Shown here one piece after another: positions 1-64,000 of a DNA stretch of 64,000 nt; the stretch's first letter is position 1, and the number at the start of each line of letters is the position of its first letter. A program made the translations under genes and the position numbers. The notes below the pieces were generated by a model. That model searched no databases. It was not told the origin of the DNA and saw only the letters and a program-made list of their open reading frames with translations. Where the stretch lies: positions 1-64,000 of the forward strand of contig JBHGAY010000029.1 in NCBI GenBank assembly GCA_041946735.1, given 5' to 3'. The DNA is from Candidatus Eiseniibacteriota bacterium. GTDB taxonomy: Bacteria; Eisenbacteria; RBG-16-71-46; CAIMUX01; VGJL01.

Positions 1-97
1 CTGGGACCTGGGCGGCGGGCTCCTCCGTGCGCGCGGGCAGCGAATCGTCGCGTGCCGCTAGCAGGCCGGCGCCGGGGTGACGGCGGCCTCTGCCCTC

Positions 98-586
98 TTA
101 CCCCTTCATCAGCTCCCGGCACGCCGCCACCGCGAGCTGGTCGCAGCGCTCGTTCTCCGGATGCCCGGCGTGACCGGCCACCCAGTGGAACGTGACCTCC
201 TTCTGCGCGCGCGCCAGGTTGTACAACTCGCGCCAGAGGTCCTCATTCAACACCGGCTTCTTCGCGGCCGTCTTCCACCCGCGGCGGATCCAGTCGTGGA
301 TCCACTCGGTCATCCCCTTGACGACATAGATCGAGTCGCTGTGGACTTCGACGCGCGCCGGCTTCGCGAGCAGCTTCAGTCCCTCGATCACCGCGGTCAG
401 CTCCATCCGGTTGTTGGTCGTCTGGCGCTCGGCGCCGGAGATCTCACGGCGCTTGCCCGTCGCCGGATGGACGAGGATCGCGGCCCATCCTCCGGGCCCC
501 GGATTGCCGCTGCATGCGCCGTCCGTGTAGAGAAGGATCGTCTCACGCGGATCGCGCGGCGCCGCGTCGCTCGAGGAGCCGGCTAT
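98..586 (-). CDS. rnhA: Ribonuclease HI (start uncertain; possibly ATA overlapping the osmC-family stop)
   Basis: Motifs LYTDGACSGNPGPGGW, TTNNRMELTAVIEGL, HSDSIYV, NEDLW and WVAGHAGHPENERCDQLA. No ATG/GTG/TTG lies near the expected N-terminus. Confidence 0.93.
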   Translation of the reverse strand: MAGSSSDAAPRDPRETILLYTDGACSGNPGPGGWAAILVHPATGKRREISGAERQTTNNRMELTAVIEGLKLLAKPARVEVHSDSIYVVKGMTEWIHDWIRRGWKTAAKKPVLNEDLWRELYNLARAQKEVTFHWVAGHAGHPENERCDQLAVAACRELMKG

Positions 587-1011
587 CGCGCTGCCCCGTC
601 TTTCTTGACCCGGATCTCGTAGACGATCGGGATCGCCTTCTTCAGCATGTTGGAGACCGAGCAGTACTTCTCCTCCGAGAGATGGACCGCCTGGCGGATC
701 GCCTCGACGTCGAGGTTTTCGCCTTTCACCTCGTAGGTGACCTTGACGTGCGTGAAGACGCGCGGCTGCTCCTCGCGCCTCTCCCCCGTGACCGTCACCT
801 GGAACGAAGAGATCTTCTGCCGCTTCTTCTGCAGGATGGCGATCGTGTCCATCCCGGTGCATCCGGCGAGACCCATCAGCAGCATCTCGATCGGACGGGG
901 GCCGGTGTCGCCGCCTCCCTGGTCGACCGAGGTGTCCATCTTGATGTCATGACCGGTCGAGAACTTCCCCTCGAATCCCATCCCGCCCGTCCAGCGCGCG
1001 AACGACTGCAT
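583..1011 (-). CDS. OsmC/Ohr (YhfA-like) family protein
   Basis: GPRPIEMLLMGLAGCTGMD and SEEKYCSVSNML, the two-Cys pattern of the family. Confidence 0.9.
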   Translation of the reverse strand: MQSFARWTGGMGFEGKFSTGHDIKMDTSVDQGGGDTGPRPIEMLLMGLAGCTGMDTIAILQKKRQKISSFQVTVTGERREEQPRVFTHVKVTYEVKGENLDVEAIRQAVHLSEEKYCSVSNMLKKAIPIVYEIRVKKDGAAR

Positions 1012-1200
1012 CCAACCCTCCCGCGATCTCCCGGCGGCCTTGCCCCGTCGGCCTTCCGGCAGCGATTGCGCCCTTGGGGAACCGAAGATCAGCCGATACA
1101 GGGTAGCACGGAGATCGCGAAGCGCGGGTTGCGTCGATTGGCGGGACGGAACGGCGCGCGCAGCCGCGCAGCCGCGCAGCCGTCCTCCGCCGCGCCGCCC

Positions 1201-2580
1201 TCAGCGCCCGCGGCCGATCCGCAGGAACTTCAACGCCGTGTCGAGCCAGAGACGCACGTCCTGCCTCTCGACCATGACCATGCGGGACCACGCGACGCCC
1301 GTGCTCCGCTGGAAGAGGATCGCGATCAGGATCGCGTGCCCCGCGTAGCCGGCCGTGCTCGCCGCGGCGGCGCCGAGCGCTCCGTAGCGCGGAATCCAGA
1401 GGAAGCAGAATGCGACGTTCGCCACGAGGCCGGCGAACGAGGCGGCGCCGGTCCATGCCGGCTTCCCCTTCTGCTGCAGCAGGTAGAGCGAGAGCGGAGT
1501 GGCGAAGGCGAGGATGACCGTCCCCGGCAGGAGCACCCACAAGGGTCCGACCGAACCACGGAAGTCGCTCCCGAACAGCAGCGGGACGACGAACGGGGCG
1601 AGCGCGGCCGCGGCCACCGCGCCGATCAGGACGAGGACGACGCCGTTGCCGGAGGCGCGCCTCGCAAGGCGTCCGACCGACTCGCCCTCCCCGGCGGCGA
1701 AGCGGCGGTTCAGCGAGACGTTCATGGCGCGCGGGACGTTGAGCAGCACCTCGGCGATCAGCACCGCGACCGAATAGAGCCCGACCTCGGCCGCGTCGCG
1801 ATAGGCCGCCAGCACGAACCCCTCGATCCGCATCACGAGCACCCAGATCAGCGTCGCCGCCCAAGCAGGAAGGCCGAACGCGAACGCCGCCCGGATCGTC
1901 GGCCCAAGCTCCTCGAGCCGGAAGCGCGGCGGAGCCATCCGGAACGCCCACGCGAGCGTTCCCAGCCCGCCGAGCGCTTGCAGCGCCGCCCACGCGAGGA
2001 CCGCCTGCTCGACCGTCCCGTGCATCGGAACGAGCAGGACGAACGCGACCGCGGTCCACACGATCGTCGGAAGCGCGTAGGCAAGGTTGTACGCGCGGAT
2101 GCGGCCGAGGGCCATGAAGATCCCGGAAAGGTCCCCGCGAAGGAGGCTCGGCAGCACCAGGATCGCCGCCGCCGCGACCATCCCGCTCGTCAAGGGGATC
2201 GTGCCGGCGTAGCGCGGGAGCAGCAGCCACACCGCGAGCCCGCACACGACGCCGGCGGCAAGCGCCACGATCGTCACCGCCGCCGCGACCTCGCCCTTGC
2301 CGTGCCGCCCCTTCCCGATCAGCTGGATCGACGCGGCCGGCATCCCGAGCAAGCCGATCTGCGCGGCGACGAACACGGCGTAGTTGATGAGGGAGAGGAT
2401 CCCCTTGCCGGTCGGCCCGAGCGCGCGCGCGACGATCACGTTCGTCACGGCTCCGGCGAACAAGGCGACGACGTTGTACGCGAGGGTCGCGGCCGCCTCG
2501 GACTGGACCGTCCGTCCCCCGGCCTGCCCGGCGCCGGGCCGGCCTGCTCCGCGCTCCGGCCCGCGGCTTCCGGCGTTCAC
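1201..2580 (-). CDS. Polysaccharide/oligosaccharide flippase (Wzx-like, MOP superfamily)
   Basis: Many TM segments, IVARALGPTGKG, AEVGLYSVA and WIPRYGALGAAAAST. Confidence 0.8.
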   Translation of the reverse strand: MNAGSRGPERGAGRPGAGQAGGRTVQSEAAATLAYNVVALFAGAVTNVIVARALGPTGKGILSLINYAVFVAAQIGLLGMPAASIQLIGKGRHGKGEVAAAVTIVALAAGVVCGLAVWLLLPRYAGTIPLTSGMVAAAAILVLPSLLRGDLSGIFMALGRIRAYNLAYALPTIVWTAVAFVLLVPMHGTVEQAVLAWAALQALGGLGTLAWAFRMAPPRFRLEELGPTIRAAFAFGLPAWAATLIWVLVMRIEGFVLAAYRDAAEVGLYSVAVLIAEVLLNVPRAMNVSLNRRFAAGEGESVGRLARRASGNGVVLVLIGAVAAAALAPFVVPLLFGSDFRGSVGPLWVLLPGTVILAFATPLSLYLLQQKGKPAWTGAASFAGLVANVAFCFLWIPRYGALGAAAASTAGYAGHAILIAILFQRSTGVAWSRMVMVERQDVRLWLDTALKFLRIGRGR

Positions 2581-2676
2581 CGTCCTCTCGCTTGCTCTCG
2601 ATCGCTTGGAAGGACGATACGACGGCGATGCCCGGCAGCCGGTCCGAGCTGGGCGACGTCGGGCGGCGCGACCATG

Positions 2677-3921
2677 TCAGGCGCCGCCGGAGCCCATCGA
2701 CCGGAGGACGCCGAGCCCGCCGCTGATCGACGCCGCGAGCGCCCAGAGGCAGGCGAACAGGAGCCCCGTGAGCACGATCGCCCCGATGCTCGCGAAGTGG
2801 CTCGTCCCTTGCACCCGCGCGTACCCGCGGACCGCCAGCACGATCTCCCAGATGCCGGCGATCAGCCGGCCGCAGAAGGGCAGCAGCACCAGCGCGCCGA
2901 CCGCCGAGACGTAGTTCGTCACCCGGAACGTGGAGGCGAAGTCGCGCCGCACCCCGGCTGGTCCGCTGAAGACACGCAGGAACATGTGGACGACGCCGGA
3001 GGCGACGAATGTCAAAGCCGGATAGAGCAGGATGAAGACGCCGCGAATGTACAGGTTCTCTCGGAACGACGTGGCCAGGTCGCCCCGGAAGATTTCGGGG
3101 AGGTCGGATTGCACGCTCTGCATCGCCGGTCCGAAGAGGCGTAACGCCACGAAGTCGTAGAACGAGTCGATGATGCCGGTGAACACGGCCATGAGGATTC
3201 CGAAGACGAGGGCGGGGAGCATGGCGTTGCCGCGCGCGATGGCGCGGAAGAACTCCTCCGGATTCCGGAGGGAAAGCGAGACCGTCCCGGCCAGGCCGCG
3301 CAGGAAGCCAACTCGATCCATCTCCTCCCACGGGAGCTTCGGGCCTTCCCCGGCCTCCCAGGCTGGCCCGGGCGCGATCCACGCCGGAGGGCCGTGGGGG
3401 GACGCGCCCCGAGGCGCTCCTAGAGGCTCTCCTCCCTGCGCTCCCTGCCGCGGCTCCGCGGGCTCTCCGTACGGCCCTTCCCCTTCCTCGGATCCGCCCC
3501 CACGATGGCCGGGACTCGGTCGTCCCTCCTGTCCGTAGGGGATCCAGGGACGGGTCGCCTGCGGAGGCTCGCCCGGCTCCTGCTCGCCCTCATGCTCCCG
3601 CTCGCCCGCGGCCTCGCGCTCGCGCTCCTGCTCGCCCTCGCCCTGCTCAGCCTTGCCGGCGCTCTCGGCTGCCGCGTCGCCGCCCTCCCGCGGTGCCACC
3701 ACCCCTTCGGGCCGCCGCACCGGCTCGGGCCGCGGCGGCAGCGACCCTCGCGGCGCCCAGGAGCGGAAGAACTGCAGCTCGATCGCCGGCTTCCATGTTC
3801 CCGACGTCAGGACGTCGCTCTGGACGAGGTCGTTCGCGACGATCTTCCCTTCCTGCACCTCGCGAATGAACTGCTCGTAAGAGAGCGCTCGCTCTTCGCC
3901 GTCCTGTCGAACCCGGATCAT
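2677..3921 (-). CDS. Membrane protein: small N-terminal domain, Pro/Glu-rich linker, C-terminal YIP1-like domain
   Basis: LPWE..GFL...T...L..PEEFF is followed by about 5 TM helices, with a low-complexity linker before it. Confidence 0.65.
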   Translation of the reverse strand: MIRVRQDGEERALSYEQFIREVQEGKIVANDLVQSDVLTSGTWKPAIELQFFRSWAPRGSLPPRPEPVRRPEGVVAPREGGDAAAESAGKAEQGEGEQEREREAAGEREHEGEQEPGEPPQATRPWIPYGQEGRPSPGHRGGGSEEGEGPYGEPAEPRQGAQGGEPLGAPRGASPHGPPAWIAPGPAWEAGEGPKLPWEEMDRVGFLRGLAGTVSLSLRNPEEFFRAIARGNAMLPALVFGILMAVFTGIIDSFYDFVALRLFGPAMQSVQSDLPEIFRGDLATSFRENLYIRGVFILLYPALTFVASGVVHMFLRVFSGPAGVRRDFASTFRVTNYVSAVGALVLLPFCGRLIAGIWEIVLAVRGYARVQGTSHFASIGAIVLTGLLFACLWALAASISGGLGVLRSMGSGGA

Positions 3922-4000
3922 CTTCCCCCCTCCCGCTGCGAGGCCAGCACGAGCGTGACTATGCTATGCTGCGGCCTCGGAGGGCCGCAAGGAAGCGAGA

Positions 4001-4411
4001 ATGACGTTTCAGGAATCGATCCAGGTCCGCAGTTCGCGCAGGCGCGAGCTGGTGGACTTGACCGACAAGATCCGGCAGATCGTCCAGAAGAGCGGGGTGA
4101 AGACCGGCTTCTGCCACGTTTTCGTCACCGGGTCGACCGCCTCGATCATCGTCAACGAGAACGACGACCCGCAGCTTCTCGAGGACTTCCTCGACGCGAT
4201 GGAGCGGCTCATCCCGGACGGCCGCTGGCGTCACGACCGGATCGACAACAACGGCTCCGCCCACATCAAGTCGGCGGCGGTCGGCCCGGCCGAGATCGTC
4301 CCGATCCAAGGGGGCGACATCCACCTCGGCCGCTGGCAGAACATCTTCCTCTGCGAGTTCGACGGTCCACGCGCCTCTCGCCAGGTGCTGGTCACCGTCG
4401 TCGGCGAGTGA
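4001..4411 (+). CDS. yjbQ: YjbQ/UPF0047 family protein
   Basis: TASIIVNENDDP, HDRIDNNGSAHIKS and LGRWQNIFLCEFDGPR. Confidence 0.9.
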   Translation: MTFQESIQVRSSRRRELVDLTDKIRQIVQKSGVKTGFCHVFVTGSTASIIVNENDDPQLLEDFLDAMERLIPDGRWRHDRIDNNGSAHIKSAAVGPAEIVPIQGGDIHLGRWQNIFLCEFDGPRASRQVLVTVVGE

Positions 4412-4446
4412 CCCGGGTTCGTTGGGGATCGCCACACGCCACCGCC

Positions 4447-4493
4447 ATGAGCTTCTGATGAGCTTCCGATGAGCCTTCGACGATGAGCCTTCG
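4447..4493 (+). repeat. Four tandem 11-14 bp ATGAGC-initiated repeats forming three overlapping mini-ORFs (MSF*, MSFR*, MSLRR*)
   Basis: atgagcttctg / atgagcttccg / atgagccttcgacg / atgagccttcg, read directly. Confidence 0.85.
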
Positions 4494-4833
4494 ATGGACC
4501 CGAGAACTTCTTCGCCTGCTCGAGGAGTGCGAGGTCACGCCGTACAAGTCCTCCGGGCCCGGCGGGCAGAAGAAGAACAAGACCGAGTCGTCCGTGCGCG
4601 TCCGGCATCGCCCGACCGGGATCGTCCGGATCGCGACGGAGAGCCGCAGCCAGTCGGCGAACAAACTTCGGGCTGTGGCCCGGATCGCCGAAGCGCTCGA
4701 GGCACGGTCGCGCAAGCGCGCCCCCCGCATTCCGACCAAGCCGACGGCCGCCTCCGAGCAGCGGCGGCTTTCCGAGAAGCGCCGCCGAGCCGCCTCGAAG
4801 GCCGGCCGGGCGGCGGTGACACCAGAGGATTGA
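4483..4833 (+). CDS. arfB: GGQ peptidyl-tRNA hydrolase, ArfB/YaeJ-like ribosome rescue factor
   Basis: SSGPGGQKKNKTESSVR, RSQSANK and a basic C-terminal tail RIPTKPTAASEQRRLSEKRRR. Confidence 0.75.
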   Translation: MSLRWTRELLRLLEECEVTPYKSSGPGGQKKNKTESSVRVRHRPTGIVRIATESRSQSANKLRAVARIAEALEARSRKRAPRIPTKPTAASEQRRLSEKRRRAASKAGRAAVTPED

Positions 4834-4893
4834 CCGCCGAAAAATCCGATATCCGCTCTTGCAGCGACGCTGGCGCCGGGTTATCAGTGTCGC

Positions 4894-5862
4894 ATGATCA
4901 CATCAGCCACCGACTTCTACCTAAATCTGGACCGCTGGGAGAACTTGTCGGCCGTCGAGCGGCAGAGAGGACGGTGGGAGGAGCGCATGCGCCTTCCATC
5001 CCAGCGCCTCGAGCCCGTTCGGCGCGAAGCGATGTTTGCAGTCGCCTGGGCGATGGGGCATCCCGAGAGGCCGCCCGATCCCCACAAGCAGGAGGCCATT
5101 CTCTCCGGCGTCCTCGCCCCCAACGAGGACCCGGGGACCATCCGGGCATGGCGGTACGCGAGGGCCATGCAGTTCGTGCAGGGCTGGTACGGTCCCTTTC
5201 CGTGGAACGGTCAGGGCGCGGAGCACCTGCTCCGGATCCTGGAGGGACGTCGCGCACCGGCCGAGCCGCGCGAGGATCACCTGTTCCTCGAGGTGAAGCA
5301 GCGAAGCGCCGAAGCGGCTCAGGCTTTGGCGCGCGTGCCGTTGCTCGAGATCGCCGCCTACGGGGGAGCGATTCCCGATCCTGCGGCGGCCGATCTCGAA
5401 TCGGTGGAGATGCAGCTGCTCCTGCTCGGAATGCGCCTGCTCCTGCTGAAGCACGGCTACGTGCAGGCGCTGTTCGCTCCGATCGAGGCCGTCTGGCGGG
5501 ACGGGCAGCCTCCCTCCCGCGCGGCGTTCCTCGGAAGGCGTGGGCCCGGACACCCGGGACCCGAGCCGGCGCCGGAGGAGGAGCTGGGCGCTTCCCTGGA
5601 TCGCTGGACGGAGATCCTCTACCGGGCGGGATGCCGGGCCGAGGAGGCATGGCAGAAGCTCGAGGCGATCGTTCCCCGGTCCGCCCTGCAGGAGGCGATC
5701 CTGACCGCCGCCTTCCGGAATGGCCGGATCACGGCCGGCGACGTGCTGAGGCTCACCGGAGCGAACCGGAACACCGTGAAGGACAACCTGACCCGTCTCG
5801 TGAAGTCGGGCCTGCTGAAGAAGCGGGGAGAGAAGCGCGGGACGGTCTACGTCCCTGCCTGA
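4894..5862 (+). CDS. Degenerate Fic-like protein with C-terminal winged HTH
   Basis: C-terminal GRITAGDVLRLTGANRNTVKDNLTRLVKSGLL..GTVY and LLLLKHGY resemble Fic-wHTH proteins. No HPFxxGNGR motif. Confidence 0.55.
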   Translation: MITSATDFYLNLDRWENLSAVERQRGRWEERMRLPSQRLEPVRREAMFAVAWAMGHPERPPDPHKQEAILSGVLAPNEDPGTIRAWRYARAMQFVQGWYGPFPWNGQGAEHLLRILEGRRAPAEPREDHLFLEVKQRSAEAAQALARVPLLEIAAYGGAIPDPAAADLESVEMQLLLLGMRLLLLKHGYVQALFAPIEAVWRDGQPPSRAAFLGRRGPGHPGPEPAPEEELGASLDRWTEILYRAGCRAEEAWQKLEAIVPRSALQEAILTAAFRNGRITAGDVLRLTGANRNTVKDNLTRLVKSGLLKKRGEKRGTVYVPA

Positions 5863-5905
5863 ACACCGCCCGCTCCAGACGGCGACGTTTCGACCATCCT
5901 CGGAG

Positions 5906-7591
5906 GTGACCGTGCGCGAGGGGACCATCGACTGGACCCTGAAGAGGATCGCCGGTGTCGAGCCGCCGCGCGGCCCGCTGCTCCTGATCGTCATGGACGG
6001 GATCGGCGTCGGCCGCGGCGACGAGGGTGACGCGGTCGCCGCCGCCCGCACGCCGAACCTCGATGCGCTGCGCGGCGGGTTCCCCTGGCGGACCCTGCGC
6101 GCCCATGGCACGGCGGTCGGCCTTCCCGACGACGGCGACATGGGGAACTCCGAGGTGGGCCACAACGCCCTCGGCGCCGGGCGCGTCTACGACCAGGGGG
6201 CGAAGCTGGTCAACCGCGCGATCGCGGACGGGTCGCTCTTCTCCGGCGCGGTCTGGAAGGAGATCGTCGAGCGGTGCCGCACGCGCGGGAGCGCGCTGCA
6301 TCTGATCGGCCTGCTTTCCGACGGGAACGTCCACTCCCACATCGACCAGCTCTTCGCGCTGATTCGCGAGGCGGCACGCTCCGGGCTCCACGAGGTCTAC
6401 GTCCACATCCTGCTGGATGGCCGGGACGTGCCGGAGACGTCCGCCCTCACCTACGTCGACCGGCTCGAGGCGCTGCTTGCCACGTACGACGACACTCCCG
6501 GATTCCGTTACCGGATCGCGTCGGGCGGCGGTCGCATGGTGACGACGATGGATCGCTACGAGGCCGACTGGCGGATCGTGCAGCGGGGATGGGAGGCGCA
6601 CGTCCACGGCAACGCGCGCGGCTTCCCGTCGGCGCGGGAAGCGATCGAGACCTACCGCGCGGAGACTCCCGGCATCATCGATCAGTTCCTGCCGCCGTTC
6701 GTCGTCACCGGTCCCGACGGCAAGCCGGTCGCGACGATCGACGATGGCGACTGCGTCGTCTTCTTCAACTTCCGCGGCGATCGCGCGATCGAGATCAGCC
6801 GCGCCTTCGAGCAGGAGGAGTTCCGGCACTTCGATCGCGGGCGGCGCCCCGGCGTCCTCTATGCGGGGATGATGCAGTACGACGGGGACTTCGAGATCCC
6901 GAAGCGATTCCTCGTTTCGCCTCCCGCCATCGACAGGACGATGGGGGAGTATCTCGCGAGGAACGGCATCGCGCAGCTCGCGTGCAGCGAGACGCAGAAG
7001 TACGGCCATGTGACCTACTTCTGGAATGGCAACCGTGGGGGCAAGTTCGACGACGCGAAGGAGACCTATATCGAGGTGCCGTCCGACCGGGTGCCGTTCG
7101 AGCAGCGTCCGTGGATGAAGGCGGCCGAGATCGTCGACACCGTCGCCGCCGAGATGGAAAAGGGTCTCTACCGCTTCGCCCGGCTGAACTTCGCCAACGG
7201 CGACATGGTCGGGCATACCGGCGTCTTCGAGCCGACCGTGGTCGCCGTGGAGTCGGTCGATCTGTGCCTCGGGCGCCTGCTCGCGGCGATCGCGCGGCTC
7301 GACGGGGTGGCGGTCGTCACGGCCGACCATGGCAACGCCGACGACATGTGCGAACGCGACAAGAAAGGGACGATCGAACGAGACCCGTCGACCGGACGTC
7401 CGAAGCCGCGGACCAGCCACAGCCTGAACCCGGTCCCGTTCGCCATCTACGCGCCCGGCCCCGCCGGTCCGTCTCGCTACCGTCTCCGGCAGGATCTCCC
7501 GGCCGCCGGCCTCGCCAACGTGGCCGCCACGCTGCTGCAGATCCTCGGCTACGAAGCGCCCGAGGGCTACGAGCCGAGCCTGCTCGCATGA
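5906..7591 (+). CDS. gpmI: 2,3-bisphosphoglycerate-independent phosphoglycerate mutase
   Basis: MGNSEVGHNALGAGR, LSDGNVHSH, LDGRD, FNFRGDRA, NGDMVGHTG and TADHGNA. GTG start with GGAG upstream. Confidence 0.96.
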   Translation: MTVREGTIDWTLKRIAGVEPPRGPLLLIVMDGIGVGRGDEGDAVAAARTPNLDALRGGFPWRTLRAHGTAVGLPDDGDMGNSEVGHNALGAGRVYDQGAKLVNRAIADGSLFSGAVWKEIVERCRTRGSALHLIGLLSDGNVHSHIDQLFALIREAARSGLHEVYVHILLDGRDVPETSALTYVDRLEALLATYDDTPGFRYRIASGGGRMVTTMDRYEADWRIVQRGWEAHVHGNARGFPSAREAIETYRAETPGIIDQFLPPFVVTGPDGKPVATIDDGDCVVFFNFRGDRAIEISRAFEQEEFRHFDRGRRPGVLYAGMMQYDGDFEIPKRFLVSPPAIDRTMGEYLARNGIAQLACSETQKYGHVTYFWNGNRGGKFDDAKETYIEVPSDRVPFEQRPWMKAAEIVDTVAAEMEKGLYRFARLNFANGDMVGHTGVFEPTVVAVESVDLCLGRLLAAIARLDGVAVVTADHGNADDMCERDKKGTIERDPSTGRPKPRTSHSLNPVPFAIYAPGPAGPSRYRLRQDLPAAGLANVAATLLQILGYEAPEGYEPSLLA

Positions 7592-8925
7592 GCGGCGGGA
7601 CGATCCTCGACCAGGCTCCCGCCGCGCCGGTCGCGAAGCCTGCCCCCTCCCCACTCGTGCCACTCCCGGCTTCCGTCGAGATCGCCGTGCTCGGCGGCGG
7701 GGCCGCGGGCCTCGCTTGCGCGCGGCATCTCGCCCGCTCCGGCCGCGACGTCCATCTCTTCGAGGCCGAGCCGGAGGTGGGCGGACGGATGCGGACGATC
7801 ATCGATCGAGACCGCTTCCATCTCGACGCAGGCTTCCACGTCTTGTTGACCGGATACCCGGCCGTCCGGCGGGACCTGGACCTCGCCTCGCTCCGCGTGC
7901 GCCCCTTCGAGCCGGGCGCGATCGTCGCGGCCCGCGGACATTTCCACCCGCTTCCCGACCCGTTCCGCAACGGCGGCTGGCTGGACGCGCTGCGCTTTCC
8001 GTTCGCGTCGATGGGCGACAAGATGCGCTTCGCCGGCTATCGCAGGCGTGTGGCATCCCTGTCCGACGAGGAGATCGCCCGCAGTCCCGACCGCTCGACC
8101 CGCGAACACCTGCGCGAGATCGGGCTCTCGGACGGCTTCGTCGATTCGTTCTTCGTGCCGTTCTTCGGCGGCGTCTTCCTCGACCCGTCGCTCGGCGCGT
8201 CGTCCCGCTATTTCCAGAGCATCCTGCGCGCCTTCTCCAACGGCGACGCGGGGATCCCCGCCGATGGGATCGGCGCGGTGCCCCGGCAGATCGCGGCCGG
8301 CATCCCGCCCGATCGGATCCACACGGCGGTGCGGGCCGATTCGCTGATCATCGAGCAGGAGCGCGTGTGCGGGTTCGTGGCGGGAGAGCGGCAGGTGCGC
8401 GCAGAGAAGGTGGTGGTCGCCTGCTCGCCGGCGGAGTCGGCGCGTCTGACCGGCCTCGCCTTTCCGCCGCTTCGCGCGCTTGGCGTGAGCGTCGTCTATT
8501 TCGCGGCTCCGCGTCCGCCGACCGGCGAGAAGCGACTGTTCCTGCGCGGCGATCCGGAGGGATGGACGAACCAGTTCGCAGTCCTCACGAATGTCGCGCC
8601 GGAGCTCGCGCCCGAGGGGCAGCATCTGCTCGCCGGCGTGATCCTCGGAGCCCCGGATCTCCATGGCGGCGCGCTCTCCGAGAAGGTCCGAGGCGAGATG
8701 GCCGCCTGGTTCCCGCACTGCGGCACCCATCTGTGGCGCTGGCTGCGGACTGTGAAGATCCCGGAGGCGCAGTGGGCGCTCGAGCCCGGGCTGGGCCAGG
8801 ACCTTCCCGAAGTGCGCACGACCATTCCGGGACTGTTCCTCGCCGGCGATTACACGCGGGAGCCGAGCCTTGCCGGCGCGCTCGAGTCAGGGCGCGAGGC
8901 GGCGGACGCCGTGCTGGGCGGATAG
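7588..8925 (+). CDS. FAD-dependent oxidoreductase (flavin amine oxidase family)
   Basis: IAVLGGGAAGL...FEAEPEVGGRMRT, LDAGFHVL and LFLAGDYT..PSLAGALESG. ATGA overlap with gpmI. Confidence 0.85.
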   Translation: MSGGTILDQAPAAPVAKPAPSPLVPLPASVEIAVLGGGAAGLACARHLARSGRDVHLFEAEPEVGGRMRTIIDRDRFHLDAGFHVLLTGYPAVRRDLDLASLRVRPFEPGAIVAARGHFHPLPDPFRNGGWLDALRFPFASMGDKMRFAGYRRRVASLSDEEIARSPDRSTREHLREIGLSDGFVDSFFVPFFGGVFLDPSLGASSRYFQSILRAFSNGDAGIPADGIGAVPRQIAAGIPPDRIHTAVRADSLIIEQERVCGFVAGERQVRAEKVVVACSPAESARLTGLAFPPLRALGVSVVYFAAPRPPTGEKRLFLRGDPEGWTNQFAVLTNVAPELAPEGQHLLAGVILGAPDLHGGALSEKVRGEMAAWFPHCGTHLWRWLRTVKIPEAQWALEPGLGQDLPEVRTTIPGLFLAGDYTREPSLAGALESGREAADAVLGG

Positions 8926-8946
8926 GACGAGGTCGCGCGCATCGCC

Positions 8947-9537
8947 ATGGGGAAGAACCGGCTCGAGGCGTTCAGCGACGGCGTCATCGCCATCCTCATC
9001 ACGATCATGGTCCTCGAGCTGAAGGCGCCGCATGGCACGGGCGCGCAGGTCTGGATCCCGCAGCTCCCCGTCTTCGTTTGCTACGTGCTGAGCTTCCTCT
9101 ATCTGGGCATCTACTGGAACAACCACCACCACATGTTCCACCTGGCCCACCGGGCGACCGGCGGGATGCTCTGGGCGAACCTGCACCTGCTCTTCTGGCT
9201 CTCGCTCGTGCCGGTCACGACCAGCTGGATGGGTGACAACGGCTTCGCGCCTCTGCCGACGGCGCTCTATGGAGTCGTCCTGCTGCTCGCCGCCGTCGCC
9301 TACGTCGTGCTCCAGCAGACGATCATCGCCTCGCAGGGACCCGGATCCGCTCTCCGCAAGGCGGTCGGCCGCGACTGGAAGGGCAAGCTCTCGATGACCC
9401 TTTACGCGACTGCGATTCCTCTGGCCTTCTGGCGACCCTGGATTTCCCTCGGCATCTACTTCGTCGTGGCGATGATCTGGCTCATTCCCGATCGCCGGAT
9501 CGAGAGAAGCCTGCATGCGGAGGCCGCCGGGGACTAG
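8947..9537 (+). CDS. TMEM175-family potassium channel
   Basis: RLEAFSDGVIAILITIMVLE and YWNNHHH signature. Confidence 0.92.
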   Translation: MGKNRLEAFSDGVIAILITIMVLELKAPHGTGAQVWIPQLPVFVCYVLSFLYLGIYWNNHHHMFHLAHRATGGMLWANLHLLFWLSLVPVTTSWMGDNGFAPLPTALYGVVLLLAAVAYVVLQQTIIASQGPGSALRKAVGRDWKGKLSMTLYATAIPLAFWRPWISLGIYFVVAMIWLIPDRRIERSLHAEAAGD

Positions 9538-9617
9538 GCGCGCGCCTGGTGGTATCCTTCCCTCGCTTCTCTAGGGGCGATCGATCGTTGGCGCGAGGCT
9601 CACCACGGAGGTAACAA

Positions 9618-10127
9618 ATGATCCGCTCTCTCCTGAGATCCGTCACTCTCCTGGCCGTTCTTCACGGCGCTCTCCTGATGACCGGCCGGCCCGCCATTGC
9701 CGGCGGGCTGGGCCTCGCGGTCAATCCTCGCTACTCGCTCGAATGTTCCGCAGACACCTACGCCCTCGGCGACTCGGTGCTCTTCCGGTGGACGAACAAC
9801 ACCGACTCGAGCCTCGTCGCCTCGTACCAGCCGCCCTTTGACATCCACGACATGGCGACCGGAGAGTTGGTCTACGCCGGAGAGCTCCCGACGGAATATT
9901 GGCTTGGCCCGCACCAATACGTGGATCTCGTGTGGGATCAGAGGGACTGGTTCGGCAATCTCGTGCCTCCGGGAGACTACCGCGTGTCGATCTGGTTCAC
10001 GTTCAACGGCAACCCACCTCCGCCGTCCGACGAGGTCGAGGACTTCTTCGAGATCCTTGCGCCGACGCCGGTCGATCCCGCTCGCCCGGCTCGCTCCTGG
10101 GGACGGTTGAGGGGGTCGTACCGCTGA
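9618..10127 (+). CDS. Secreted Ig-like protein with C-terminal SWG motif
   Basis: Signal peptide, WDQRDWFGNLVPPGDYRV, and terminal TPVDP..RSWGRLRGSYR. GGAGG RBS. Confidence 0.7.
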   Translation: MIRSLLRSVTLLAVLHGALLMTGRPAIAGGLGLAVNPRYSLECSADTYALGDSVLFRWTNNTDSSLVASYQPPFDIHDMATGELVYAGELPTEYWLGPHQYVDLVWDQRDWFGNLVPPGDYRVSIWFTFNGNPPPPSDEVEDFFEILAPTPVDPARPARSWGRLRGSYR

Positions 10128-10657
10128 GCGCGGACAGAACGCTCCCCGGCCGCATTCGATGCGTCTGCCTCGACTGGGGCGGAACGTTGATGCGGGAGGA
10201 CGGCCCCGCCGATCTCCCGATGGCGATGTGGCCCGAGGTGGAGGCCGTCCCGGGCGCGAAGGAGACGCTCGAGGCGCTCGCGAGCGAGTACCGGCTGGCG
10301 ATCGCGACGAACGCCACCGTGTCCAGCCGCCCGATGATCACAAGCGCCCTCGAGCGGGCCGGTATCGCCGCGCCGATCTCCGATATCTTCTGCTTCACCG
10401 AGATAGGGGCGAAGAAGGACACCGAGGCGTTCTGGAAATGCGTCGCGGATCGGCTCGAAGCCGCCCCCGAAGAGATCGCGATGGTCGGGGATTCGCTCGA
10501 GCAGGACGTGCTCGGCCCGCGTCGCTTCGGGGTCTTCTCGATATGGTTCAATGAGGATGGGAAGCGGGAGGGGCCGCACGAGGGCGTTCCCATCATTCAC
10601 CGGCTCGCGGACCTGCCCGCGCTGCTGCAAGGCCGGTCCGGCAAGCCACCGGAGTAG
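10124..10657 (+). CDS. HAD-superfamily hydrolase (probable CTG start overlapping the upstream TGA)
   Basis: CLDWGGTL (motif I), IATNA, GAKK and MVGDSLEQDV. GAGGGGG lies 8 nt upstream of the in-frame CTG. Confidence 0.8.
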   Translation: MSADRTLPGRIRCVCLDWGGTLMREDGPADLPMAMWPEVEAVPGAKETLEALASEYRLAIATNATVSSRPMITSALERAGIAAPISDIFCFTEIGAKKDTEAFWKCVADRLEAAPEEIAMVGDSLEQDVLGPRRFGVFSIWFNEDGKREGPHEGVPIIHRLADLPALLQGRSGKPPE

Positions 10658-10728
10658 AGCACCCGGCCGCACCGTCCTCCAGGCGAGCGACGACGGCGCC
10701 CGATCAGGACGAGAACGAGGAGCAAGCG

Positions 10729-11013
10729 ATGGTTCTTCTGAGAATCGAGCACCCGGTTCCCGACTACGACGGCTGGAAGCGAGCGTTCGACAGCGATCCG
10801 GTGGGGCGGCAGCAGTCCGGCGTCCGTCGCTACCGGATCTCCCGCCCCATCGATGATCCCCATTACGTGACGATCGACCTGGAACTCGACACGGTCGCCG
10901 AGGCGGAGTCGCTGCTGGCAAGCCTGCAGATCCTCTGGAATCGAGTCGAGGGGCAGGTGATGACCGGCCCACGCTCGCGGATCCTCGAATTGCTGGAGGT
11001 GCAGGCCTACTGA
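10729..11013 (+). CDS. Small conserved protein, dimeric alpha-beta barrel-like
   Basis: HPVPDYDGWKRAFDSDP...R..DDPHYVTIDLE. GAGGAG RBS. Confidence 0.65.
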   Translation: MVLLRIEHPVPDYDGWKRAFDSDPVGRQQSGVRRYRISRPIDDPHYVTIDLELDTVAEAESLLASLQILWNRVEGQVMTGPRSRILELLEVQAY

Positions 11014-11199
11014 AGCAAGGCCGTGTCGGGGCGAGGGTGCGCGGAGATGACCGGGCCCTGATCAGCGCATAAGGCGCGAAGGGCCGCGGCCGCCGTCGAC
11101 CGCGCCTGGCCGAGCCTGTATCTTCTCCCCCGAACGGCCCGTCCGGGCCGACGCGCGCACGGGTCGCCCGCCCGTCGCGGTTTCCTTGGAGGCCTCTGT

Positions 11200-12654
11200 T
11201 TGAGCACACGCCGGCGCACCTCGGCCGACATCGGCGCCTCGGCCTCTCCGGCCGGCCCTCTGCCCCCGCCGCCCGGGGAGCCGGAGCGCAGCCAACGGAT
11301 CTCGATCCTCGAAGGATCCTTCGCGAACATCCATCTGACGATCACCGGCGGGTCGCTCGTCACGGCCTACGCGCTCATGCTCGGCGCGAACGACTTCCAC
11401 CTCGGGCTCGTCGGCGGACTGACCGCGCTCGCCACCCTAGGCTCGATCCTCGGCGCGCAGTGGGTGACGAGCCTCGGCGGGCGCAAGCCTCTCTCCGTCG
11501 CCGCCTCTCCGACCGGCCGGATCCTCTGGGCGCTGCTCTGCGTGCTGCCGTTCCTGTCGATTGCGCCCGCGGTGAAGCTCCTCCTCTTCTTCTCGGTGAT
11601 CCTGATCGGCAACGGACTCGTGAACCTGTCCGGGACCTCGTGGCTCTCGTGGATGACCGACCTCGTCCCGATCGAGCGGCGCGGGCGCTACTTCGCGACG
11701 CGCAACGCGATCCTGGGCGCGGTCGGAATGGCGACGAGCTACGCCGCCGGCCGCTCCTTCGACGGGTTCGTCGCCCGCGGCGCGCCTGAGCAAGGCTTCG
11801 CCGTGCTCTTCGGCGTGGCCGCCTTCTTCGCCGCGCTGGCCGGCATCACGCTCACGCGGCAATGGGAGCCTCCGATGCGCGGGGAGCGCCCCCGCGGGAT
11901 CGTCGAGACGCTCCGCCATCCGATCGCGGACCGCCGCTTCCGCCGCCTGCTCACCTTCCTCGTCCTCTGGTCGATCGCGACCGGCGTCGCGAGCCCCTTC
12001 TTCGCGGCGCACATGATCAAGAACCTGCGCATGAGCTTCTCGCAGATCGCGATCTACTCGATCCTCGCGGGGGTCATGAACCTCGTGACGCTCCCGTTCT
12101 GGGGAAAGGTGATCGACCGCGTCGGGAACCGCCCCGTCCTCGCCTGGAACGTCGGCGCGGTCGTGACGCTGCCGCTCCTGTGGCTCTTCGCCACCCCCTC
12201 CTTCCTGCTGCCGATCTGGATCGACGCGATCCTGACCGGCCTCTTCTGGCCCGGCTTGACGCTCGCGACGTTCAACCTCGTCCTGGCGACGGCGCCCGAG
12301 GAGAACCGCACCGCCTATCTCGGCATGCAGGCGGCGGCGGTCGGCGTCTTCACGTTCGCCTCCTCGCTCCTGGGCGGAGTCCTGGCGAAGGCGCTGGACG
12401 ACTTCCACGCCACCGTCGGCCCGACGGCGCTTCTCAACTTCCACCTGCTCTACATCCTCTCGGCCGTGCTGCGGCTCGCGATCCTGCCGCTCGTCTTCCA
12501 CCTTCGGGAGGAGCGGGCGCAGACGGTCGCGGCGCTCCTCGACCTGGTGGGCGACAAGGTGTCCCAGCGCTTCCACGAGGGGCTGCAATCGGGTGTCGCG
12601 ATCCTCCGGAAGATGGGAGGCAACGGGAAGATCGGGGGCAACGGGGAAGGCTGA
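11200..12654 (+). CDS. MFS transporter
   Basis: About 12 TM segments, [20 protein letters not shown] and [15 protein letters not shown] start after GGAGG. Confidence 0.85.
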
Positions 12655-12680
12655 AAGCCCTACAATCCCCGGGTATCCCG

Positions 12681-12710
12681 GCCGCCAATGGTCGCCAGTG
12701 GCCGCCAGTG
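12681..12710. repeat. 10-bp tandem repeat x3 upstream of glnS
   Basis: gccgccaatg gtcgccagtg gccgccagtg. Confidence 0.6.
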
Positions 12711-12788
12711 GCGGGCCGGCGTGCAAGCGTGACGGATCCGAGCGAGAAGACTGCAAGAGGACTCAGGAAAGGACCGGAGAGGAAGAAG

Positions 12789-14558
12789 ATGCCAGAAGCG
12801 ACGAGACCGCCGGAGAAGAAGGAAGGCCTGGAGCCCGCCGAGACCGAAGACGAGCGGACGAGCCCGTCCGGCCGCCCCTCGCTCGACTTCATCCGGGCGA
12901 TCGTCGCCGACGATCTCGCGACCGGCAAGCACACGCACATCCAGACGCGCTTCCCGCCCGAGCCGAACGGCTACCTCCACATCGGCCACGCGAAGGCGTT
13001 CGCGCTGAACTTCGGGATCGCGGCGGAGTTCGGCGGGAAGTGCAACCTCCGCTTCGACGACACGAACCCCGAGAAGGAGGACGTCGAGTACGTCGACTCG
13101 ATCCAGGAGGACATCCGCTGGCTGGGCTTCGACTGGGGAGACCGCCTCTTCTTCGCGTCGGACTATTTCGAGCGGCTCTATGCCTGGGCGCAGAAGCTGA
13201 TCCGCGACGGCAAGGCGTATGTCTGCGACCTCTCGGCCGACCAGATGCGCGAGTACCGAGGGACGTTGACCGAGCCGGGACGGAACAGCCCCTACCGCAA
13301 CCGGTCCGTCGAGGAGAATCTCGACCTGTTCGCGCGGATGCGGGCCGGCGAGTTCAACGACGGCGCGCGCGTGCTGCGCGCGAAGATCGACATGGCGGCG
13401 CCGAACGTGAACCTGCGCGACCCGGTCATGTACCGGATCCGCCGCGCCCATCATCACCGGACGGGCGACGCCTGGTGCATCTATCCCTCCTACGACTGGG
13501 CGCACGGCCAGTCGGACGCGATCGAGGGGATCACCCACTCGCTCTGCTCGCTCGAGTTCGAGGATCACCGGCCGCTCTACGACTGGTTCCTCGACCAGCT
13601 CGGCCTTCCCGAGCAGCCTCGACAGATCGAGTTCGCGCGCCTGAACCTGACCTATACGGTCATGTCCAAGCGCAAGCTCCGCGAGCTGGTCGCGGGCGGC
13701 TTCGTGCGCGGCTGGGACGATCCGCGCATGCCGACGCTCGCGGCGATGCGCCGCCGAGGCTTCCCGCCCGAAGCGATCCGCGCGTTCCTCGAGCGCGTCG
13801 GCGTCGCCAAGCGCGACTCGGTCGTCGAGTACTCGCTCCTCGAGCACGCCGTGCGCGAGGAGCTGAACCGGCGCGCGCCGCGCGTCATGGGTGTGCTACG
13901 GCCTCTCGAAGTCGTGATCGACAACTATCCCGAGGACCAGGTCGAGGAGATGCCGATCGGCGTGAATCCCGAGGACCCCGGCGCCGGCACGCGAATGGTG
14001 CCGTTCTCGCGGACGATCTGGATCGAGCAGGACGACTTCCGTGAGACGCCGCCGCCGAAGTACCACCGCCTCTTCCCGGGCAGCGAGGTGCGCCTGCGCG
14101 GCGCCTATCTGGTGCGCTGCACGAGCGTCGAGAAGGACGGCTCCGGCGCGGTCGTGCGCGTGCACTGCACCTACGATCCCCAGTCGAAGGGCGGCTCGAG
14201 CCCCGACGGACGGAAGGTCAAGGGGACGATCCACTGGGTCTCGGCGCGGCACGCCGTCCGGGCGGAGGTGCGGCTCTACGAGCATCTGTTCCTGTCGCCG
14301 TTTCCGGAGGAGGGCGGGCGCGACTTCAAGGAGGCGATCAACCCGGAATCGCTGGAGGTGATCGGCGAAGCCTGGGTCGAGCCGAGCGTCGCGGGCGCCC
14401 GTCCCGGCGATCGGTTCCAGTTCGAGAGGATCGGCTACTTCTGCGTCGATCCGGATTCGCGGCCGGGGGACGGTGGCGCGCCCGGGCAGATCGTCTTCAA
14501 TCGGGTCGTCACGCTCCGCGACAGCTGGGCGAAAATCGAGCAGAAGGCCGGGGCGTAG
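12789..14558 (+). CDS. glnS: Glutamine--tRNA ligase
   Basis: [43 protein letters not shown] and FQFERIGYF. Confidence 0.97.
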
Positions 14559-14601
14559 TCCGAGAGGCGAAGAGCCATCGCGCGCGCGGACGGCGCGTGC
14601 G

Positions 14602-16080
14602 CTACGCGGCCGGCAGCTTCTCCAGCGCCCGCTCGATCCGGCGCACGCAGCGCTCCTTGCCGAGCGTCTCCATCAGCTCCCACAGGCCCGGGCCGCCGCC
14701 GACCCCGGTGCAGGCGAGACGCAGCGGGTGGATCAGCTCGCCTTTCGCGACGTCGCGCTCCTCGGCAAACGCGCTGACCGTCCTCTCGATCGAAGGGACG
14801 TCGAAGCGCTCGAGCGCGGCGAGGCGCGGGAGCAGGCCGCGCAGCAGCGCCGGGGTCGTCTCAGGCTTCCAGCGCTTCGCGACCGTCGCCGCCTCGTAGT
14901 CCTGCGGCTCCTCGAAGAACCAGCTCGCCCGCTCCACGATCTCGCGCACGAACGTGACGCGCTCGCGCATCAGGTCGACGACGCGCGCGAGGTAGGCATC
15001 GTCGAAACCGTTCGCCGCCGCCCAGCCGCGCTCGTCGAGCAGCGGGCGCAGCTCGCGGACGAGCAGCTCCGCGGGCCGCCGTTGCACGTACTGCTGCTGG
15101 ATCCACTGGAGCTTCTCGACGTTGAAGATCGCCCCGGACTTGCCGACCCGGTCGAGCGAGAACGCCTCGACCAGCTCCTCGAGCGTGAAGATCTCCCTCT
15201 CGTCGCCCGGATTCCATCCGAGGAAGGCGACGAAGTTCACGAGCGCCTCGGGAAAGTAGCCCTGGTCACGGTAGTCGGTCACGGCAACGTCCGCCTGCCG
15301 CTTGCTCAGCTTCGATCGGTCGGTACCGAGGAGCAGAGGCAGGTGCGCGAACTGCGGCAGGTCCCAGCCGAGGGCGCGGTAGAGGATCAGATGCTTCGGC
15401 GTCGACGACAGCCACTCTTCGCCTCGAATCACGTGGGTGACCCCCATCGCGTGATCGTCGACGACGTTCGCGAGGTGGTACGTCGGGAATCCATCGGACT
15501 TCAGCAGGACCTGGTCGTCGAGGATCTCGCTGTCGATCGCCACCTCGCCCCGCACGAGATCGTCGAGCCGGATCGTCTCGTTGTCGGGAATGCGGAGACG
15601 CACGACGTGCGGCAACCCCTCGCGCTTCTTCGCCTCGACTTCCTGGAGCGATAGGGATAGACATGCCCGGTCGTACTTAGGATTCTCCTTCGCCGCCTGC
15701 CGCGCCTTGCGCACGGCGTCGATCCGCTCCGGAGTGCAGAAGCAGAGGTAGGCGTGGCCGCTCGCGAGCAGCCGGTCGGCCGCCTCGCGATAGAGCGCAA
15801 GCCGCCCCGACTGGAAGTAGGGAGCGCACGGCCCGCCGATCCCCGGTCCCTCGTCGTAGGTCAGTCCCGCCCAGCGCAGCGACTCGAGCAGCGTCTCGAC
15901 CGCCCCCTCGACGTAGCGTGTGCGGTCCGTGTCCTCGATCCGCAGGACGAAGACACCCCCGTGCTTGCGGGCGAAGAGGTAGTTGTAGAGAGCCGTCCGC
16001 AACCCTCCGACGTGGAGGAAGCCGGTCGGGCTCGGCGCGAAACGAACGCGCACTTGTGCTTTCTGCTGGCTGCTGCTCAT
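14602..16080 (-). CDS. gltX: Glutamate--tRNA ligase
   Basis: RFAPSPTGFLHVGG, LRIEDTD, PTYHLANVVDD, VIRGEEW and KLSKR. Confidence 0.97.
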   Translation of the reverse strand: MSSSQQKAQVRVRFAPSPTGFLHVGGLRTALYNYLFARKHGGVFVLRIEDTDRTRYVEGAVETLLESLRWAGLTYDEGPGIGGPCAPYFQSGRLALYREAADRLLASGHAYLCFCTPERIDAVRKARQAAKENPKYDRACLSLSLQEVEAKKREGLPHVVRLRIPDNETIRLDDLVRGEVAIDSEILDDQVLLKSDGFPTYHLANVVDDHAMGVTHVIRGEEWLSSTPKHLILYRALGWDLPQFAHLPLLLGTDRSKLSKRQADVAVTDYRDQGYFPEALVNFVAFLGWNPGDEREIFTLEELVEAFSLDRVGKSGAIFNVEKLQWIQQQYVQRRPAELLVRELRPLLDERGWAAANGFDDAYLARVVDLMRERVTFVREIVERASWFFEEPQDYEAATVAKRWKPETTPALLRGLLPRLAALERFDVPSIERTVSAFAEERDVAKGELIHPLRLACTGVGGGPGLWELMETLGKERCVRRIERALEKLPAA

Positions 16081-16121
16081 CGGATCCTTCTCGATGGGAT
16101 CGAGGTCTCGGGGTTGTCAGC

Positions 16122-16159
16122 GACTCGGACTCGGAGTCGGGCTCCGACTCGGACTCGGA
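16122..16159. repeat. Hexamer (GACTCG-like) tandem repeat upstream of gltX
   Basis: gactcg gactcg gagtcg ggctcc gactcg gactcg ga. Confidence 0.7.
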
Positions 16160-16236
16160 AGGCCCGAGGGTAGCAGCGGCGGCGGGCGGCCGGCAACGCC
16201 GGGCTCGAGTTCGCGTGGTCCGACGCGATGATTCGA

Positions 16237-19131
16237 TCAGCGCAGGCGTACGACCGGCGCCGTCTCGCGCGCGCCGCCCGCCGTCTCGATCTGCATGTAA
16301 TAGATCCCCGAGGCGACCGGCCGGCCCGCGTCATCGCGGCCATCCCATGCGACCCGGCCCAGGCCGGCCGGCTCGACGGCCGCATCGCGAAGTCGCGCGA
16401 TTCTCCGTCCCGAAGGATCGTAAACGCCGATCGTGACCGGAGCGGCCGCGCGCAGACGGTAGGTGAGCACCGCGCCTGCCTCCGACTCCGACGGGTTTGG
16501 CGCGACGGAAACGATCAGCCGCCCCGGCGCGCGGCCGCCCGGGAGATCCTCGCCGCCCGCCGGGGAGTCGTCCTCATTGAGCGCGAGGGTCTGGTTGATC
16601 CCGACGCCCGCGCGGCGCTGCACGATTCCGCTGGGCCAACGCACGACGACGCTGTCGACGATCGTCGCCTTGCCGAGGCCGAAGTGGACGATCCGCGAGT
16701 TCTGCGAGAGGAAGCCGGAGCCGGTGCCGACCTCGCGCATCTGCGCCTTCCCGTCCGCGTAGATGCGCACGACGGCGCCGATCGCGTCCCGATTGCTCAC
16801 GACGCCTCGCAGCACGATCTCGAGCGAGGGGTTCCCCGCCGAGGCGAGGTCGTTGCGGAAGAGACGGTTCATCCCGTTGTTGTTCGCGACGTAGAGATCG
16901 AGGTCGCCGTCGCGGTCGTAGTCGCTGAAGCTCCCGGAGTAACCCATGCCGCGGTCGTTGATCGGAGCTTCGGACGCGTCGGTGAAGGTTCCGTCTCCGC
17001 TGTTGTGAAGGAGCTTGTTCGCGCCGTCGCTCTCGACGAGGTAGAGATCGAGCCAGCCGTCGTTGTCGTAGTCCCCCCAGGTCACCGACCGCGTGCTCCC
17101 CTCGTCCCCCAGCGGGTCGTCGGTGACGTCGGTGAACACGTCTCCGCCGTCGTTGCGGAAGAGATGATTGCGGGACGTCCGATTGGCGAGGTAGAGATCG
17201 AGGTCGCCGTCGTTGTCCGCATCCCCCCACGCGGCGCCGGATCCGTTGCCGTCATCCCCGAGCGGGCCGCTCGTGACGTCCGTGAAGCCGGACGCGCCGT
17301 CGTTACGGAAAAGGTGGTTCGGCCCGAGCGCCGTGACGTACAAGTCGGCGTCTCCGTCGCCGTCGTAGTCCCCCCAGACGGCATCGCGACAGCTTCCGCG
17401 ATAGCGCACCGGAGTGTCGGCAACATCGGTGAATCCGTCCGCCCCGTCGTTGCGGAACAGCCGGTTCCCGTCGTCGTTCGTGCGCGCCAGGTACAGATCC
17501 AGGTCGCCGTCGTTGTCGTAGTCGGCCCAGGCCGCCTGCGTCTGGTCCCCGCTGGACGAGAAGAGCTGCGTGTCGGCGAACGTGCCATCCCCTTGATTGC
17601 GATAGAGACGGGAAGGCTCTCTCCACGTCGCCACGAATAGGTCCCGCCAACCGTCCCCGTCGTAGTCGCCCCAGGTTGCGGAGACCGCGTGGAACGGATC
17701 GTCCATCGGGGGGAGGGTCCCGTTCACGAAGCCTCCACCCATCGGGCCCCGGTTGCGGATGACGTTGACGCCCCAGACGCCGCTCAGGACGAGGTCGTCG
17801 AACCCGTCCCCGTCATAGTCGCCCCAGGCTCCCGCGTTCATCTGGATCGAGGCGAGGACGGACGTCGTGACATCCTGCCAGTCGGAGAGCGGCGGCACCG
17901 GATTGCACTCGCCGTAGTCGTAAATGTAGAAGAGCCCGCAGGTCGAGTTGAACATCGCGCTGTGGTTGTGCCCGATCCCCGGAACGACGGCGAGCGTCTG
18001 ATGGAGCGAATCCAGGATCGCGTCGCCGAACACCTTCTTCAAATGCTCCGTGTAGACGATTCCTCGCTCGAGCCGGTAGGCGCCCTCGAGCTCCGCCGGG
18101 CAGCTCTTGTCGAGATAGGTATCGTTCGGGTTGGTGTCCGCGCCCCCAAGCAGATAGACGACGCGGCGCGAGCTGTACTGCGTGGCGAGCGTGGAGTCTC
18201 CGAGGCTCATGTACGGGTTCGGGTCGATCAGGCCGTACTTGTAATGGTTGTAGTCCGGGCAATCGGCGACCGTCGCCGAATCGGGGACGGCAAATTCCCA
18301 GTTCGTCCCCGGAATCCATCGCTCGTCATCGAAATAGATGTAGCAGGATGGATTGGAGACGATGTAGCGGATCGGGATGCCGTAGCTTCCCTCGATCACC
18401 GGGTGGACCTGGTTGCCGGCGGTATACAGGTTGGAGAACTGCCCGCCCGCGGAATGTCCCGTCACGATGATCTGCCGGACGTTCGGCATGTTCTGGACGA
18501 TCCGCATCAGGATCGAATCAGCCACGGCGAAGGAGCTGATGTGGGCCGGACGCGGATGGTCCGCCGTGCTCCACGACTCGTCCCCTTGCCGCCATCCGTA
18601 GTAGAGCCAGTAGGCGTAATCGTTCGGAAGATTGTGCTCCGCGATGTCCCCTTCCACGAGGAACTGCGGGGCGATCACGAAGGTCGAGTCGATCTTGTCG
18701 CTCATCTCCCCGCCGTGCACAACCGCCCAGAAGTACTCGCTCGCGTTGCGCAGCGTCCCGTGCAGGACGAGGATCGCGCGCGTCGCTTCCGGATGCGGCT
18801 CGTCGAGCCGCCCGGTCGCGAAGTAGGGGACCTCGAGCGGGTGGCCACCGACTGTCACGGTCAGCGTCGTGTCGGCGATGCGATCGATGACGTCGTTCGT
18901 GTCCGCGCGCATCTCCTCCAGTGGCGTCCGGGGAATTGGCAGGCCGTCGGGACGGCTCCCGGAGGCGAGCCCGCCAGGAATCGCGAGCAGGACGAGCAGA
19001 AGGAAGAGCAGAGGCCGGGCGGGCAAGACGCGCAGAGCGCCCGACGATAGCCGCGACGGACGCCGGGGCCGGGGGATCAGAGCGCTCGGGTCTCCTCCCC
19101 GACGCGATGGGTGTCCAGGATGCGGTTTCAT
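16237..19131 (-). CDS. Secreted alpha/beta-hydrolase fused to FG-GAP repeats, ASPIC/UnbV domain and FlgD-Ig-like CTD (start approximate)
   Basis: GHSAGGQF nucleophile elbow, repeated WGDYDxDGxxDLY, SNRDAIGA..GFLSQNSRIVHFGLG and WDGRDDAGRPVASGIYY. Confidence 0.85.
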   Translation of the reverse strand: MKPHPGHPSRRGGDPSALIPRPRRPSRLSSGALRVLPARPLLFLLLVLLAIPGGLASGSRPDGLPIPRTPLEEMRADTNDVIDRIADTTLTVTVGGHPLEVPYFATGRLDEPHPEATRAILVLHGTLRNASEYFWAVVHGGEMSDKIDSTFVIAPQFLVEGDIAEHNLPNDYAYWLYYGWRQGDESWSTADHPRPAHISSFAVADSILMRIVQNMPNVRQIIVTGHSAGGQFSNLYTAGNQVHPVIEGSYGIPIRYIVSNPSCYIYFDDERWIPGTNWEFAVPDSATVADCPDYNHYKYGLIDPNPYMSLGDSTLATQYSSRRVVYLLGGADTNPNDTYLDKSCPAELEGAYRLERGIVYTEHLKKVFGDAILDSLHQTLAVVPGIGHNHSAMFNSTCGLFYIYDYGECNPVPPLSDWQDVTTSVLASIQMNAGAWGDYDGDGFDDLVLSGVWGVNVIRNRGPMGGGFVNGTLPPMDDPFHAVSATWGDYDGDGWRDLFVATWREPSRLYRNQGDGTFADTQLFSSSGDQTQAAWADYDNDGDLDLYLARTNDDGNRLFRNDGADGFTDVADTPVRYRGSCRDAVWGDYDGDGDADLYVTALGPNHLFRNDGASGFTDVTSGPLGDDGNGSGAAWGDADNDGDLDLYLANRTSRNHLFRNDGGDVFTDVTDDPLGDEGSTRSVTWGDYDNDGWLDLYLVESDGANKLLHNSGDGTFTDASEAPINDRGMGYSGSFSDYDRDGDLDLYVANNNGMNRLFRNDLASAGNPSLEIVLRGVVSNRDAIGAVVRIYADGKAQMREVGTGSGFLSQNSRIVHFGLGKATIVDSVVVRWPSGIVQRRAGVGINQTLALNEDDSPAGGEDLPGGRAPGRLIVSVAPNPSESEAGAVLTYRLRAAAPVTIGVYDPSGRRIARLRDAAVEPAGLGRVAWDGRDDAGRPVASGIYYMQIETAGGARETAPVVRLR

Positions 19132-19247
19132 CTCGTTACGACGCATTCGAGCATATCAAGAGGCGTGGGGCAGGCTCAAGCTCAGGCGCTCTCGAGCGAG
19201 AGCCTCGAGTGTCGAGCGGGAGGGGTAGAATCCCCGGGGTGGAGAAG

Positions 19248-21107
19248 ATGGCGGGAGCGGGCGAAGCGGGAGGAGCGCAAGCGGCGCAGGGGCAGGCGCG
19301 GGGACCGGCATCATCCGATTGGCGGGATGCGGTCTTCTGGACAGCGGCCGGCGCGGCCGTCTTCGTCGGCCTCGCCCGGGCGATCTCGCTTCGATGGGTC
19401 AGCGACGACGCGTTCATCACCTTCCGTTACGTCGACAACCTGCTCGCCGGACGCGGCCTCGTCTACAACGCCGGCGAGCGTGTCGAGGGCTACACGCACT
19501 TCCTCTGGCTGATGCTCCTCGCCGTCCCGCGCGCGCTCGGCGCCGATCCGGTCGTCGTGTCGGAAGTCCTGGGGATCGTCGCGTTCGTCGGGACGATCGC
19601 GCTGCTCGCATGGATCTCGTCCCGGGTGGCGGGGCGTGGCCCGGCGGCGGCGAGCCCGCCGATCCCCCTCGCCGCGGTGCTGCTCGCGCTCCACTTCGAC
19701 GCCGCGATCTGGGCGACCGGCGGGCTCGAGACCTCGCTCTTCACGCTGCTGCTGACTGGGGTCGTGGTGGCGGCCTGGCGCTGCTCACGCCCGCACGGCG
19801 CGCACCGCCGCCGGGACGACGTCACCCTCGGCCTCCTGCTCGGGCTTCATATCCTGACCCGCCCGGACGGGGTCCTGCTCTATCCGGTGGCGCTGGGCGC
19901 AGCGCTATTGCCCGGGGCAGCTCCAGCAGCCCGGCCGCTCCGCGATCGGCTCGTATGGCTGCACGCGCCGCTCGCGCTGCTCCTCGGCCCCTGGATCCTC
20001 TGGAAGCTCGCCTACTACGGCTCGATCGTCCCGAACACCTACTACGCGAAGGGAGCGGGCGGCGCGTGGTTCTCCCAAGGCTTCCGCTACCTCTGGCTCT
20101 ACTCCCGCGCGTACGTCTCGTCGGCGGTGCTGTTCGTGGCGGCGGCGGCATGGCTCGTCGCGAGGCTCGCCGGCCGGCGCCATCGTCCGGGGCCGGCACG
20201 CGCCCGGCTCCTCAACGACCCGGCGCTGCGGATGCTCTTGCTCTGCGTCGTGTCGGCCTCCCTCTATCTCGTCCTGTTCGTGGCGCGGGTCGGCGGCGAC
20301 TTCATGTTCGCGCGCTTCGTCGTCCCTGTCCTGCCACTCCTCTACCTGTCGATCGAGATCGCCCTCGCCCGGTGGCTGGGCCGGCGCCGCGTGGCGCTTG
20401 CCGCGGCATGCGTGCTGCTCGCCCTGGCCGTCCTCGGCGAAAGGACGCTGCGCGACTCGATCTACTTCGACGATCGAGGAGAGCCGCGGCGCGGTTACGG
20501 GCCGTGGGGGATCGCGGACGAGCACTGGTACTGGTCCCATCGCGACGCGGCGACCGGGCAGACGTTGATCGAGCGCTACCGGCAGGTCGGGCGGCAGCTC
20601 GCCGTCTACTTCGACGGCGAGGACGTGCGCGTGCTGACCGGCGGGCAGGCGAGTCTCGCCTACTACGGGCGGTTCGCGGTCGCGATCGAGGCGGCGGGAC
20701 TGACCGACCGCACGATCGCGCACCTACGGATCGAGAAGCACGGCCGGCCGGGTCACGAGAAGCTCGCGCCGACCGAGTACCTCGTGCGCCGCGGCGTCCA
20801 CTTCGAGTTCGGCAAACGTCCGCGGCGGAGCGAGGAGTACCGGCAGGCCTACTTCCGGGTCGGCATGGATGCTGTCCGCGCGGAGATCTTCACCTACGAC
20901 GCGGCGCTCTTCGCGCGCCTTCGCGAACGATTCCCGGATGCCGTCTCGATCCCGGATTTCGAGGGCTACCTGGACGGTTGGCTGGCGACGATCGATGGAC
21001 GGCCACGCAATGAGGTCCGTCGCGAGTACGAGGACTTCCGGGATTTCTACTTCATGCACAACGAGGACCCCGCCCGAGAGCAGAGGGTCCTCGCACACTC
21101 GCGGTGA
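19248..21107 (+). CDS. GT-C type integral-membrane glycosyltransferase (AftB-like N-terminus)
   Basis: SDDAFITFRYVDNL..G.GLVYNAGERVEGYTHFLW, GGLETSL, TRPDG, YYGSIVPNTYYAK and GGDFMFARF. Confidence 0.78.
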   Translation: MAGAGEAGGAQAAQGQARGPASSDWRDAVFWTAAGAAVFVGLARAISLRWVSDDAFITFRYVDNLLAGRGLVYNAGERVEGYTHFLWLMLLAVPRALGADPVVVSEVLGIVAFVGTIALLAWISSRVAGRGPAAASPPIPLAAVLLALHFDAAIWATGGLETSLFTLLLTGVVVAAWRCSRPHGAHRRRDDVTLGLLLGLHILTRPDGVLLYPVALGAALLPGAAPAARPLRDRLVWLHAPLALLLGPWILWKLAYYGSIVPNTYYAKGAGGAWFSQGFRYLWLYSRAYVSSAVLFVAAAAWLVARLAGRRHRPGPARARLLNDPALRMLLLCVVSASLYLVLFVARVGGDFMFARFVVPVLPLLYLSIEIALARWLGRRRVALAAACVLLALAVLGERTLRDSIYFDDRGEPRRGYGPWGIADEHWYWSHRDAATGQTLIERYRQVGRQLAVYFDGEDVRVLTGGQASLAYYGRFAVAIEAAGLTDRTIAHLRIEKHGRPGHEKLAPTEYLVRRGVHFEFGKRPRRSEEYRQAYFRVGMDAVRAEIFTYDAALFARLRERFPDAVSIPDFEGYLDGWLATIDGRPRNEVRREYEDFRDFYFMHNEDPAREQRVLAHSR

Positions 21108-21153
21108 ATGACTACGCGGTGCTGTCCGTCGGGGGGGAGCGCCGGGCGCGGTG

Positions 21154-22344
21154 TCAGCGGCGACCGAAGCCCGCCCTGAATCTTCCCCAGCTCGTCGTGA
21201 CCGTCATCGTTGGAGCCGTGCAGCCCACGCCAAACCGTCCGATCTGCCCGCACTCATCGTTGTTCTCGGCCGCGCAGGGCGAGTCGGACCGCAAGCGGAA
21301 GTCGCCGCCATCGGGGGAGCAAAAGAGAGGATCAACCCCTATGTTCCCGTCCAGTCCGAGCTGCTCGGTGATGCAACCGATCCAGTCGCCCCCTCCGTTA
21401 CCCCAGAGATCAGTGCAGGCAAGTCGCGCATCGGCCTGATCGCAGAAGAGAGCCTGGCCTTCGTTGATCGCGATGATCGTGTTCTCCAGAAATGGGAGAG
21501 CGCCCACCGCCGCGAACACCCCCCCGACCGGATCACCTGAGTTCGCCGCGATGGTGCACTGACGGATCGTAGGTGCGCATTCCGCCGCGAGAATCGCTCC
21601 CGCCCCATAGTTTGCTCGGTTGCCAACTATGAGACAATCAATCAACTCGACCGGACAAATCTGGCAACAGATCGCACCTGCGCTAGCGAACAAGGAGGAG
21701 GCTGTGTTGCCCTCGAACACGCAACGCTCGATCCTTGGGAGGCCGCTGCTGCAGGAACAGAAACCGCCTCCACCGAACTCGCAGCTGTTATTGCGGAATA
21801 CGCAGTCGACTATCCATGCTTGGGAGCCGCACGCGAGGACTCCACCGCCCCCTACCCCAGGAACGCAGAGATTCGCTTCCAGGATGCAGTTTCGAATGAT
21901 CGGATTCGCGTGATAGATCCAGATTCCTCCCGCCTGCGTTCCCCTGCCGTTTTTGATCGTAACTCCATCGAGGATGGCGCCTGGTCCCTCATACGACTCA
22001 AAGAAGACGCCCGTGTTGTCCTGTTCGCAATCGATCACGCAATCGGCCGGGCTCCCGCTCTCAGAGTGGACGAGAATTTCCCGGCCCCCGTAGGAGAATC
22101 CCACGTTTCCTGGGCCCCTATAGACGCCGGAGCCGAGGCAGACGGTGTCGCCGTCGACTGCTGTGGCGATGGCGGACTGAATATCCGGATAGTCTCCGGA
22201 GCCGTCCGGCCGTACGTAGTAGGTGCTGGCAGTTCCCGGGCTAACCGTGCCGACCTCAGCGAGCACGAGCGCGACCGGGAAGAGCTCTCGGAGCAGCAGG
22301 ACCGGGCAGATGCGTCTCCGACTTCTTCGCTTCGGCTCTCTCAT
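21154..22344 (-). CDS. Secreted right-handed beta-helix (pectin-lyase-like) protein with C-terminal SWG motif
   Basis: YYVRPDGSGDYPDIQSAI, repeated I.NC.F..N, NIGVDPLFC..DFRLRSDSPC, and terminal TTSWGRFRAGFGRR. Lower GC than flanks. Confidence 0.85.
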   Translation of the reverse strand: MREPKRRSRRRICPVLLLRELFPVALVLAEVGTVSPGTASTYYVRPDGSGDYPDIQSAIATAVDGDTVCLGSGVYRGPGNVGFSYGGREILVHSESGSPADCVIDCEQDNTGVFFESYEGPGAILDGVTIKNGRGTQAGGIWIYHANPIIRNCILEANLCVPGVGGGGVLACGSQAWIVDCVFRNNSCEFGGGGFCSCSSGLPRIERCVFEGNTASSLFASAGAICCQICPVELIDCLIVGNRANYGAGAILAAECAPTIRQCTIAANSGDPVGGVFAAVGALPFLENTIIAINEGQALFCDQADARLACTDLWGNGGGDWIGCITEQLGLDGNIGVDPLFCSPDGGDFRLRSDSPCAAENNDECGQIGRFGVGCTAPTMTVTTSWGRFRAGFGRR

Positions 22345-22771
22345 GGCAGCTGATGGAACTCATAGGGCAGCGTCTCGTTGCTCGTGCAGACAATGCATTT
22401 CCCCAGTTCGATCGATGTCTGAGAGCCTACCCAGATCTCCTTATTGCAGTTGGGGTGGTCATAGCAGCCGATGAAACAGAGCGTGACGAGGCCAGAGTAC
22501 TGCGGAACGCCAATCCAGGCGTTGCCTGTATCCGGTCAGGAGTAGAACGGGCCGTGCCAGTCACCTGTGCCGATTCGAACGTAGTAAGGGACACCTCCAA
22601 TCGAATACTGGCCCGGAGGGTAGATGCTCCCCCCGGAGGTTCCTGCATGAAGCCAGCAGGTATCCCGAACCGGTTCGGGTCCGCCGCAATCACCAACGAG
22701 CGGATCAGACTGAGCCGAGATCGGCATCAGTAGGGTTCGAGGAGAGAGATACAGACAGACAGTGATCTCAT
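22341..22771 (-). pseudogene. Disrupted small secreted Cys-rich protein (frameshift in signal peptide plus in-frame TGA)
   Basis: AAGGAGG-ATG at 22771. A 1-nt shift near 22737 restores signal peptide MRSLSVCISLLxTLLMPISAQS. The frame continues past TGA 22536-22538 to a stop overlapping the next ATG (ATGA). Confidence 0.65.
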
Positions 22772-22837
22772 TGCGGCCTCCTTGAACTGAGCTGTGATTT
22801 GAACCATCGCTGGATCACGCGAACCCAACCGCGACGT

Positions 22838-22866
22838 ATTGTGATCGTTTGGCGGCGGGGAGTCAA
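22838..22866 (-). promoter_or_regulatory. sigma70-type promoter
   Basis: TTGACT-N17-CACAAT upstream of the 22771 start. Confidence 0.6.
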
Positions 22867-22922
22867 GGATCGCCAAAACGAGGGGCCTGCACAACGGGGC
22901 CTACGCTGTAGTACACAACCAC

Positions 22923-23267
22923 CTACTTCATCAGCGTGGCGACCTCGCGTGCCCTGCGCTGGTTGTGCTCGAAGGTCAGGCGCTTGTAGCTCACGACGTC
23001 GACGATCGTCCCGATCAGGCAGATCCCGCCGGTCAGCAGATAGAGCAGGCCCATGCCGACCTGATCGAGGACGAACCGCTGAATCCCCGCGATTCCGATG
23101 AACCCGAGCAGCGAGAGGATCAGGATCGTCTGCGGATCCTTGCGGCGCTCGCGGTAGACCGTCGCGAAGGACGAGGCCTGCGCGTCGTCCATAGGCTCGA
23201 GGATCTGCTGGACGTACGCCAGCTCCTCTCCCTCGATCTCGGGCAGGTGGTTGATGACCTTCGCCAT
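22923..23267 (-). CDS. TM2-domain membrane protein
   Basis: RKDPQTILILSLLGFIGIAGIQRFVLDQVGMGLLYLLTGGICLIGTIVD. Confidence 0.85.
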   Translation of the reverse strand: MAKVINHLPEIEGEELAYVQQILEPMDDAQASSFATVYRERRKDPQTILILSLLGFIGIAGIQRFVLDQVGMGLLYLLTGGICLIGTIVDVVSYKRLTFEHNQRRAREVATLMK

Positions 23268-23281
23268 CGGCTTCCTCCTCT

Positions 23282-23324
23282 TCTTCTTCCTCGGGACTCC
23301 TCTTCCTCTTCTTCCTCGGGACTC
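23282..23324. repeat. 18-bp direct repeat (25-bp period) in the TM2 gene leader
   Basis: tcttcttcctcgggactc at 23282-23299 and 23307-23324. Confidence 0.7.
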
Positions 23325-23325
23325 T

Positions 23326-23727
23326 TCAGAAACGTGATCCGGCCGCCGCGACGCGACCACCGGTTGCGCGCCATTCCTCGGTGACAATCTCGGTGCTACG
23401 CCGGCCCGTCAAGCAGAGCAGATGCGCGATCCGCCGAAGGAGGATTGCCAGCGCCGGCAATCCGAGCGGGTGCGCGAGGAACGAATCGATCAGGCGACCG
23501 TGGAGCGCGAGCGCAATCGAGCGGCCGAGGCCGCATCCCGGGCAGAACGGGATTCCGAGCCGGTGCGCGAGGCAAAGATCAGGCGCCGCGCTCCTCGCAG
23601 CCGCTTGGTTGGTCAGATCCAGCCGGAAGCCGATCCAGAAGAGAAAGGCAAGACTCGCAGCCCAGACGACCGCCTCGAGAGGCACGCCGCCGGACCGTAG
23701 AGCCCATCGCCGATCGCCGATCTTCAT
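23326..23727 (-). CDS. DUF2752-like membrane protein
   Basis: C...LGIPFCPGCGLGRSI...LHG....SF.AHPLG. Confidence 0.8.
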   Translation of the reverse strand: MKIGDRRWALRSGGVPLEAVVWAASLAFLFWIGFRLDLTNQAAARSAAPDLCLAHRLGIPFCPGCGLGRSIALALHGRLIDSFLAHPLGLPALAILLRRIAHLLCLTGRRSTEIVTEEWRATGGRVAAAGSRF

Positions 23728-23813
23728 CGCACGGAGGATAATGGATCGACGAGGAGATTCAAGGGGTAGGGCGGGGGCGAGCGACGCGACCGGACCGCAG
23801 CCTCCATCGATCG

Positions 23814-24827
23814 TCAGCCGTGCGGCTTGATGATGACCTTGACCGCCTCGGAGCGACCGAGAACGAGCTGGAACCCGCGCGCCGTCTCCTCAAGAGGCAG
23901 GCGGTGGGTCACGAGGGAGTCGACCTCGATCTCCCCGGCAGCCAGGAGCCCGATCGACTCCCGGAGGTCCTGCGGCCCGCAGTAGTAGGAGGTGAGGATG
24001 CGGATCTCCTTCGTCCAGAGATCGTTCGCGGGGAGGATCACCTGCTTCTCGGGCCCCGGGACAGCGAAGAAGACGACGGCGCCACCCTTGTCCACGGCGG
24101 CCCATGCCTGACCCACCGCCTGCAGCGCCGCCGTGCAGATAACGACGACGTCCGCCTTCCCTCCGAAGAACTCGCTCGCCGCGCCCGCCACGTCCTCGCC
24201 GGCCGGAATGACGAGGTCCGCGCCCAGCGCCGCAGCGCGCTCGCGCCTCGAAGCGTCGACGTCCGTCGCCACCACGCGGCATCCCCTGCGCTTCGCGAGC
24301 TGCACCTGAAGAAGGCCGGACATTCCGCAACCGAGGACGAGCAGCGACTGGCCGCCGCGTAGCCCCGCCATCGCCTGGGATCGGATCACGCATGCCAGCG
24401 GCTCGATGAACGTGGCCCGGTCGAAGGAGATCGTGTCGGGCAGCCGATGGCAGCCGTGCTCGACCAGGACCCGGGGGACGAGGACGTACTCGGCGAAGCC
24501 GCCCGGAAGGCGCTCCCGGACGCCTTCGCATTGCGGATGGTGACCGCCACGGCAGTACTTGCATTCGCCGCAAGGCGCCTTCGGGGCGATGAAGACGCGG
24601 TCTCCCGGGACGAAGTCCGTGACGCCCGGCCCCGTCTCGACGACCTCGGCCCCGATCTCGTGACCCAGGACGAGCGGCGCTCGCGGGAGCCGGTACCATT
24701 CGACGACGTCCGAGCCGCAGATGCCGCAGGAGTGGACCTTGACGGTCATCTCCCCCGGACCGGGGGCCGGCAGCGGGCGCTCCTCGATGCGCACGTCCCG
24801 GTTGTTGTACCAGACGGCGGCTTTCAT
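23814..24827 (-). CDS. Zn-dependent alcohol/polyol dehydrogenase (MDR family)
   Basis: CGICGSD, GHEIGAEV, CGECKYC..QC, EPLAC and LGCGMSG. Confidence 0.9.
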   Translation of the reverse strand: MKAAVWYNNRDVRIEERPLPAPGPGEMTVKVHSCGICGSDVVEWYRLPRAPLVLGHEIGAEVVETGPGVTDFVPGDRVFIAPKAPCGECKYCRGGHHPQCEGVRERLPGGFAEYVLVPRVLVEHGCHRLPDTISFDRATFIEPLACVIRSQAMAGLRGGQSLLVLGCGMSGLLQVQLAKRRGCRVVATDVDASRRERAAALGADLVIPAGEDVAGAASEFFGGKADVVVICTAALQAVGQAWAAVDKGGAVVFFAVPGPEKQVILPANDLWTKEIRILTSYYCGPQDLRESIGLLAAGEIEVDSLVTHRLPLEETARGFQLVLGRSEAVKVIIKPHG

Positions 24828-24839
24828 CGGGCGCCTGGG

Positions 24840-25769
24840 CTAAGGCCGCGCGGTCTTCGGCGTGACGGTCTTCGGCATCTCGGTCTTCGGCATCTCGGAC
24901 TTCAGCGTCTCGAACAGATCCATCGCCTGCTCGGGTTTCATGTTCTGGTGCACGACCGCGCGCACGGCCTGGATCATGGCCGAGGGAGCGTCGCTCTGGA
25001 AGATGTTCCGCCCCATGTCCACCCCGGCGGCGCCGTGCTGAAGCGCGTCGTAGGCCATCTTCAGGGCGTCGCGCTCGGGCGTCTTCTTGCCTCCGGCCAC
25101 GACGATCGGCACGGGGCAGGAGGAGGTCACCGTCTCGAAATCCTCCTCGACGTAGTACGTCTTCACGTAGGTCGCCCCGAGCTCCGCGCAGATGCGGCAC
25201 GCCAGGCGGAAGTACTGAGCGTCGCGCTTCATCTCCTTGCCCACCGCCGTCACGGCCATCACCGGCATTCCGTGGCGCATGCCCAGGTCCACCAGCTTCG
25301 TCATGTTGTGGACCGAGCGGGTCTCGAACGTCCCGCCGATGAACACCTGGATGCCCACGCCGCAAGCGTTCAAACGGAGGGCGTCCTCCATGTCCATGGC
25401 GATCTCCTCGTCGGAGAGGTCCTTCAGGATGCTCGGCCCGCCGCTCGCGCGCAGGACCGTGGGCGCGGAAATCTGCGGGGGCACGAGTGAGCGCAGGATC
25501 CCGCGCGTGCAGAAGAGGGCGTCGCAGTGGGAAACCAACGGAAGGATCGAGAGGTCGATGCGCTCGAGCCCGCTCGTCGGTCCCTGGAAGTAGCCATGGT
25601 CCACGGCGAGCATGACGGTCCGCCCGCTCTCGGCATCGAAGACGCGGGCCAGGCGGTTCTTCAATCCCCAGTCGTACGAGCCCGCTCCCTTGATGGGAAA
25701 CGGCAGGCTCTTCTGCGGGACGTCGGCACGGTACTCCTTCATCCTCCCGCTGAAATCGGCTTCGGGCAT
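24840..25769 (-). CDS. lsrF: LsrF-type class I aldolase/thiolase
   Basis: [53 protein letters not shown] and [10 protein letters not shown]. The C-terminus has a 15-bp repeat (EMPKT). Confidence 0.9.
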
Positions 25770-25976
25770 GTCGAGCGCTCCTCTTCTCCAGCGCACCGGG
25801 TACTCGTCGTCGATTCGCTTCTCCGGCGCACCGGGTACTTCTCGTCAGAACCGGTCGAAGATAGCGAACCCGGAGGGGGGAGGGCAATGCGCCGGGCGAG
25901 GGGACTGCGCCGGGAGCGGGGCTCTTGCGCGCGCGGCGCCCCGAGACCTGCAGGCCGGCGACCAGGCCAGTTCCAC

Positions 25977-28900
25977 CTACCTACCGCCGCGAAACCGTTT
26001 CAGCCTCAGGCTGTTCGTCACCACGGAGACCGAGCTCATCGCCATCGCGAAGGCGGCGATCGCGGGATTGAGCAACCAGCCGGTCACCGGATACAGAACG
26101 CCCGCCGCAATCGGGATCCCCACCACGTTGTAGACGAACGCCCAGAACAGATTCTGCCGGATCGTCCCCATCGTGCGGCGCGAGAGGTCGTAGGCGTCGA
26201 CGAGGCGCCCCAGGTCGCCGCCCAGCAGAGTGACTCCGGCGCTCTCGATCGCGACGTCGGTGCCCGTCCCCATCGCGACGCCGACGTCCGCCTGCGCAAG
26301 CGCCGGCGCGTCGTTGATCCCGTCCCCCGCCATCAGTACGCGCCGCCCCTCGGCCTGCAGGCTCCGCACCGCTTCCGCCTTGTCCTCCGGCTTCACCTCC
26401 GCGAAGACCCGCTCGATGCCCAGCTCGCGCGCGACCGCCTCGGCCGTGCGCCGGGAGTCGCCCGTCTGCATGGACAGCAAGAGCCCGCGCTCGCGCAGCC
26501 GCGACAGGACGTTCCGCGCCTCGTCCTTGATCGGATCGGCGACCGACAGGACGGCCGAAGCCTGGCCGTCGACAGCCGCGAGCACCGCCGTCCGCCCCGC
26601 CCGCTCCTCGTCCTCCAGGATGGCGAGCGCTCCGTCGACGCCGAGACCTCGCTCCTCGAACAGCGCGCGGTTGCCGATCAACAGCTCATGCCCGTCGATC
26701 CGCGCCTCGACCCCGCGCCCGGTCAGCGAATCGAACCGCTCGATCGCGATCCCTCCGTTCGCCGCCGCCGGCTCGATCCCACGCTCCCTCGCGCCGCTCA
26801 GGATCGCCGAAGCGAGCGGGTGCTGCGAGCGCGACTCCGCAGCCGCCACGAGCCGCAGCGTCTCCTCCTCGCCGACGCTCGCTCCCGGAACGGCGCGCAC
26901 CGCGACCAACGCCGGCTCGCCGCGCGTCAGCGTCCCGGTCTTGTCGAAGACGACCGCGTCGGCCCGCCCGATCGACTCGAGCACCTCGGCGTTGCGCACG
27001 AGCACGCCCAGCTCTGCCCCCTTGCCGGTCGCGACCGTGATCGCGGTCGGCGTGGCGAGCCCGAGCGCGCACGGGCAGGCGATGATCAGGACGGCCACGA
27101 AGTTCGCGAGCGCGTAGGACAAGCGCGGCTCGGGGCCGGCCAGCATCCAGACGACGAACGTCACGAGCGCCGCCGCGATCACCGCCGGGACGAAGACAGC
27201 CGCGACCCGGTCGACGAGGCGCTGGATCGGCGCCTTGCTCCCCTGCGCTTCGCGCACCATCGCGACGATCCGCGCGAGCACCGTCTGCTTGCCGACGCGC
27301 GTCGCGCGGAACGTGAAGCTCCCCGTTCCGTTGATCGTCGCGCCGATCACCGGATCGCCCGGCCCGCGCTCGACCGGCAGCGACTCGCCGGTCACCATGC
27401 TCTCGTCGACCGTCGAGCGCCCGTCGACCACGACGCCGTCGACCGGGATCTTCTCGCCGGGGCGCACGATCACCAGGTCTCCGACCACGACCTCCTCGAT
27501 CGGCACGTCCTGCTCGCGCTGCTCGCCCTGCTCGCCGCCGTCGCCGTGGCTGCCGGCGCGCCCGCCGCCGCGCCGCACGCGCGCCGTCTTCGCCGACAAT
27601 CCGATCAGGCGGCGGATCGCGTCGGACGCCCGCCCCTTCGCCCGCTCCTCGAGGAGCCGTCCCATCAGGATCAGCGTGACGATCACCGCGGCCGTCTCGA
27701 AATAGACGTGGACGGTCCCGTGCGGGCGCATGTCGGGCGGGAAGAGATGCGGCGCAAAGGTCCCGGCCGCAGAGAAGAGGAACGCCGAGCCGGTGCCGAT
27801 CGCGATCAGCGAGTCCATGTCGGCGGAGCGGCGGCGCAACGCCATCGCAAAGCCGCGGAAGAATGGCGCGGCCGACCAGAAGAGGATCGGCAGCGCGAGC
27901 ACGAACTGCACGATCTGGTTCGTCCGCTCGGGGATCGGCCAGGCGAGATGCGCGCCCGGGATCATCGCCGGCAGCGCGAGCGCGAGGATCGGGATCGCAA
28001 GCGCGAGCGAGACGACGAAGCGGCGTCGCAGGTCGCGATAGGCGCGCTCGCGCACCTCGGCGACTGCCTCCTCGCTCCCCTCCTCCTCGAGCGGGAGCGC
28101 GTCGTACGGACCGGCGGCACGGACCGCGGCGACGAGACGATCCGGCTCGATCGCTCCGTCGGCCGTGCGCACGGCGACCGTCCCGGCGGCGAAGTTGACG
28201 TTCGCGTCGACGACGCCAGGGACGGACTTCAGCTGCGTCTCCACCTTGAGGACGCATGAGGCGCAGCTCATCCCGGTGACGGCGAGATGCTGGACGGCGC
28301 CGCCGGCGGGGACCGAAGCGGACTGGGGAGCGGAGTCGGGAGCGGGTTGGGAGACCGGCGGGTGGGCGGCGGACCGCCGCTCCGGCATCGTGATCCGAAT
28401 CGGCTGCTCGAGCGGCGGCATCGCCGGCGGCTCGCGGTGTCCGGTCGCCCCCGCGATGACGGCCGGCTGCGTATCCGAATCCGCCCCAGTGCCCGCTTCC
28501 TGCTCCTCCTGCTCCTCCTCGTCGACAGGCTCGGCGTGGCATGGGCGGACTTTGTATCGTCCCTCCTCGAACGGGCGAAGCAGGTCTTCGAGCCGCGCGC
28601 CCGAGTGCGTGACGATCGCGCGCCCCTTCTCGAGATCGACGGAGACGGACTCGACGAGCGGGATCGCCTCGAGCGTCTTCCGCACGTGTCCGACGCATCC
28701 CTGGCAGGTCATTCCCTCGACGATCAGATGCTGCCGCTCGCGCGGAATCCGGAAGTCGGTCGGCGCGAGAGCGTCGCGCAGCACCGTCGCGCTCACCTCC
28801 CGAGTCGCCTCGATCTCGAGCGTCGCCTCCTTCGCCTGCGCGTCGGCGCTCGCTCGCACCACGCCGGGGATCGCCTCGAAGCGACGCCGGACCTCCCCCT

Positions 28901-29051
28901 CGCACCCGTGGCAGGTCATCCCTTCGACGCGGACGTGGATCGTCTTCACCGGGGCAGCGGCCTGGTCCGCCGTTGCCGCATCGACCCGTCCCTGTCGATC
29001 GTTCGCTTCGTTCCCCGTCACCGGGACACCCCCCGTTCCTGCGGATCTCAT
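25977..29051 (-). CDS. copA: Cu(I)-translocating P1B-type ATPase with three N-terminal HMA domains
   Basis: [53 protein letters not shown] and MAMSS. ATGA overlap with cusA. Confidence 0.95.
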
Positions 29052-32000
29052 GCCGCCTCGGCCGCCGTGCGGCGCAACCGCCGCCAGCGCGTCACCTGAA
29101 GCCAGTGGAACAGTACCGGAATCAGAAGGTCAATCACCTCGTCGGCGACGAGAAGGCCGCCGAGCACCGGCGCGACCATCGGCCGCATCACCTCGGCTCC
29201 CGTCCCGTGCGCCCACAGCATCGGGACCAGCCCGACGATCGCGACCGCCTCGGTCAACAGCTTCGGACGCAACCGGTGCACCGCCCCCTCCATCACCGCG
29301 TCGCGGACCTCCTCCTCGCTGCCGATCGCCGCGAGCCCGCCGCGCCGCGCGATCGCATCGCGCAGGTACACCATCATCACGATCCCCGTCTCGGTCGCCA
29401 TGCCGAAGGCGGCGATGTACCCGACCCAGACGGCGACGCTGAAGTGGAATCCGAACAGCGTCTGGAAGATCACCCCGCCGACCAGCGCGCCCGGCACGGC
29501 GAGCACCATCAGCAGCGCCTGCGACACGTCGCGGAACGTGAGGTAGAGGATCAGCAGGATCAGGACGATCACCGCCGGGAACACGATCTCGAGCGTCTTC
29601 TTCGCGCGCACCTGATGCTCGAACTGCCCGCTCCACTCGAGGAAGTATCCCTGCGGCAGGCTCACCTTCTCGCGGACGACGCGCTGCGCGTCCTCGACGA
29701 AGCCGACCACGTCGCGGTCGCGCACGTTGAGCTGCACGTAGGCGCGGAGCATCCCGTTCTCGCTCTGGATCATGCTCGGTCCCTGAACCACCCGGATGTC
29801 CGCCACCTCGCGCAAGGGGACTTGAAGCGGTCCAGCGGGACCGGACCCGTTCAAGCTCGCCTGCCCCGCCGCCGCCGCGAAGTCGGGAGCGGATCCGCCG
29901 AGCGGGGCCGCCGGCATCGACGGAGCGCCTGCGCCGCCACTCCCCATCCCGCCCATGCCGCCGCTCGCAGACGCGGAGCTTCCACCGGACATGCCGCCCA
30001 TGCCGCCGCCGCCTCCGCCAGCCCCGCCGCTCGAGCCACCCGCACCGGCCGCTCCCCCGCCCATCGTCCCACCAGCCGCGCCGCCTCCCGGCGCCCCCGC
30101 CACTGACCCTGCCACCAGCACGTCGCCGATCGCCGTCTCGTCGTCGCGAAAGTCGCGCGCGTAGCGCACCCGCACCGGGAAGCGCCGGCGCCCCTCGACG
30201 GTCGTCGTGATCGTCTTGCCGCCGATCGCCGTCTCGATCACATCCTGCACGTCGCCGACGTTGACTCCGTAGCGCGCCGCCTTCTCGCGATCGACGCGGA
30301 TGTCGAGGTAGTTCTCGCCGACGATCTGGTCCGGGAAGACATCGACCGCGCCCGGCACGCCGCGCAGCACGCTCGCGACCTCCTGCGCGACCTTCTGGAT
30401 CCCGTCGAGGTCGGTCCCGAAGACCTTCACGCCGACCATCGTCCGCACGCCGGTCGCGAGCATGTCGATCCGGTTGATGATCGGCTGGGTCCAGATGTTC
30501 CCCCAGCCCGGCATCTGGAGCGCCGTGTCCATCTCCTGGACGAGCTGGTCCTTCGTCTTCCGCCAGAGGAAGAGCTTGCGCGTGAGCGGCTTCTCGCGCG
30601 CCGACCAGATCGCCGCGAGGTCGTCCTCGGTCGGATCGCGCCGCGACAGCCCGCGCGCGTCCGCCTTCGCCTCGAGCGAGACGGCGAGCGAGGTAGCCAG
30701 CTCGTGCGGCGCGACGTCGGAGAGGGCGTAATCGATCTCCCTCGTCCGCTTCTTCCACAGGCGGAACGACTCCTCCTCGAGCCGCTCCTTCGTGCGCGCC
30801 TCGAACCCCTGCTCTTCCTTGCCGAGGACGGTCCGCAGCGGGGCGAGCGCGAAGTCGAGCGGCGAGCGCCCGAGCCGGAACGGGTCGGCCACGCTCGGAT
30901 CGACATAGCCGCGCCGCGCGAGCGAGTCGCGCGCTGCCTGCAGGAAGGACGAGACATCGGAAGCGGAGATCCTCTCGACGAAGCGCGCGCCGAAGCCGCC
31001 CCCGCCGCTCGCGCCGCCCCCGCCGGCACCCGCCGGCTCCGTCCCGGCGCCAGCCCCCGCGAGCGTCCCGGCCAGCTCCTCGCGCATCCCCTCCGGCACC
31101 GGCCGCACCAGCGCATGCCGCGCGTCGAGCTGCGCCACCAGCTCGTCGATCCCCTTCGCCGCGAGATCCCGCGTCAGGACCGGCTCGAACGCCTGCTGCT
31201 CTTCCTCGGCCCGCCGCCGCAGCGTCTCGTCGATCCCGCCGATCGCCTCCATCGTCGCCTCGTTGCGCAGCGCCTCCGCGTCGTCCTTCTCGATGCCGGG
31301 ACTCACGATCCCCCGCTCCTGCAACAGCGCCAGCACCTTCCCCGACTCCTCATAGGCATCGTCGAAGCGCACGTGCCGCTTCGGCCAGTGCGCCGTCGGA
31401 CGCAGGTTCACGACGGTCTCGATCATGTCGAGCGGCGCCGGATCGGTCGGCGTGTCGGCGCGCCCCGCCTTGCCGACCACGATGTCCGTCTCGGGGAAAG
31501 AGCGGAGCACGGTGTCCCGCACCCGGATGTCGTCGCGCACCTGCACGGCGGACGCGTTGGGCACGGTCACCGGCATCTCCAGGATCGTCCCTTCGTTGAG
31601 CGGCGGCATGAACTCGCGCCCGAGCTGCTTCGACAGCCCGAATCCGATTCCGAGCAGCACGACGAACGACCAGACGAACGGCTTCGGATGCCGCATCAGG
31701 AACGCGAGCACCGGGCGGTAGATCTCGATGAACGAGCGGACGAGCGGATTGTCCGTCTCGCTGTGCAGCCGCCCCTTCAGGAAGATCGGCAGCAGCGCCG
31801 GCACGAGCGTGATCGAGAGCAGCGCGACGCCGATCATCGCGAAGGTCTTCGTGAAGGCGAGGGGATGGAACATCTTCCCTTCCATCCCGGACAGCGCGAA
31901 GACCGGCAGGAACGAGAGCAGCATGATCAGGATCGAGAAGAAGATCGGCGCGCCGACGAGCTGCGTCGCCCGCTCCACGATCGGACGGATGTCGCCGGTC

Positions 32001-33268
32001 ACCTTGTTCCTGCCGAAGACGCGCGTCAGCTCGTGCGAGGCGTTCTCGACCATCACGATCGCCGCGTCGACCAGGATCCCGATCGAGATCGCGATCCCGG
32101 AGAGCGACATGATGTTCGACGGAATGCCGAAGAGCCTCATCAGGATGAACGACACGAGCACCGCGAGCGGCAGGGTCAGCACGACCACGAACGCGCTGCC
32201 GACGTGCGTCAGGATCAGGAGGATCGCGATCGAGGCGATCACCATCTCCTCGGTCAGCGTGCGCCGCACCGTGTGGATCGCCCCCTCGATCAGCCGCGTC
32301 CGGTCGTAGAACGGGACGATGCGCACTCCCTCCGGCAGACCCGGCTGGAGGTCCGCGATCTTTTTCTCGATCCGCTTCGTGATCTCGAGCGGATTCTCGC
32401 CGTAGCGCATCAGGACGACGCCGCCAACAGCCTCTTGCCCGTTCTTCTCGAGGACGGAGCGACGGGCTTCGGGCGCGATCTGCACCGAGCCAACCTGCGC
32501 GACCGTGACCGGCACGCCGTTTCGCTCGGCAACGACGATGCGGCCGATGTCGGAGAGCCCCTCGATCCAGCCGACGCCGCGCACCAGGTACTCGGAGCCT
32601 TCCTGCATGAAGACGTTGCCGCCGACCGCCGAGTTGCTTCGCGAGACCGCGCCGATCACCTCGCCGAGCGTGATGCCGTAGGCGCGCAGCCGGTTCGGAT
32701 CGAGCGCGATCTCGTAGCTCTTCACGAACCCGCCGACGCTCGAAACCTGCGCCACGCCCGGCACGGAGTTCAACTGGTAGCGGACGTACCAGTCCTGGAT
32801 CGCCCGCAGCTCGCCGATGTCCTTGCCGCCCCCTTCCACCGTGTACCAGTAGATCTGTCCGAGCGCAGTGGCGTCGGGCGCGAGGTACGGCACGACTCCT
32901 TCGGGCAGGAAGGTCGACGCAGTGGAGAGCCGCTCGAGGACCCGCTCGCGCGCAAAGTAGAAGTCGACCTTGTCCTCGAAGATGATGTTGATCATCGAGA
33001 AGTTGAACTCGGAGGTCGAGCGCACGGCCTTCACGCCGGCGAGCCCTTGCAGGTTGACCGAGAGCGGATAAGTGACCTGGTCTTCGATCTCCTGTGGCGA
33101 GCGCCCCATCCAGTCGGCGAAGACGATCACCTGGTTCTCGGAGAGATCGGGGATCGCGTCGACCGGCGTGCGCGCAACGCTGTAGAGCCCGGCGAGGATC
33201 AGCGCCAACGCTCCTGCGATGACGAGGAACCGGTTGCGGATCGAGAAGGAAATGATGCGCGGGATCAA
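29048..33268 (-). CDS. cusA: CusA-type heavy-metal RND efflux pump, 1406 aa with large insertions
   Basis: [30 protein letters not shown], Met triad contexts FMPPLNEG / PLDMIET / RIDMLATG, and [11 protein letters not shown] start overlaps the cusB TGA. Confidence 0.93.
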
Positions 33269-34926
33269 TGCTGGTGCCCGCCCTGGCCGCCGCCGTCGGC
33301 GTCCGGTTGCGTCATGTCCATGTCCGTGTCCATGTCCATGTCCTTGCCCGTCGCCGGCGCGCGGCTGCCGCCCGCGGCACTGCCGCTCGTCCCCGTTCCG
33401 CTCGCGCCGAAGTACGCGCTGCCCGCCGCGGGATTGAGCCGGCTCTCGGCATCCACCAGGAAGGCGCCGGCCGTCACGACGCGATCGCCCGCCCGCAGTC
33501 CCTCGAGGACCGGATAGTAGTCGCCCGCGACCGGGCCGAGCTTCACCTCGACCGCATCGAACGTCCCCGGCTCGCGCTCGAGGTAGACGACCTTCCGTGT
33601 CCCCGTGTCGATCACCGCCGAGCGCGGGACGGTCAGCGTCCCCGCGCCACCCGCCGGAGGAACCTCCTCCTTCACGAGGTCCATCCCGCACAGCGGGCAT
33701 TTGCCGGGACGGTCGGACACCCACTCGGCGTCCATGGGACAGACCCACCGCTCGGTCGCGGCAAGAGCATTCGAAGCAAGCGACGTCGTGGCGGCACCGC
33801 GGCCGCTGCCCGACCCCGCCTCCTCGATCCGGACGTCGACGTAAGCGCCAGGCCGCAGCTCGAGCTGCGGGTTCGGGACGTCGATCCGCAGGCGGACCGT
33901 CCGCGTGGACGACTCGAGAACCGGATAGACGAACGCCACCGTTCCCGCGTACTCGCGATCCGATCCGGACGGGCTCACTGTGACGCGCTGCCCCTGCTTC
34001 ACCTGATCGGCATCCGCCTCGTAGACGAACGCGGTCGCCCAGACGTGCGAGAGGTCGGCGACGGCGTAGAGGTCGCTCCCCTCGCTCACGTATTGCCCGG
34101 GGACCACCTTCTTCTCGGTCACGATCCCGCCGATCGGTGCATAGATCGTCGTCGTCGCAGACGGCTCGCCTCGCGCCTCCAGCGCCCGGATCTGCCGGTC
34201 CTCCATGCCCCACAGCTCGAGCCTGCGCCGGGCGGCGCCGACCAGCGAGGCGGCATCGGCCTGCACCGTCCCGCCCGCGTCCCGCAGCCGTTTCTGCGCC
34301 TGCACCGCGAGCAGGTACTCGTTCTGCGTCGAGATCAGCTCCGGGCTGTAGATCTCAACGAGCGGCGCGCCGGACGCGACCGGCTGGCCGGTGAAGTCGA
34401 CGTGCAGCCTCTCGATCCTTCCGCTTACGCGCGCGCTGATGCGCGCGGTTCGCCGCTCGTCGATCTCGATCGTCCCGACCGTGCGGATCTCGCGCTCGAC
34501 CGGCCGGTAGCCGACCTCGCTCGTCGCGACGTTGCCGAGCTCCATCCTGTACGGCGAGAGCTGCACGCGCGTGATCGTCCCGGACGGAAGCTCGGGCGCC
34601 TCGCCCTTGTGCCGGCGCGCGAGCGGCATCCCGCAGATCGGGCAGTTGCCCGGCGCGTCGCGCACGACGCTCGGGTGCATCGGGCAGTAGTACTCGTACT
34701 CCGACGCCTCGGCGATCGCCGCCTTCGTCGACTCGGGACGGGTCCACCGCTCCCAGTGGTTCGCGATGTTCTCCCAGTTCGCCGCGACGAGACCGGTCAC
34801 GACCATCAGGAAGATGAAGCGAAGCCGCACGTTCAGGATGCGGATCGCCGTCCAGATCTTCCGCCGCCGGCCGCTCTGCTCGCTCGTCATCTGCCCATCC
34901 TTCTTCTCATCCTTCTTCTCATCCAT
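33265..34926 (-). CDS. cusB: CusB-type periplasmic adaptor with two heavy-metal-binding domains
   Basis: YYCPMHP..CPICGMPL, IYSPELISTQNEYL, WVCPMD..CPLCGMDL, FLVDAESRL and a Met/Asp tail. Confidence 0.92.
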   Translation of the reverse strand: MDEKKDEKKDGQMTSEQSGRRRKIWTAIRILNVRLRFIFLMVVTGLVAANWENIANHWERWTRPESTKAAIAEASEYEYYCPMHPSVVRDAPGNCPICGMPLARRHKGEAPELPSGTITRVQLSPYRMELGNVATSEVGYRPVEREIRTVGTIEIDERRTARISARVSGRIERLHVDFTGQPVASGAPLVEIYSPELISTQNEYLLAVQAQKRLRDAGGTVQADAASLVGAARRRLELWGMEDRQIRALEARGEPSATTTIYAPIGGIVTEKKVVPGQYVSEGSDLYAVADLSHVWATAFVYEADADQVKQGQRVTVSPSGSDREYAGTVAFVYPVLESSTRTVRLRIDVPNPQLELRPGAYVDVRIEEAGSGSGRGAATTSLASNALAATERWVCPMDAEWVSDRPGKCPLCGMDLVKEEVPPAGGAGTLTVPRSAVIDTGTRKVVYLEREPGTFDAVEVKLGPVAGDYYPVLEGLRAGDRVVTAGAFLVDAESRLNPAAGSAYFGASGTGTSGSAAGGSRAPATGKDMDMDTDMDMTQPDADGGGQGGHQH

Positions 34927-34929
34927 CTC

Positions 34930-36327
34930 TCAGTCCCTCTCCCCGAGCAGCCGGCGGTCCCCCGCCGCGAGCCGCAAATCGACCAGGCTCTTCGCCTGAT
35001 CGGCGAGCGCCTGCGCGTACCGTGTCTGCGAATCGAAGAGGAAGCGCTGCGCATCGAGCAGCGTCAGGAAGTCCGCCCGGCCGTTCTCGTAGGCTGTCCG
35101 CGCGGATGCGAGCGCCAGATCCGCCTGCGGCAGGATCGTGCCGCGGTACAGCTCGACCGTCGCCCGCTGCGACTCGAGCATTGCCGCCTCCTCGCGCACC
35201 ATCCGGATCGCTTCGTTGCGCGCCTCGGTCTCGCGTCCCTGCGCCGCGGCCAGCTCCGCTTCCGCCTCGCGCCGCGCCGGACCGACCTTCGATCCGCGCC
35301 AGATCGGCAGCGTGACGCCGATCATCCCCATCCAGGAGTCGTCCATCTCCTTGTCGGCCATGTACTCGAGCCCGACGGTGAAGTCGGGCAGGCCGGCCTT
35401 GCGAGCGAGCGCGAGACTCGCGCGACGCGACGCCACCTCGCGGCGTTGCGCGGCCAGCATTGGCTGCTGCTCGAGCGCTTGCGCCTCGAGCAGCTCGATC
35501 GCGGGCGCCGCGATCACCGTCTCCTCGACGCGAGCGACGGGGAGCGGCGCGTCGGCCGGCTGATCGAGGAGCAGGTTCAGCCGCGCGCGGGCGGCGGGAA
35601 TCTGCGCGCGCAGGACGGCGAGACGCGAGTCGATCGACGAGGTCTCCACCATCCCGCGCAGGACGTCCTGCTGCCCGGCGGCACCCACCTCGTAGCGCGA
35701 CCGCGCGACCCCGGCCAGCAGCCTCGTGCTCTCCAGGTTCTGCTCGAGGATGTCGATCGAGCGTTGCAGCGCGTAGAGGTCGTACCAGGCGCGGCGCACG
35801 TCCGCGGCGACTTCGAGCTGCGCGCCGGTCAGCTCCTCGCGCTGCATCGCCGCCATCTCGGCCATCGACCGCCGCATCGCCCCCTGCTTGCCAGGGAACT
35901 CGAACATCTGCGTCACGCCGATCTTCGCCATCGGCGCGTTCGTGGGGCTGGGATTGCGGATCGGGGCGCCTTCGGAGGTGACGCTCAGCATCGGATCGGC
36001 CAGCGCCCCGGCCTGCGGCACCCGCTCCTCGCTCGCCCGCCAGGTCGACTCGGCCGCCTGAATCCGCGGATTGCGCTCGAGCGCGACCCGGACCAGGGAG
36101 TCGAGGACCGCCTCGGAGGAGACCGGGGCGGGCGCGGGGCTAGCGGGTGGCGGCTGCACCGCCTCGGTCGGGGTCTGGGCGACAACCGAGGTCTGGGCGA
36201 CAACCGGGGTCTGGGCGACGACCGAGGTCTGGGCGACGACGACGCCGGCCGGAGTCACCGCCGGGAGGACGAGAAGCCCGAGGCCAAGGAGCCGCTTCAC
36301 GGCTTGTCGTGGGATGGGATTGCGCAT
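34930..36327 (-). CDS. cusC: TolC/CusC-family outer-membrane efflux protein (alternative GTG start at 36300)
   Basis: ALERNPRIQAA, QAGALADP, QMFEFPGK and AYENGRADFLTLLDAQR. First gene of the cus operon. Confidence 0.88.
   Translation of the reverse strand: MRNPIPRQAVKRLLGLGLLVLPAVTPAGVVVAQTSVVAQTPVVAQTSVVAQTPTEAVQPPPASPAPAPVSSEAVLDSLVRVALERNPRIQAAESTWRASEERVPQAGALADPMLSVTSEGAPIRNPSPTNAPMAKIGVTQMFEFPGKQGAMRRSMAEMAAMQREELTGAQLEVAADVRRAWYDLYALQRSIDILEQNLESTRLLAGVARSRYEVGAAGQQDVLRGMVETSSIDSRLAVLRAQIPAARARLNLLLDQPADAPLPVARVEETVIAAPAIELLEAQALEQQPMLAAQRREVASRRASLALARKAGLPDFTVGLEYMADKEMDDSWMGMIGVTLPIWRGSKVGPARREAEAELAAAQGRETEARNEAIRMVREEAAMLESQRATVELYRGTILPQADLALASARTAYENGRADFLTLLDAQRFLFDSQTRYAQALADQAKSLVDLRLAAGDRRLLGERD
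36169..36240 (-). repeat. 18-bp tandem repeat x4 encoding VVAQT(S/P) at the CusC signal-peptide end
   Basis: cg(g/a)ggtctgggcgac(a/g)ac x4 on the + strand. Confidence 0.9.
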
Positions 36328-36341
36328 CGCAGGGCTCCTCA

Positions 36342-36357
36342 CGCAGGAGCCATGCCA
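36342..36357 (-). promoter_or_regulatory. sigma54 -24/-12 promoter of cusCBA-copA
   Basis: TGGCATGGCTCCTGCG (GG-N10-GC). Confidence 0.65.
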
Positions 36358-36471
36358 CTTCCCCGCTACCTGCCGGCCCGTCGATGCGATCGCTAAGAGG
36401 ACAGCCCGCAATCATTTGCACCACGCACACCAGCCGAACGACCCGCGCGCTCCCGCGCCTCGCCGCCCACC

Positions 36472-36518
36472 TGAAGAAACCTCTTCACCGCCGAGCGTGG
36501 GGTGGAGAATATTCTTCG
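36472..36518. promoter_or_regulatory. Paired palindromic enhancer (UAS) sites
   Basis: TGAAGA-AACC-TCTTCA (36472-36487) and TGGAGA-ATAT-TCTTCG (36503-36518), 31 bp apart. Confidence 0.6.
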
Positions 36519-37679
36519 ATGGCTGGCATCGCATCGGACATCCGCGCGGAACGCCTCGCAGGGAGGCGAGCTGCCGCTTCCTGGGGCTACGATCTCGCGA
36601 TCGCCGCCGCGATTCTGGCGATCACCGCCCTCCACTACACGACCGGCGTCCACGCCCACCAGCTCCACGACATCTACCGCCGGCTCTACTACCTGCCGAT
36701 CATCCTCGCCGCATTCCACCGAGGACTGCGGGGCGGGCTGATCGCGGCCGTCTTCGTCTGCGCCATCTACTTCCCGCACGCGTTCCTCCCGAGCGTCCTC
36801 GGCCGAATGGCGCACGATCCTGCGACACCGACGCAAAAGGTGCTCGAGATGTTCCTCTATCTCGTGGTCGGCGGCCTGACCGGATTCCTCGTGTCTCGCC
36901 TTCAGGGGACGCAGCGCGCCCTCGAGACGACGGCCGGCGAGCTGCGCGAGAGCCTCGATCACCTACGCAGCGCCGAGGAGCAGCTCGTCCAGAGCGCCCG
37001 GCTCGCGGCTGTCGGCCATCTCTCCGCCGGCCTCGCCCACGAGATCCGCAATCCTCTCGCCTCGATCAAGGGCTCGGCCGAGATCCTCGCCGACGATTTC
37101 CCCGCCGAGCATCCCAAGCGGCGGCTGCTGCAGGTGCTGATCGACGAGTCGGTGCGGCTGAACGGCGTGCTGTCGCGCTTTCTCGCGTTCGCACGCCCGC
37201 GTCCGCTCGAACGCCGTCTCTTCGAGCTGGAGGACGAGCTTCGCACCGTGGTGCAGATGATGCAGGACCGCGACGACACTCGCTCGATTCGCTTCCATCT
37301 CCATTCCTGCGGGACGCCCACCGTCCGGATCTACGCGGACCGGGAGCAGCTCCGGCAGGTGCTGCTGAACGTCCTGCTCAATGCGGCGCAGGCGTCGGCC
37401 CCGGCGGGGCAAGTCGCCGTGAGCTGCGCCCGCGCGGACGGCGTCTGCCACGTCCGCGTCCACGACTCGGGCCCCGGTTTCTCGCCCGACGCGCTCGCGA
37501 ACCTCTTCACTCCATTCTTCACGACGAAGACGGAGGGGACCGGGCTCGGCCTCGCGCTCTCGCATCGCATCATCGAGGCGCACGGCGGGACGATCACCGG
37601 CGCCAACGATCCGGCCGGCGGCGGGATCGTCGAGATCTCGCTCCCGATCGAGGAGCGCAATCAAGGCGGAAAGGCCTGA
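36519..37679 (+). CDS. Sensor histidine kinase with His-rich intramembrane input
   Basis: LHYTTGVHAHQLHDIYRRLYYLPII, H-box LAHEIRNPL, N-box NVLLNAAQA, DSGPG, FFTTK and GTGLGL. Confidence 0.92.
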   Translation: MAGIASDIRAERLAGRRAAASWGYDLAIAAAILAITALHYTTGVHAHQLHDIYRRLYYLPIILAAFHRGLRGGLIAAVFVCAIYFPHAFLPSVLGRMAHDPATPTQKVLEMFLYLVVGGLTGFLVSRLQGTQRALETTAGELRESLDHLRSAEEQLVQSARLAAVGHLSAGLAHEIRNPLASIKGSAEILADDFPAEHPKRRLLQVLIDESVRLNGVLSRFLAFARPRPLERRLFELEDELRTVVQMMQDRDDTRSIRFHLHSCGTPTVRIYADREQLRQVLLNVLLNAAQASAPAGQVAVSCARADGVCHVRVHDSGPGFSPDALANLFTPFFTTKTEGTGLGLALSHRIIEAHGGTITGANDPAGGGIVEISLPIEERNQGGKA

Positions 37680-37692
37680 GGACCAGAGCGCC

Positions 37693-39114
37693 ATGGCCAG
37701 AATCCTCCTGATCGACGACGACCCGAGCTTTCGCGAGGTCCTGTCCTTCACCCTCGGCGAGGCCGGGCACGAGGTGGAGGCGATCGGCGACGGGCGCAAG
37801 GCGGTCTCGCTGCTCTCGAGCTTCCGTCCCGACGTCGTCCTGACCGACCTCAAGATGCCGGGGATCGACGGCATGGAGGTCCTGCGGCGCGTGACCGAGG
37901 CGGACGCGACCGTGCCGGTGATCCTGCTGACCGCCTTCGGGACGATCGAGGCAGCGGTCGAGGCGATGAAGGCCGGCGCCCACCACTACCTGACCAAGCC
38001 CTACAACCGCGACGAGCTGAAGCTCGCCGTCGCGCAGGCGCTCGAGTGGCGGCGCCTCCAGAAGGAGAACCGCGAGCTTCGCCATCGCCTGCGCGAGCGG
38101 GTCCGCGAGGACGAGGTGATCCATGCGTCCGAGGCGATGACGCGGATCCTCGAGATGGCGCGGCGCATCGCGCCGACCGACGCCAACGTCCTCCTGACCG
38201 GCGAGAGCGGGACGGGCAAGGAGGTCATCGCCCACTCGCTCCACGCCTGGTCGGACCGCTGGGAGGGGCCGTTCGTCGCCGTCAACTGCGCCGCGATCCC
38301 GAAGGACCTCCTCGAGTCGGAGCTGTTCGGTCACGTGCGCGGAGCCTTCACCGGGGCGACCAAGGACAAGCAGGGGAAGTTCCAGCGGGCCGACGGCGGG
38401 ACGCTCTTCCTCGACGAGATCGCCGATCTTCCGGCCGACATGCAGACGAAGCTCTTGCGCGCGATCGAAACGCGTCAGATCGACGTCGTCGGCGGGACGC
38501 ACCCGGTCCACGTCGACGCGCGCCTGATCGCCGCGACGAACGCGGACATCGAGGCGCGCGTGCGCGACGGCAGCTTCCGCAGCGACCTTTACTACCGGCT
38601 CGACGTGATACGCATTCACATTCCGCCGCTGCGCGAGCGACCCGACGACATCCCGGCGCTCTGGGAGCACTTCGTGCGTCGCTTTGCCGGGCCGAGCGAA
38701 GCGGTGCGCACGAGCCCGGAGCTGATGCGCGAGCTGATGCGGCGGCCCTGGCCCGGCAACGTGCGCGAGCTTGCGAACGTCTGCCAGCGGATGGTCCTGT
38801 TGCGGCGCGGCGACACACTCACCCTGGACGATCTTCCGGTGGGACGAACGGGCGAAGTACCGCTTCCCATCGCCGGCGAGGCGAATGAGGCGACGGCGGA
38901 GGGCGTGCCTCCTGCTCGTGCCGGCGAATCGACGATCGCGGACGCGCTTCTTCGCGAGCTTCCCGAGGACCGGCTCCCGCTGATCGAGCTGGAGCGCGAG
39001 GTGATCGTCCGCGCGCTCGCGAAGCATGGCGGGAATCGGACGCGCACCGCGGAATACCTCGGGATCCCGCGCCATGTCCTCCTCTATCGTCTGGAGAAGT
39101 ACGGGATCGCGTGA
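37693..39114 (+). CDS. sigma54-dependent NtrC-family response regulator
   Basis: Receiver (IDDD, TDLKMPG), GESGTGKE, ESELFGHVRGAFTGA, LFLDEI, WPGNVREL and a Fis-type HTH. Confidence 0.95.
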   Translation: MARILLIDDDPSFREVLSFTLGEAGHEVEAIGDGRKAVSLLSSFRPDVVLTDLKMPGIDGMEVLRRVTEADATVPVILLTAFGTIEAAVEAMKAGAHHYLTKPYNRDELKLAVAQALEWRRLQKENRELRHRLRERVREDEVIHASEAMTRILEMARRIAPTDANVLLTGESGTGKEVIAHSLHAWSDRWEGPFVAVNCAAIPKDLLESELFGHVRGAFTGATKDKQGKFQRADGGTLFLDEIADLPADMQTKLLRAIETRQIDVVGGTHPVHVDARLIAATNADIEARVRDGSFRSDLYYRLDVIRIHIPPLRERPDDIPALWEHFVRRFAGPSEAVRTSPELMRELMRRPWPGNVRELANVCQRMVLLRRGDTLTLDDLPVGRTGEVPLPIAGEANEATAEGVPPARAGESTIADALLRELPEDRLPLIELEREVIVRALAKHGGNRTRTAEYLGIPRHVLLYRLEKYGIA

Positions 39115-39170
39115 TTCGTCGAGTCGAGCGAGTCGACGAGCGTGTCGACCCACGGGCTGGAGAACGCGAC

Positions 39171-39229
39171 TGTGGAGAATCCTACGGGGCGGGGACCGCG
39201 CGGCCCGCGTTGCTGGAGAGCTTTCTACA
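39171..39229. promoter_or_regulatory. Second pair of palindromic enhancer (UAS) sites
   Basis: TGTGGA-GAAT-CCTACG (39171-39186) and TGGAGA-GCTT-TCTACA (39214-39229). Confidence 0.55.
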
Positions 39230-39324
39230 GCACGAGAAGAGGCGCGGGCGGGGACGCCGGTCGTAGCGCGCGTAAGTCCTTGAGAATCGAGCGATCGTGA
39301 GCGGGCGGGTGATGCTGGCGCGAT

Positions 39325-39340
39325 TGGCCCGATCCCTGCT
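39325..39340 (+). promoter_or_regulatory. sigma54 -24/-12 promoter
   Basis: TGGCCCGATCCCTGCT (GG-N10-GC). Confidence 0.6.
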
Positions 39341-39437
39341 CGAACACCGACCGGAACTTGCCGCGACCGGCCTGTGAGTGTCCCAGGCGGGCGGGCAGAA
39401 ACGCGGGAAGGCGAAGAGGAAGGAGAAGGAGATTTCG

Positions 39438-40109
39438 ATGAAGATCCAGCATGTCCTCGTCATCGCGGTTGCGGCGGTCGGCCTTGCGTTCGCGGGGATC
39501 GCCTGGTCGGGCAGCGGCCACGACCACGGCGCGATGATGTCGGGCGGCGGTCACGAGAGCCACATGAGCGGCGGGACGCACGAGGCGGCCGGCTCCGGCG
39601 GCGACGCCTCCGCCGAGATGCACGAGGGTCATTCCCACGAAGCGTGCGAGCTTCACGGCGGCCAGGTCACGATGACGAAGGACCACCACTTCGAGACCGT
39701 CTTCACGCCGGCCGGCGTCCAGGTGTACGTCTACACGGCAGGCCAGGCCCCGGCGATGGCCAGCAAGGCGGCAGGGACGGCGACCATCGAGTTCGCCGAC
39801 GGCAGCAAGAAGGAAGTCCCGCTCGCGAAGGAGAAGCCGGCCGACGCGGAGCCGGGCGTCTACTTCTGCCCGATGCACTCGGACGTCGTCCAGATGCAGC
39901 CGGGCGAGTGCGCGAAGTGCGGTGGGATGAAGCTCTTCAAGCAGGACCGCCTGAGCGCCCAGATCGATCTCTCCAAGGTCGAGGCCGGGACCGCAAAGGC
40001 GACGATGCACATCACGGGACTGAAGGGCGACGAGCCCGAGGTCGCGTTCACCGAGACGATCGGGACGCTGGCTGCCGCGCCCGCGCCCGCCTCGGACGCG
40101 AAGAGCTGA
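39438..40109 (+). CDS. Secreted His/Met-rich metal-binding protein with heavy-metal-binding domain
   Basis: Signal peptide, GHDHGAMMSGGGHESHM..EMHEGHSHEACELHGG and YFCPMHSDVV..GECAKCGGMKL. Confidence 0.8.
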   Translation: MKIQHVLVIAVAAVGLAFAGIAWSGSGHDHGAMMSGGGHESHMSGGTHEAAGSGGDASAEMHEGHSHEACELHGGQVTMTKDHHFETVFTPAGVQVYVYTAGQAPAMASKAAGTATIEFADGSKKEVPLAKEKPADAEPGVYFCPMHSDVVQMQPGECAKCGGMKLFKQDRLSAQIDLSKVEAGTAKATMHITGLKGDEPEVAFTETIGTLAAAPAPASDAKS

Positions 40110-40143
40110 TCCGGCAGGTATGAGACGCGGAGTGGAGTAGGGC

Positions 40144-40485
40144 ATGAAACTCCCGAACGCTGAGGCAGCGTTCGTCGACTCCGCGAAGATAAGGAACTAC
40201 CTACTCGCGGACACGCATCCGATCGGTCGCTTCAAGGCGGCGTTCTTTGCGTCACTGGGGTACCGGAAAGCTACGTGGAACGAGCTCGAGATGGATCTCA
40301 TCGCTTTGGGTCGATCAAACGAGGCCGAACCCGATCAGGAAACCGCCTTCGGTCGCAAGTTCCGCGTCCGTGGTACACTGAGAGGGCCATCAGGGCGAGG
40401 CGCCGAGATCGTGACGATCTGGATCATCCTGAGAGATGAGGACTTCCCTCGCTTCATCACGGCGTTCCCGGGAGGGACGCGATGA
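40144..40485 (+). CDS. DUF6883-like protein (putative toxin)
   Basis: MKLPNAE.A.V...KI..YLL..HP.G..KA.FF..LGY..GP.GR...I.T.W......PR.ITA.P pattern. Confidence 0.7.
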   Translation: MKLPNAEAAFVDSAKIRNYLLADTHPIGRFKAAFFASLGYRKATWNELEMDLIALGRSNEAEPDQETAFGRKFRVRGTLRGPSGRGAEIVTIWIILRDEDFPRFITAFPGGTR

Positions 40486-40715
40486 CGTACAGAGTTGCAG
40501 ACACTGTGGTTCTTGCTCGAGATCTTCCCGAGTACGGTCTTCAGACAGGGGATCTCGGGGCAGTCGTCCAGGTTTATGAACCCGATGGTCTTGAAGTGGA
40601 GTTCGTAACGGCCTCCGGTCGCACAGAGGCGCTCGTAACTCTCAGCACCGGTGACGTTCGCCCTGTCGCTGACAGCGATCTCGTCTCGGTGAGGCCCTTC
40701 CGTCCCACTTCCTGA
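40482..40715 (+). CDS. DUF4926-like protein (putative antitoxin partner)
   Basis: DTVVLARDLPEYGLQTGDLGAVVQVY..LEVEFVTASGRTEALVTL. ATGA overlap. Confidence 0.78.
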   Translation: MTYRVADTVVLARDLPEYGLQTGDLGAVVQVYEPDGLEVEFVTASGRTEALVTLSTGDVRPVADSDLVSVRPFRPTS

Positions 40716-40868
40716 GCACCGGCCGCTATCGAACGGGTCGCCCCATAGCGCCCCGTAGGACGATCGCCAGAGTCCAAGCTTCGACGTCGGGCCGGGTCAG
40801 GCATGTGACACCGGCCCGTCCCTTTTCCAGTCGAGAGCGGTTCGGGCAGGACCCAGGGAGGTGCGACA

Positions 40869-41094
40869 ACGTTCCGGTTGACCGTCCGAAAGGTAGGGGA
40901 TTCCCTCGGCCCTGACTCTACCGAGCCAAGCCGCTCAGGCGTTGGGAGTCAACGAGGGGGACAAGCTCCTCCTCACAAAGGCTCCCGGTGCATTCCGGCT
41001 CATTCCCTACGATCCGGACTTCGAGGCTGCCATGAAGCATGCGGAGAGCTTCATGGCCCGCTACAGCAACGCCCTCGGCGAACTCGGCAAGTGA
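40869..41094 (+). pseudogene. AbrB/MazE-type antitoxin pseudogene (ACG at start position, +1 frameshift)
   Basis: GGAGGT-6 nt-ACG, then FRLTVRKVGDSLG / LTLPSQAAQALGVNEGDKL..PYDPDFEAAMKHAESFMARYSNALGELGK* after removing one C at about 40911. Confidence 0.8.
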
Positions 41095-41155
41095 TCCCGG
41101 AGTGTTGCTGGAGCTGAACGAAGGCTCCACTTCCCCCCTCTGCTACGCTGAAGCC

Positions 41156-42133
41156 ATGGAACCTCTCGGAGAACCTCTCGAAGCCTATTCGGCGGCCGTC
41201 GTTCGCGCCGTCGAGATCGCCGGCCCCACCGTCGTCCAGATCGACGTGACGCGGTCGGTGCGCTCGACCGACCCGTACCTGCAGCCCTACCCGGACGTCC
41301 GCTCCGGTCTCGGCAGCGGCGTCCTCGTCCGCCCCGACGGCTATCTCGTCACCAACGCGCACGTCGTACGCGGGGCCACGCGCGTGCGCGTCGGCCTTTT
41401 CGACGGCCGTTCGCTCCCCGGGACGGTCTCCGGCCGCGACGCGCGCAACGACCTCGCCATCGTGAAGATCGAGTCCGAGGGAGAGCTGCCGGTCGCCGAG
41501 CTCGGAGACTCTCGCGCGCTCAAGGTCGGCCAGCTCGTGATCGCGATCGGCAATCCTCTCGGCTTCCGCTGGACGGCGACCGCCGGCGTCGTCTCCGCCC
41601 TCGGGCGCGCGCTGCGCGCCGGCCCCGGATGGGTGCTCGAAGGGCTGATCCAGACCGACGCGTCGATCAATCCCGGCAACTCGGGAGGTCCGCTCGTCGA
41701 CGCGAACGGCAAGCTGATCGGCATCAACACCGCCGTCATCTCCGGCGCTCAGGGAATCGGCTTCGCGGTCCCGAGCGCGATCGTGCGGACCGTCATCGAG
41801 GACGTGATCGATCGCGGCCGGACGACGCGCTCCTGGCTCGGAGTCGGCGGCTACGCGACCCGCCTCGATCCGGCCCTCGCCGCACGCTTCGATCTGCCGA
41901 AGCCGGCCGGTCTCCTTTTGCTCGACGTCGTGCCCGGCAGCCCGGCCGCTCGCGCCGGCTTCGAGCCGCTCGACGTCCTCTGCGCGATCGACGGCCAGGC
42001 GGTCGTCGAGGTGGTCGATCTCGTGAAGATCCTCGGCGAAAAGACACCGGGACAGTCGGTCGTCGTGACGGTCCTGCGCGGGGAGCGGTTGATCGAGCGG
42101 AGCATCAATCTCGGCGTCTATCCGGAGCGCTGA
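41156..42133 (+). CDS. HtrA/DegP-like serine protease with one PDZ domain, no signal peptide
   Basis: GSGV, TNAHVV, DLA, IQTDASINPGNSGGPL and a PDZ (GSPAARAG). Confidence 0.9.
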   Translation: MEPLGEPLEAYSAAVVRAVEIAGPTVVQIDVTRSVRSTDPYLQPYPDVRSGLGSGVLVRPDGYLVTNAHVVRGATRVRVGLFDGRSLPGTVSGRDARNDLAIVKIESEGELPVAELGDSRALKVGQLVIAIGNPLGFRWTATAGVVSALGRALRAGPGWVLEGLIQTDASINPGNSGGPLVDANGKLIGINTAVISGAQGIGFAVPSAIVRTVIEDVIDRGRTTRSWLGVGGYATRLDPALAARFDLPKPAGLLLLDVVPGSPAARAGFEPLDVLCAIDGQAVVEVVDLVKILGEKTPGQSVVVTVLRGERLIERSINLGVYPER

Positions 42134-42184
42134 GGAGCGACGGCGCTCAGGAGCGCGCTCTCGCGGCGCGCAGGGGAAAGCTGC

Positions 42185-44584
42185 CTACCTCCACCCCGGC
42201 GCGATGTGGGTCGGCAGGACCGGCCCCTTCACCGTCGAATGGAAGAACTCGACATAGGGACGGTCGTCGGTGACGATTTCGCCGGGGCCGACGTACTGCT
42301 TCGCCTCCTGAGGATCCTTCCAGTAGGTGCTCAGGAACTCCTCGGCGCTCGGCAGTCCCGCCTCGTGGAGCGGCTGGATGAGCCGCGGGTCGGCGAAGCG
42401 GTCGCGCACGCGCTGGCGCAGCGTCTCGTCGACCGCCATGCCGTCCGGAAACGAGACGGCGAACATTCCTCCCTGCCAGATCGTCGTGTTCGGGAAGACG
42501 TCGAGGAAGGTGCGCACCAGCATCTTGTACAGCGGCGGCGGAAGGCTCGTGTCGAACCACTGGCAGACCATCCCGCCCGGCTTCAGGTGTGATTTGATCA
42601 AACGGAAGTAATCGGCCGAGTAGAGGTTCGTCGCCATCGCGTGCCGCGGCGGGATGATGTCCGCCTCGATGACGTCGTACTTCTCGTCGCTGACGAGCAG
42701 ATAGTTACGCCCGTCACCAACGATCATGTGCACGCGCGGATCCCGCCAGACCTCGTAGTTCGTCTCCCAGAACTTGTGGGACGCCTCGATCACGCCGGGC
42801 ACCAGCTCGACGACGTCGAGCCGCTCGACCATCGGATAGCGCGCCGCGCCGCCCGCCGTCGAGCCGCTCCCCAGTCCAATGATCAGCATCTTCTCCGGAT
42901 CGGGATGGAACAGCAGCGGGATGTGCCCGAGCTGCCGGTGGATGAAGAGCCCGATCTGCTCGTCGCTGGACTGCAACCGCCCATTGATCAAGAGGAAGTA
43001 GTAGCTGTCCGGCCCTTCTTTGCGCTCGGTGACGGTCACCATCCCCTCGGCGCCTTCCTTGTTGAAGATGACGCTGTGGTGCGGCAGCGCCGTCTTCCAG
43101 ATCCCGTGGAGCAGCATCCCGGGTCGCGCGAACAGCACGATCGCCAGCAGGACTCCGACCGCCACCGGCACGAGCGCGCGCGTCGCCCGCAGCACGCCCG
43201 ACGCCCGCGCGAGCATCACGCCGATCCCGAGGTTCAAAAGCGCCAGCAGGATGAGCGTCGCCTGCGACCCAAGCAGCGGGATCAGCACGAACCCGGCGAG
43301 GAACGACCCGATCACGCCGCCGAGCACGTTCGCCGAGTAGACGTCCCCGATGCCGCGCCCGAGCGTGGCCAGGCTGCGCGTGTGGATCTTCCCGGCGAGC
43401 GGGACGGTCGCGCCGAGGATCGCATTCGGCACGAGCAGGATGAAGAACGACGTCGCCAGGATGAACAGCTCGCCGCGGCCCGGCAGCAGCGCGCCGATCG
43501 TGAGCGCGGCGAGGAGGGTCGCGACGCAGATCGACAGCTCGAGGAGCGCGAGCGTCGCGACCGGATTACGCAGGCGGTCGAGGCGCGGCGCGATCCAGAA
43601 CGAGCCGATCACGATCCCGAGAAGCACGCTGCACAACATCGCCGAGAAGGCGTAGGTGCTGAACTCGCCGAGCAGCTTCGCCGCGAACGTCGACCCCGAC
43701 GCCGAGAGGAAGATCGCCAGGATCCGCGTCCAGATCACCTCGTAGCCGAGCGAGGCGACTCCGGAGAGACCGAGCGCCAGCACGACGAGGCGGATCACCG
43801 AAGCGGGATAGCTCGCCTGGCGCGCGTGTGCCGCGGGCTGCGGCGCAGCGGCGCGAGCCGCAACTTCCGCGCGGGCAGCCTCCGCGCGGGCAGCGGCAGT
43901 CTCCTCGTCGCGCCCCGCCCCGGCCCCCCTCCGTCCCAAGAGGATCGCCGTCGCCCCGATCGCGAGGTTCACCGCGGCCGCCACCCAAGTCGTCTGCCGC
44001 AGGCCGATCGCCCCGATCAGGACGAACCCGGCGACCGCGACGCCGATCGCCGCACCGAGCGTGTTCAGCGCGTAGAGGCCGGCGAGTCCGAACCCGAGGC
44101 GATCGAAGCGCCGCACGAGGGCGCGGGTCATGACCGGCAGCGTCGCGCCCATCAGCGTCGTCGGGATCAACAGGACCAGGCCGCTCATCACGAAGCGCAG
44201 CAGGGAGAGGACGTAGAACGAGGCGCCCATCTCCCGATAGGCGAAGCGATAGACCCCGTTCAGGCCGCCGAGCAGCGCCGGCACGAGGAGCGCATAGACC
44301 CCGATCCCGATCTCGATGGCCCCATACAGCCGGAGCCCCGTCCGCCGCTCGTCGGCGATCCGGCCGGCCAGCCAGCTCCCCAGGGCGAGGCCCGCGAAGA
44401 AGGAGGAGAGGACGGCGCTCGTCGCGTAGGTGGTGACGCCGAAGACGAGGGTCAGCTCCCGGGTCCAGACGACCTGGTAGACCAGACCGGAGAAACCGGA
44501 GGCGAGGAAGAGCAGGAGCACGATGCGGGAGACGGGGGCGGCAAGGGCCGTCCGGCTGGCGTTCTCGACGCGCGGTCTCTGCAT
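42185..44584 (-). CDS. Fused MFS-like membrane domain / spermidine synthase-like methyltransferase
   Basis: SGFSGLVYQVVWTR, PTTLMGATLP, LYALNTLGA, LIIGLGSGSTA, VELVPGV, DGRNYL and TDDRPYVEF. Confidence 0.88.
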   Translation of the reverse strand: MQRPRVENASRTALAAPVSRIVLLLFLASGFSGLVYQVVWTRELTLVFGVTTYATSAVLSSFFAGLALGSWLAGRIADERRTGLRLYGAIEIGIGVYALLVPALLGGLNGVYRFAYREMGASFYVLSLLRFVMSGLVLLIPTTLMGATLPVMTRALVRRFDRLGFGLAGLYALNTLGAAIGVAVAGFVLIGAIGLRQTTWVAAAVNLAIGATAILLGRRGAGAGRDEETAAARAEAARAEVAARAAAPQPAAHARQASYPASVIRLVVLALGLSGVASLGYEVIWTRILAIFLSASGSTFAAKLLGEFSTYAFSAMLCSVLLGIVIGSFWIAPRLDRLRNPVATLALLELSICVATLLAALTIGALLPGRGELFILATSFFILLVPNAILGATVPLAGKIHTRSLATLGRGIGDVYSANVLGGVIGSFLAGFVLIPLLGSQATLILLALLNLGIGVMLARASGVLRATRALVPVAVGVLLAIVLFARPGMLLHGIWKTALPHHSVIFNKEGAEGMVTVTERKEGPDSYYFLLINGRLQSSDEQIGLFIHRQLGHIPLLFHPDPEKMLIIGLGSGSTAGGAARYPMVERLDVVELVPGVIEASHKFWETNYEVWRDPRVHMIVGDGRNYLLVSDEKYDVIEADIIPPRHAMATNLYSADYFRLIKSHLKPGGMVCQWFDTSLPPPLYKMLVRTFLDVFPNTTIWQGGMFAVSFPDGMAVDETLRQRVRDRFADPRLIQPLHEAGLPSAEEFLSTYWKDPQEAKQYVGPGEIVTDDRPYVEFFHSTVKGPVLPTHIAPGWR

Positions 44585-44604
44585 CCATCCTCCTGCAAGC
44601 CGTG

Positions 44605-44633
44605 ACGTTAGGGACCGACCGGCGGTCCGTCAA
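44605..44633 (-). promoter_or_regulatory. sigma70-type promoter
   Basis: TTGACG-N17-TAACGT, followed by GGAGG RBS and ATG 44584. Confidence 0.55.
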
Positions 44634-44798
44634 GGAAAGCGGCCCCGCCGCCGGACTGCCGCCGCAGGGCGATTCCCGAGAGAGTCGTTGAACGACATCC
44701 CAGCCTCCCCTATTCTGGAAGGTTGTCTTGAAAACAATACCTCTGCAGGCAGCCCAGGCAGGGCCGCCTCCGGGAAACGGGAGGAGGACAGAAAGACC

Positions 44799-45440
44799 AT
44801 GAGGACCGCAATCGCCACGAAGCCTCGACTCACCCTCGCGCTGGCCGCCCTGGTCGCAGCCGCCGGCCTGCTCGCCGCCGATCCGTCCGCCTCCCAGGCG
44901 GCTCCGCAGGCCTTCACACTGGATCGCACCCATTCCTCGGTCGGCTTCCGCGTGAAGCACCTCGTCAGCATCGTGCCCGGGCGCTTCACCGACTTCGCCG
45001 GCACGCTCACCTACGACGAGGCGCAACCGGAGAACTCGACCGTCGAGGTCACGATCCAGTCGAGCAGCGTCACGACCGACACGCCGCGCCGCGACGACGA
45101 TCTCCGGAACAACCCGGGGCTCTTCGACGTCGCCAACTACCCCTCGATCCTCTTCAAGTCCACGAGCGTGAAGAAGACCGGGGACACGACGTTCGACGTG
45201 ACCGGGGATCTGACGTTGCGCGGCGTGACGAAGCCGGTCGTCCTGAAGGCCGAGCTTCTCGGCCTCGCCCCCGGCCCGGATGGAAAGCCGCGGATCGGCT
45301 TCACGGCCACGACGAAGATCAACCGGCAGGACTACGGCATGACCTGGAACCACACGCTCGACAACGGCGGGCTTCTCGTCGGCAACGACGTGTGGATCGA
45401 TCTGGGCGTGGAGGCGGTGGCCGTCGATACGAAGTCGTAG
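44799..45440 (+). CDS. YceI-family periplasmic lipid/polyisoprenoid-binding protein
   Basis: Signal peptide, [27 protein letters not shown] and [11 protein letters not shown]. Confidence 0.92.
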
Positions 45441-45465
45441 TCGTAGTCGACGCAGGCGCAGGAAG

Positions 45466-45493
45466 GCGGGGGCCCCGCGCGAGGGGCCCCCGC
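45466..45493 (+). terminator. GC-rich hairpin after the yceI-family gene (no U-tract)
   Basis: gcgggggcccc-gcgcga-ggggcccccgc, an 11-bp perfect stem. Confidence 0.45.
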
Positions 45494-45636
45494 GCCTGTC
45501 GCCCCCGCTCGTTTGCCCCCCCGCCTGCCCTGAGATATCCTTGCCTTCCGCCCGTTGTCTCCGCGCGTCGCCGTTCGGGCGCGGCGAGGCCTCGGCGCCG
45601 GATCTCGTCCCATGCCGTCTCTTCGAGGAGGATTCC

Positions 45637-45987
45637 TTGCCTTCGCAGCCGTCCCGAGCGCTCGAGACGTTCCCCAATCCCAAGCCGGAGCGGGACTACG
45701 TCATCGAGTTCGAGTGCCCGGAGTTCACTTGCCTCTGCCCTCGCACCGGCCAGCCGGACTTCGCGACGATCCGGATCCACTACGTCCCGGACCGCACCTG
45801 CGTCGAGCTGAAGTCTTTGAAGCTCTATCTCTGGTCGTTCCGTAACGAAGGAGCGTTCCACGAGGCGGTCGTGAACGGCATCCTCGACGATCTCGTGACG
45901 GCTCTCTCCCCCCGCCGGATGACGGTCGAAGGGGACTTCCTCGTCCGGGGCGGCATCCACACCACGGTCCGAGCTTCCCATCCGTGA
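45637..45987 (+). CDS. queF: 7-cyano-7-deazaguanine (preQ0) reductase, type I
   Basis: [36 protein letters not shown] and RGGI. TTG after GAGGAGG. Confidence 0.93.
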
Positions 45988-46120
45988 ACCGCCCCTCCGA
46001 TACGCCGAGCGGCGGAGCCGCCGCGCCGGGCCCGTGCGGGCGAACCGCGCAAAGTCCGTCCGCGCGTGCCTTCCCCACGCGGCTTGACGCCGTTCGAGCC
46101 CTACCGGACACTTTGCGGCG

Positions 46121-48442
46121 ATGATTCCCTACCGGCTGCCCGCAGGCGCGCGTCTGTCCGCTCGCACGGCGCCGCGCGCGTTCCTCCCGCTCCAGCTCCA
46201 GCTCCGGCTCCAGCACCCGCTCCTGCTCGCCGTCTGCGCGACGCTCGTCCTCCTGCTGCTCGACCCCGTCACAGCCGCCTCCGCCGCGGCCGAACGCTTC
46301 TATCCCGCGCGGTTCTATCCCGCGGCCCCCGACACGGGCAGCGCGGTCGCGATCCCTCTCGCGCCCGGCGAATCGACCGGCCTCCTCCTGCTGACCCCTT
46401 CGCCGTCCGGCGGGACGGTCCTCGCCCGCGTCCTGGACGAGTCCGCGGAGCCGATCCCCGGCGTCCTCGTGGAAGCGCGCACCGGACGGTTCGCCTCCTA
46501 CGGACTGACCGACGCCGAAGGGAACGTCCGCGTCGAGGGAGTGCCGGCCGGCCAGGTGGTCCTTCGCTCACGCCCCGATGATCCGCGCAGTCTGACCGGC
46601 GCCTGGGCGATCCGCTACGCACCCGGCACCGCGGACTCGGCGCAGGCGCTCCGCCTCCCGCTCGCCGATGGCGGCACGGCGGACTTCGGGAACGTCACGC
46701 TCCCCGCCGCCGGACGCATCAAGACGCGCGTCGTCCACGGCGACGGCGCCGCCTGGGCGGACATCCCGGTCGTCCTGCGCTCGGTCGACGATCAGGACTT
46801 CCGGCGGGTCGCGCGCACCGGCGAGGAAGGGAAGGTCACCTTCGCCGGCCTCGAGCCCGGCAGCTACCGGCTCTGGGCCGACATGCGCGGCACGCCGGCG
46901 ATCACCGAGGCGTGGGACGGCACGCGCGACACGCTCGCCTCCGCGCCGATCGAGGTCGCTCGCGGGAGCCTGATCGGCGCCGACTCGGAGATCGCTCCCG
47001 ACCTCGGCGCCTCGATGATCGGCGTCGTCCGCAACGAAGACACCGGCGAAGGGATCGCCGGCCTCGAGGTGCGTGTCTTCGACGCCGGCGACCCGGCCCA
47101 CTACCGCTCCTTCACGACCGACGAGCTTGGCTACTACGTCGCGGACGGCCTGGCGACCGGCTCGTACAAGGTCTACGCGCCCGCCGTCCGCCGCTGGCAC
47201 CCGTCCGCCGACACCTGGGGACGCGCGCGCGCCGTCGCCCTCGTCGAGCCGGAGGTCCGCTACGGCGTCGACGTCCGCGGCCGGCCCGAGTCTCCCTGCC
47301 AGCTCGCCCCGGCCGCCTCGGCCTACGTGATGGGGTTCGTCCGCGCGGACTTCTCGATCCTCTCGAGCGCGGCGGTCCGCGTCTTCAACGACACCGACAC
47401 GCTCGAGACCGCCGTCACCGCGCAGGACTTCTACGTAGTCAGCTGCCTGCCTCCCGGCTCCTACCGGGTCGCGTTCCTTCCCAAGGGACGCTACCGGACC
47501 CAGTACTGGCGCTACGCCGAGGGCATCGAGGACGCGACGGTGATCACCGCGACGGCCGGCGACACGACCGGCGGCATCAACTTCGAGCCCGAGAAGGGGG
47601 TCGTGATCGAGGGACAGGTGGCGGAGGCGGGATCTGGCCAGCCGATCGCCGGCGCGCCGGTCCTAGCATTCCTGCGCGAGCCCGGGAGCCCGCTCGCCCT
47701 TCGCGGCCGCACGGACGAGGGCGGCAACTTCCGCTTCGATACGCTCCCTGACGGCAGCGGCGTCCCGGCCGGCGAATGGATCGTCGGCGTCGACTCGACG
47801 TTGCTTCGCACGCTCGATCCGACGCCGGTCGTCGAGGTGGGGCTGGCGGCGAAGCGGCAGGCGCGCGGCGCGGTGCGTCTCACGTTCCGGCTCCCCGAGT
47901 CGCTCACGATCGAGGACTGGAAGCTGGAACGCCGGCGGGAAGGTGCGTCAGGGGATGGCGCCGAGGCGGTGCGCATCGCCGGCGCCGCCGATCATCCGGA
48001 TGGGACGCATGCGCGCGAGTGGATCGATCGCGACGCGCCGAACAGTCCCGCCTCGTACCGACTGTCCGCGCTGTTCACCGGCTCCGACGACGGCTGGATC
48101 GCGTCCGAATGGGTCGAGGTGAGCGGCGCGCGAGGAGCAGGCGCCGGCGCGCTCGCCCCGGCCGCCGGGTCCTGCCGCCCGCAACCGTGGGACGGACGAT
48201 CGCGGCTCTGGCTCCCCTTCGATCCCGCGCCGGGCGCCGCGGTCACGGTCTTCCGCATCGATGGCGCGCGCGTGGGCATGCTCGAGGAGGACGGCGCGAT
48301 CACCGCCACCGCCGACGGCGAGGAGCCCCGCTACCGCCTCGCGAGCGGCGGGGCGCGCCTCCCCGCCGGCGTCTACTTCGTCCGTGCGCTCGATCGCGCA
48401 GGCCGCCCGCACACCGCCCGTCTCGTCGTGGAGCGGCGATGA
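46121..48442 (+). CDS. Secreted protein with several carboxypeptidase-regulatory-like Ig domains and a C-terminal FlgD/CTD-like segment
   Basis: Signal peptide, repeated TD.EG.....GL.PG.Y units, and terminal LPAGVYFVRA..TARLVVER. Confidence 0.7.
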   Translation: MIPYRLPAGARLSARTAPRAFLPLQLQLRLQHPLLLAVCATLVLLLLDPVTAASAAAERFYPARFYPAAPDTGSAVAIPLAPGESTGLLLLTPSPSGGTVLARVLDESAEPIPGVLVEARTGRFASYGLTDAEGNVRVEGVPAGQVVLRSRPDDPRSLTGAWAIRYAPGTADSAQALRLPLADGGTADFGNVTLPAAGRIKTRVVHGDGAAWADIPVVLRSVDDQDFRRVARTGEEGKVTFAGLEPGSYRLWADMRGTPAITEAWDGTRDTLASAPIEVARGSLIGADSEIAPDLGASMIGVVRNEDTGEGIAGLEVRVFDAGDPAHYRSFTTDELGYYVADGLATGSYKVYAPAVRRWHPSADTWGRARAVALVEPEVRYGVDVRGRPESPCQLAPAASAYVMGFVRADFSILSSAAVRVFNDTDTLETAVTAQDFYVVSCLPPGSYRVAFLPKGRYRTQYWRYAEGIEDATVITATAGDTTGGINFEPEKGVVIEGQVAEAGSGQPIAGAPVLAFLREPGSPLALRGRTDEGGNFRFDTLPDGSGVPAGEWIVGVDSTLLRTLDPTPVVEVGLAAKRQARGAVRLTFRLPESLTIEDWKLERRREGASGDGAEAVRIAGAADHPDGTHAREWIDRDAPNSPASYRLSALFTGSDDGWIASEWVEVSGARGAGAGALAPAAGSCRPQPWDGRSRLWLPFDPAPGAAVTVFRIDGARVGMLEEDGAITATADGEEPRYRLASGGARLPAGVYFVRALDRAGRPHTARLVVERR

Positions 48443-51264
48443 GCGCGCGGACCGATCTCCCGTCGGTCCTCACGAGAGCGCTGCTCGCGGCTGCCTCGCC
48501 GCGCATCGGAGAAGCTTCGGCGCCCGGTCCGTCCCGCGATCTCTTCCCGCGCTCCTCGGTCCCCGATGCCGGCTCCTTCGATCTCGCTCACCTCTCCACG
48601 CAGTCCCACCGGCTCCTCGCCGATCTGATCACGCTGCTCCTGCTCGAGCTGGAAGGACTGGTCACCTCGCCGCTGAACAGCCGCGCGCGCGCCCGCCTCC
48701 GCCTCGGCGCTCCGTCGCGCAGCCGCGTCCTCGCCGAGTGGCGCTCCCCGCTCGAGCCGGAAGCCCCGGCGAGCCTCTTCGAGCCGCCCGACCCGGGCGA
48801 GAGCCCGGCCGGCTTCGATCCCACGATCGCGCGCGACCCCGAAGCCTTCTACCGCCGCCTGCTCCTGGCCACACGCGAGACGGCCGCCTCGCTCTCCCTC
48901 GCTCCGTCCGCCGTCGAGGAGATGATCCGGTGGCTGCTGCCGATCATCGCGCGCTGTGATCCCGAGGACGATCCGGTGGGATGGATCCACGCGCACGAGC
49001 AGCGCCACGCGCTCGTGCGCGGGCCGGGCAACCGCCTCCGCTTCCAGGTGGACCGGGATCGCGGCCGGAGCCACGGGGTCCTCTACACGCCGCCGCCGCT
49101 CACCGAGGCGCTCGTCGAGTCGATGCTCCACCACTGGGCCTGCGGCGGGAACGGCGGGGAACGGCCGGCGGCCGGGCTGTTCGATCAGGCGAGCGCCGAT
49201 CTCTCCGGCGGTGCCGCCGGAGCCGCCGGACCCACCGGACCTGCCGGACCTGCTGGACCCACCGGACCTGCCGGACCTGCGGCGAGCGAAGCGCGGCCCG
49301 CCGGCTTACCTCCACCGCCCGGCCCGATCCCGACGATCCTCGATCCCTCCTGCGGATCGGGACAGTTCCTCCTCTCGCTCGCGCGCCGCCTGCTCGCCGG
49401 CCGCTCCGCGCGCCCCGAGGAGATGCTCGCCGTCTTCCAGTCGATGCACGGCGTCGACATCGACCTGCGCGCCGCCTCGCTCGCCGCCCTGAACCTCTCC
49501 CTCCAGGCGGTGCGCGCGCTCTCGCGTTCGCAAGGGGTGGAGGGGCGGGTCGTGGCGCAGTGGCTGGGCGAGCGGCTCGGCCCCGGATTCCCCTGGTTCC
49601 TCGGGACGCAGATCCATCGCGGCAACGCGCTCCTGCTCGCGAGGACGATCGATGGCGACCGCTTCCTCTGGACGGAGCGCTTCGCCTCGATCTTCACGGG
49701 CGAACGCCCCGGGTTCGACCTGGTCGTCGGCAATCCGCCCTGGGTCTCCTACGGACTGCGGGACCGCGAAGGCGTCGAGGAGGAGGAGTCCGCCTACCTG
49801 CGCCGCCTCTACACCTTCGGCGCGCAGTACAAGCTCTCGCTCTATCCGCTCTTCATCGAGCTCGCGCTGCGCCTCACCCGGCCCGGCGGGCTGCACGGCT
49901 TCCTCGTCCCCGACTCGTTCTTCACGGGGAAGCACTTCTCGCGGATCCGCGAACACATCCTCGAGACCTGCCGGCCGCTGCTGTTCTGCCTGGTCGAGTC
50001 GGGACCGTGGCCGGGCGTGCACGTCGGCCACACTGCGTACTACTGCGTCCGCCGGCTTCCGGCGCCGGGCGCGGCACGTCCCGTCATGACCCGGGTGCTG
50101 AAGCTCGGCCCGCCCAACCGTCGCGCGGCGAAGCGCACCGGCGCGGGAACGCTCTCGCTCTTCTCATCGTCCGGGGAGGATCGGGAGCGCCCGGTGCTCG
50201 TCGACGTCGATCACCTGCGAAAGACCCCCTACACGGCGTTCCGGATCTATCGTGACGAGGCGGAACGGCAGTTCGTCGAGGACCTCGAGCGCACCCCGCT
50301 CCGCTTCGAGGACGTGATCGAGACCTACTCCGGACTGATCGCGCGCTACGGGCAGGAGAGCGTCACCGGCCTGCGCAAGGGGGAGTTCGTGCTCCGCGAT
50401 CGTGCGGGGCGCCTGATCCTGAGCGATCCGGATCCTTCGGGACGATGGAGGCCCGCGCTCCGATCGGGCTCCGAGGTCGAGCCGTTCCGGACGCGCTGGC
50501 GCGGCGGGATGCTCTACGTTCCCGATGATCACGAGACGCTGCGGAAGGTGTACAAGAGCGGTTTCGATCTCGAGCGCTACGCCGCCGACAAGGTCCTCCT
50601 GCGGCAAACCGGCGACCGCCTCGTCGCCGCGCGCGACGACACGGGCCTCTTGTGTCTGAACAACGTGCACATTCTCGGCTCTCGCGGGAGCCCGCCGATC
50701 GACCCGCGCTTCCTCTGCGGACTGCTGATGAGCGAGCCGATGGAGCGCTACTACCAGATCATCGCGCTCGAGGCCGGGCGCCCGCTCGCGCAGGTCGACC
50801 TGGTCACGGTCCAGAGCCTTCCGTATCCGGCCGACCCGAGCGGCGCCCCTTATGGAGCGGTGCCGCGAAGCGGCGGGAAGGGATCGCGCGGGGGAGCAAA
50901 GGTCGCGGCGCGCGTGGAGGAGCTGCTACGCGCCGGCAAAGCGGACGGCGTCATCGCGCTACTCGAGCGGTCGCTCGGGGGGAGTGGGGCGGGTGTAGGG
51001 GGTGCGGGCGCGGTAGGCGATGGGGCGGGCGAAGCGGGCGGCGCGACCTCCTCCTCCGCCGCCGGTTCGGGCGGCTCCAGCGATGCCAAGGCGCGCGACG
51101 AGGCGACGATCCTCGTCGCGACGATCGTCACGTTCCTGGAGACCGCGGAGGAACCGGCGGCGCGCAAGACCGGCACCGACGCGCTCGACGGCTCGATCCG
51201 CCTGCTGTTCCGCGTGCCGCAGGCGAACTCCTCCGGCGCGCGCGCCGCTCGGCCGTCCGCGTAG
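48439..51264 (+). CDS. N6-adenine DNA methyltransferase, Eco57I/TaqI-like with C-terminal specificity region
   Basis: GVLYTPPPL, ILDPSCGSGQFL, GVDID, FDLVVGNPPW, GFLVPDSF and KVLLRQTG. ATGA overlap with the upstream gene. Confidence 0.85.
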   Translation: MSARTDLPSVLTRALLAAASPRIGEASAPGPSRDLFPRSSVPDAGSFDLAHLSTQSHRLLADLITLLLLELEGLVTSPLNSRARARLRLGAPSRSRVLAEWRSPLEPEAPASLFEPPDPGESPAGFDPTIARDPEAFYRRLLLATRETAASLSLAPSAVEEMIRWLLPIIARCDPEDDPVGWIHAHEQRHALVRGPGNRLRFQVDRDRGRSHGVLYTPPPLTEALVESMLHHWACGGNGGERPAAGLFDQASADLSGGAAGAAGPTGPAGPAGPTGPAGPAASEARPAGLPPPPGPIPTILDPSCGSGQFLLSLARRLLAGRSARPEEMLAVFQSMHGVDIDLRAASLAALNLSLQAVRALSRSQGVEGRVVAQWLGERLGPGFPWFLGTQIHRGNALLLARTIDGDRFLWTERFASIFTGERPGFDLVVGNPPWVSYGLRDREGVEEEESAYLRRLYTFGAQYKLSLYPLFIELALRLTRPGGLHGFLVPDSFFTGKHFSRIREHILETCRPLLFCLVESGPWPGVHVGHTAYYCVRRLPAPGAARPVMTRVLKLGPPNRRAAKRTGAGTLSLFSSSGEDRERPVLVDVDHLRKTPYTAFRIYRDEAERQFVEDLERTPLRFEDVIETYSGLIARYGQESVTGLRKGEFVLRDRAGRLILSDPDPSGRWRPALRSGSEVEPFRTRWRGGMLYVPDDHETLRKVYKSGFDLERYAADKVLLRQTGDRLVAARDDTGLLCLNNVHILGSRGSPPIDPRFLCGLLMSEPMERYYQIIALEAGRPLAQVDLVTVQSLPYPADPSGAPYGAVPRSGGKGSRGGAKVAARVEELLRAGKADGVIALLERSLGGSGAGVGGAGAVGDGAGEAGGATSSSAAGSGGSSDAKARDEATILVATIVTFLETAEEPAARKTGTDALDGSIRLLFRVPQANSSGARAARPSA
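49210..49281 (+). repeat. Collagen-like G-X-Y tract (8 triplets) including a 27-bp duplication
   Basis: GAAGAAGPTGPAGPAGPTGPAGPA, with ggacccaccggacctgccggacctgc at 49228 and 49255. Confidence 0.85.
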
Positions 51265-51294
51265 TCTCTCGGTCTCTCCTCCGCAGGCGCTTGG

Positions 51295-51699
51295 TCAGGT
51301 CGCGAGCAGCTTCGCGATCCTTCGGCGCAGTTCGTCCCGCACGTCCCGGTATGCCTGGAGCCTCTCTTCCTCCGACCCTCCGGTGACCGCGACAGGGTCC
51401 GGCAGAGCCCAATGGATCCGCTTCACCGGCCCGAGGAAGACCGGGCATTCCTCCTCCGCGCACAGCGTGACGACGGTATCGACTCTGTCCGCCGGGATCT
51501 CCGAGACGGCCTTGGCTCGCTGGCCGCTCGCATCGATTCCGATCTCCGCGAGCGCCGTGACGACCTCCGGCCGGAGGCTCGCCGGGCGCGAGCCCGCGGA
51601 CCAGACAAAGGTGCCGGCGGGGGCCAACGAGCGAGCGATCGCTTCCGCCATCTGGCTTCGCGCGGAGTTCGCGACGCAGAGAAAGAGAATCCCCTTCAT
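51295..51699 (-). CDS. arsC: Arsenate reductase (thioredoxin-coupled, LMW-PTP fold)
   Basis: [24 protein letters not shown]...ECP, HWALPDP and RDE. Confidence 0.92.
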
Positions 51700-52781
51700 G
51701 CCGCCCCACCCATCCGGCCGCCGTAGTAACGCCGTCCGAGCGCGAGAGCGACGTTCACGAGCCCGATCATGACCGGCACCTCGACCAGCGGCCCGATCAC
51801 CGCGACGAACGCCGCTCCGTGGTGGATCCCGAACGTCGCCACCGCGACGGCGATCGCAAGCTCGAAGTTGTTCGAGGCTGCCGTGAACGACAGCGTCGCC
51901 GCCTGCCCGTAGGTCGCGCCGACCCGCGCGCTCATGAGGAACGAGACGAGGAACATCACCACGAAGTAGATGAGGAGCGGCACGGCGACCCGGACGACGT
52001 CGAGCGGAAGCTGCACGATCGCCTCGCCCTTCAAAGAGAACATGACCACGATCGTAAAGAGGAGCGCCACGAGCGTGATCGGGCTGATCTTCGGGATGAA
52101 GCGGCTGTGGTACCAGGTCTTCCCCTTCGCCTTGATGAGGGCGAATCGCGTCGCCATCCCGGCGAGAAACGGGATCCCGAGGTAGATGAAGACGCTCTTC
52201 GCGATCTCCCCGATCGTGATGTGGACCGCCGTCCCGCGCAGCCCGAACCAGGTCGGAACGACCGTGATGAAGACGTAGGCGTAGATCGAGTAGAAGAGCA
52301 CCTGGAAGATCGAGTTGAAGGCGACGAGCCCCGCGCAGTACTCCGTGTCCCCCTTCGCCAGGTCGTTCCAGACGATGACCATCGCGATGCAGCGGGCCAG
52401 GCCGATCAGGATGAGGCCGACCATGTAGTCCGGCTTGTCGCGCAGGAAAAGGACGGCGAGCGCGAACATGAGAATCGGGCCGACGACCCAGTTCTGCACG
52501 AGCGAGAGGCCGAGCACCCGCGCGTCGCGGAAGACCGGACCCATCTCCTCGTAGCGGACCTTCGCGAGCGGCGGGTACATCATGAGGATCAAGCCGATCG
52601 CGATCGGGATGGACGTCGTCCCGGCACTCGCCCGATTGAGGAGCGGAACCACCCCGGGGACCAGATACCCCAACGCGATCCCGACCGCCATCGCCAGGAA
52701 GATCCAGACGGTGAGATACCGGTCCAGGAAGGGCAAGCGCCGGGTCCCCGGCGCCGCGCTCCGAGCCTGAACCTCCCTCAC
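51696..52781 (-). CDS. acr3: Acr3 arsenite efflux permease
   Basis: [43 protein letters not shown] and GPLVEVP. GTGA overlap. Confidence 0.95.
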
Positions 52782-53473
52782 AGGAGATTCACCCCGAGAA
52801 CGTGGACGACCGTCAGATACAGCCCGGCGAGAACGAAGATCGCGCCGGTGATGGGGCGGCCGGCTCGCTCCACCCTCGTCATTGCTGAGAACGCCCGGCC
52901 GATCCCACGAGCGCCGAGGACCAGCAGCACGGCGAAGGCGACGACCGGCAAGCCGGTGCCGATGCCGTAGACGGCGGGCAGCAGGCCTCGCGAGTGGGAG
53001 CTGACCGCCAACGGAATCAACGCGCCGAAGAACAGCCCGGCGGACACCGGGCAGAACGAGAGCGCGAACAGCATCCCGAGCGCGCCCGCGCCGGCCAGGC
53101 CTGCCCGAGCCGTGCGCGCGCGAATCGTCTCGCCGACGCTCCACTGGGGTAGCGGGAGCCGAAGCCACCCGAAGATGCCGATCCCGATGACGATGAGGAG
53201 CGGCCCAAGGACCTGGTTCATCCGCTGCTGGAGGAAGAACGACACGGCGGGGATCGAGAGCACGCTCGATACGACGAGCACGCTGATGAGCACGTACGTC
53301 AGCGCCCGGCCGAGCGAGTAGAGGAGCCCCGCGAGGAGCACCTTCCGGGGACTGCCCGCGTTGCGCCCGACAAAGGAGATCGCCGCGATGTTCGACGCGA
53401 GCGGGCATGGGCTGATCGAGGTCAGGATCCCGAGCCAGAGCGCCGTGCCGATCGCGACGAAGACGGATGTCAT
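52778..53473 (-). CDS. arsG: ArsG-like (CcdA/DsbD-fold) membrane protein
   Basis: [21 protein letters not shown] and [15 protein letters not shown], within the ars operon. Confidence 0.75.
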
Positions 53474-53997
53474 GACTGCCGGCCGGTCAGATAGGACCGC
53501 GTCTCCTCCTGGATGTACCGGATGAAGCCCTCCTTGTCGCCGGTCAGCTCCCAGATTTTCGGGAGATTCTTCCAGGCCGCTTCCGTCCCGGCGTGCTCGT
53601 CGACGAGGATCACCGACTTCGTGAACAACTCATAGTCCTTCACGAAATGCTTGTACGGCTTCTCGTCGACGTTCAGGACCTGGAACACGAGCCGGCCGTC
53701 CTTCAGCTCCTCCGCGAACCCGGTCCGGATCGCCTCGGTCGTGTACGCCTCGATCTTCCGGCAGGTCGCGCAGCGCTGCGTCGTGTGGAAGTAGTAGGCG
53801 AGGACCCGGTGCGGCCCGGTCGAGTCCGCAACCGCCTCCGTAGTGTCGGCCGGAGCCTGCGGGACGGCGGGTTGGCCGGCCTGCGCGCTCGAAAGCAGCA
53901 CGCTCCCGGCCGCGAGCCCGAGCAGAAGCACAAAAAGCAGAGGCAGCCGCGCCTCAGCCGCAGCCATGGCGCGCCGGTCGAACGATGGCGGCTTCAT
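53470..53997 (-). CDS. arsF: ArsF-like exported thioredoxin-fold protein
   Basis: Signal peptide, [16 protein letters not shown] and [10 protein letters not shown]. Confidence 0.72.
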
Positions 53998-54227
53998 GCG
54001 ATCATCTCCTTGATCTGCTCGACGGTCGGGACGCGACCGGCCACCCTGACCGCTCCATCCACGACCAGCGCCGGCGTCGACATCACGCCGAACCCCAGGA
54101 TCGCCTGGATGTCCGAGACCTTCTCGATCTCGCAGTCGAGGCCGATCTCCTCGGCTGCCTGTTTCGCGCGCTCATAAAGCACCTGGCATTTCTGACAACC
54201 GGGCCCGAGGACCTGGATCATGGACAT
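53994..54227 (-). CDS. Small redox-active disulfide protein (MTH895/TM0996-like thioredoxin)
   Basis: IQVLGPGCQKC..EKVSDI..GVMSTPALVVDG..GRVP. Confidence 0.88.
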   Translation of the reverse strand: MSMIQVLGPGCQKCQVLYERAKQAAEEIGLDCEIEKVSDIQAILGFGVMSTPALVVDGAVRVAGRVPTVEQIKEMIA

Positions 54228-54276
54228 GGCGGCGTTCCTTTCCTTTCGATCCCACCGATCACATGGATCGCACAGA

Positions 54277-55374
54277 TCAGATAAGCAGGTTGAACAGGTA
54301 GCCGACGATCAGGATGCCGAAGCCGACTACGCCCGCGAAGGTCAGGATGAGCGGCACCCGCAGGACCTTCCGCAGAATGACCATCTCCGGCAGGGACAGC
54401 GCGATCACGGCCATCATGAATGCGAGGACGGTGCCGAGCGCCGCCCCTTTCTCGAGGAGCGCCTGGACGACCGGGATGATCCCGGCCGCGTTGGAGTACA
54501 TCGGGATCCCGAGGAGGACGGCGAGCGGCACGGACCACCAGGCGCCCTTCCCCATGATCGAGGCCATGAAGTCTTCGGGGACGTAGCCATGGATCGCCGC
54601 GCCGACGGCGATGCCGCCGAGCACGTACGGCCAGACCCTGCCGACGATGTCGGTGACGGCGGCGCGTCCTGCCTCGATCCTGTCTGCCCAGGTCAACTTC
54701 GGATCATCCGCCGCAGCGGCCGCCTTGCCGCCTGCGGCCCCGCCCGTCTTCACGGCGTACACCCACGGCTCGACCCAGCGCTCCAGCCGCAGGCGGCCGA
54801 GCACCCAGCCGGCCAGGATCGCGATCGCCAGGCCGGTCGACAGGTACAGGAGCGCCACCTTCCAGCCGAAGAGGCCGAAGAGCAGGACGAGCGCCACCTC
54901 GTTGATCATCGGCGCCGAGATCAGGAACGAAAGCGTGACTCCGAGCGGCACCCCCGTCGTCACGAAACCGATGAAGAGCGGGACGGCCGAGCAGGAGCAG
55001 AACGGGGTGACGACGCCAAGCAGCGCCGCGAGGCCGTTGCCCGCCGCCTCCCGTCTGCCGGCAAGCGCGCGTCTGGTGCGCTCCGGAGTGAAGAAGGTCC
55101 GGACGATCCCGACCGCGAAGACGACGATGACCAGGAGCATCAGGACCTTCGGGACTTCGAAGACCAGGAATTGCACCGCCGAGCCGAGGCGGCTTTCGTC
55201 CGAGAGGCCGAGAACGCGGTAGGCGATCCACCTCGAGAACGGCTCGAGCCCGCGGTAGGCGAGCGCCCAGGCGGCGAGGGCGACGACGCCGATGCTCCAG
55301 CGGAGAGCGGCGCGGCGGGGAGCGCCGCCTGGCGTGGCGCCCCGCTCCTCGGGGATCGCGACGCGGGCTGTCAT
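54277..55374 (-). CDS. arsP: ArsP-family (DUF318) organoarsenical permease
   Basis: TPFCSCSAVPLFIGF, FLISAPMINE, GIPMYSNAAG and ALSLPEM. Confidence 0.9.
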   Translation of the reverse strand: MTARVAIPEERGATPGGAPRRAALRWSIGVVALAAWALAYRGLEPFSRWIAYRVLGLSDESRLGSAVQFLVFEVPKVLMLLVIVVFAVGIVRTFFTPERTRRALAGRREAAGNGLAALLGVVTPFCSCSAVPLFIGFVTTGVPLGVTLSFLISAPMINEVALVLLFGLFGWKVALLYLSTGLAIAILAGWVLGRLRLERWVEPWVYAVKTGGAAGGKAAAAADDPKLTWADRIEAGRAAVTDIVGRVWPYVLGGIAVGAAIHGYVPEDFMASIMGKGAWWSVPLAVLLGIPMYSNAAGIIPVVQALLEKGAALGTVLAFMMAVIALSLPEMVILRKVLRVPLILTFAGVVGFGILIVGYLFNLLI

Positions 55375-55457
55375 TGCCGCCTCCGCGCCTGTCCGCCCGC
55401 AGCTTGGCGGTATGGCCAAGCGAGCAGCAGGCAGCCAAGGAAAAAGCCGCCGCTCAT
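55371..55457 (-). CDS. Possible 28-aa peptide bridging arsR and arsP
   Basis: MSGGFFLGCLLLAWPYRQAAGGQARRRQ. Its ATG overlaps the arsR TGA and its TGA overlaps the arsP ATG. Confidence 0.3.
   Translation of the reverse strand: MSGGFFLGCLLLAWPYRQAAGGQARRRQ
55403..55422. promoter_or_regulatory. Second copy of putative ArsR operator (between arsR and arsP)
   Basis: cttggc-ggtatg-gccaag-cg matches 55793-55812 at 18/20 positions. Confidence 0.6.
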
Positions 55458-55789
55458 CTCGACTGCTTCAAGACCTGGGTCGCGCAAGCGAAGAAGTTCA
55501 TGATGCACGGGGTCAGAAGGCGGTAGATGACCGTGCTGCCTTCGCGCCGGTCCTCGACGATGCCGATGGAACGGAGGACCGCCAGATGCTTCGAGACGGT
55601 CGTCTGGTCCGAGCCGACCAGCCGCGTCAGCTCCCCGGCGCTGCACTCCCCGCGGCTCAACCGGTCGACGATCATGAGGCGGGACTCGTTTGCCAGCGCC
55701 TTCAGGACGCGCGCCTGGCCCCGGAACACGGACTTGTCGGGAATCGTCTGATCCGCCTGCTTCGTCTGCTTGGTCTTCACGATCTTCAC
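55454..55789 (-). CDS. arsR: ArsR/SmtB-family repressor (probably leaderless GTG)
   Basis: LKALANESRLMI, TVSKHLAVLRSIGIV and C-terminal PCIMNFFAC. Confidence 0.88.
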   Translation of the reverse strand: MKIVKTKQTKQADQTIPDKSVFRGQARVLKALANESRLMIVDRLSRGECSAGELTRLVGSDQTTVSKHLAVLRSIGIVEDRREGSTVIYRLLTPCIMNFFACATQVLKQSR

Positions 55790-55829
55790 GGTCTTGACTG
55801 TATGGCCAAGCGGCCAAACCGTCAAGACC
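55790..55829 (-). promoter_or_regulatory. ars promoter/operator
   Basis: TTGACG-N17-TACAGT (55825-55797) inside inverted repeat ggtcttgac...gtcaagacc. Confidence 0.7.
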
Positions 55830-55837
55830 CGAGTCGG

Positions 55838-56248
55838 TTACGTTCGCGGATGACGCCGCACGAGCAGCCAGAAGCTTCTCGGATCGACAATGGGAAACGG
55901 CGCTCTAGCGCCCAGCTCCAGCAGATCGCTGTCGCCCGTGACTAGCACATCCGCATGTCCCGCCATGGCCGAGGCGAGCACCCACCTGTCGTCCGGATCG
56001 CGAACGGGTACGTCGGACGGTCGTCGCGGCTTAGGTACGACCTCGCCCTCGCGCAGGAGTTCCTCAATGGCTTCCACCGTCTCTGCCGGGAGCTTGAGTT
56101 TCGATCGCAGGACTCGCCGCAGCTCGCGGAGTACCACCTCACCGGTGATGAGCACGTGCTCTGCCAGGACGTGGCGCATCACATCCGCGCAGAGCCCCCG
56201 AGTGGCGAAGGCGCTGACCAGGACGTTCGTGTCCAGGAACACCCTCAC
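55838..56248 (-). CDS. PIN-domain toxin
   Basis: RVFLDTNVLVSAF and RDPDDRWVLASA..ADVLVTGDSDLL. Confidence 0.9.
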   Translation of the reverse strand: MRVFLDTNVLVSAFATRGLCADVMRHVLAEHVLITGEVVLRELRRVLRSKLKLPAETVEAIEELLREGEVVPKPRRPSDVPVRDPDDRWVLASAMAGHADVLVTGDSDLLELGARAPFPIVDPRSFWLLVRRHPRT

Positions 56249-56463
56249 GAAACGTCCCGCGCGATGTCCTCGTCAGTCAGATAGCCCCTGGCCTCGGCGA
56301 AGGGCAAAGTCTTCCGCCGCAGGTTCTCGAACCGGAACAGTCTCAGCTGTCGCTGCAGGGCATCCCGAACCAAGTCGCTTCGGGTTCGTCCGGTCTCCTT
56401 GGCCAGGCGGTCCAGCAATCGACTCAGCTGCGGGTCCAAACGTATGGTGATTGAGTCTCCCAT
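56245..56463 (-). CDS. Ribbon-helix-helix (CopG-like) antitoxin
   Basis: ITIRLD..LDRLAKETGRTRSDLVRDAL and GYLTDEDI. GTGA overlap with the toxin. Confidence 0.85.
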   Translation of the reverse strand: MGDSITIRLDPQLSRLLDRLAKETGRTRSDLVRDALQRQLRLFRFENLRRKTLPFAEARGYLTDEDIARDVS

Positions 56464-56499
56464 GTCTTACATCGTAAGACAGCCCTTGCGGCTCGTCAA
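56463..56499 (-). promoter_or_regulatory. TA promoter with palindromic operator, leaderless
   Basis: TTGACG-N17-TACGAT-7 nt-ATG, and a perfect IR tgtcttac-atc-gtaagaca (56463-56481). Confidence 0.75.
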
Positions 56500-56596
56500 C
56501 CGCGAGCAAAGGTCACTGCCTGCAGCGGACGGCCGGCCGCCGGAGAGTTCCGCATTCCCTGACCCTCGGGGCCGGAGCCGCCCACGGAGACATGCG

Positions 56597-57361
56597 TTAG
56601 CGGGCCTTGCGGGCCGGCCGGACTTGTGGCCGCCCACCGCTTCGCAGGGCGGGCGGAATCGGGATGAGCATCGGGACTGCCCTCTGGTAGTCGCGGTAGG
56701 TCTGGCCGAACTCGCTCCGAAGGTCGCGCTCCTCGAGCATCGTCCCGACGACGATCCATGCCGTCCAGAGCATGTTGAAAAGGAGGCGGTCCGCCGAGAC
56801 TCGGTGCTCGCCCCAGATCAAGACGAGCATGAACAGATAGAGCGGATGACGCACGTATCGGTACGGACCACGGACGACGAAAACCGACGGCGCCACCGTC
56901 GTCCCGCGCGACAATGCCCGCAGCGGGGCCGTGCCGAACGTGTCGAACTCGCCGAGCGCCTTCACCCCCCAGACGAACCCCGCGATGGCCGCGATGGAGG
57001 TGGCGGCCAGCAGCCAGCGAGCCGGGCCGCGGATTTCATAAACGACTCGACCGTCCTCTTGCCAGAGCAGGACCAGAATGAAGAGCGCCAGACCCGAGGC
57101 GATCGAGTACAACGCGGCGCCGTAACTCTCCGGAACGACCCTCGCCATCCGTGCCTTCACGCCGCGCCGGACCATCACGCTGTGCTGCAGGAAGAAGACG
57201 AGGCAGAGAAGCGAATCGACGGCTAGCCGCCCTCCGGCGGACTGCGCAAGCGCGATGGAGAACGGAGTGCCGGCCGCCAGGAACCATCCGAAAAGGAACA
57301 ATCCTCCGCCACCGATCGCGACCGAGAGAGAGCTGACCAAGCGAGGAGTCGCGTTCTGCAT
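56597..57361 (-). CDS. Membrane methyltransferase, ICMT/MddA(NnrU/nurim)-like
   Basis: FFLQHSVMVR, GPYRYVRHPLY and LEERDLRSEFGQTYRDYQRAVPM. Confidence 0.8.
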   Translation of the reverse strand: MQNATPRLVSSLSVAIGGGGLFLFGWFLAAGTPFSIALAQSAGGRLAVDSLLCLVFFLQHSVMVRRGVKARMARVVPESYGAALYSIASGLALFILVLLWQEDGRVVYEIRGPARWLLAATSIAAIAGFVWGVKALGEFDTFGTAPLRALSRGTTVAPSVFVVRGPYRYVRHPLYLFMLVLIWGEHRVSADRLLFNMLWTAWIVVGTMLEERDLRSEFGQTYRDYQRAVPMLIPIPPALRSGGRPQVRPARKAR

Positions 57362-57469
57362 GATCCGCCCCTTGCCGTAACCCACTGGAACACTGGAAGA
57401 GTGCGCACAGATCTTAGTCGTGTTTGCGGGCGCCGTCCATGGGCGGCGCCCGACGCCCGCGCAGGGACG

Positions 57470-58522
57470 TCACCGGGCCGCTGCGCGCCTCGCTCCCTCG
57501 ATGTCCGCGACCAGCCGCAGCTTCAGGTGCGCCAGCTCCGGCCTCTCCCCGCGAAGCTTCTTGAGCGGATAGCCGCTCGACGAGGGCCCGAACTGGACGA
57601 TCTGGCGCACGCCGAGCGCCGGGAGTTGGAGCAGCGTCTTCATCCAGCGCACTCGATGGAACGTCGTGTCGATCCGGTTGCGGAGCAGGGCCTCGGCGCT
57701 GTCCAACTGCTCGCCGGGATGCAGCGTGGAGAGGAGCGGGATCGAAGGGACGGCAAACGTCCGCGCCTCGAGGTAGCGCTTGTGCGCGTCCCATATGTCC
57801 CGTTCGCGCGCGAGCCTCGGCTCGTGGGCGGCGCAGGGGTTGTTCGAGACGAGCGTCCGGCCTCCGCGCGCCGCCACTTCACGATCCAGCTCGTCGAGCC
57901 TGTGCGGCGGAAGGGCCGCGACGAACAGGTGCGGCGCGTCCGAGACGACAATGTTCGCCTCGAGGGCCGGCGCGAATGTGTTCCAGCTTCCCTCGTCCAC
58001 GTCCTCCACGACCGCCATCCGAAGGCCGATGCGGTCGGACGCCGTGGCGAGGTCGTGCGCCCAACGGTAGGTCAGCGCGGCCGACTCCTCGATCGACAGC
58101 GCTCCGGCGACGCAGTAGGCCGCCAACTCCCCCATGCTTTCGCCGGCCAGCAGGCAGGGAGGGCCATGGTGGTCGAGGAACGCGCGGGACAGCGCCACGC
58201 CGAGCGCCATCTGGGCCACCATGCTTAGCGGGAAGTCCCCGGTCCAGAGCCAGCGGGAGGCGCTCGCCGTTCCGGCGCCCGCGGCGGCGGCCGGCGTCAC
58301 GCGATCGCGCCGCGCTTGCCCTTCCCCGGCCATGAGTCGACGTAGCGATCCGGGAGCGACGCCGAACGGGGCGAGCGTCGCCTCGGCCCGATCGAAGACC
58401 TCGCGATAAGGGCACCGCTCGACGTCCGCTCCCATCCCGGGCCAGTGGTAGCCGCCGGTGGGATAGAGGAGCGCGGTCTCCTCGGCGCGGTGAGGCGCGT
58501 GGCGCGGACGGCTACCGGGCAT
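57470..58522 (-). CDS. Stand-alone FabD-like acyltransferase with variant motifs
   Basis: LLYPTGGYHWPGMG, LAGESMGELAA, CAAHEP, VRW and VQFGPS. Confidence 0.7.
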   Translation of the reverse strand: MPGSRPRHAPHRAEETALLYPTGGYHWPGMGADVERCPYREVFDRAEATLAPFGVAPGSLRRLMAGEGQARRDRVTPAAAAGAGTASASRWLWTGDFPLSMVAQMALGVALSRAFLDHHGPPCLLAGESMGELAAYCVAGALSIEESAALTYRWAHDLATASDRIGLRMAVVEDVDEGSWNTFAPALEANIVVSDAPHLFVAALPPHRLDELDREVAARGGRTLVSNNPCAAHEPRLARERDIWDAHKRYLEARTFAVPSIPLLSTLHPGEQLDSAEALLRNRIDTTFHRVRWMKTLLQLPALGVRQIVQFGPSSSGYPLKKLRGERPELAHLKLRLVADIEGARRAAAR

Positions 58523-58939
58523 GCCGGCGCTCCGCAGGTGGTCTCGCTCCGCTCATCGCAGTCGAACTCCAAGCAAACATCGCCGGGACTCTAGGCCGGT
58601 CCCGAGCGAGGGGCAACGCCTCGTCGGGATTTGGCATTGCATGTAGGATCCCTTGCCGCTTCCTGTATTCCTTCGCGAGTCAGCCACCCGTCGAAGGCCG
58701 TGCTCCCGTCGTCCTGCATTGTGTCTCAGGAAGTCGACAGCTCATTCCTGAAGTTGTCCCCGCGCTCGTCCGCCTGCTTGCACGCCACGTTCGAACTGCC
58801 GGCCGGACAATCCGTTTGGACGAAGCAACGGATCGAGGAACGAGGACCGGATCGCCAGCGAGCGCACCTCGGGCGTGCAAGGCGCGGCAACGGCGCGCGA
58901 AACGGTCGGAAGGGCGCGGCCGATCTCGCCCGACCGGCC

Positions 58940-59382
58940 TGCGGAATGTCGAAGACCCCCATGCGATCCCTCGGTGCGACTCTCCGACGAGTCAGAGCCG
59001 GGAGCTGGATCCGCAGCGCCCGGCTTTCACATGTCGAAGAGCCCTGGGAGATCTCTGGGGGCCGGTCCTCGACATGCTGGAAGGCGACTGCCAGAGTCTC
59101 GCCGGCGGCGTGCAGCACGTCGAAAGGCCGGAGCCGATCTCGGGGTGTCGCCCTACGACATGTTGAATTCCGTCGTTCCATCCCTGGGAGCGGCTCCGCG
59201 ACACGTCAAACTCCGGCGGCGCGCCCGGGAAGCCGGCCTTTCGCATGTCGAAGAGTCGCGGCGAGAGATCGCGGGCGGGCGTCGAGCATGTCGAGGGGCC
59301 GCAGGAGTTAGATCGGCTGCGTGGCTTCGACGCGTCGAACGGCAACCTCGAGACGTCTCCCCTCGCTCTTCGACATTCCGCG
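58940..59382. repeat. Phased array of 11 degenerate 14-bp palindromes (consensus TTCGACATGTCGAA), period 42-44 bp
   Basis: Cores start at 58940, 58983, 59025, 59068, 59111, 59154, 59197, 59239, 59282, 59326 and 59369. The outer units form a 15-bp inverted repeat. Confidence 0.85.
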
Positions 59383-59533
59383 GACCCGTTCCTCGAAATC
59401 CCCGCCCGGAGGGCTGCAAGCGGGTTTCCGGGCGCCAGGGATTCGGGGAGTGGAATCGACGGTTGCCACGCCAGTCGTGTGAACCTCGATGCTCGCGTCC
59501 ATCTCACCAGAAGAGAAGGTCCCGCCCCGCCTC

Positions 59534-62473
59534 TCACCTCACGATCCGCACCGGCACCGTCGCCCGGCCCTCCGGCGACTCCACGCGGAACCAGTACGTG
59601 CCGGTGGCCAGCGGCCGCCCCGCGGAATCCTTCGGCTTCCACGCCCTCTCCTGGATCCCCGCGCGAACGTCCCGCTCGGACCAGAGCGCCACCTGCCTTC
59701 CCTGGACGTCCAGCACGCGCACCCGCACCTCGTCGGCCGGGGCGGGGAGCGCGAGCCTGAGGATCAACTCTCCCGCGGTGGGGTTCGGCCGGACGCGGAG
59801 GCTCAGCCCAGCAGGCGGCTGTCGCATCGCGGACACAGGGCCGTAGCGCTCGATCACGCCGCCCGGCCCGAGCGCCTCGATCACGTACTCGTAGCGCATC
59901 CCCGGCTCCGCTCCGGCGTCCAGGTAGCTCGACTCCTCCGAGGCGGGGAGCACCGAGGAGACGTCGCGCCACTCCCCCTCGCCGGCGCCGCGGCGCAGGA
60001 CGCGGAACCCGGTGAGATCGACCGTCTCCGATGCCCGCCACGTCAGCAGGATCCCATCGTTCTGCGAGATCGCCTGCGGGGCGACCAGCACGGCGGTGTC
60101 TATGTCGGTGACGATGAAGGACCAGCCCTGTGGAGGGTCGCACCATTGCTCCGCGCTGGCGGTCCTCGCCCGCACGCGCCAGTAGTAGGTGTTGAAGAGG
60201 CTGAGCGTTCCGGCGGGGAATGTGTAGGTCGCGCGGGTTCCGGTATCGACCGAGTCCGCGGTCGCGAACAGCGAATCGGTCGACCAGAAGAGCGTGTAGC
60301 GGACCGAGTCCGCCGGGTCGGCCGCATGCGCCGACTCCCATCGCATGAGGGGCTCCGTCGTCAGGAACGAGTCCTCGGACACGGGAACCAGCAGGTTGAA
60401 CGGCGTGATCGGCAGCGGAGGCGTCGGATCGCAAGCGGCCGGATAGAGCTGGAGGAGGCTGCCATCCTCGGTCCGCTGGGAAGCAAAGATGTAGTCATTC
60501 GTCAGCAGCACTTCGTCCGATCCCGACGAGAGGGACCTGCCGCCGATCACGCGAGGGTTCTCCGGATCGGACATGTCCGCGACGTCGAATCCGGCGAAGC
60601 CGAGGGCGGCGCGGTTTCCGAGGATCGAGATGCTGCCGTAGCCGTAGGGCCGGTCGCCCGTGCCGACGAGTCGCGGCCTCCGCGGGGAGCTGACGTCGAC
60701 GATGTAGAAGCCTGATGCGGCCGCGACGTAGACACGGGTGCGCTGGACAGCGACCTTCGCGTCGAAAGTCGTCTGGGTGCCCAGCGGCAGGACCGCCACC
60801 CATTGGGGAGCGCGCGGGTCGCTGATGTCCACCACGTCCAGGTTCACGAGCCCGGTGCTGTGTTCGGCCACGAAGGCATAGGAGCCGGACACGGCGATGG
60901 AACGAGGCTCGTACCCCACCTGCACATCTCCCACAATGCCCGGCTGCGAGGGATCGGACACGTCGAAGACGTAGACCCAGCCGTGGGGCTCGAGCGTGGC
61001 ATACACATAGCTGCCCGATACGGCGACATCGGTCATGTCCCAGTAGGTTTCCGCGCTTCGCCCGAGCAGCTCAAGGTTTCCCGGGTCCGAGACATCCAGG
61101 ACAGTCAGGACGTCCCCATCGGCGACGTACGCGCGGTCTCCCACGACTTCGATCGCCATCACGTATCTCATGGGTGTCCAGCTGTCCAGGACCACCGGCG
61201 ATTGAGGGTTGGTCACGTCGACGCTCGAGAAGGAGGACGCATCGGCTGCATAGGCGACTCCCCCCGCCTCCGCGAGGTCGAGGACGTCGCCGGCAAGAGC
61301 GACCTGCCCCAGCGCCTCGATCGGATCCTCGGCATCGGGGTTCGTCATCTCGACGACCTGAACGCCGAGCGCGTCGTCCGACACGAGGAGGGCGGAGCCG
61401 GCGAGGGCGATCCCCGATGGGCGGCCCCGGATCTTCAGCATCTCCTCCACCGCCGGATTCGCCGGGTCGGTGACGTCCGCGATCATGACGCCCGGATATT
61501 CATAGCTGCTGACGAAGGCCCGGTCGCCCGAGAGGGCGACGCTATGTCCTCCGTGAGAGGGGATCGTCAGCCTTCCCACGATCCCCGGAGCTTGCGGATC
61601 GGTGACATCGATGACGACCAGGCCGCTGTAGTCGGCCACGTAGGCGAGAGACCCTGAAACGACGATGCCGTAAGCCGCTACCGGCAATTCGGGATCCACT
61701 CGGGTGTCGACGGTCGTGACCAGCTCGGGATTCTCGGGATCGCCGACGTCGATCACCGCCAGTCCCGTCTCGATGCAGGCGAGATAGGCATAGCCCCCCG
61801 ACACGGTGACATCGTTGGCAGAGCTTGCCGCGCCTAGCGAGGCTACGATCCGCGGATTCGTCTTGGTGGAGATGTCGAGGATCAGCAGGGACTCGGTGTC
61901 CCAATCGACCGCGATATAGGCATGGTCGCCGGCGACGTCGATGCCATGGCAGCTATGCGGAGTTTCCGCTTGTCCGACCAGCGCGGGGTTCGCAGGATCC
62001 GTCAGGCTCATCACGACGAATCCGGGTTCGTGGCCCACGAGATAGAGGTACTCACCGGACACGGCCACGCCCAGCGTCACGATCTGTAGGGAGACCTGTC
62101 GGACGATCGTGGGATGCTGCGGATCGCTGATGTCGAGGACCTGCATGCCCTCGGAATGATCCGCAACGTAGGCGTACTGCCCGTAGGCAGCGACGTCCCA
62201 CGCGAGGCCCGGCGTGTCGACGCCGCCGGTCCAGCGCCACTGCAGGTAGTCCTCGTAGTCGGCGCAGTCGGTGGACGGTGACGCGGGGGCCGACCAGGCG
62301 GGCGCGGCGGCGGCCGAACGGGGCGCCGCGGCCCATCCCACGCTGACAGCGACGGCTCCGGCGAGCACGAGCAGCGCCAGGCGCCACGAAGATCGACGAC
62401 CTGTTTCTCGAGTTCGAGCGATCGGGAGTGAATCGTGGAGAGGATCGTGGGCGGAAGCGGCCCGTTCCGGCAT
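59534..62473 (-). CDS. Secreted LVIVD-repeat beta-propeller protein with FN3-like and FlgD-Ig-like CTD
   Basis: AAGGAGGT RBS, signal peptide, repeated G.YAYVAD..GL.V.DVSDP..P, YYWRVRA and WKPKDSAGRPLATGTYWFRV. Confidence 0.88.
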   Translation of the reverse strand: MPERAASAHDPLHDSLPIARTRETGRRSSWRLALLVLAGAVAVSVGWAAAPRSAAAAPAWSAPASPSTDCADYEDYLQWRWTGGVDTPGLAWDVAAYGQYAYVADHSEGMQVLDISDPQHPTIVRQVSLQIVTLGVAVSGEYLYLVGHEPGFVVMSLTDPANPALVGQAETPHSCHGIDVAGDHAYIAVDWDTESLLILDISTKTNPRIVASLGAASSANDVTVSGGYAYLACIETGLAVIDVGDPENPELVTTVDTRVDPELPVAAYGIVVSGSLAYVADYSGLVVIDVTDPQAPGIVGRLTIPSHGGHSVALSGDRAFVSSYEYPGVMIADVTDPANPAVEEMLKIRGRPSGIALAGSALLVSDDALGVQVVEMTNPDAEDPIEALGQVALAGDVLDLAEAGGVAYAADASSFSSVDVTNPQSPVVLDSWTPMRYVMAIEVVGDRAYVADGDVLTVLDVSDPGNLELLGRSAETYWDMTDVAVSGSYVYATLEPHGWVYVFDVSDPSQPGIVGDVQVGYEPRSIAVSGSYAFVAEHSTGLVNLDVVDISDPRAPQWVAVLPLGTQTTFDAKVAVQRTRVYVAAASGFYIVDVSSPRRPRLVGTGDRPYGYGSISILGNRAALGFAGFDVADMSDPENPRVIGGRSLSSGSDEVLLTNDYIFASQRTEDGSLLQLYPAACDPTPPLPITPFNLLVPVSEDSFLTTEPLMRWESAHAADPADSVRYTLFWSTDSLFATADSVDTGTRATYTFPAGTLSLFNTYYWRVRARTASAEQWCDPPQGWSFIVTDIDTAVLVAPQAISQNDGILLTWRASETVDLTGFRVLRRGAGEGEWRDVSSVLPASEESSYLDAGAEPGMRYEYVIEALGPGGVIERYGPVSAMRQPPAGLSLRVRPNPTAGELILRLALPAPADEVRVRVLDVQGRQVALWSERDVRAGIQERAWKPKDSAGRPLATGTYWFRVESPEGRATVPVRIVR

Positions 62474-62494
62474 GAAGCACCTCCTTCGGCCATG

Positions 62495-62571
62495 TGCTTT
62501 CGGCTCTCGGCCTCCGGCTTTCTCATCTCGGCCTTCGGCATCCGGCTCCCGGCATCCGGCATCCGGCATTC
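62495..62571. repeat. Heptamer tandem array (11 units, GGCNTYC-like) between the divergent LVIVD genes
   Basis: tgctttc ggctctc ggcctcc ggctttc tcatctc ggccttc ggcatcc ggctccc ggcatcc ggcatcc ggcattc. Confidence 0.75.
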
Positions 62572-62755
62572 GCAAGCGCGGCATCATTCTACGCCCGTGA
62601 AGCGCCGGAACCATCCCGAATCCGCCTCCCGTTCCCGCCGCCCCCGTCGATCGCAGCCCGCTCCCCTGCTATACTTTCACCCGCCTTTGGACCACTGCTC
62701 GTGCGCGTAGGGAATGACGAGGGCTGCCCCGAGGTCGAAAGGAGAGAACCCGATC

Positions 62756-64000
62756 ATGCAGGCCGCACAGTTCCCCGTTGGATCGATGTCGTCTGCCGCC
62801 GGCGTCGCTGCCACCGTCCCCGCGATCCTCGTAGCCATCCTCGCCGCTGTTTTCGCCGCCGCCGCCCCGCCAGCATCGGCCGACTGCACCGAGTACGAAG
62901 ACTACCTGGGCTGGGCCGGGGGAATGGGGTTGCCGGGCTACGGGCGTGGCGTCGCGGTCGATCGAAACACCGCCTATGTCACGATGGTCGGCTACGACTC
63001 GTGGCGAGGCGCGCTCTTCGTCGTCGACGTCACCGATCCACGGAACATGGAGGTTCTCGGCCGGGTGGGCACGCCGGGGGCCGCCGAAGGGTCCGCCGAA
63101 GCCGTGGCGATCTCCGGCCATTACGCGGTGGTCGCAGACGGCGGCTCAGGCTTGCAGATCGTCGACGTCTCCGACCCGACGTCCCCTTGGCTCGTCGGCG
63201 GAGTGGCGACCTCGTACGCGTACGATGTCGCCGTCCGCGGCCACTACGCCTTCACGGTCGGCCACCAGGGAGGACTGAGCGTCGTCGACTTCAGCGACCC
63301 TGCCCATCCGCAGCTCGTGCACAATCTCGCGCTCTGGCCCTACACCGCCAAGAAGCTCGCCCTCTGCGACGACTACGCCTACGTCGTTGCCAACGGATGG
63401 GGGCTGCTCATCGTGGACATCTCGAACCCGCAGGCCCCGTTCCTCGCAGGCAGCCTGGAGACGGGAGACGCCTGGTCGGTCGCCGTGAAGGGGCGCTACG
63501 CCTACGTGGGGAGCGCCCGGACGGTCCGGGTCGTCGACGTTTCGGATCCCGCCCACGCCCAGGTCGTCGGAGAGCTCGCTTCGATCCCGTTCTACGCGAA
63601 CGACGTCGAGATCGATGGAACGAAGCTCTACGTCGCCTATGGAGCTTCCGGATTCCGCGTCGTCGACGTGAGCGACCCCACCGATCCGACCCTCGAAGGT
63701 TCGCTGACGTCGATGCACGGATTGGCGGTCGCCCTCTCCGGCGAGCGGGCTTACATTCTGCAGCCCGATCGTTTCGATGCAATTGACATTACGCACACGT
63801 CGAGCATCGACGTGCTGGGACGAATTGTCTCGCACGGGTGGAACGAAGGGATGGCCGTGTCGGGGAGGTTCGCCTATCTCGCCAACGGGGAGGACGGCCT
63901 GGAGATCGTGGACCTCTCCGATCCCCGCTTCCCCGCAACCGTCGCGATCGCGAACACTCCCGGCGTCGCATGGTCGGTCGCCTACTCGGCGAACTACGCC
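62756..64000 (+). CDS. Second secreted LVIVD-repeat protein (runs off the window; absent from the ORF track)
   Basis: GGAGAG RBS. Manual translation gives MQAAQF..PPASA-DCTEYEDYLGW..AYV..LFVVDVTDP, followed by LVIVD repeats. Confidence 0.85.
   Translation, partial: MQAAQFPVGSMSSAAGVAATVPAILVAILAAVFAAAAPPASADCTEYEDYLGWAGGMGLPGYGRGVAVDRNTAYVTMVGYDSWRGALFVVDVTDPRNMEVLGRVGTPGAAEGSAEAVAISGHYAVVADGGSGLQIVDVSDPTSPWLVGGVATSYAYDVAVRGHYAFTVGHQGGLSVVDFSDPAHPQLVHNLALWPYTAKKLALCDDYAYVVANGWGLLIVDISNPQAPFLAGSLETGDAWSVAVKGRYAYVGSARTVRVVDVSDPAHAQVVGELASIPFYANDVEIDGTKLYVAYGASGFRVVDVSDPTDPTLEGSLTSMHGLAVALSGERAYILQPDRFDAIDITHTSSIDVLGRIVSHGWNEGMAVSGRFAYLANGEDGLEIVDLSDPRFPATVAIANTPGVAWSVAYSANYA

What the first reader, a model, noticed from the sequence alone, without database searches (positions are those of the whole stretch)
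58940..59382. Non-coding array of 11 palindromes phased at a ~43-bp period with a mid-spacer GATC
Seen: cores tgcggaatgtcgaa, tccgacgagtcaga, tttcacatgtcgaa, ctcgacatgctgga, tgcagcacgtcgaa, tacgacatgttgaa, cgcgacacgtcaaa, tttcgcatgtcgaa, tcgagcatgtcgag, ttcgacgcgtcgaa and ttcgacattccgcg (consensus palindrome TTCGACATGTCGAA). Intervals are 43,42,43,43,43,43,42,43,44,43 bp, with divergent ~29-bp spacers. GATC (once CATC) sits 20 bp to the right of the core centre in left-hand units (58965, 59008, 59050, 59136, 59179) but 20 bp to the left of the next core in right-hand units (59267, 59311), so the polarity flips. Units 1 and 11 form a perfect 15-bp inverted repeat (58941-58955 / 59367-59381). 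The period is mostly not a multiple of 3, so this is not a peptide repeat. Inference: spacing (about 4 helical turns) is conserved better than sequence, which fits a cooperative protein-loading platform (centromere, iteron or nucleoid-organiser like) or a non-CRISPR repeat-spacer RNA. No cas, par or rep gene is in the window.
Basis: partly seen in the sequence, partly recalled or inferred. Interest (0 to 1): 0.88.

Follow-up and report, generated by a model that had tools for sequence, protein, structure and literature searches.

The report
Phased 43-bp palindrome repeat array
A real non-coding block of eleven 43-base repeats, each built around a small palindrome and spaced about four turns of the DNA helix apart, is one of at least eleven such blocks scattered through this uncultured soil bacterium's genome; it most likely serves as a docking lattice for an unidentified DNA-binding protein.

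Summary
Eleven 14-bp palindromic boxes sit at the stated coordinates with steps of 42-44 bp. The ends form a perfect 15-bp inverted repeat. All six GATC sites lie exactly 20 bp from a box centre. No dinucleotide shuffle reaches the lag-43 signal (0 of 2000). The block is non-coding and gives no Rfam match.

New here: it is not unique. The genome holds at least 11 such arrays with a 43-bp period. Their box sequences differ (TTCGAC.., TGTGAC.., TGTAGC.., TTCAC-N4-GTGAA). They lie in tandem, divergent and convergent gene gaps beside unrelated genes. A genome of another family of the same order also carries 43-bp arrays, and these are missing at the matching loci of its congener.

Half-boxes do not covary and both strands look alike, so this reads as duplex DNA and not as RNA. 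Left and right units point towards each other.

Best reading: a dispersed BIME/BOX-like repeat family with sopC-like geometry, docking an unknown dimeric protein (inferred). It is not a sopC centromere, an iteron origin, a CRISPR array or a RAYT-type REP element.

This scan has noted similar four-turn double-palindrome arrays before in other phyla. Those are unchecked AI notes.

The parts
58898..59400 (.). Whole array: 11 clear 43-bp units, one degenerate unit on the left and the outer parts of the terminal inverted repeat
58940..58953 (.). Core 1 TGCGGAATGTCGAA; its outer (left) half departs from the consensus
   Evidence: PWM 16.5
58983..58996 (.). Core 2 TCCGACGAGTCAGA
   Evidence: PWM 11.2
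59025..59038 (.). Core 3 TTTCACATGTCGAA
   Evidence: PWM 20.0
59068..59081 (.). Core 4 CTCGACATGCTGGA; 93% complementary to core 9
   Evidence: I5
59111..59124 (.). Core 5 TGCAGCACGTCGAA
59154..59167 (.). Core 6 TACGACATGTTGAA; the centre of the whole array lies here
59197..59210 (.). Core 7 CGCGACACGTCAAA
59239..59252 (.). Core 8 TTTCGCATGTCGAA
59282..59295 (.). Core 9 TCGAGCATGTCGAG
59326..59339 (.). Core 10 TTCGACGCGTCGAA, a perfect palindrome
59369..59382 (.). Core 11 TTCGACATTCCGCG; its outer (right) half departs from the consensus and mirrors core 1
58965..59139 (.). Left-arm GATC sites (58965, 59008, 59050, 59136), each centred 20 bp to the right of the core on its left
59267..59314 (.). 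Right-arm GATC sites (59267, 59311), each centred 20 bp to the left of the next core
58922..58955 (.). Left arm of the terminal inverted repeat (34 nt at 76%; inner 15 nt perfect)
   Evidence: I1
59367..59400 (.). Right arm of the terminal inverted repeat
   Evidence: I1
58956..58988 (.). Spacer 1 plus the left half of core 2; 79% complementary to 59247-59279 (right half of core 8 plus spacer 8). This is a left-arm unit mirrored in the right arm
   Evidence: (I2)
57470..58522 (-). Flanking gene: 350-aa protein with a weak acyl-transferase domain match. The array lies 420-860 bp upstream of its start
59534..62614 (-). Flanking gene: 1026-aa LVIVD-repeat protein with a FlgD Ig-like C-terminal domain. 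The array begins about 150 bp downstream of its stop codon

Best explanation
The array is one member of a dispersed, lineage-specific family of intergenic tandem-repeat elements.

Unit and array structure (shown): each 43-bp unit carries a 14-bp two-fold symmetric box of the form T-N4-C-R-Y-G-N4-A. It also carries a second small palindrome (GATC or GA-N-TC) at a fixed distance from the box. The units of the left part and of the right part point towards each other, and the two ends form an inverted repeat.

Mechanism (inferred): the array acts as duplex DNA. A period of 42.9 bp is about four helical turns, so all boxes lie on one face of the helix. Dimers of an unidentified DNA-binding protein would dock side by side on them and build a higher-order complex, as SopB does on the 43-bp repeats of sopC. 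The role of such a complex is not known; local chromosome structure, a topological barrier or protein titration are possibilities.

Origin (inferred): arrays arise by tandem amplification of a unit plus inverted duplication, then decay by point substitution while the spacing is retained. They are gained and lost quickly between species.
For: Family:
- A box PWM chained at 43 +/- 1 bp scores 83 here and 66, 57, 50 and 45 at four other contigs, against about 12 for background.
- In a sequence-blind test, lag 43 gives 22 windows above threshold, against 1-9 at each of 29 other lags that are not multiples of 3.
- Reading the candidates shows at least 11 non-coding arrays with different box sequences but the same 43-bp unit and two dyad centres 21.5 bp apart.

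Geometry is kept while sequence is not:
- 53 of 62 steps are 43 bp, 8 are 42 and 1 is 44. Spacer identity is 0.41-0.44 in five arrays, against 0.28 expected by chance.
- 23 of 34 GATC sites in 62 units sit at the two mirror-equivalent offsets. In the window, 6 of 6 do.

Duplex DNA, not a hairpin:
- Left and right half-boxes do not covary within arrays (z -1.1), nor do neighbouring half-boxes (z 0.36).
- The second palindrome is 4+0/1+4 bp and cannot form a hairpin (read directly from the sequence).
- GC skew of the window array is 0.013. The sequence model hits both strands.
- The arrays lie in tandem, divergent and convergent gene gaps.

Two-arm design:
- Orientation calls read '>..><..<' in all 6 arrays (permutation: 19 of 20000 reach the observed value).
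- Spacers from opposite ends resemble each other better in inverted orientation than spacers from the same end do (p about 0.015).
- Inverted pairs link the left and right ends in 5 of 6 arrays.

Same period in a distant relative: G023 (same order, another family) has 5 lag-43 windows at 4 loci in 397 kb, with other box sequences.

Precedent for the geometry: sopC is 12 direct 43-bp repeats, each with a 16-bp inverted repeat. Its authors read 43 bp as four helical turns that place the dimers on one face (PMC3177203; abstract and passages).
Against: - No binding protein was identified, and no DNA-binding gene is a recurrent neighbour of the arrays.
- Box sequences differ between arrays, and partly within them. 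One sequence-specific protein would therefore need loose specificity, or several proteins would be needed.
- Arrays are not conserved at orthologous loci. Neither of the 2 G023 arrays tested is present in its congener G027. No array lies next to any of 11 homologues of the flanking gene. A 400-kb sample of a same-family genome has none. This fits a selfish or neutral repeat as well as a functional one.
- The claim that indels are depleted rests on a recalled general indel-to-substitution ratio, not on a neutral control from this genome.
- Single strong boxes outside the arrays number 40, against 19 in a reversed-sequence control, and 26 of the 40 lie in coding sequence. The box is therefore not a known operator of a regulon.
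Confidence: 0.45

Rival explanations
1. A selfish or neutral interspersed repeat with no host function. This would be a BOX-like or MITE-like element: terminal inverted modules flanking a tandem array of internal modules. It expands by slippage or unequal crossing-over and then decays. The 43-bp period would simply be inherited from one ancestral unit.
For: - Terminal inverted repeats are present.
- Homogeneous 'young' arrays lie at contig ends, where they probably break the assembly (C19, C43, C32, C7, C55).
- Presence or absence differs between congeners.
- The neighbouring genes are unrelated.
- Unit variants are shared between arrays without collinear order.
- Pneumococcal BOX elements have the same A-B(n)-C build, range from 67 to 637 bp and vary in module number (PMC3049150, passages).
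Against: - Spacers have diverged to about 41% identity, yet only 9 of 62 steps differ from 43 bp, each by a single base. The GATC-to-box distance is exact in 6 of 6 window sites. Neutral decay should blur this; the expected indel rate is recalled, not measured here.
- No Y1 transposase is found in the genome.
- No IS end matches the terminal 15-mer. The two 1-mismatch hits lie in a coding sequence and at a gene start.
- No target-site duplication is visible at the ends (read).
- No two arrays are near-identical copies.
Confidence: 0.3
2. An RNA-level element: either a long structured non-coding RNA, or a chain of REP-like hairpins that stabilise or attenuate neighbouring transcripts.
For: - Both strands fold better than shuffles: + strand -250 kcal/mol (z -5.65), - strand -234.7 kcal/mol (z -3.72).
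- The terminal inverted repeat closes the predicted fold.
- Across arrays, box arms differ yet stay complementary (global shuffle z 2.2).
Against: - A dyad-symmetric DNA lattice must fold well on both strands, so the z-scores do not discriminate between the readings.
- There is no within-array covariation.
- G-U and A-C pairs are equally frequent at the variable box position (0.31 against 0.34).
- There is no strand bias, no Rfam match and no promoter-like or terminator-like site in 58400-59700.
- Arrays occur in convergent and divergent gaps alike.
Confidence: 0.12
3. A partition centromere of the sopC type, or an iteron replication origin of an integrated or co-assembled replicon.
For: The period (43 bp), the unit count (11-12) and the palindromic site with a central purine-pyrimidine step all match sopC.
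Against: - There are at least 11 arrays on contigs that carry housekeeping genes.
- No ParA, ParB or Rep gene is adjacent. The two ParB_N genes lie elsewhere.
- The box differs from the SopB site.
- The array has no plasmid or phage similarity.
- sopC-type centromeres were found only on plasmids of Enterobacteriaceae (PMC3177203, passage).
Confidence: 0.03
4. A degenerate CRISPR or CRISPR-like repeat-spacer array.
For: Regular interspacing of short palindromic repeats.
Against: - The repeats are 14 bp long and only 54-61% identical. The spacers are related to each other and carry a phased GATC.
- There is no Cas1 in the genome and no cas gene in the window.
- The array has no phage or plasmid match.
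Confidence: 0.01

Closest known systems
sopC centromere of plasmid F (12 direct 43-bp repeats, each with a 16-bp inverted repeat bound by SopB; PMC3177203)
   Same: Both have a 43-bp period and about a dozen units. In both, each unit holds a palindromic site with a central purine-pyrimidine step. In sopC the spacing is read as four helical turns that place the dimers on one face. sopC relatives with 44- and 45-bp units also exist.
   Different: sopC units are direct repeats with well-conserved sequence. There is one sopC per plasmid, next to sopAB, and the family is found only on plasmids of Enterobacteriaceae. Here there are at least 11 chromosomal arrays with two converging arms, diverged units, other box sequences and no par genes nearby.
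BIME-2 clusters of REP sequences in E. coli and other Proteobacteria (abstracts of PMC2817692 and PMC3333891, search listing only)
   Same: Both are intergenic and dispersed, and both consist of regularly spaced palindromic units in a mosaic of unit variants. BIMEs are known as protein-binding sites. The alternating orientation of REPs in BIMEs also creates two kinds of dyad centre per period.
   Different: REPs are hairpin-forming units present in more than 100 copies per genome and are tied to RAYT (Y1) transposases. Here there is no Y1 transposase and no covariation that would indicate a hairpin. Orientation changes in blocks and does not alternate. The period is four helical turns.
Pneumococcal BOX elements (boxA - tandem boxB modules - boxC; PMC3049150, passages read)
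   Same: Both are composite elements of a few hundred bp, with terminal modules of inverted complementarity around a tandem array of short internal modules. Both are dispersed between genes and turn over quickly.
   Different: BOX copies are near-identical, folded as RNA and linked to an IS by similarity of their terminal inverted repeats. Here every array differs, no IS link was found, and the internal units are themselves palindromic and helically phased. The 45-bp length of boxB is recalled from memory; no call showed it.
Four-turn double-palindrome arrays noted earlier by this scan in Verrucomicrobia, Bacteroidota and gut Clostridia/Treponema (unchecked AI notes, not a published family)
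   Same: Both show a 41-43-bp period, two palindromes per unit about two helical turns apart, sequence that differs from array to array while the geometry is kept, and an intergenic location.
   Different: They come from other phyla, with other box sequences and mostly 7-8 units. Converging arms and terminal inverted repeats are reported here. I did not re-examine those loci.

Membership tests
sopC / ParABS plasmid centromere | Tandem repeats of 43 bp (44 or 45 in some relatives), each with one inverted-repeat protein site | tested here: met
   Steps are 42-44 bp with a 14-bp palindromic box per unit. The sopC description comes from PMC3177203.
sopC / ParABS plasmid centromere | Adjacent sopA/sopB (ParA/ParB) genes | tested here: not met
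   No such gene among 37 window ORFs. The two ParB_N genes of the genome lie at C56:66.9 kb and C28:15.8 kb, not beside any array.
sopC / ParABS plasmid centromere | SopB site consensus TGGGACC-RY-GGTCCCA | tested here: not met
   The box consensus is TTCGAC-RY-GTCGAA, 14 bp and not 16.
sopC / ParABS plasmid centromere | One centromere per plasmid replicon | tested here: not met
   At least 11 arrays, on contigs carrying housekeeping genes. No plasmid similarity.
REP / BIME (REPtron) | Units are hairpin-forming imperfect palindromes kept by base pairing | tested here: not met
   No covariation of half-boxes, either within a box (z -1.1) or between adjacent boxes (z 0.36).
REP / BIME (REPtron) | RAYT / Y1 transposase in the genome | tested here: not met
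   PF01797 gives 0 matches in a genome that is 94.8% complete; the control genomes respond.
REP / BIME (REPtron) | Regularly spaced units in alternating orientation | tested here: inconclusive
   The spacing is regular, but orientation changes in blocks ('>>><<<') and does not alternate unit by unit.
REP / BIME (REPtron) | Dispersed, intergenic, many copies | tested here: inconclusive
   The arrays are intergenic and dispersed. There are only about 11-16 arrays, on my rough estimate about 150 units in all (not counted in any call), fewer than the >100 REPs per genome cited for REPs (abstract of PMC2817692).
BOX-type composite MITE | Terminal modules with inverted complementarity around tandem internal modules | tested here: met
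   Inverted pairs of 20-34 nt link the left and right ends in 5 of 6 arrays. C46 has none of 20 nt or more.
BOX-type composite MITE | Many near-identical copies, target-site duplication, terminal repeats like those of a resident IS | tested here: not met
   No two arrays are alike. The terminal 15-mer occurs only at the two array ends, and the 1-mismatch hits are in a coding sequence and at a gene start. No duplication is seen at the ends.
BOX-type composite MITE | Module number varies between strains | tested here: inconclusive
   Contigs of three runs show no length variant, but two of the runs cover the array only in part.
CRISPR array | Near-identical direct repeats of 23-50 bp with unrelated spacers, plus cas genes | tested here: not met
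   Boxes are 14 bp long and 53-61% identical. Spacers are related to each other. No Cas1 in the genome.
Iteron replication origin | Adjacent rep gene; one per replicon | tested here: not met
   No rep gene in the window; many copies in the genome.
Any Rfam RNA family | Match to a curated covariance model | tested here: not met
   Only chance-level miRNA hits, with E at least 0.09 and far below the gathering scores.

The most novel reading that the evidence does not exclude
Four-turn double-palindrome lattices would be an undescribed, widespread class of bacterial chromosomal element. Each would be about 0.3-0.6 kb of 41-43-bp units, with all sites on one face of the helix and two converging arms. 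An abundant, still unidentified dimeric DNA-binding protein would polymerise on them into a sopC-like superhelical complex. The complex would be used many times per chromosome as a structural or topological landmark, not once per plasmid as a centromere. The Eisenbacteria family described here, together with the arrays this scan noted in Verrucomicrobia, Bacteroidota and Clostridia, would then be instances of one principle.
Probability: 0.3. Interest if true: 0.8.

Novelty: new variant of a known kind. Interest (0 to 1): 0.6.

Why it matters
Interspersed bacterial repeats such as REP/BIME, BOX and ERIC are mostly understood as hairpins or MITEs. This is a family in which the conserved quantity is geometry and not sequence or base pairing: a 43-bp period of about four helical turns, two dyad centres per unit, an exact 20-bp offset of the GATC, and converging arms.

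The only well-studied element with this geometry is a plasmid centromere. Finding the same geometry a dozen times on a chromosome, in a phylum with no cultured member, and again in a distant relative with other sequences, points to an unknown DNA-organising protein or to an unknown way of making repeats.

It also offers a concrete search rule for such arrays (a sequence-blind lag scan) and a 473-bp bait for finding the protein.

Tried and rejected
- Tandem Repeats Finder finds nothing because the units are too diverged.
- A sequence-blind 'any palindrome' chain at 43 bp does not discriminate in this GC-rich genome.
- BLAST of the array against 40 relatives finds only the own genome.
- The exact box occurs in 58 of 206 phylum genomes, G000 included. 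None of the 19 loci fetched from other genomes has an array, so those boxes are single chance or coding sites.
- 11 loci with homologues of the flanking acyltransferase-like gene (44-64% identity) show no array and no shared gene order.
- Collinearity of units between arrays was tested and rejected; unit variants recur out of order.
- Strand bias was tested and rejected (GC skew 0.013).
- An apparent constant size of 11 units was dropped. Extents set by autocorrelation range from about 5 to 18 units.
- GATC enrichment was rejected. The genome as a whole has 13.2 GATC per kb and the array 12.7 per kb. Only the phase is special.
- A regulon of single boxes was rejected.
- An IS with matching ends was not found.
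- RNA evidence: no RNA holder is listed among the public runs.
- The sequence-only model R1 found arrays in only 1 of 150 other genomes of the class. It cannot see arrays with other box sequences.
- A generic lattice-pattern scan of all phylum genomes was not run. The taxonomic spread therefore rests on R1 and on lag scans of samples from four genomes:
  - G004: 400 kb, 0 windows.
  - G005: 201 kb, 1 borderline window, which on reading is a repeat of about 120 bp.
  - G023: 397 kb, 5 windows at 4 loci.
  - G027: 274 kb, 1 window with a non-palindromic 43-bp unit.
- Literature: searches for 43-bp intergenic palindromic tandem repeats, for Eisenbacteria plus repeat and for 'four helical turns' tandem inverted-repeat sites returned nothing on such chromosomal arrays, only the sopC paper.
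Full report
**1.
- The perfect 15-bp inverted repeat between unit 1 and unit 11 is real. It extends to 34 nt at 76% complementarity. The exact 15-mer occurs nowhere else in the genome.
- The six GATC sites start at 58965, 59008, 59050, 59136, 59267 and 59311. Every one has its centre exactly 20 bp from a core centre: on the right of a core in the left part of the array, on the left of a core in the right part. Random placement reaches this in 0 of 100000 trials.
- The lag-43 match fraction is 0.402, against 0.277 +/- 0.022 in dinucleotide-preserving shuffles. None of 2000 shuffles reaches it at any lag from 10 to 130.
- Tandem Repeats Finder sees nothing because the units are too diverged.
- The stretch is non-coding. 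No frame has the codon-position GC pattern of the flanking genes. Four overlapping ORFs have no Pfam match.
- Contigs from runs of two other studies carry 59041-59846 and 58891-59092 without a single difference, so the array is not an assembly artefact.
- The array lies between two minus-strand genes. It begins 150 bp after the stop of an LVIVD-repeat protein and ends 420 bp before the start of an acyltransferase-like protein.

**2. It is one of a family.**
- A weight matrix of the core, chained at 43 +/- 1 bp over the whole genome (window = contig C22), scores 83 here and 66, 57, 50 and 45 on contigs C24, C56, C46 and C37. Background is about 12. C48 is a sixth array.
- In a test that knows nothing about the sequence, 22 windows of 258 bp exceed 0.42 identity at lag 43. 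Each of 29 other lags between 25 and 68 that are not multiples of 3 gives 1-9 such windows.
- Reading the candidates gives at least 11 non-coding arrays. Five of the 22 windows lie in coding sequence and a few are doubtful.
- The box differs from array to array. It is TTCGAC-RY-GTCGAA in C22, C24, C56 and C37. It is TGTGAC-GT-GTCACG or TGCAGC.. in C46, and TGTAGC-AT-GCTACA in C48. C6 and C43/C55 have TTCAC-N4-GTGAA with a GAGA-N-TCTC second palindrome. C19/C7/C32 have TGTA-N8-TACA with AGCTCAGCT.
- In every well-preserved unit the two dyad centres are 21.5 bp apart.
- Several homogeneous arrays sit at contig ends, where they probably broke the assembly.
- Flanking genes are unrelated: TPR protein, metallo-beta-lactamase fold, O-methyltransferase, AurF-like protein, NadA. 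The arrays occupy tandem, divergent and convergent gaps.

**3. Geometry is kept, sequence is not.**
- Over the six arrays, 53 of 62 steps are 43 bp, 8 are 42 and 1 is 44 (mean 42.89).
- Spacers are only 0.41-0.44 identical in five arrays, against 0.28 expected by chance. Boxes are 0.53-0.61 identical.
- Units whose box has decayed still keep the register.
- Of 34 GATC sites in 62 units, 23 sit at one of two mirror-equivalent offsets.
- From general knowledge (recalled, not measured here), neutral decay to this level of divergence should bring several indels per unit. I therefore infer selection on spacing.

**4. Duplex DNA or folded strand?**
- Within arrays, the left and right halves of a box pair no better than shuffled partners (z -1.1). 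The right half of one box and the left half of the next do no better either (z 0.36).
- At the variable box position, G-U-type and A-C-type combinations are equally common (0.31 and 0.34).
- The second palindrome (4+0/1+4 bp) cannot form a hairpin.
- GC skew of the window array is 0.013. A sequence-only model built from 38 double units matches both strands.
- Both strands fold better than shuffles (z -5.65 and -3.72). Any dyad-symmetric lattice must do so.
- Rfam gives only chance-level hits.
- No promoter-like or terminator-like site was found in 58400-59700.
- No RNA run is listed for this DNA. That says nothing either way.
- I read the palindromy as symmetry for a dimeric protein on duplex DNA, not as base pairing.

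**5. Two converging arms.**
- An orientation score trained on the asymmetric GATC offset, with leave-one-out scoring, gives these patterns: C22 >>><>>><<<, C24 >>><<<<<<<><, C56 ><<<>>>><<, C46 >><<<<<<<><, C37 >>><><<<<, C48 >><<<<<<<>.
- All six have '>' on the left and '<' on the right overall. Permuting positions reaches the observed value in 19 of 20000 trials. Runs of similar neighbouring units make that null somewhat narrow.
- Independently of the score, spacers from opposite ends of an array resemble each other better in inverted than in direct orientation, when compared with same-end pairs (difference 0.057; 291 of 20000 permutations).
- In the window, spacer 1 is 72-79% complementary to spacer 8, and spacer 3 to spacer 10.
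- Inverted pairs of 20-34 nt link the two ends in 5 of 6 arrays.

**6. Relatives.**
- The organism is an uncultured member of Eisenbacteria. This comes from earlier notes of the scan and the record title of a relative's locus.
- BLAST of the array finds nothing in 40 relatives.
- The exact box occurs in 58 of 206 phylum genomes, G000 included, but none of 19 loci fetched from other genomes has an array.
- The model R1 gave weak hits in 9 of 150 other genomes of the class. Of the 11 loci examined, 2 are true 43-bp arrays, both in G023, which is of the same order but another family.
- A lag scan of 397 kb of G023 gives 5 windows at 4 loci at lag 43, against 0-3 at other lags. The boxes are of other sequence (..GTCGACAT.., ACATGT, CACGTG, GCCATGGC).
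- Its congener G027 has homologous DNA on one side of two of these arrays (85% and 77% identity). It has no array there, and the other flank is not homologous.
- Samples of two same-family genomes gave 0 windows in 400 kb (G004) and one borderline window in 201 kb (G005). On reading, the G005 window is a hairpin repeat of about 120 bp.
- G027 has one 43-bp tandem repeat of a non-palindromic unit at a contig start.
- The 43-bp lattice therefore exists in at least two families of the order with unrelated sequences. It is patchy and turns over quickly.
- I did not run a generic lattice scan of all genomes, so the true spread is open.

**7. What it is not.**
- Not a sopC-type centromere. The geometry matches: sopC is 12 direct 43-bp repeats, each with a 16-bp inverted repeat TGGGACC-RY-GGTCCCA, and 43 bp is read as four helical turns (PMC3177203, abstract and passages). 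But there are many chromosomal copies, no par genes nearby, another box sequence and no plasmid similarity.
- Not an iteron origin (no rep gene, many copies).
- Not CRISPR.
- Not a RAYT-type REP/BIME: no Y1 transposase and no hairpin covariation.
- The build resembles pneumococcal BOX elements, in which boxA and boxC flank tandem boxB modules (PMC3049150, passages). However, no near-identical copies, no target duplication and no IS with matching ends were found.
- The box is not an operator used elsewhere. There are 40 strong single sites outside the arrays against 19 in a reversed control, and 26 of the 40 lie in coding sequence.

**8. Most likely mechanism.**
- Shown: a dispersed family of dyad-symmetric, helically phased, two-armed tandem arrays, with spacing conserved above sequence and fast turnover between species.
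- Inferred: the arrays are read as duplex DNA by a dimeric protein that docks on one face every four turns and assembles cooperatively from both arms, as SopB does on sopC. They arise by tandem amplification plus inverted duplication. I give this 0.45.
- Rivals: a selfish or neutral BOX-like repeat without host function, 0.30. An RNA-level role, 0.12. A centromere or origin, 0.03. CRISPR-like, 0.01.

**9. Novelty.**
- I found no description in print. The searches were made; they cover open-access papers and preprints only.
- Earlier notes of this scan report similar 41-43-bp double-palindrome arrays in Verrucomicrobia, Bacteroidota and gut Clostridia/Treponema. Those are unchecked AI notes, and I did not re-examine those loci.
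- I file this as a new variant of a known kind (interspersed mosaic repeats of the BIME/BOX type). There is a real chance that the four-turn lattice is a class of its own.

Noticed in passing
whole genome (G000): GATC occurs 13.2 times per kb. By my arithmetic from the base composition that is about 4.5 times the expected number. CTAG is rare (0.28 per kb).
   Followed up: partly
G000 contigs C11:45097, C5:115726, C16:15479, C4:135863, C14:94162: Strong tandem periodicity at lag 42 (identity 0.59-0.87). These are probably 14-residue coding repeats. They are a separate phenomenon from the 43-bp arrays.
   Followed up: no
window 47776-51264 (+): A 1162-aa protein with Eco57I-type methylase, N6_Mtase and TaqI-like specificity domains. 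It is a candidate type IIG restriction-modification enzyme.
   Followed up: no
window 25977-39114: A heavy-metal cluster: a P-type ATPase with three HMA domains; CusA-, CusB- and outer-membrane-factor-like efflux genes; then a histidine kinase and a sigma-54 response regulator on the other strand. The first-start ORF 29048-34213 overlaps the next gene and is probably over-extended.
   Followed up: no
G000 C43:170-480: The 43-bp array at the start of contig C43 runs directly into DNA that, read by eye, looks like the C-terminal part of an IS256-type transposase. The family name is recalled; no tool checked it.
   Followed up: no
L106 (G027:C2) 1-215: Five near-identical copies of an AT-richer 43-bp unit with no evident palindrome at a contig start, followed by a second repeat of about 61 bp.
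   Followed up: no
L121 (G005:C1) 7270-7634: Repeat of about 120 bp made of long GC-rich hairpins at a contig end. This is a different repeat class in a same-family genome.
   Followed up: no
L001 (G000:C24) 7100-7160: Downstream of the C24 array and upstream of the next gene there is a GG..N..GC motif that, by eye, resembles a sigma-54 promoter with the spacing one base off. Not tested.
   Followed up: no
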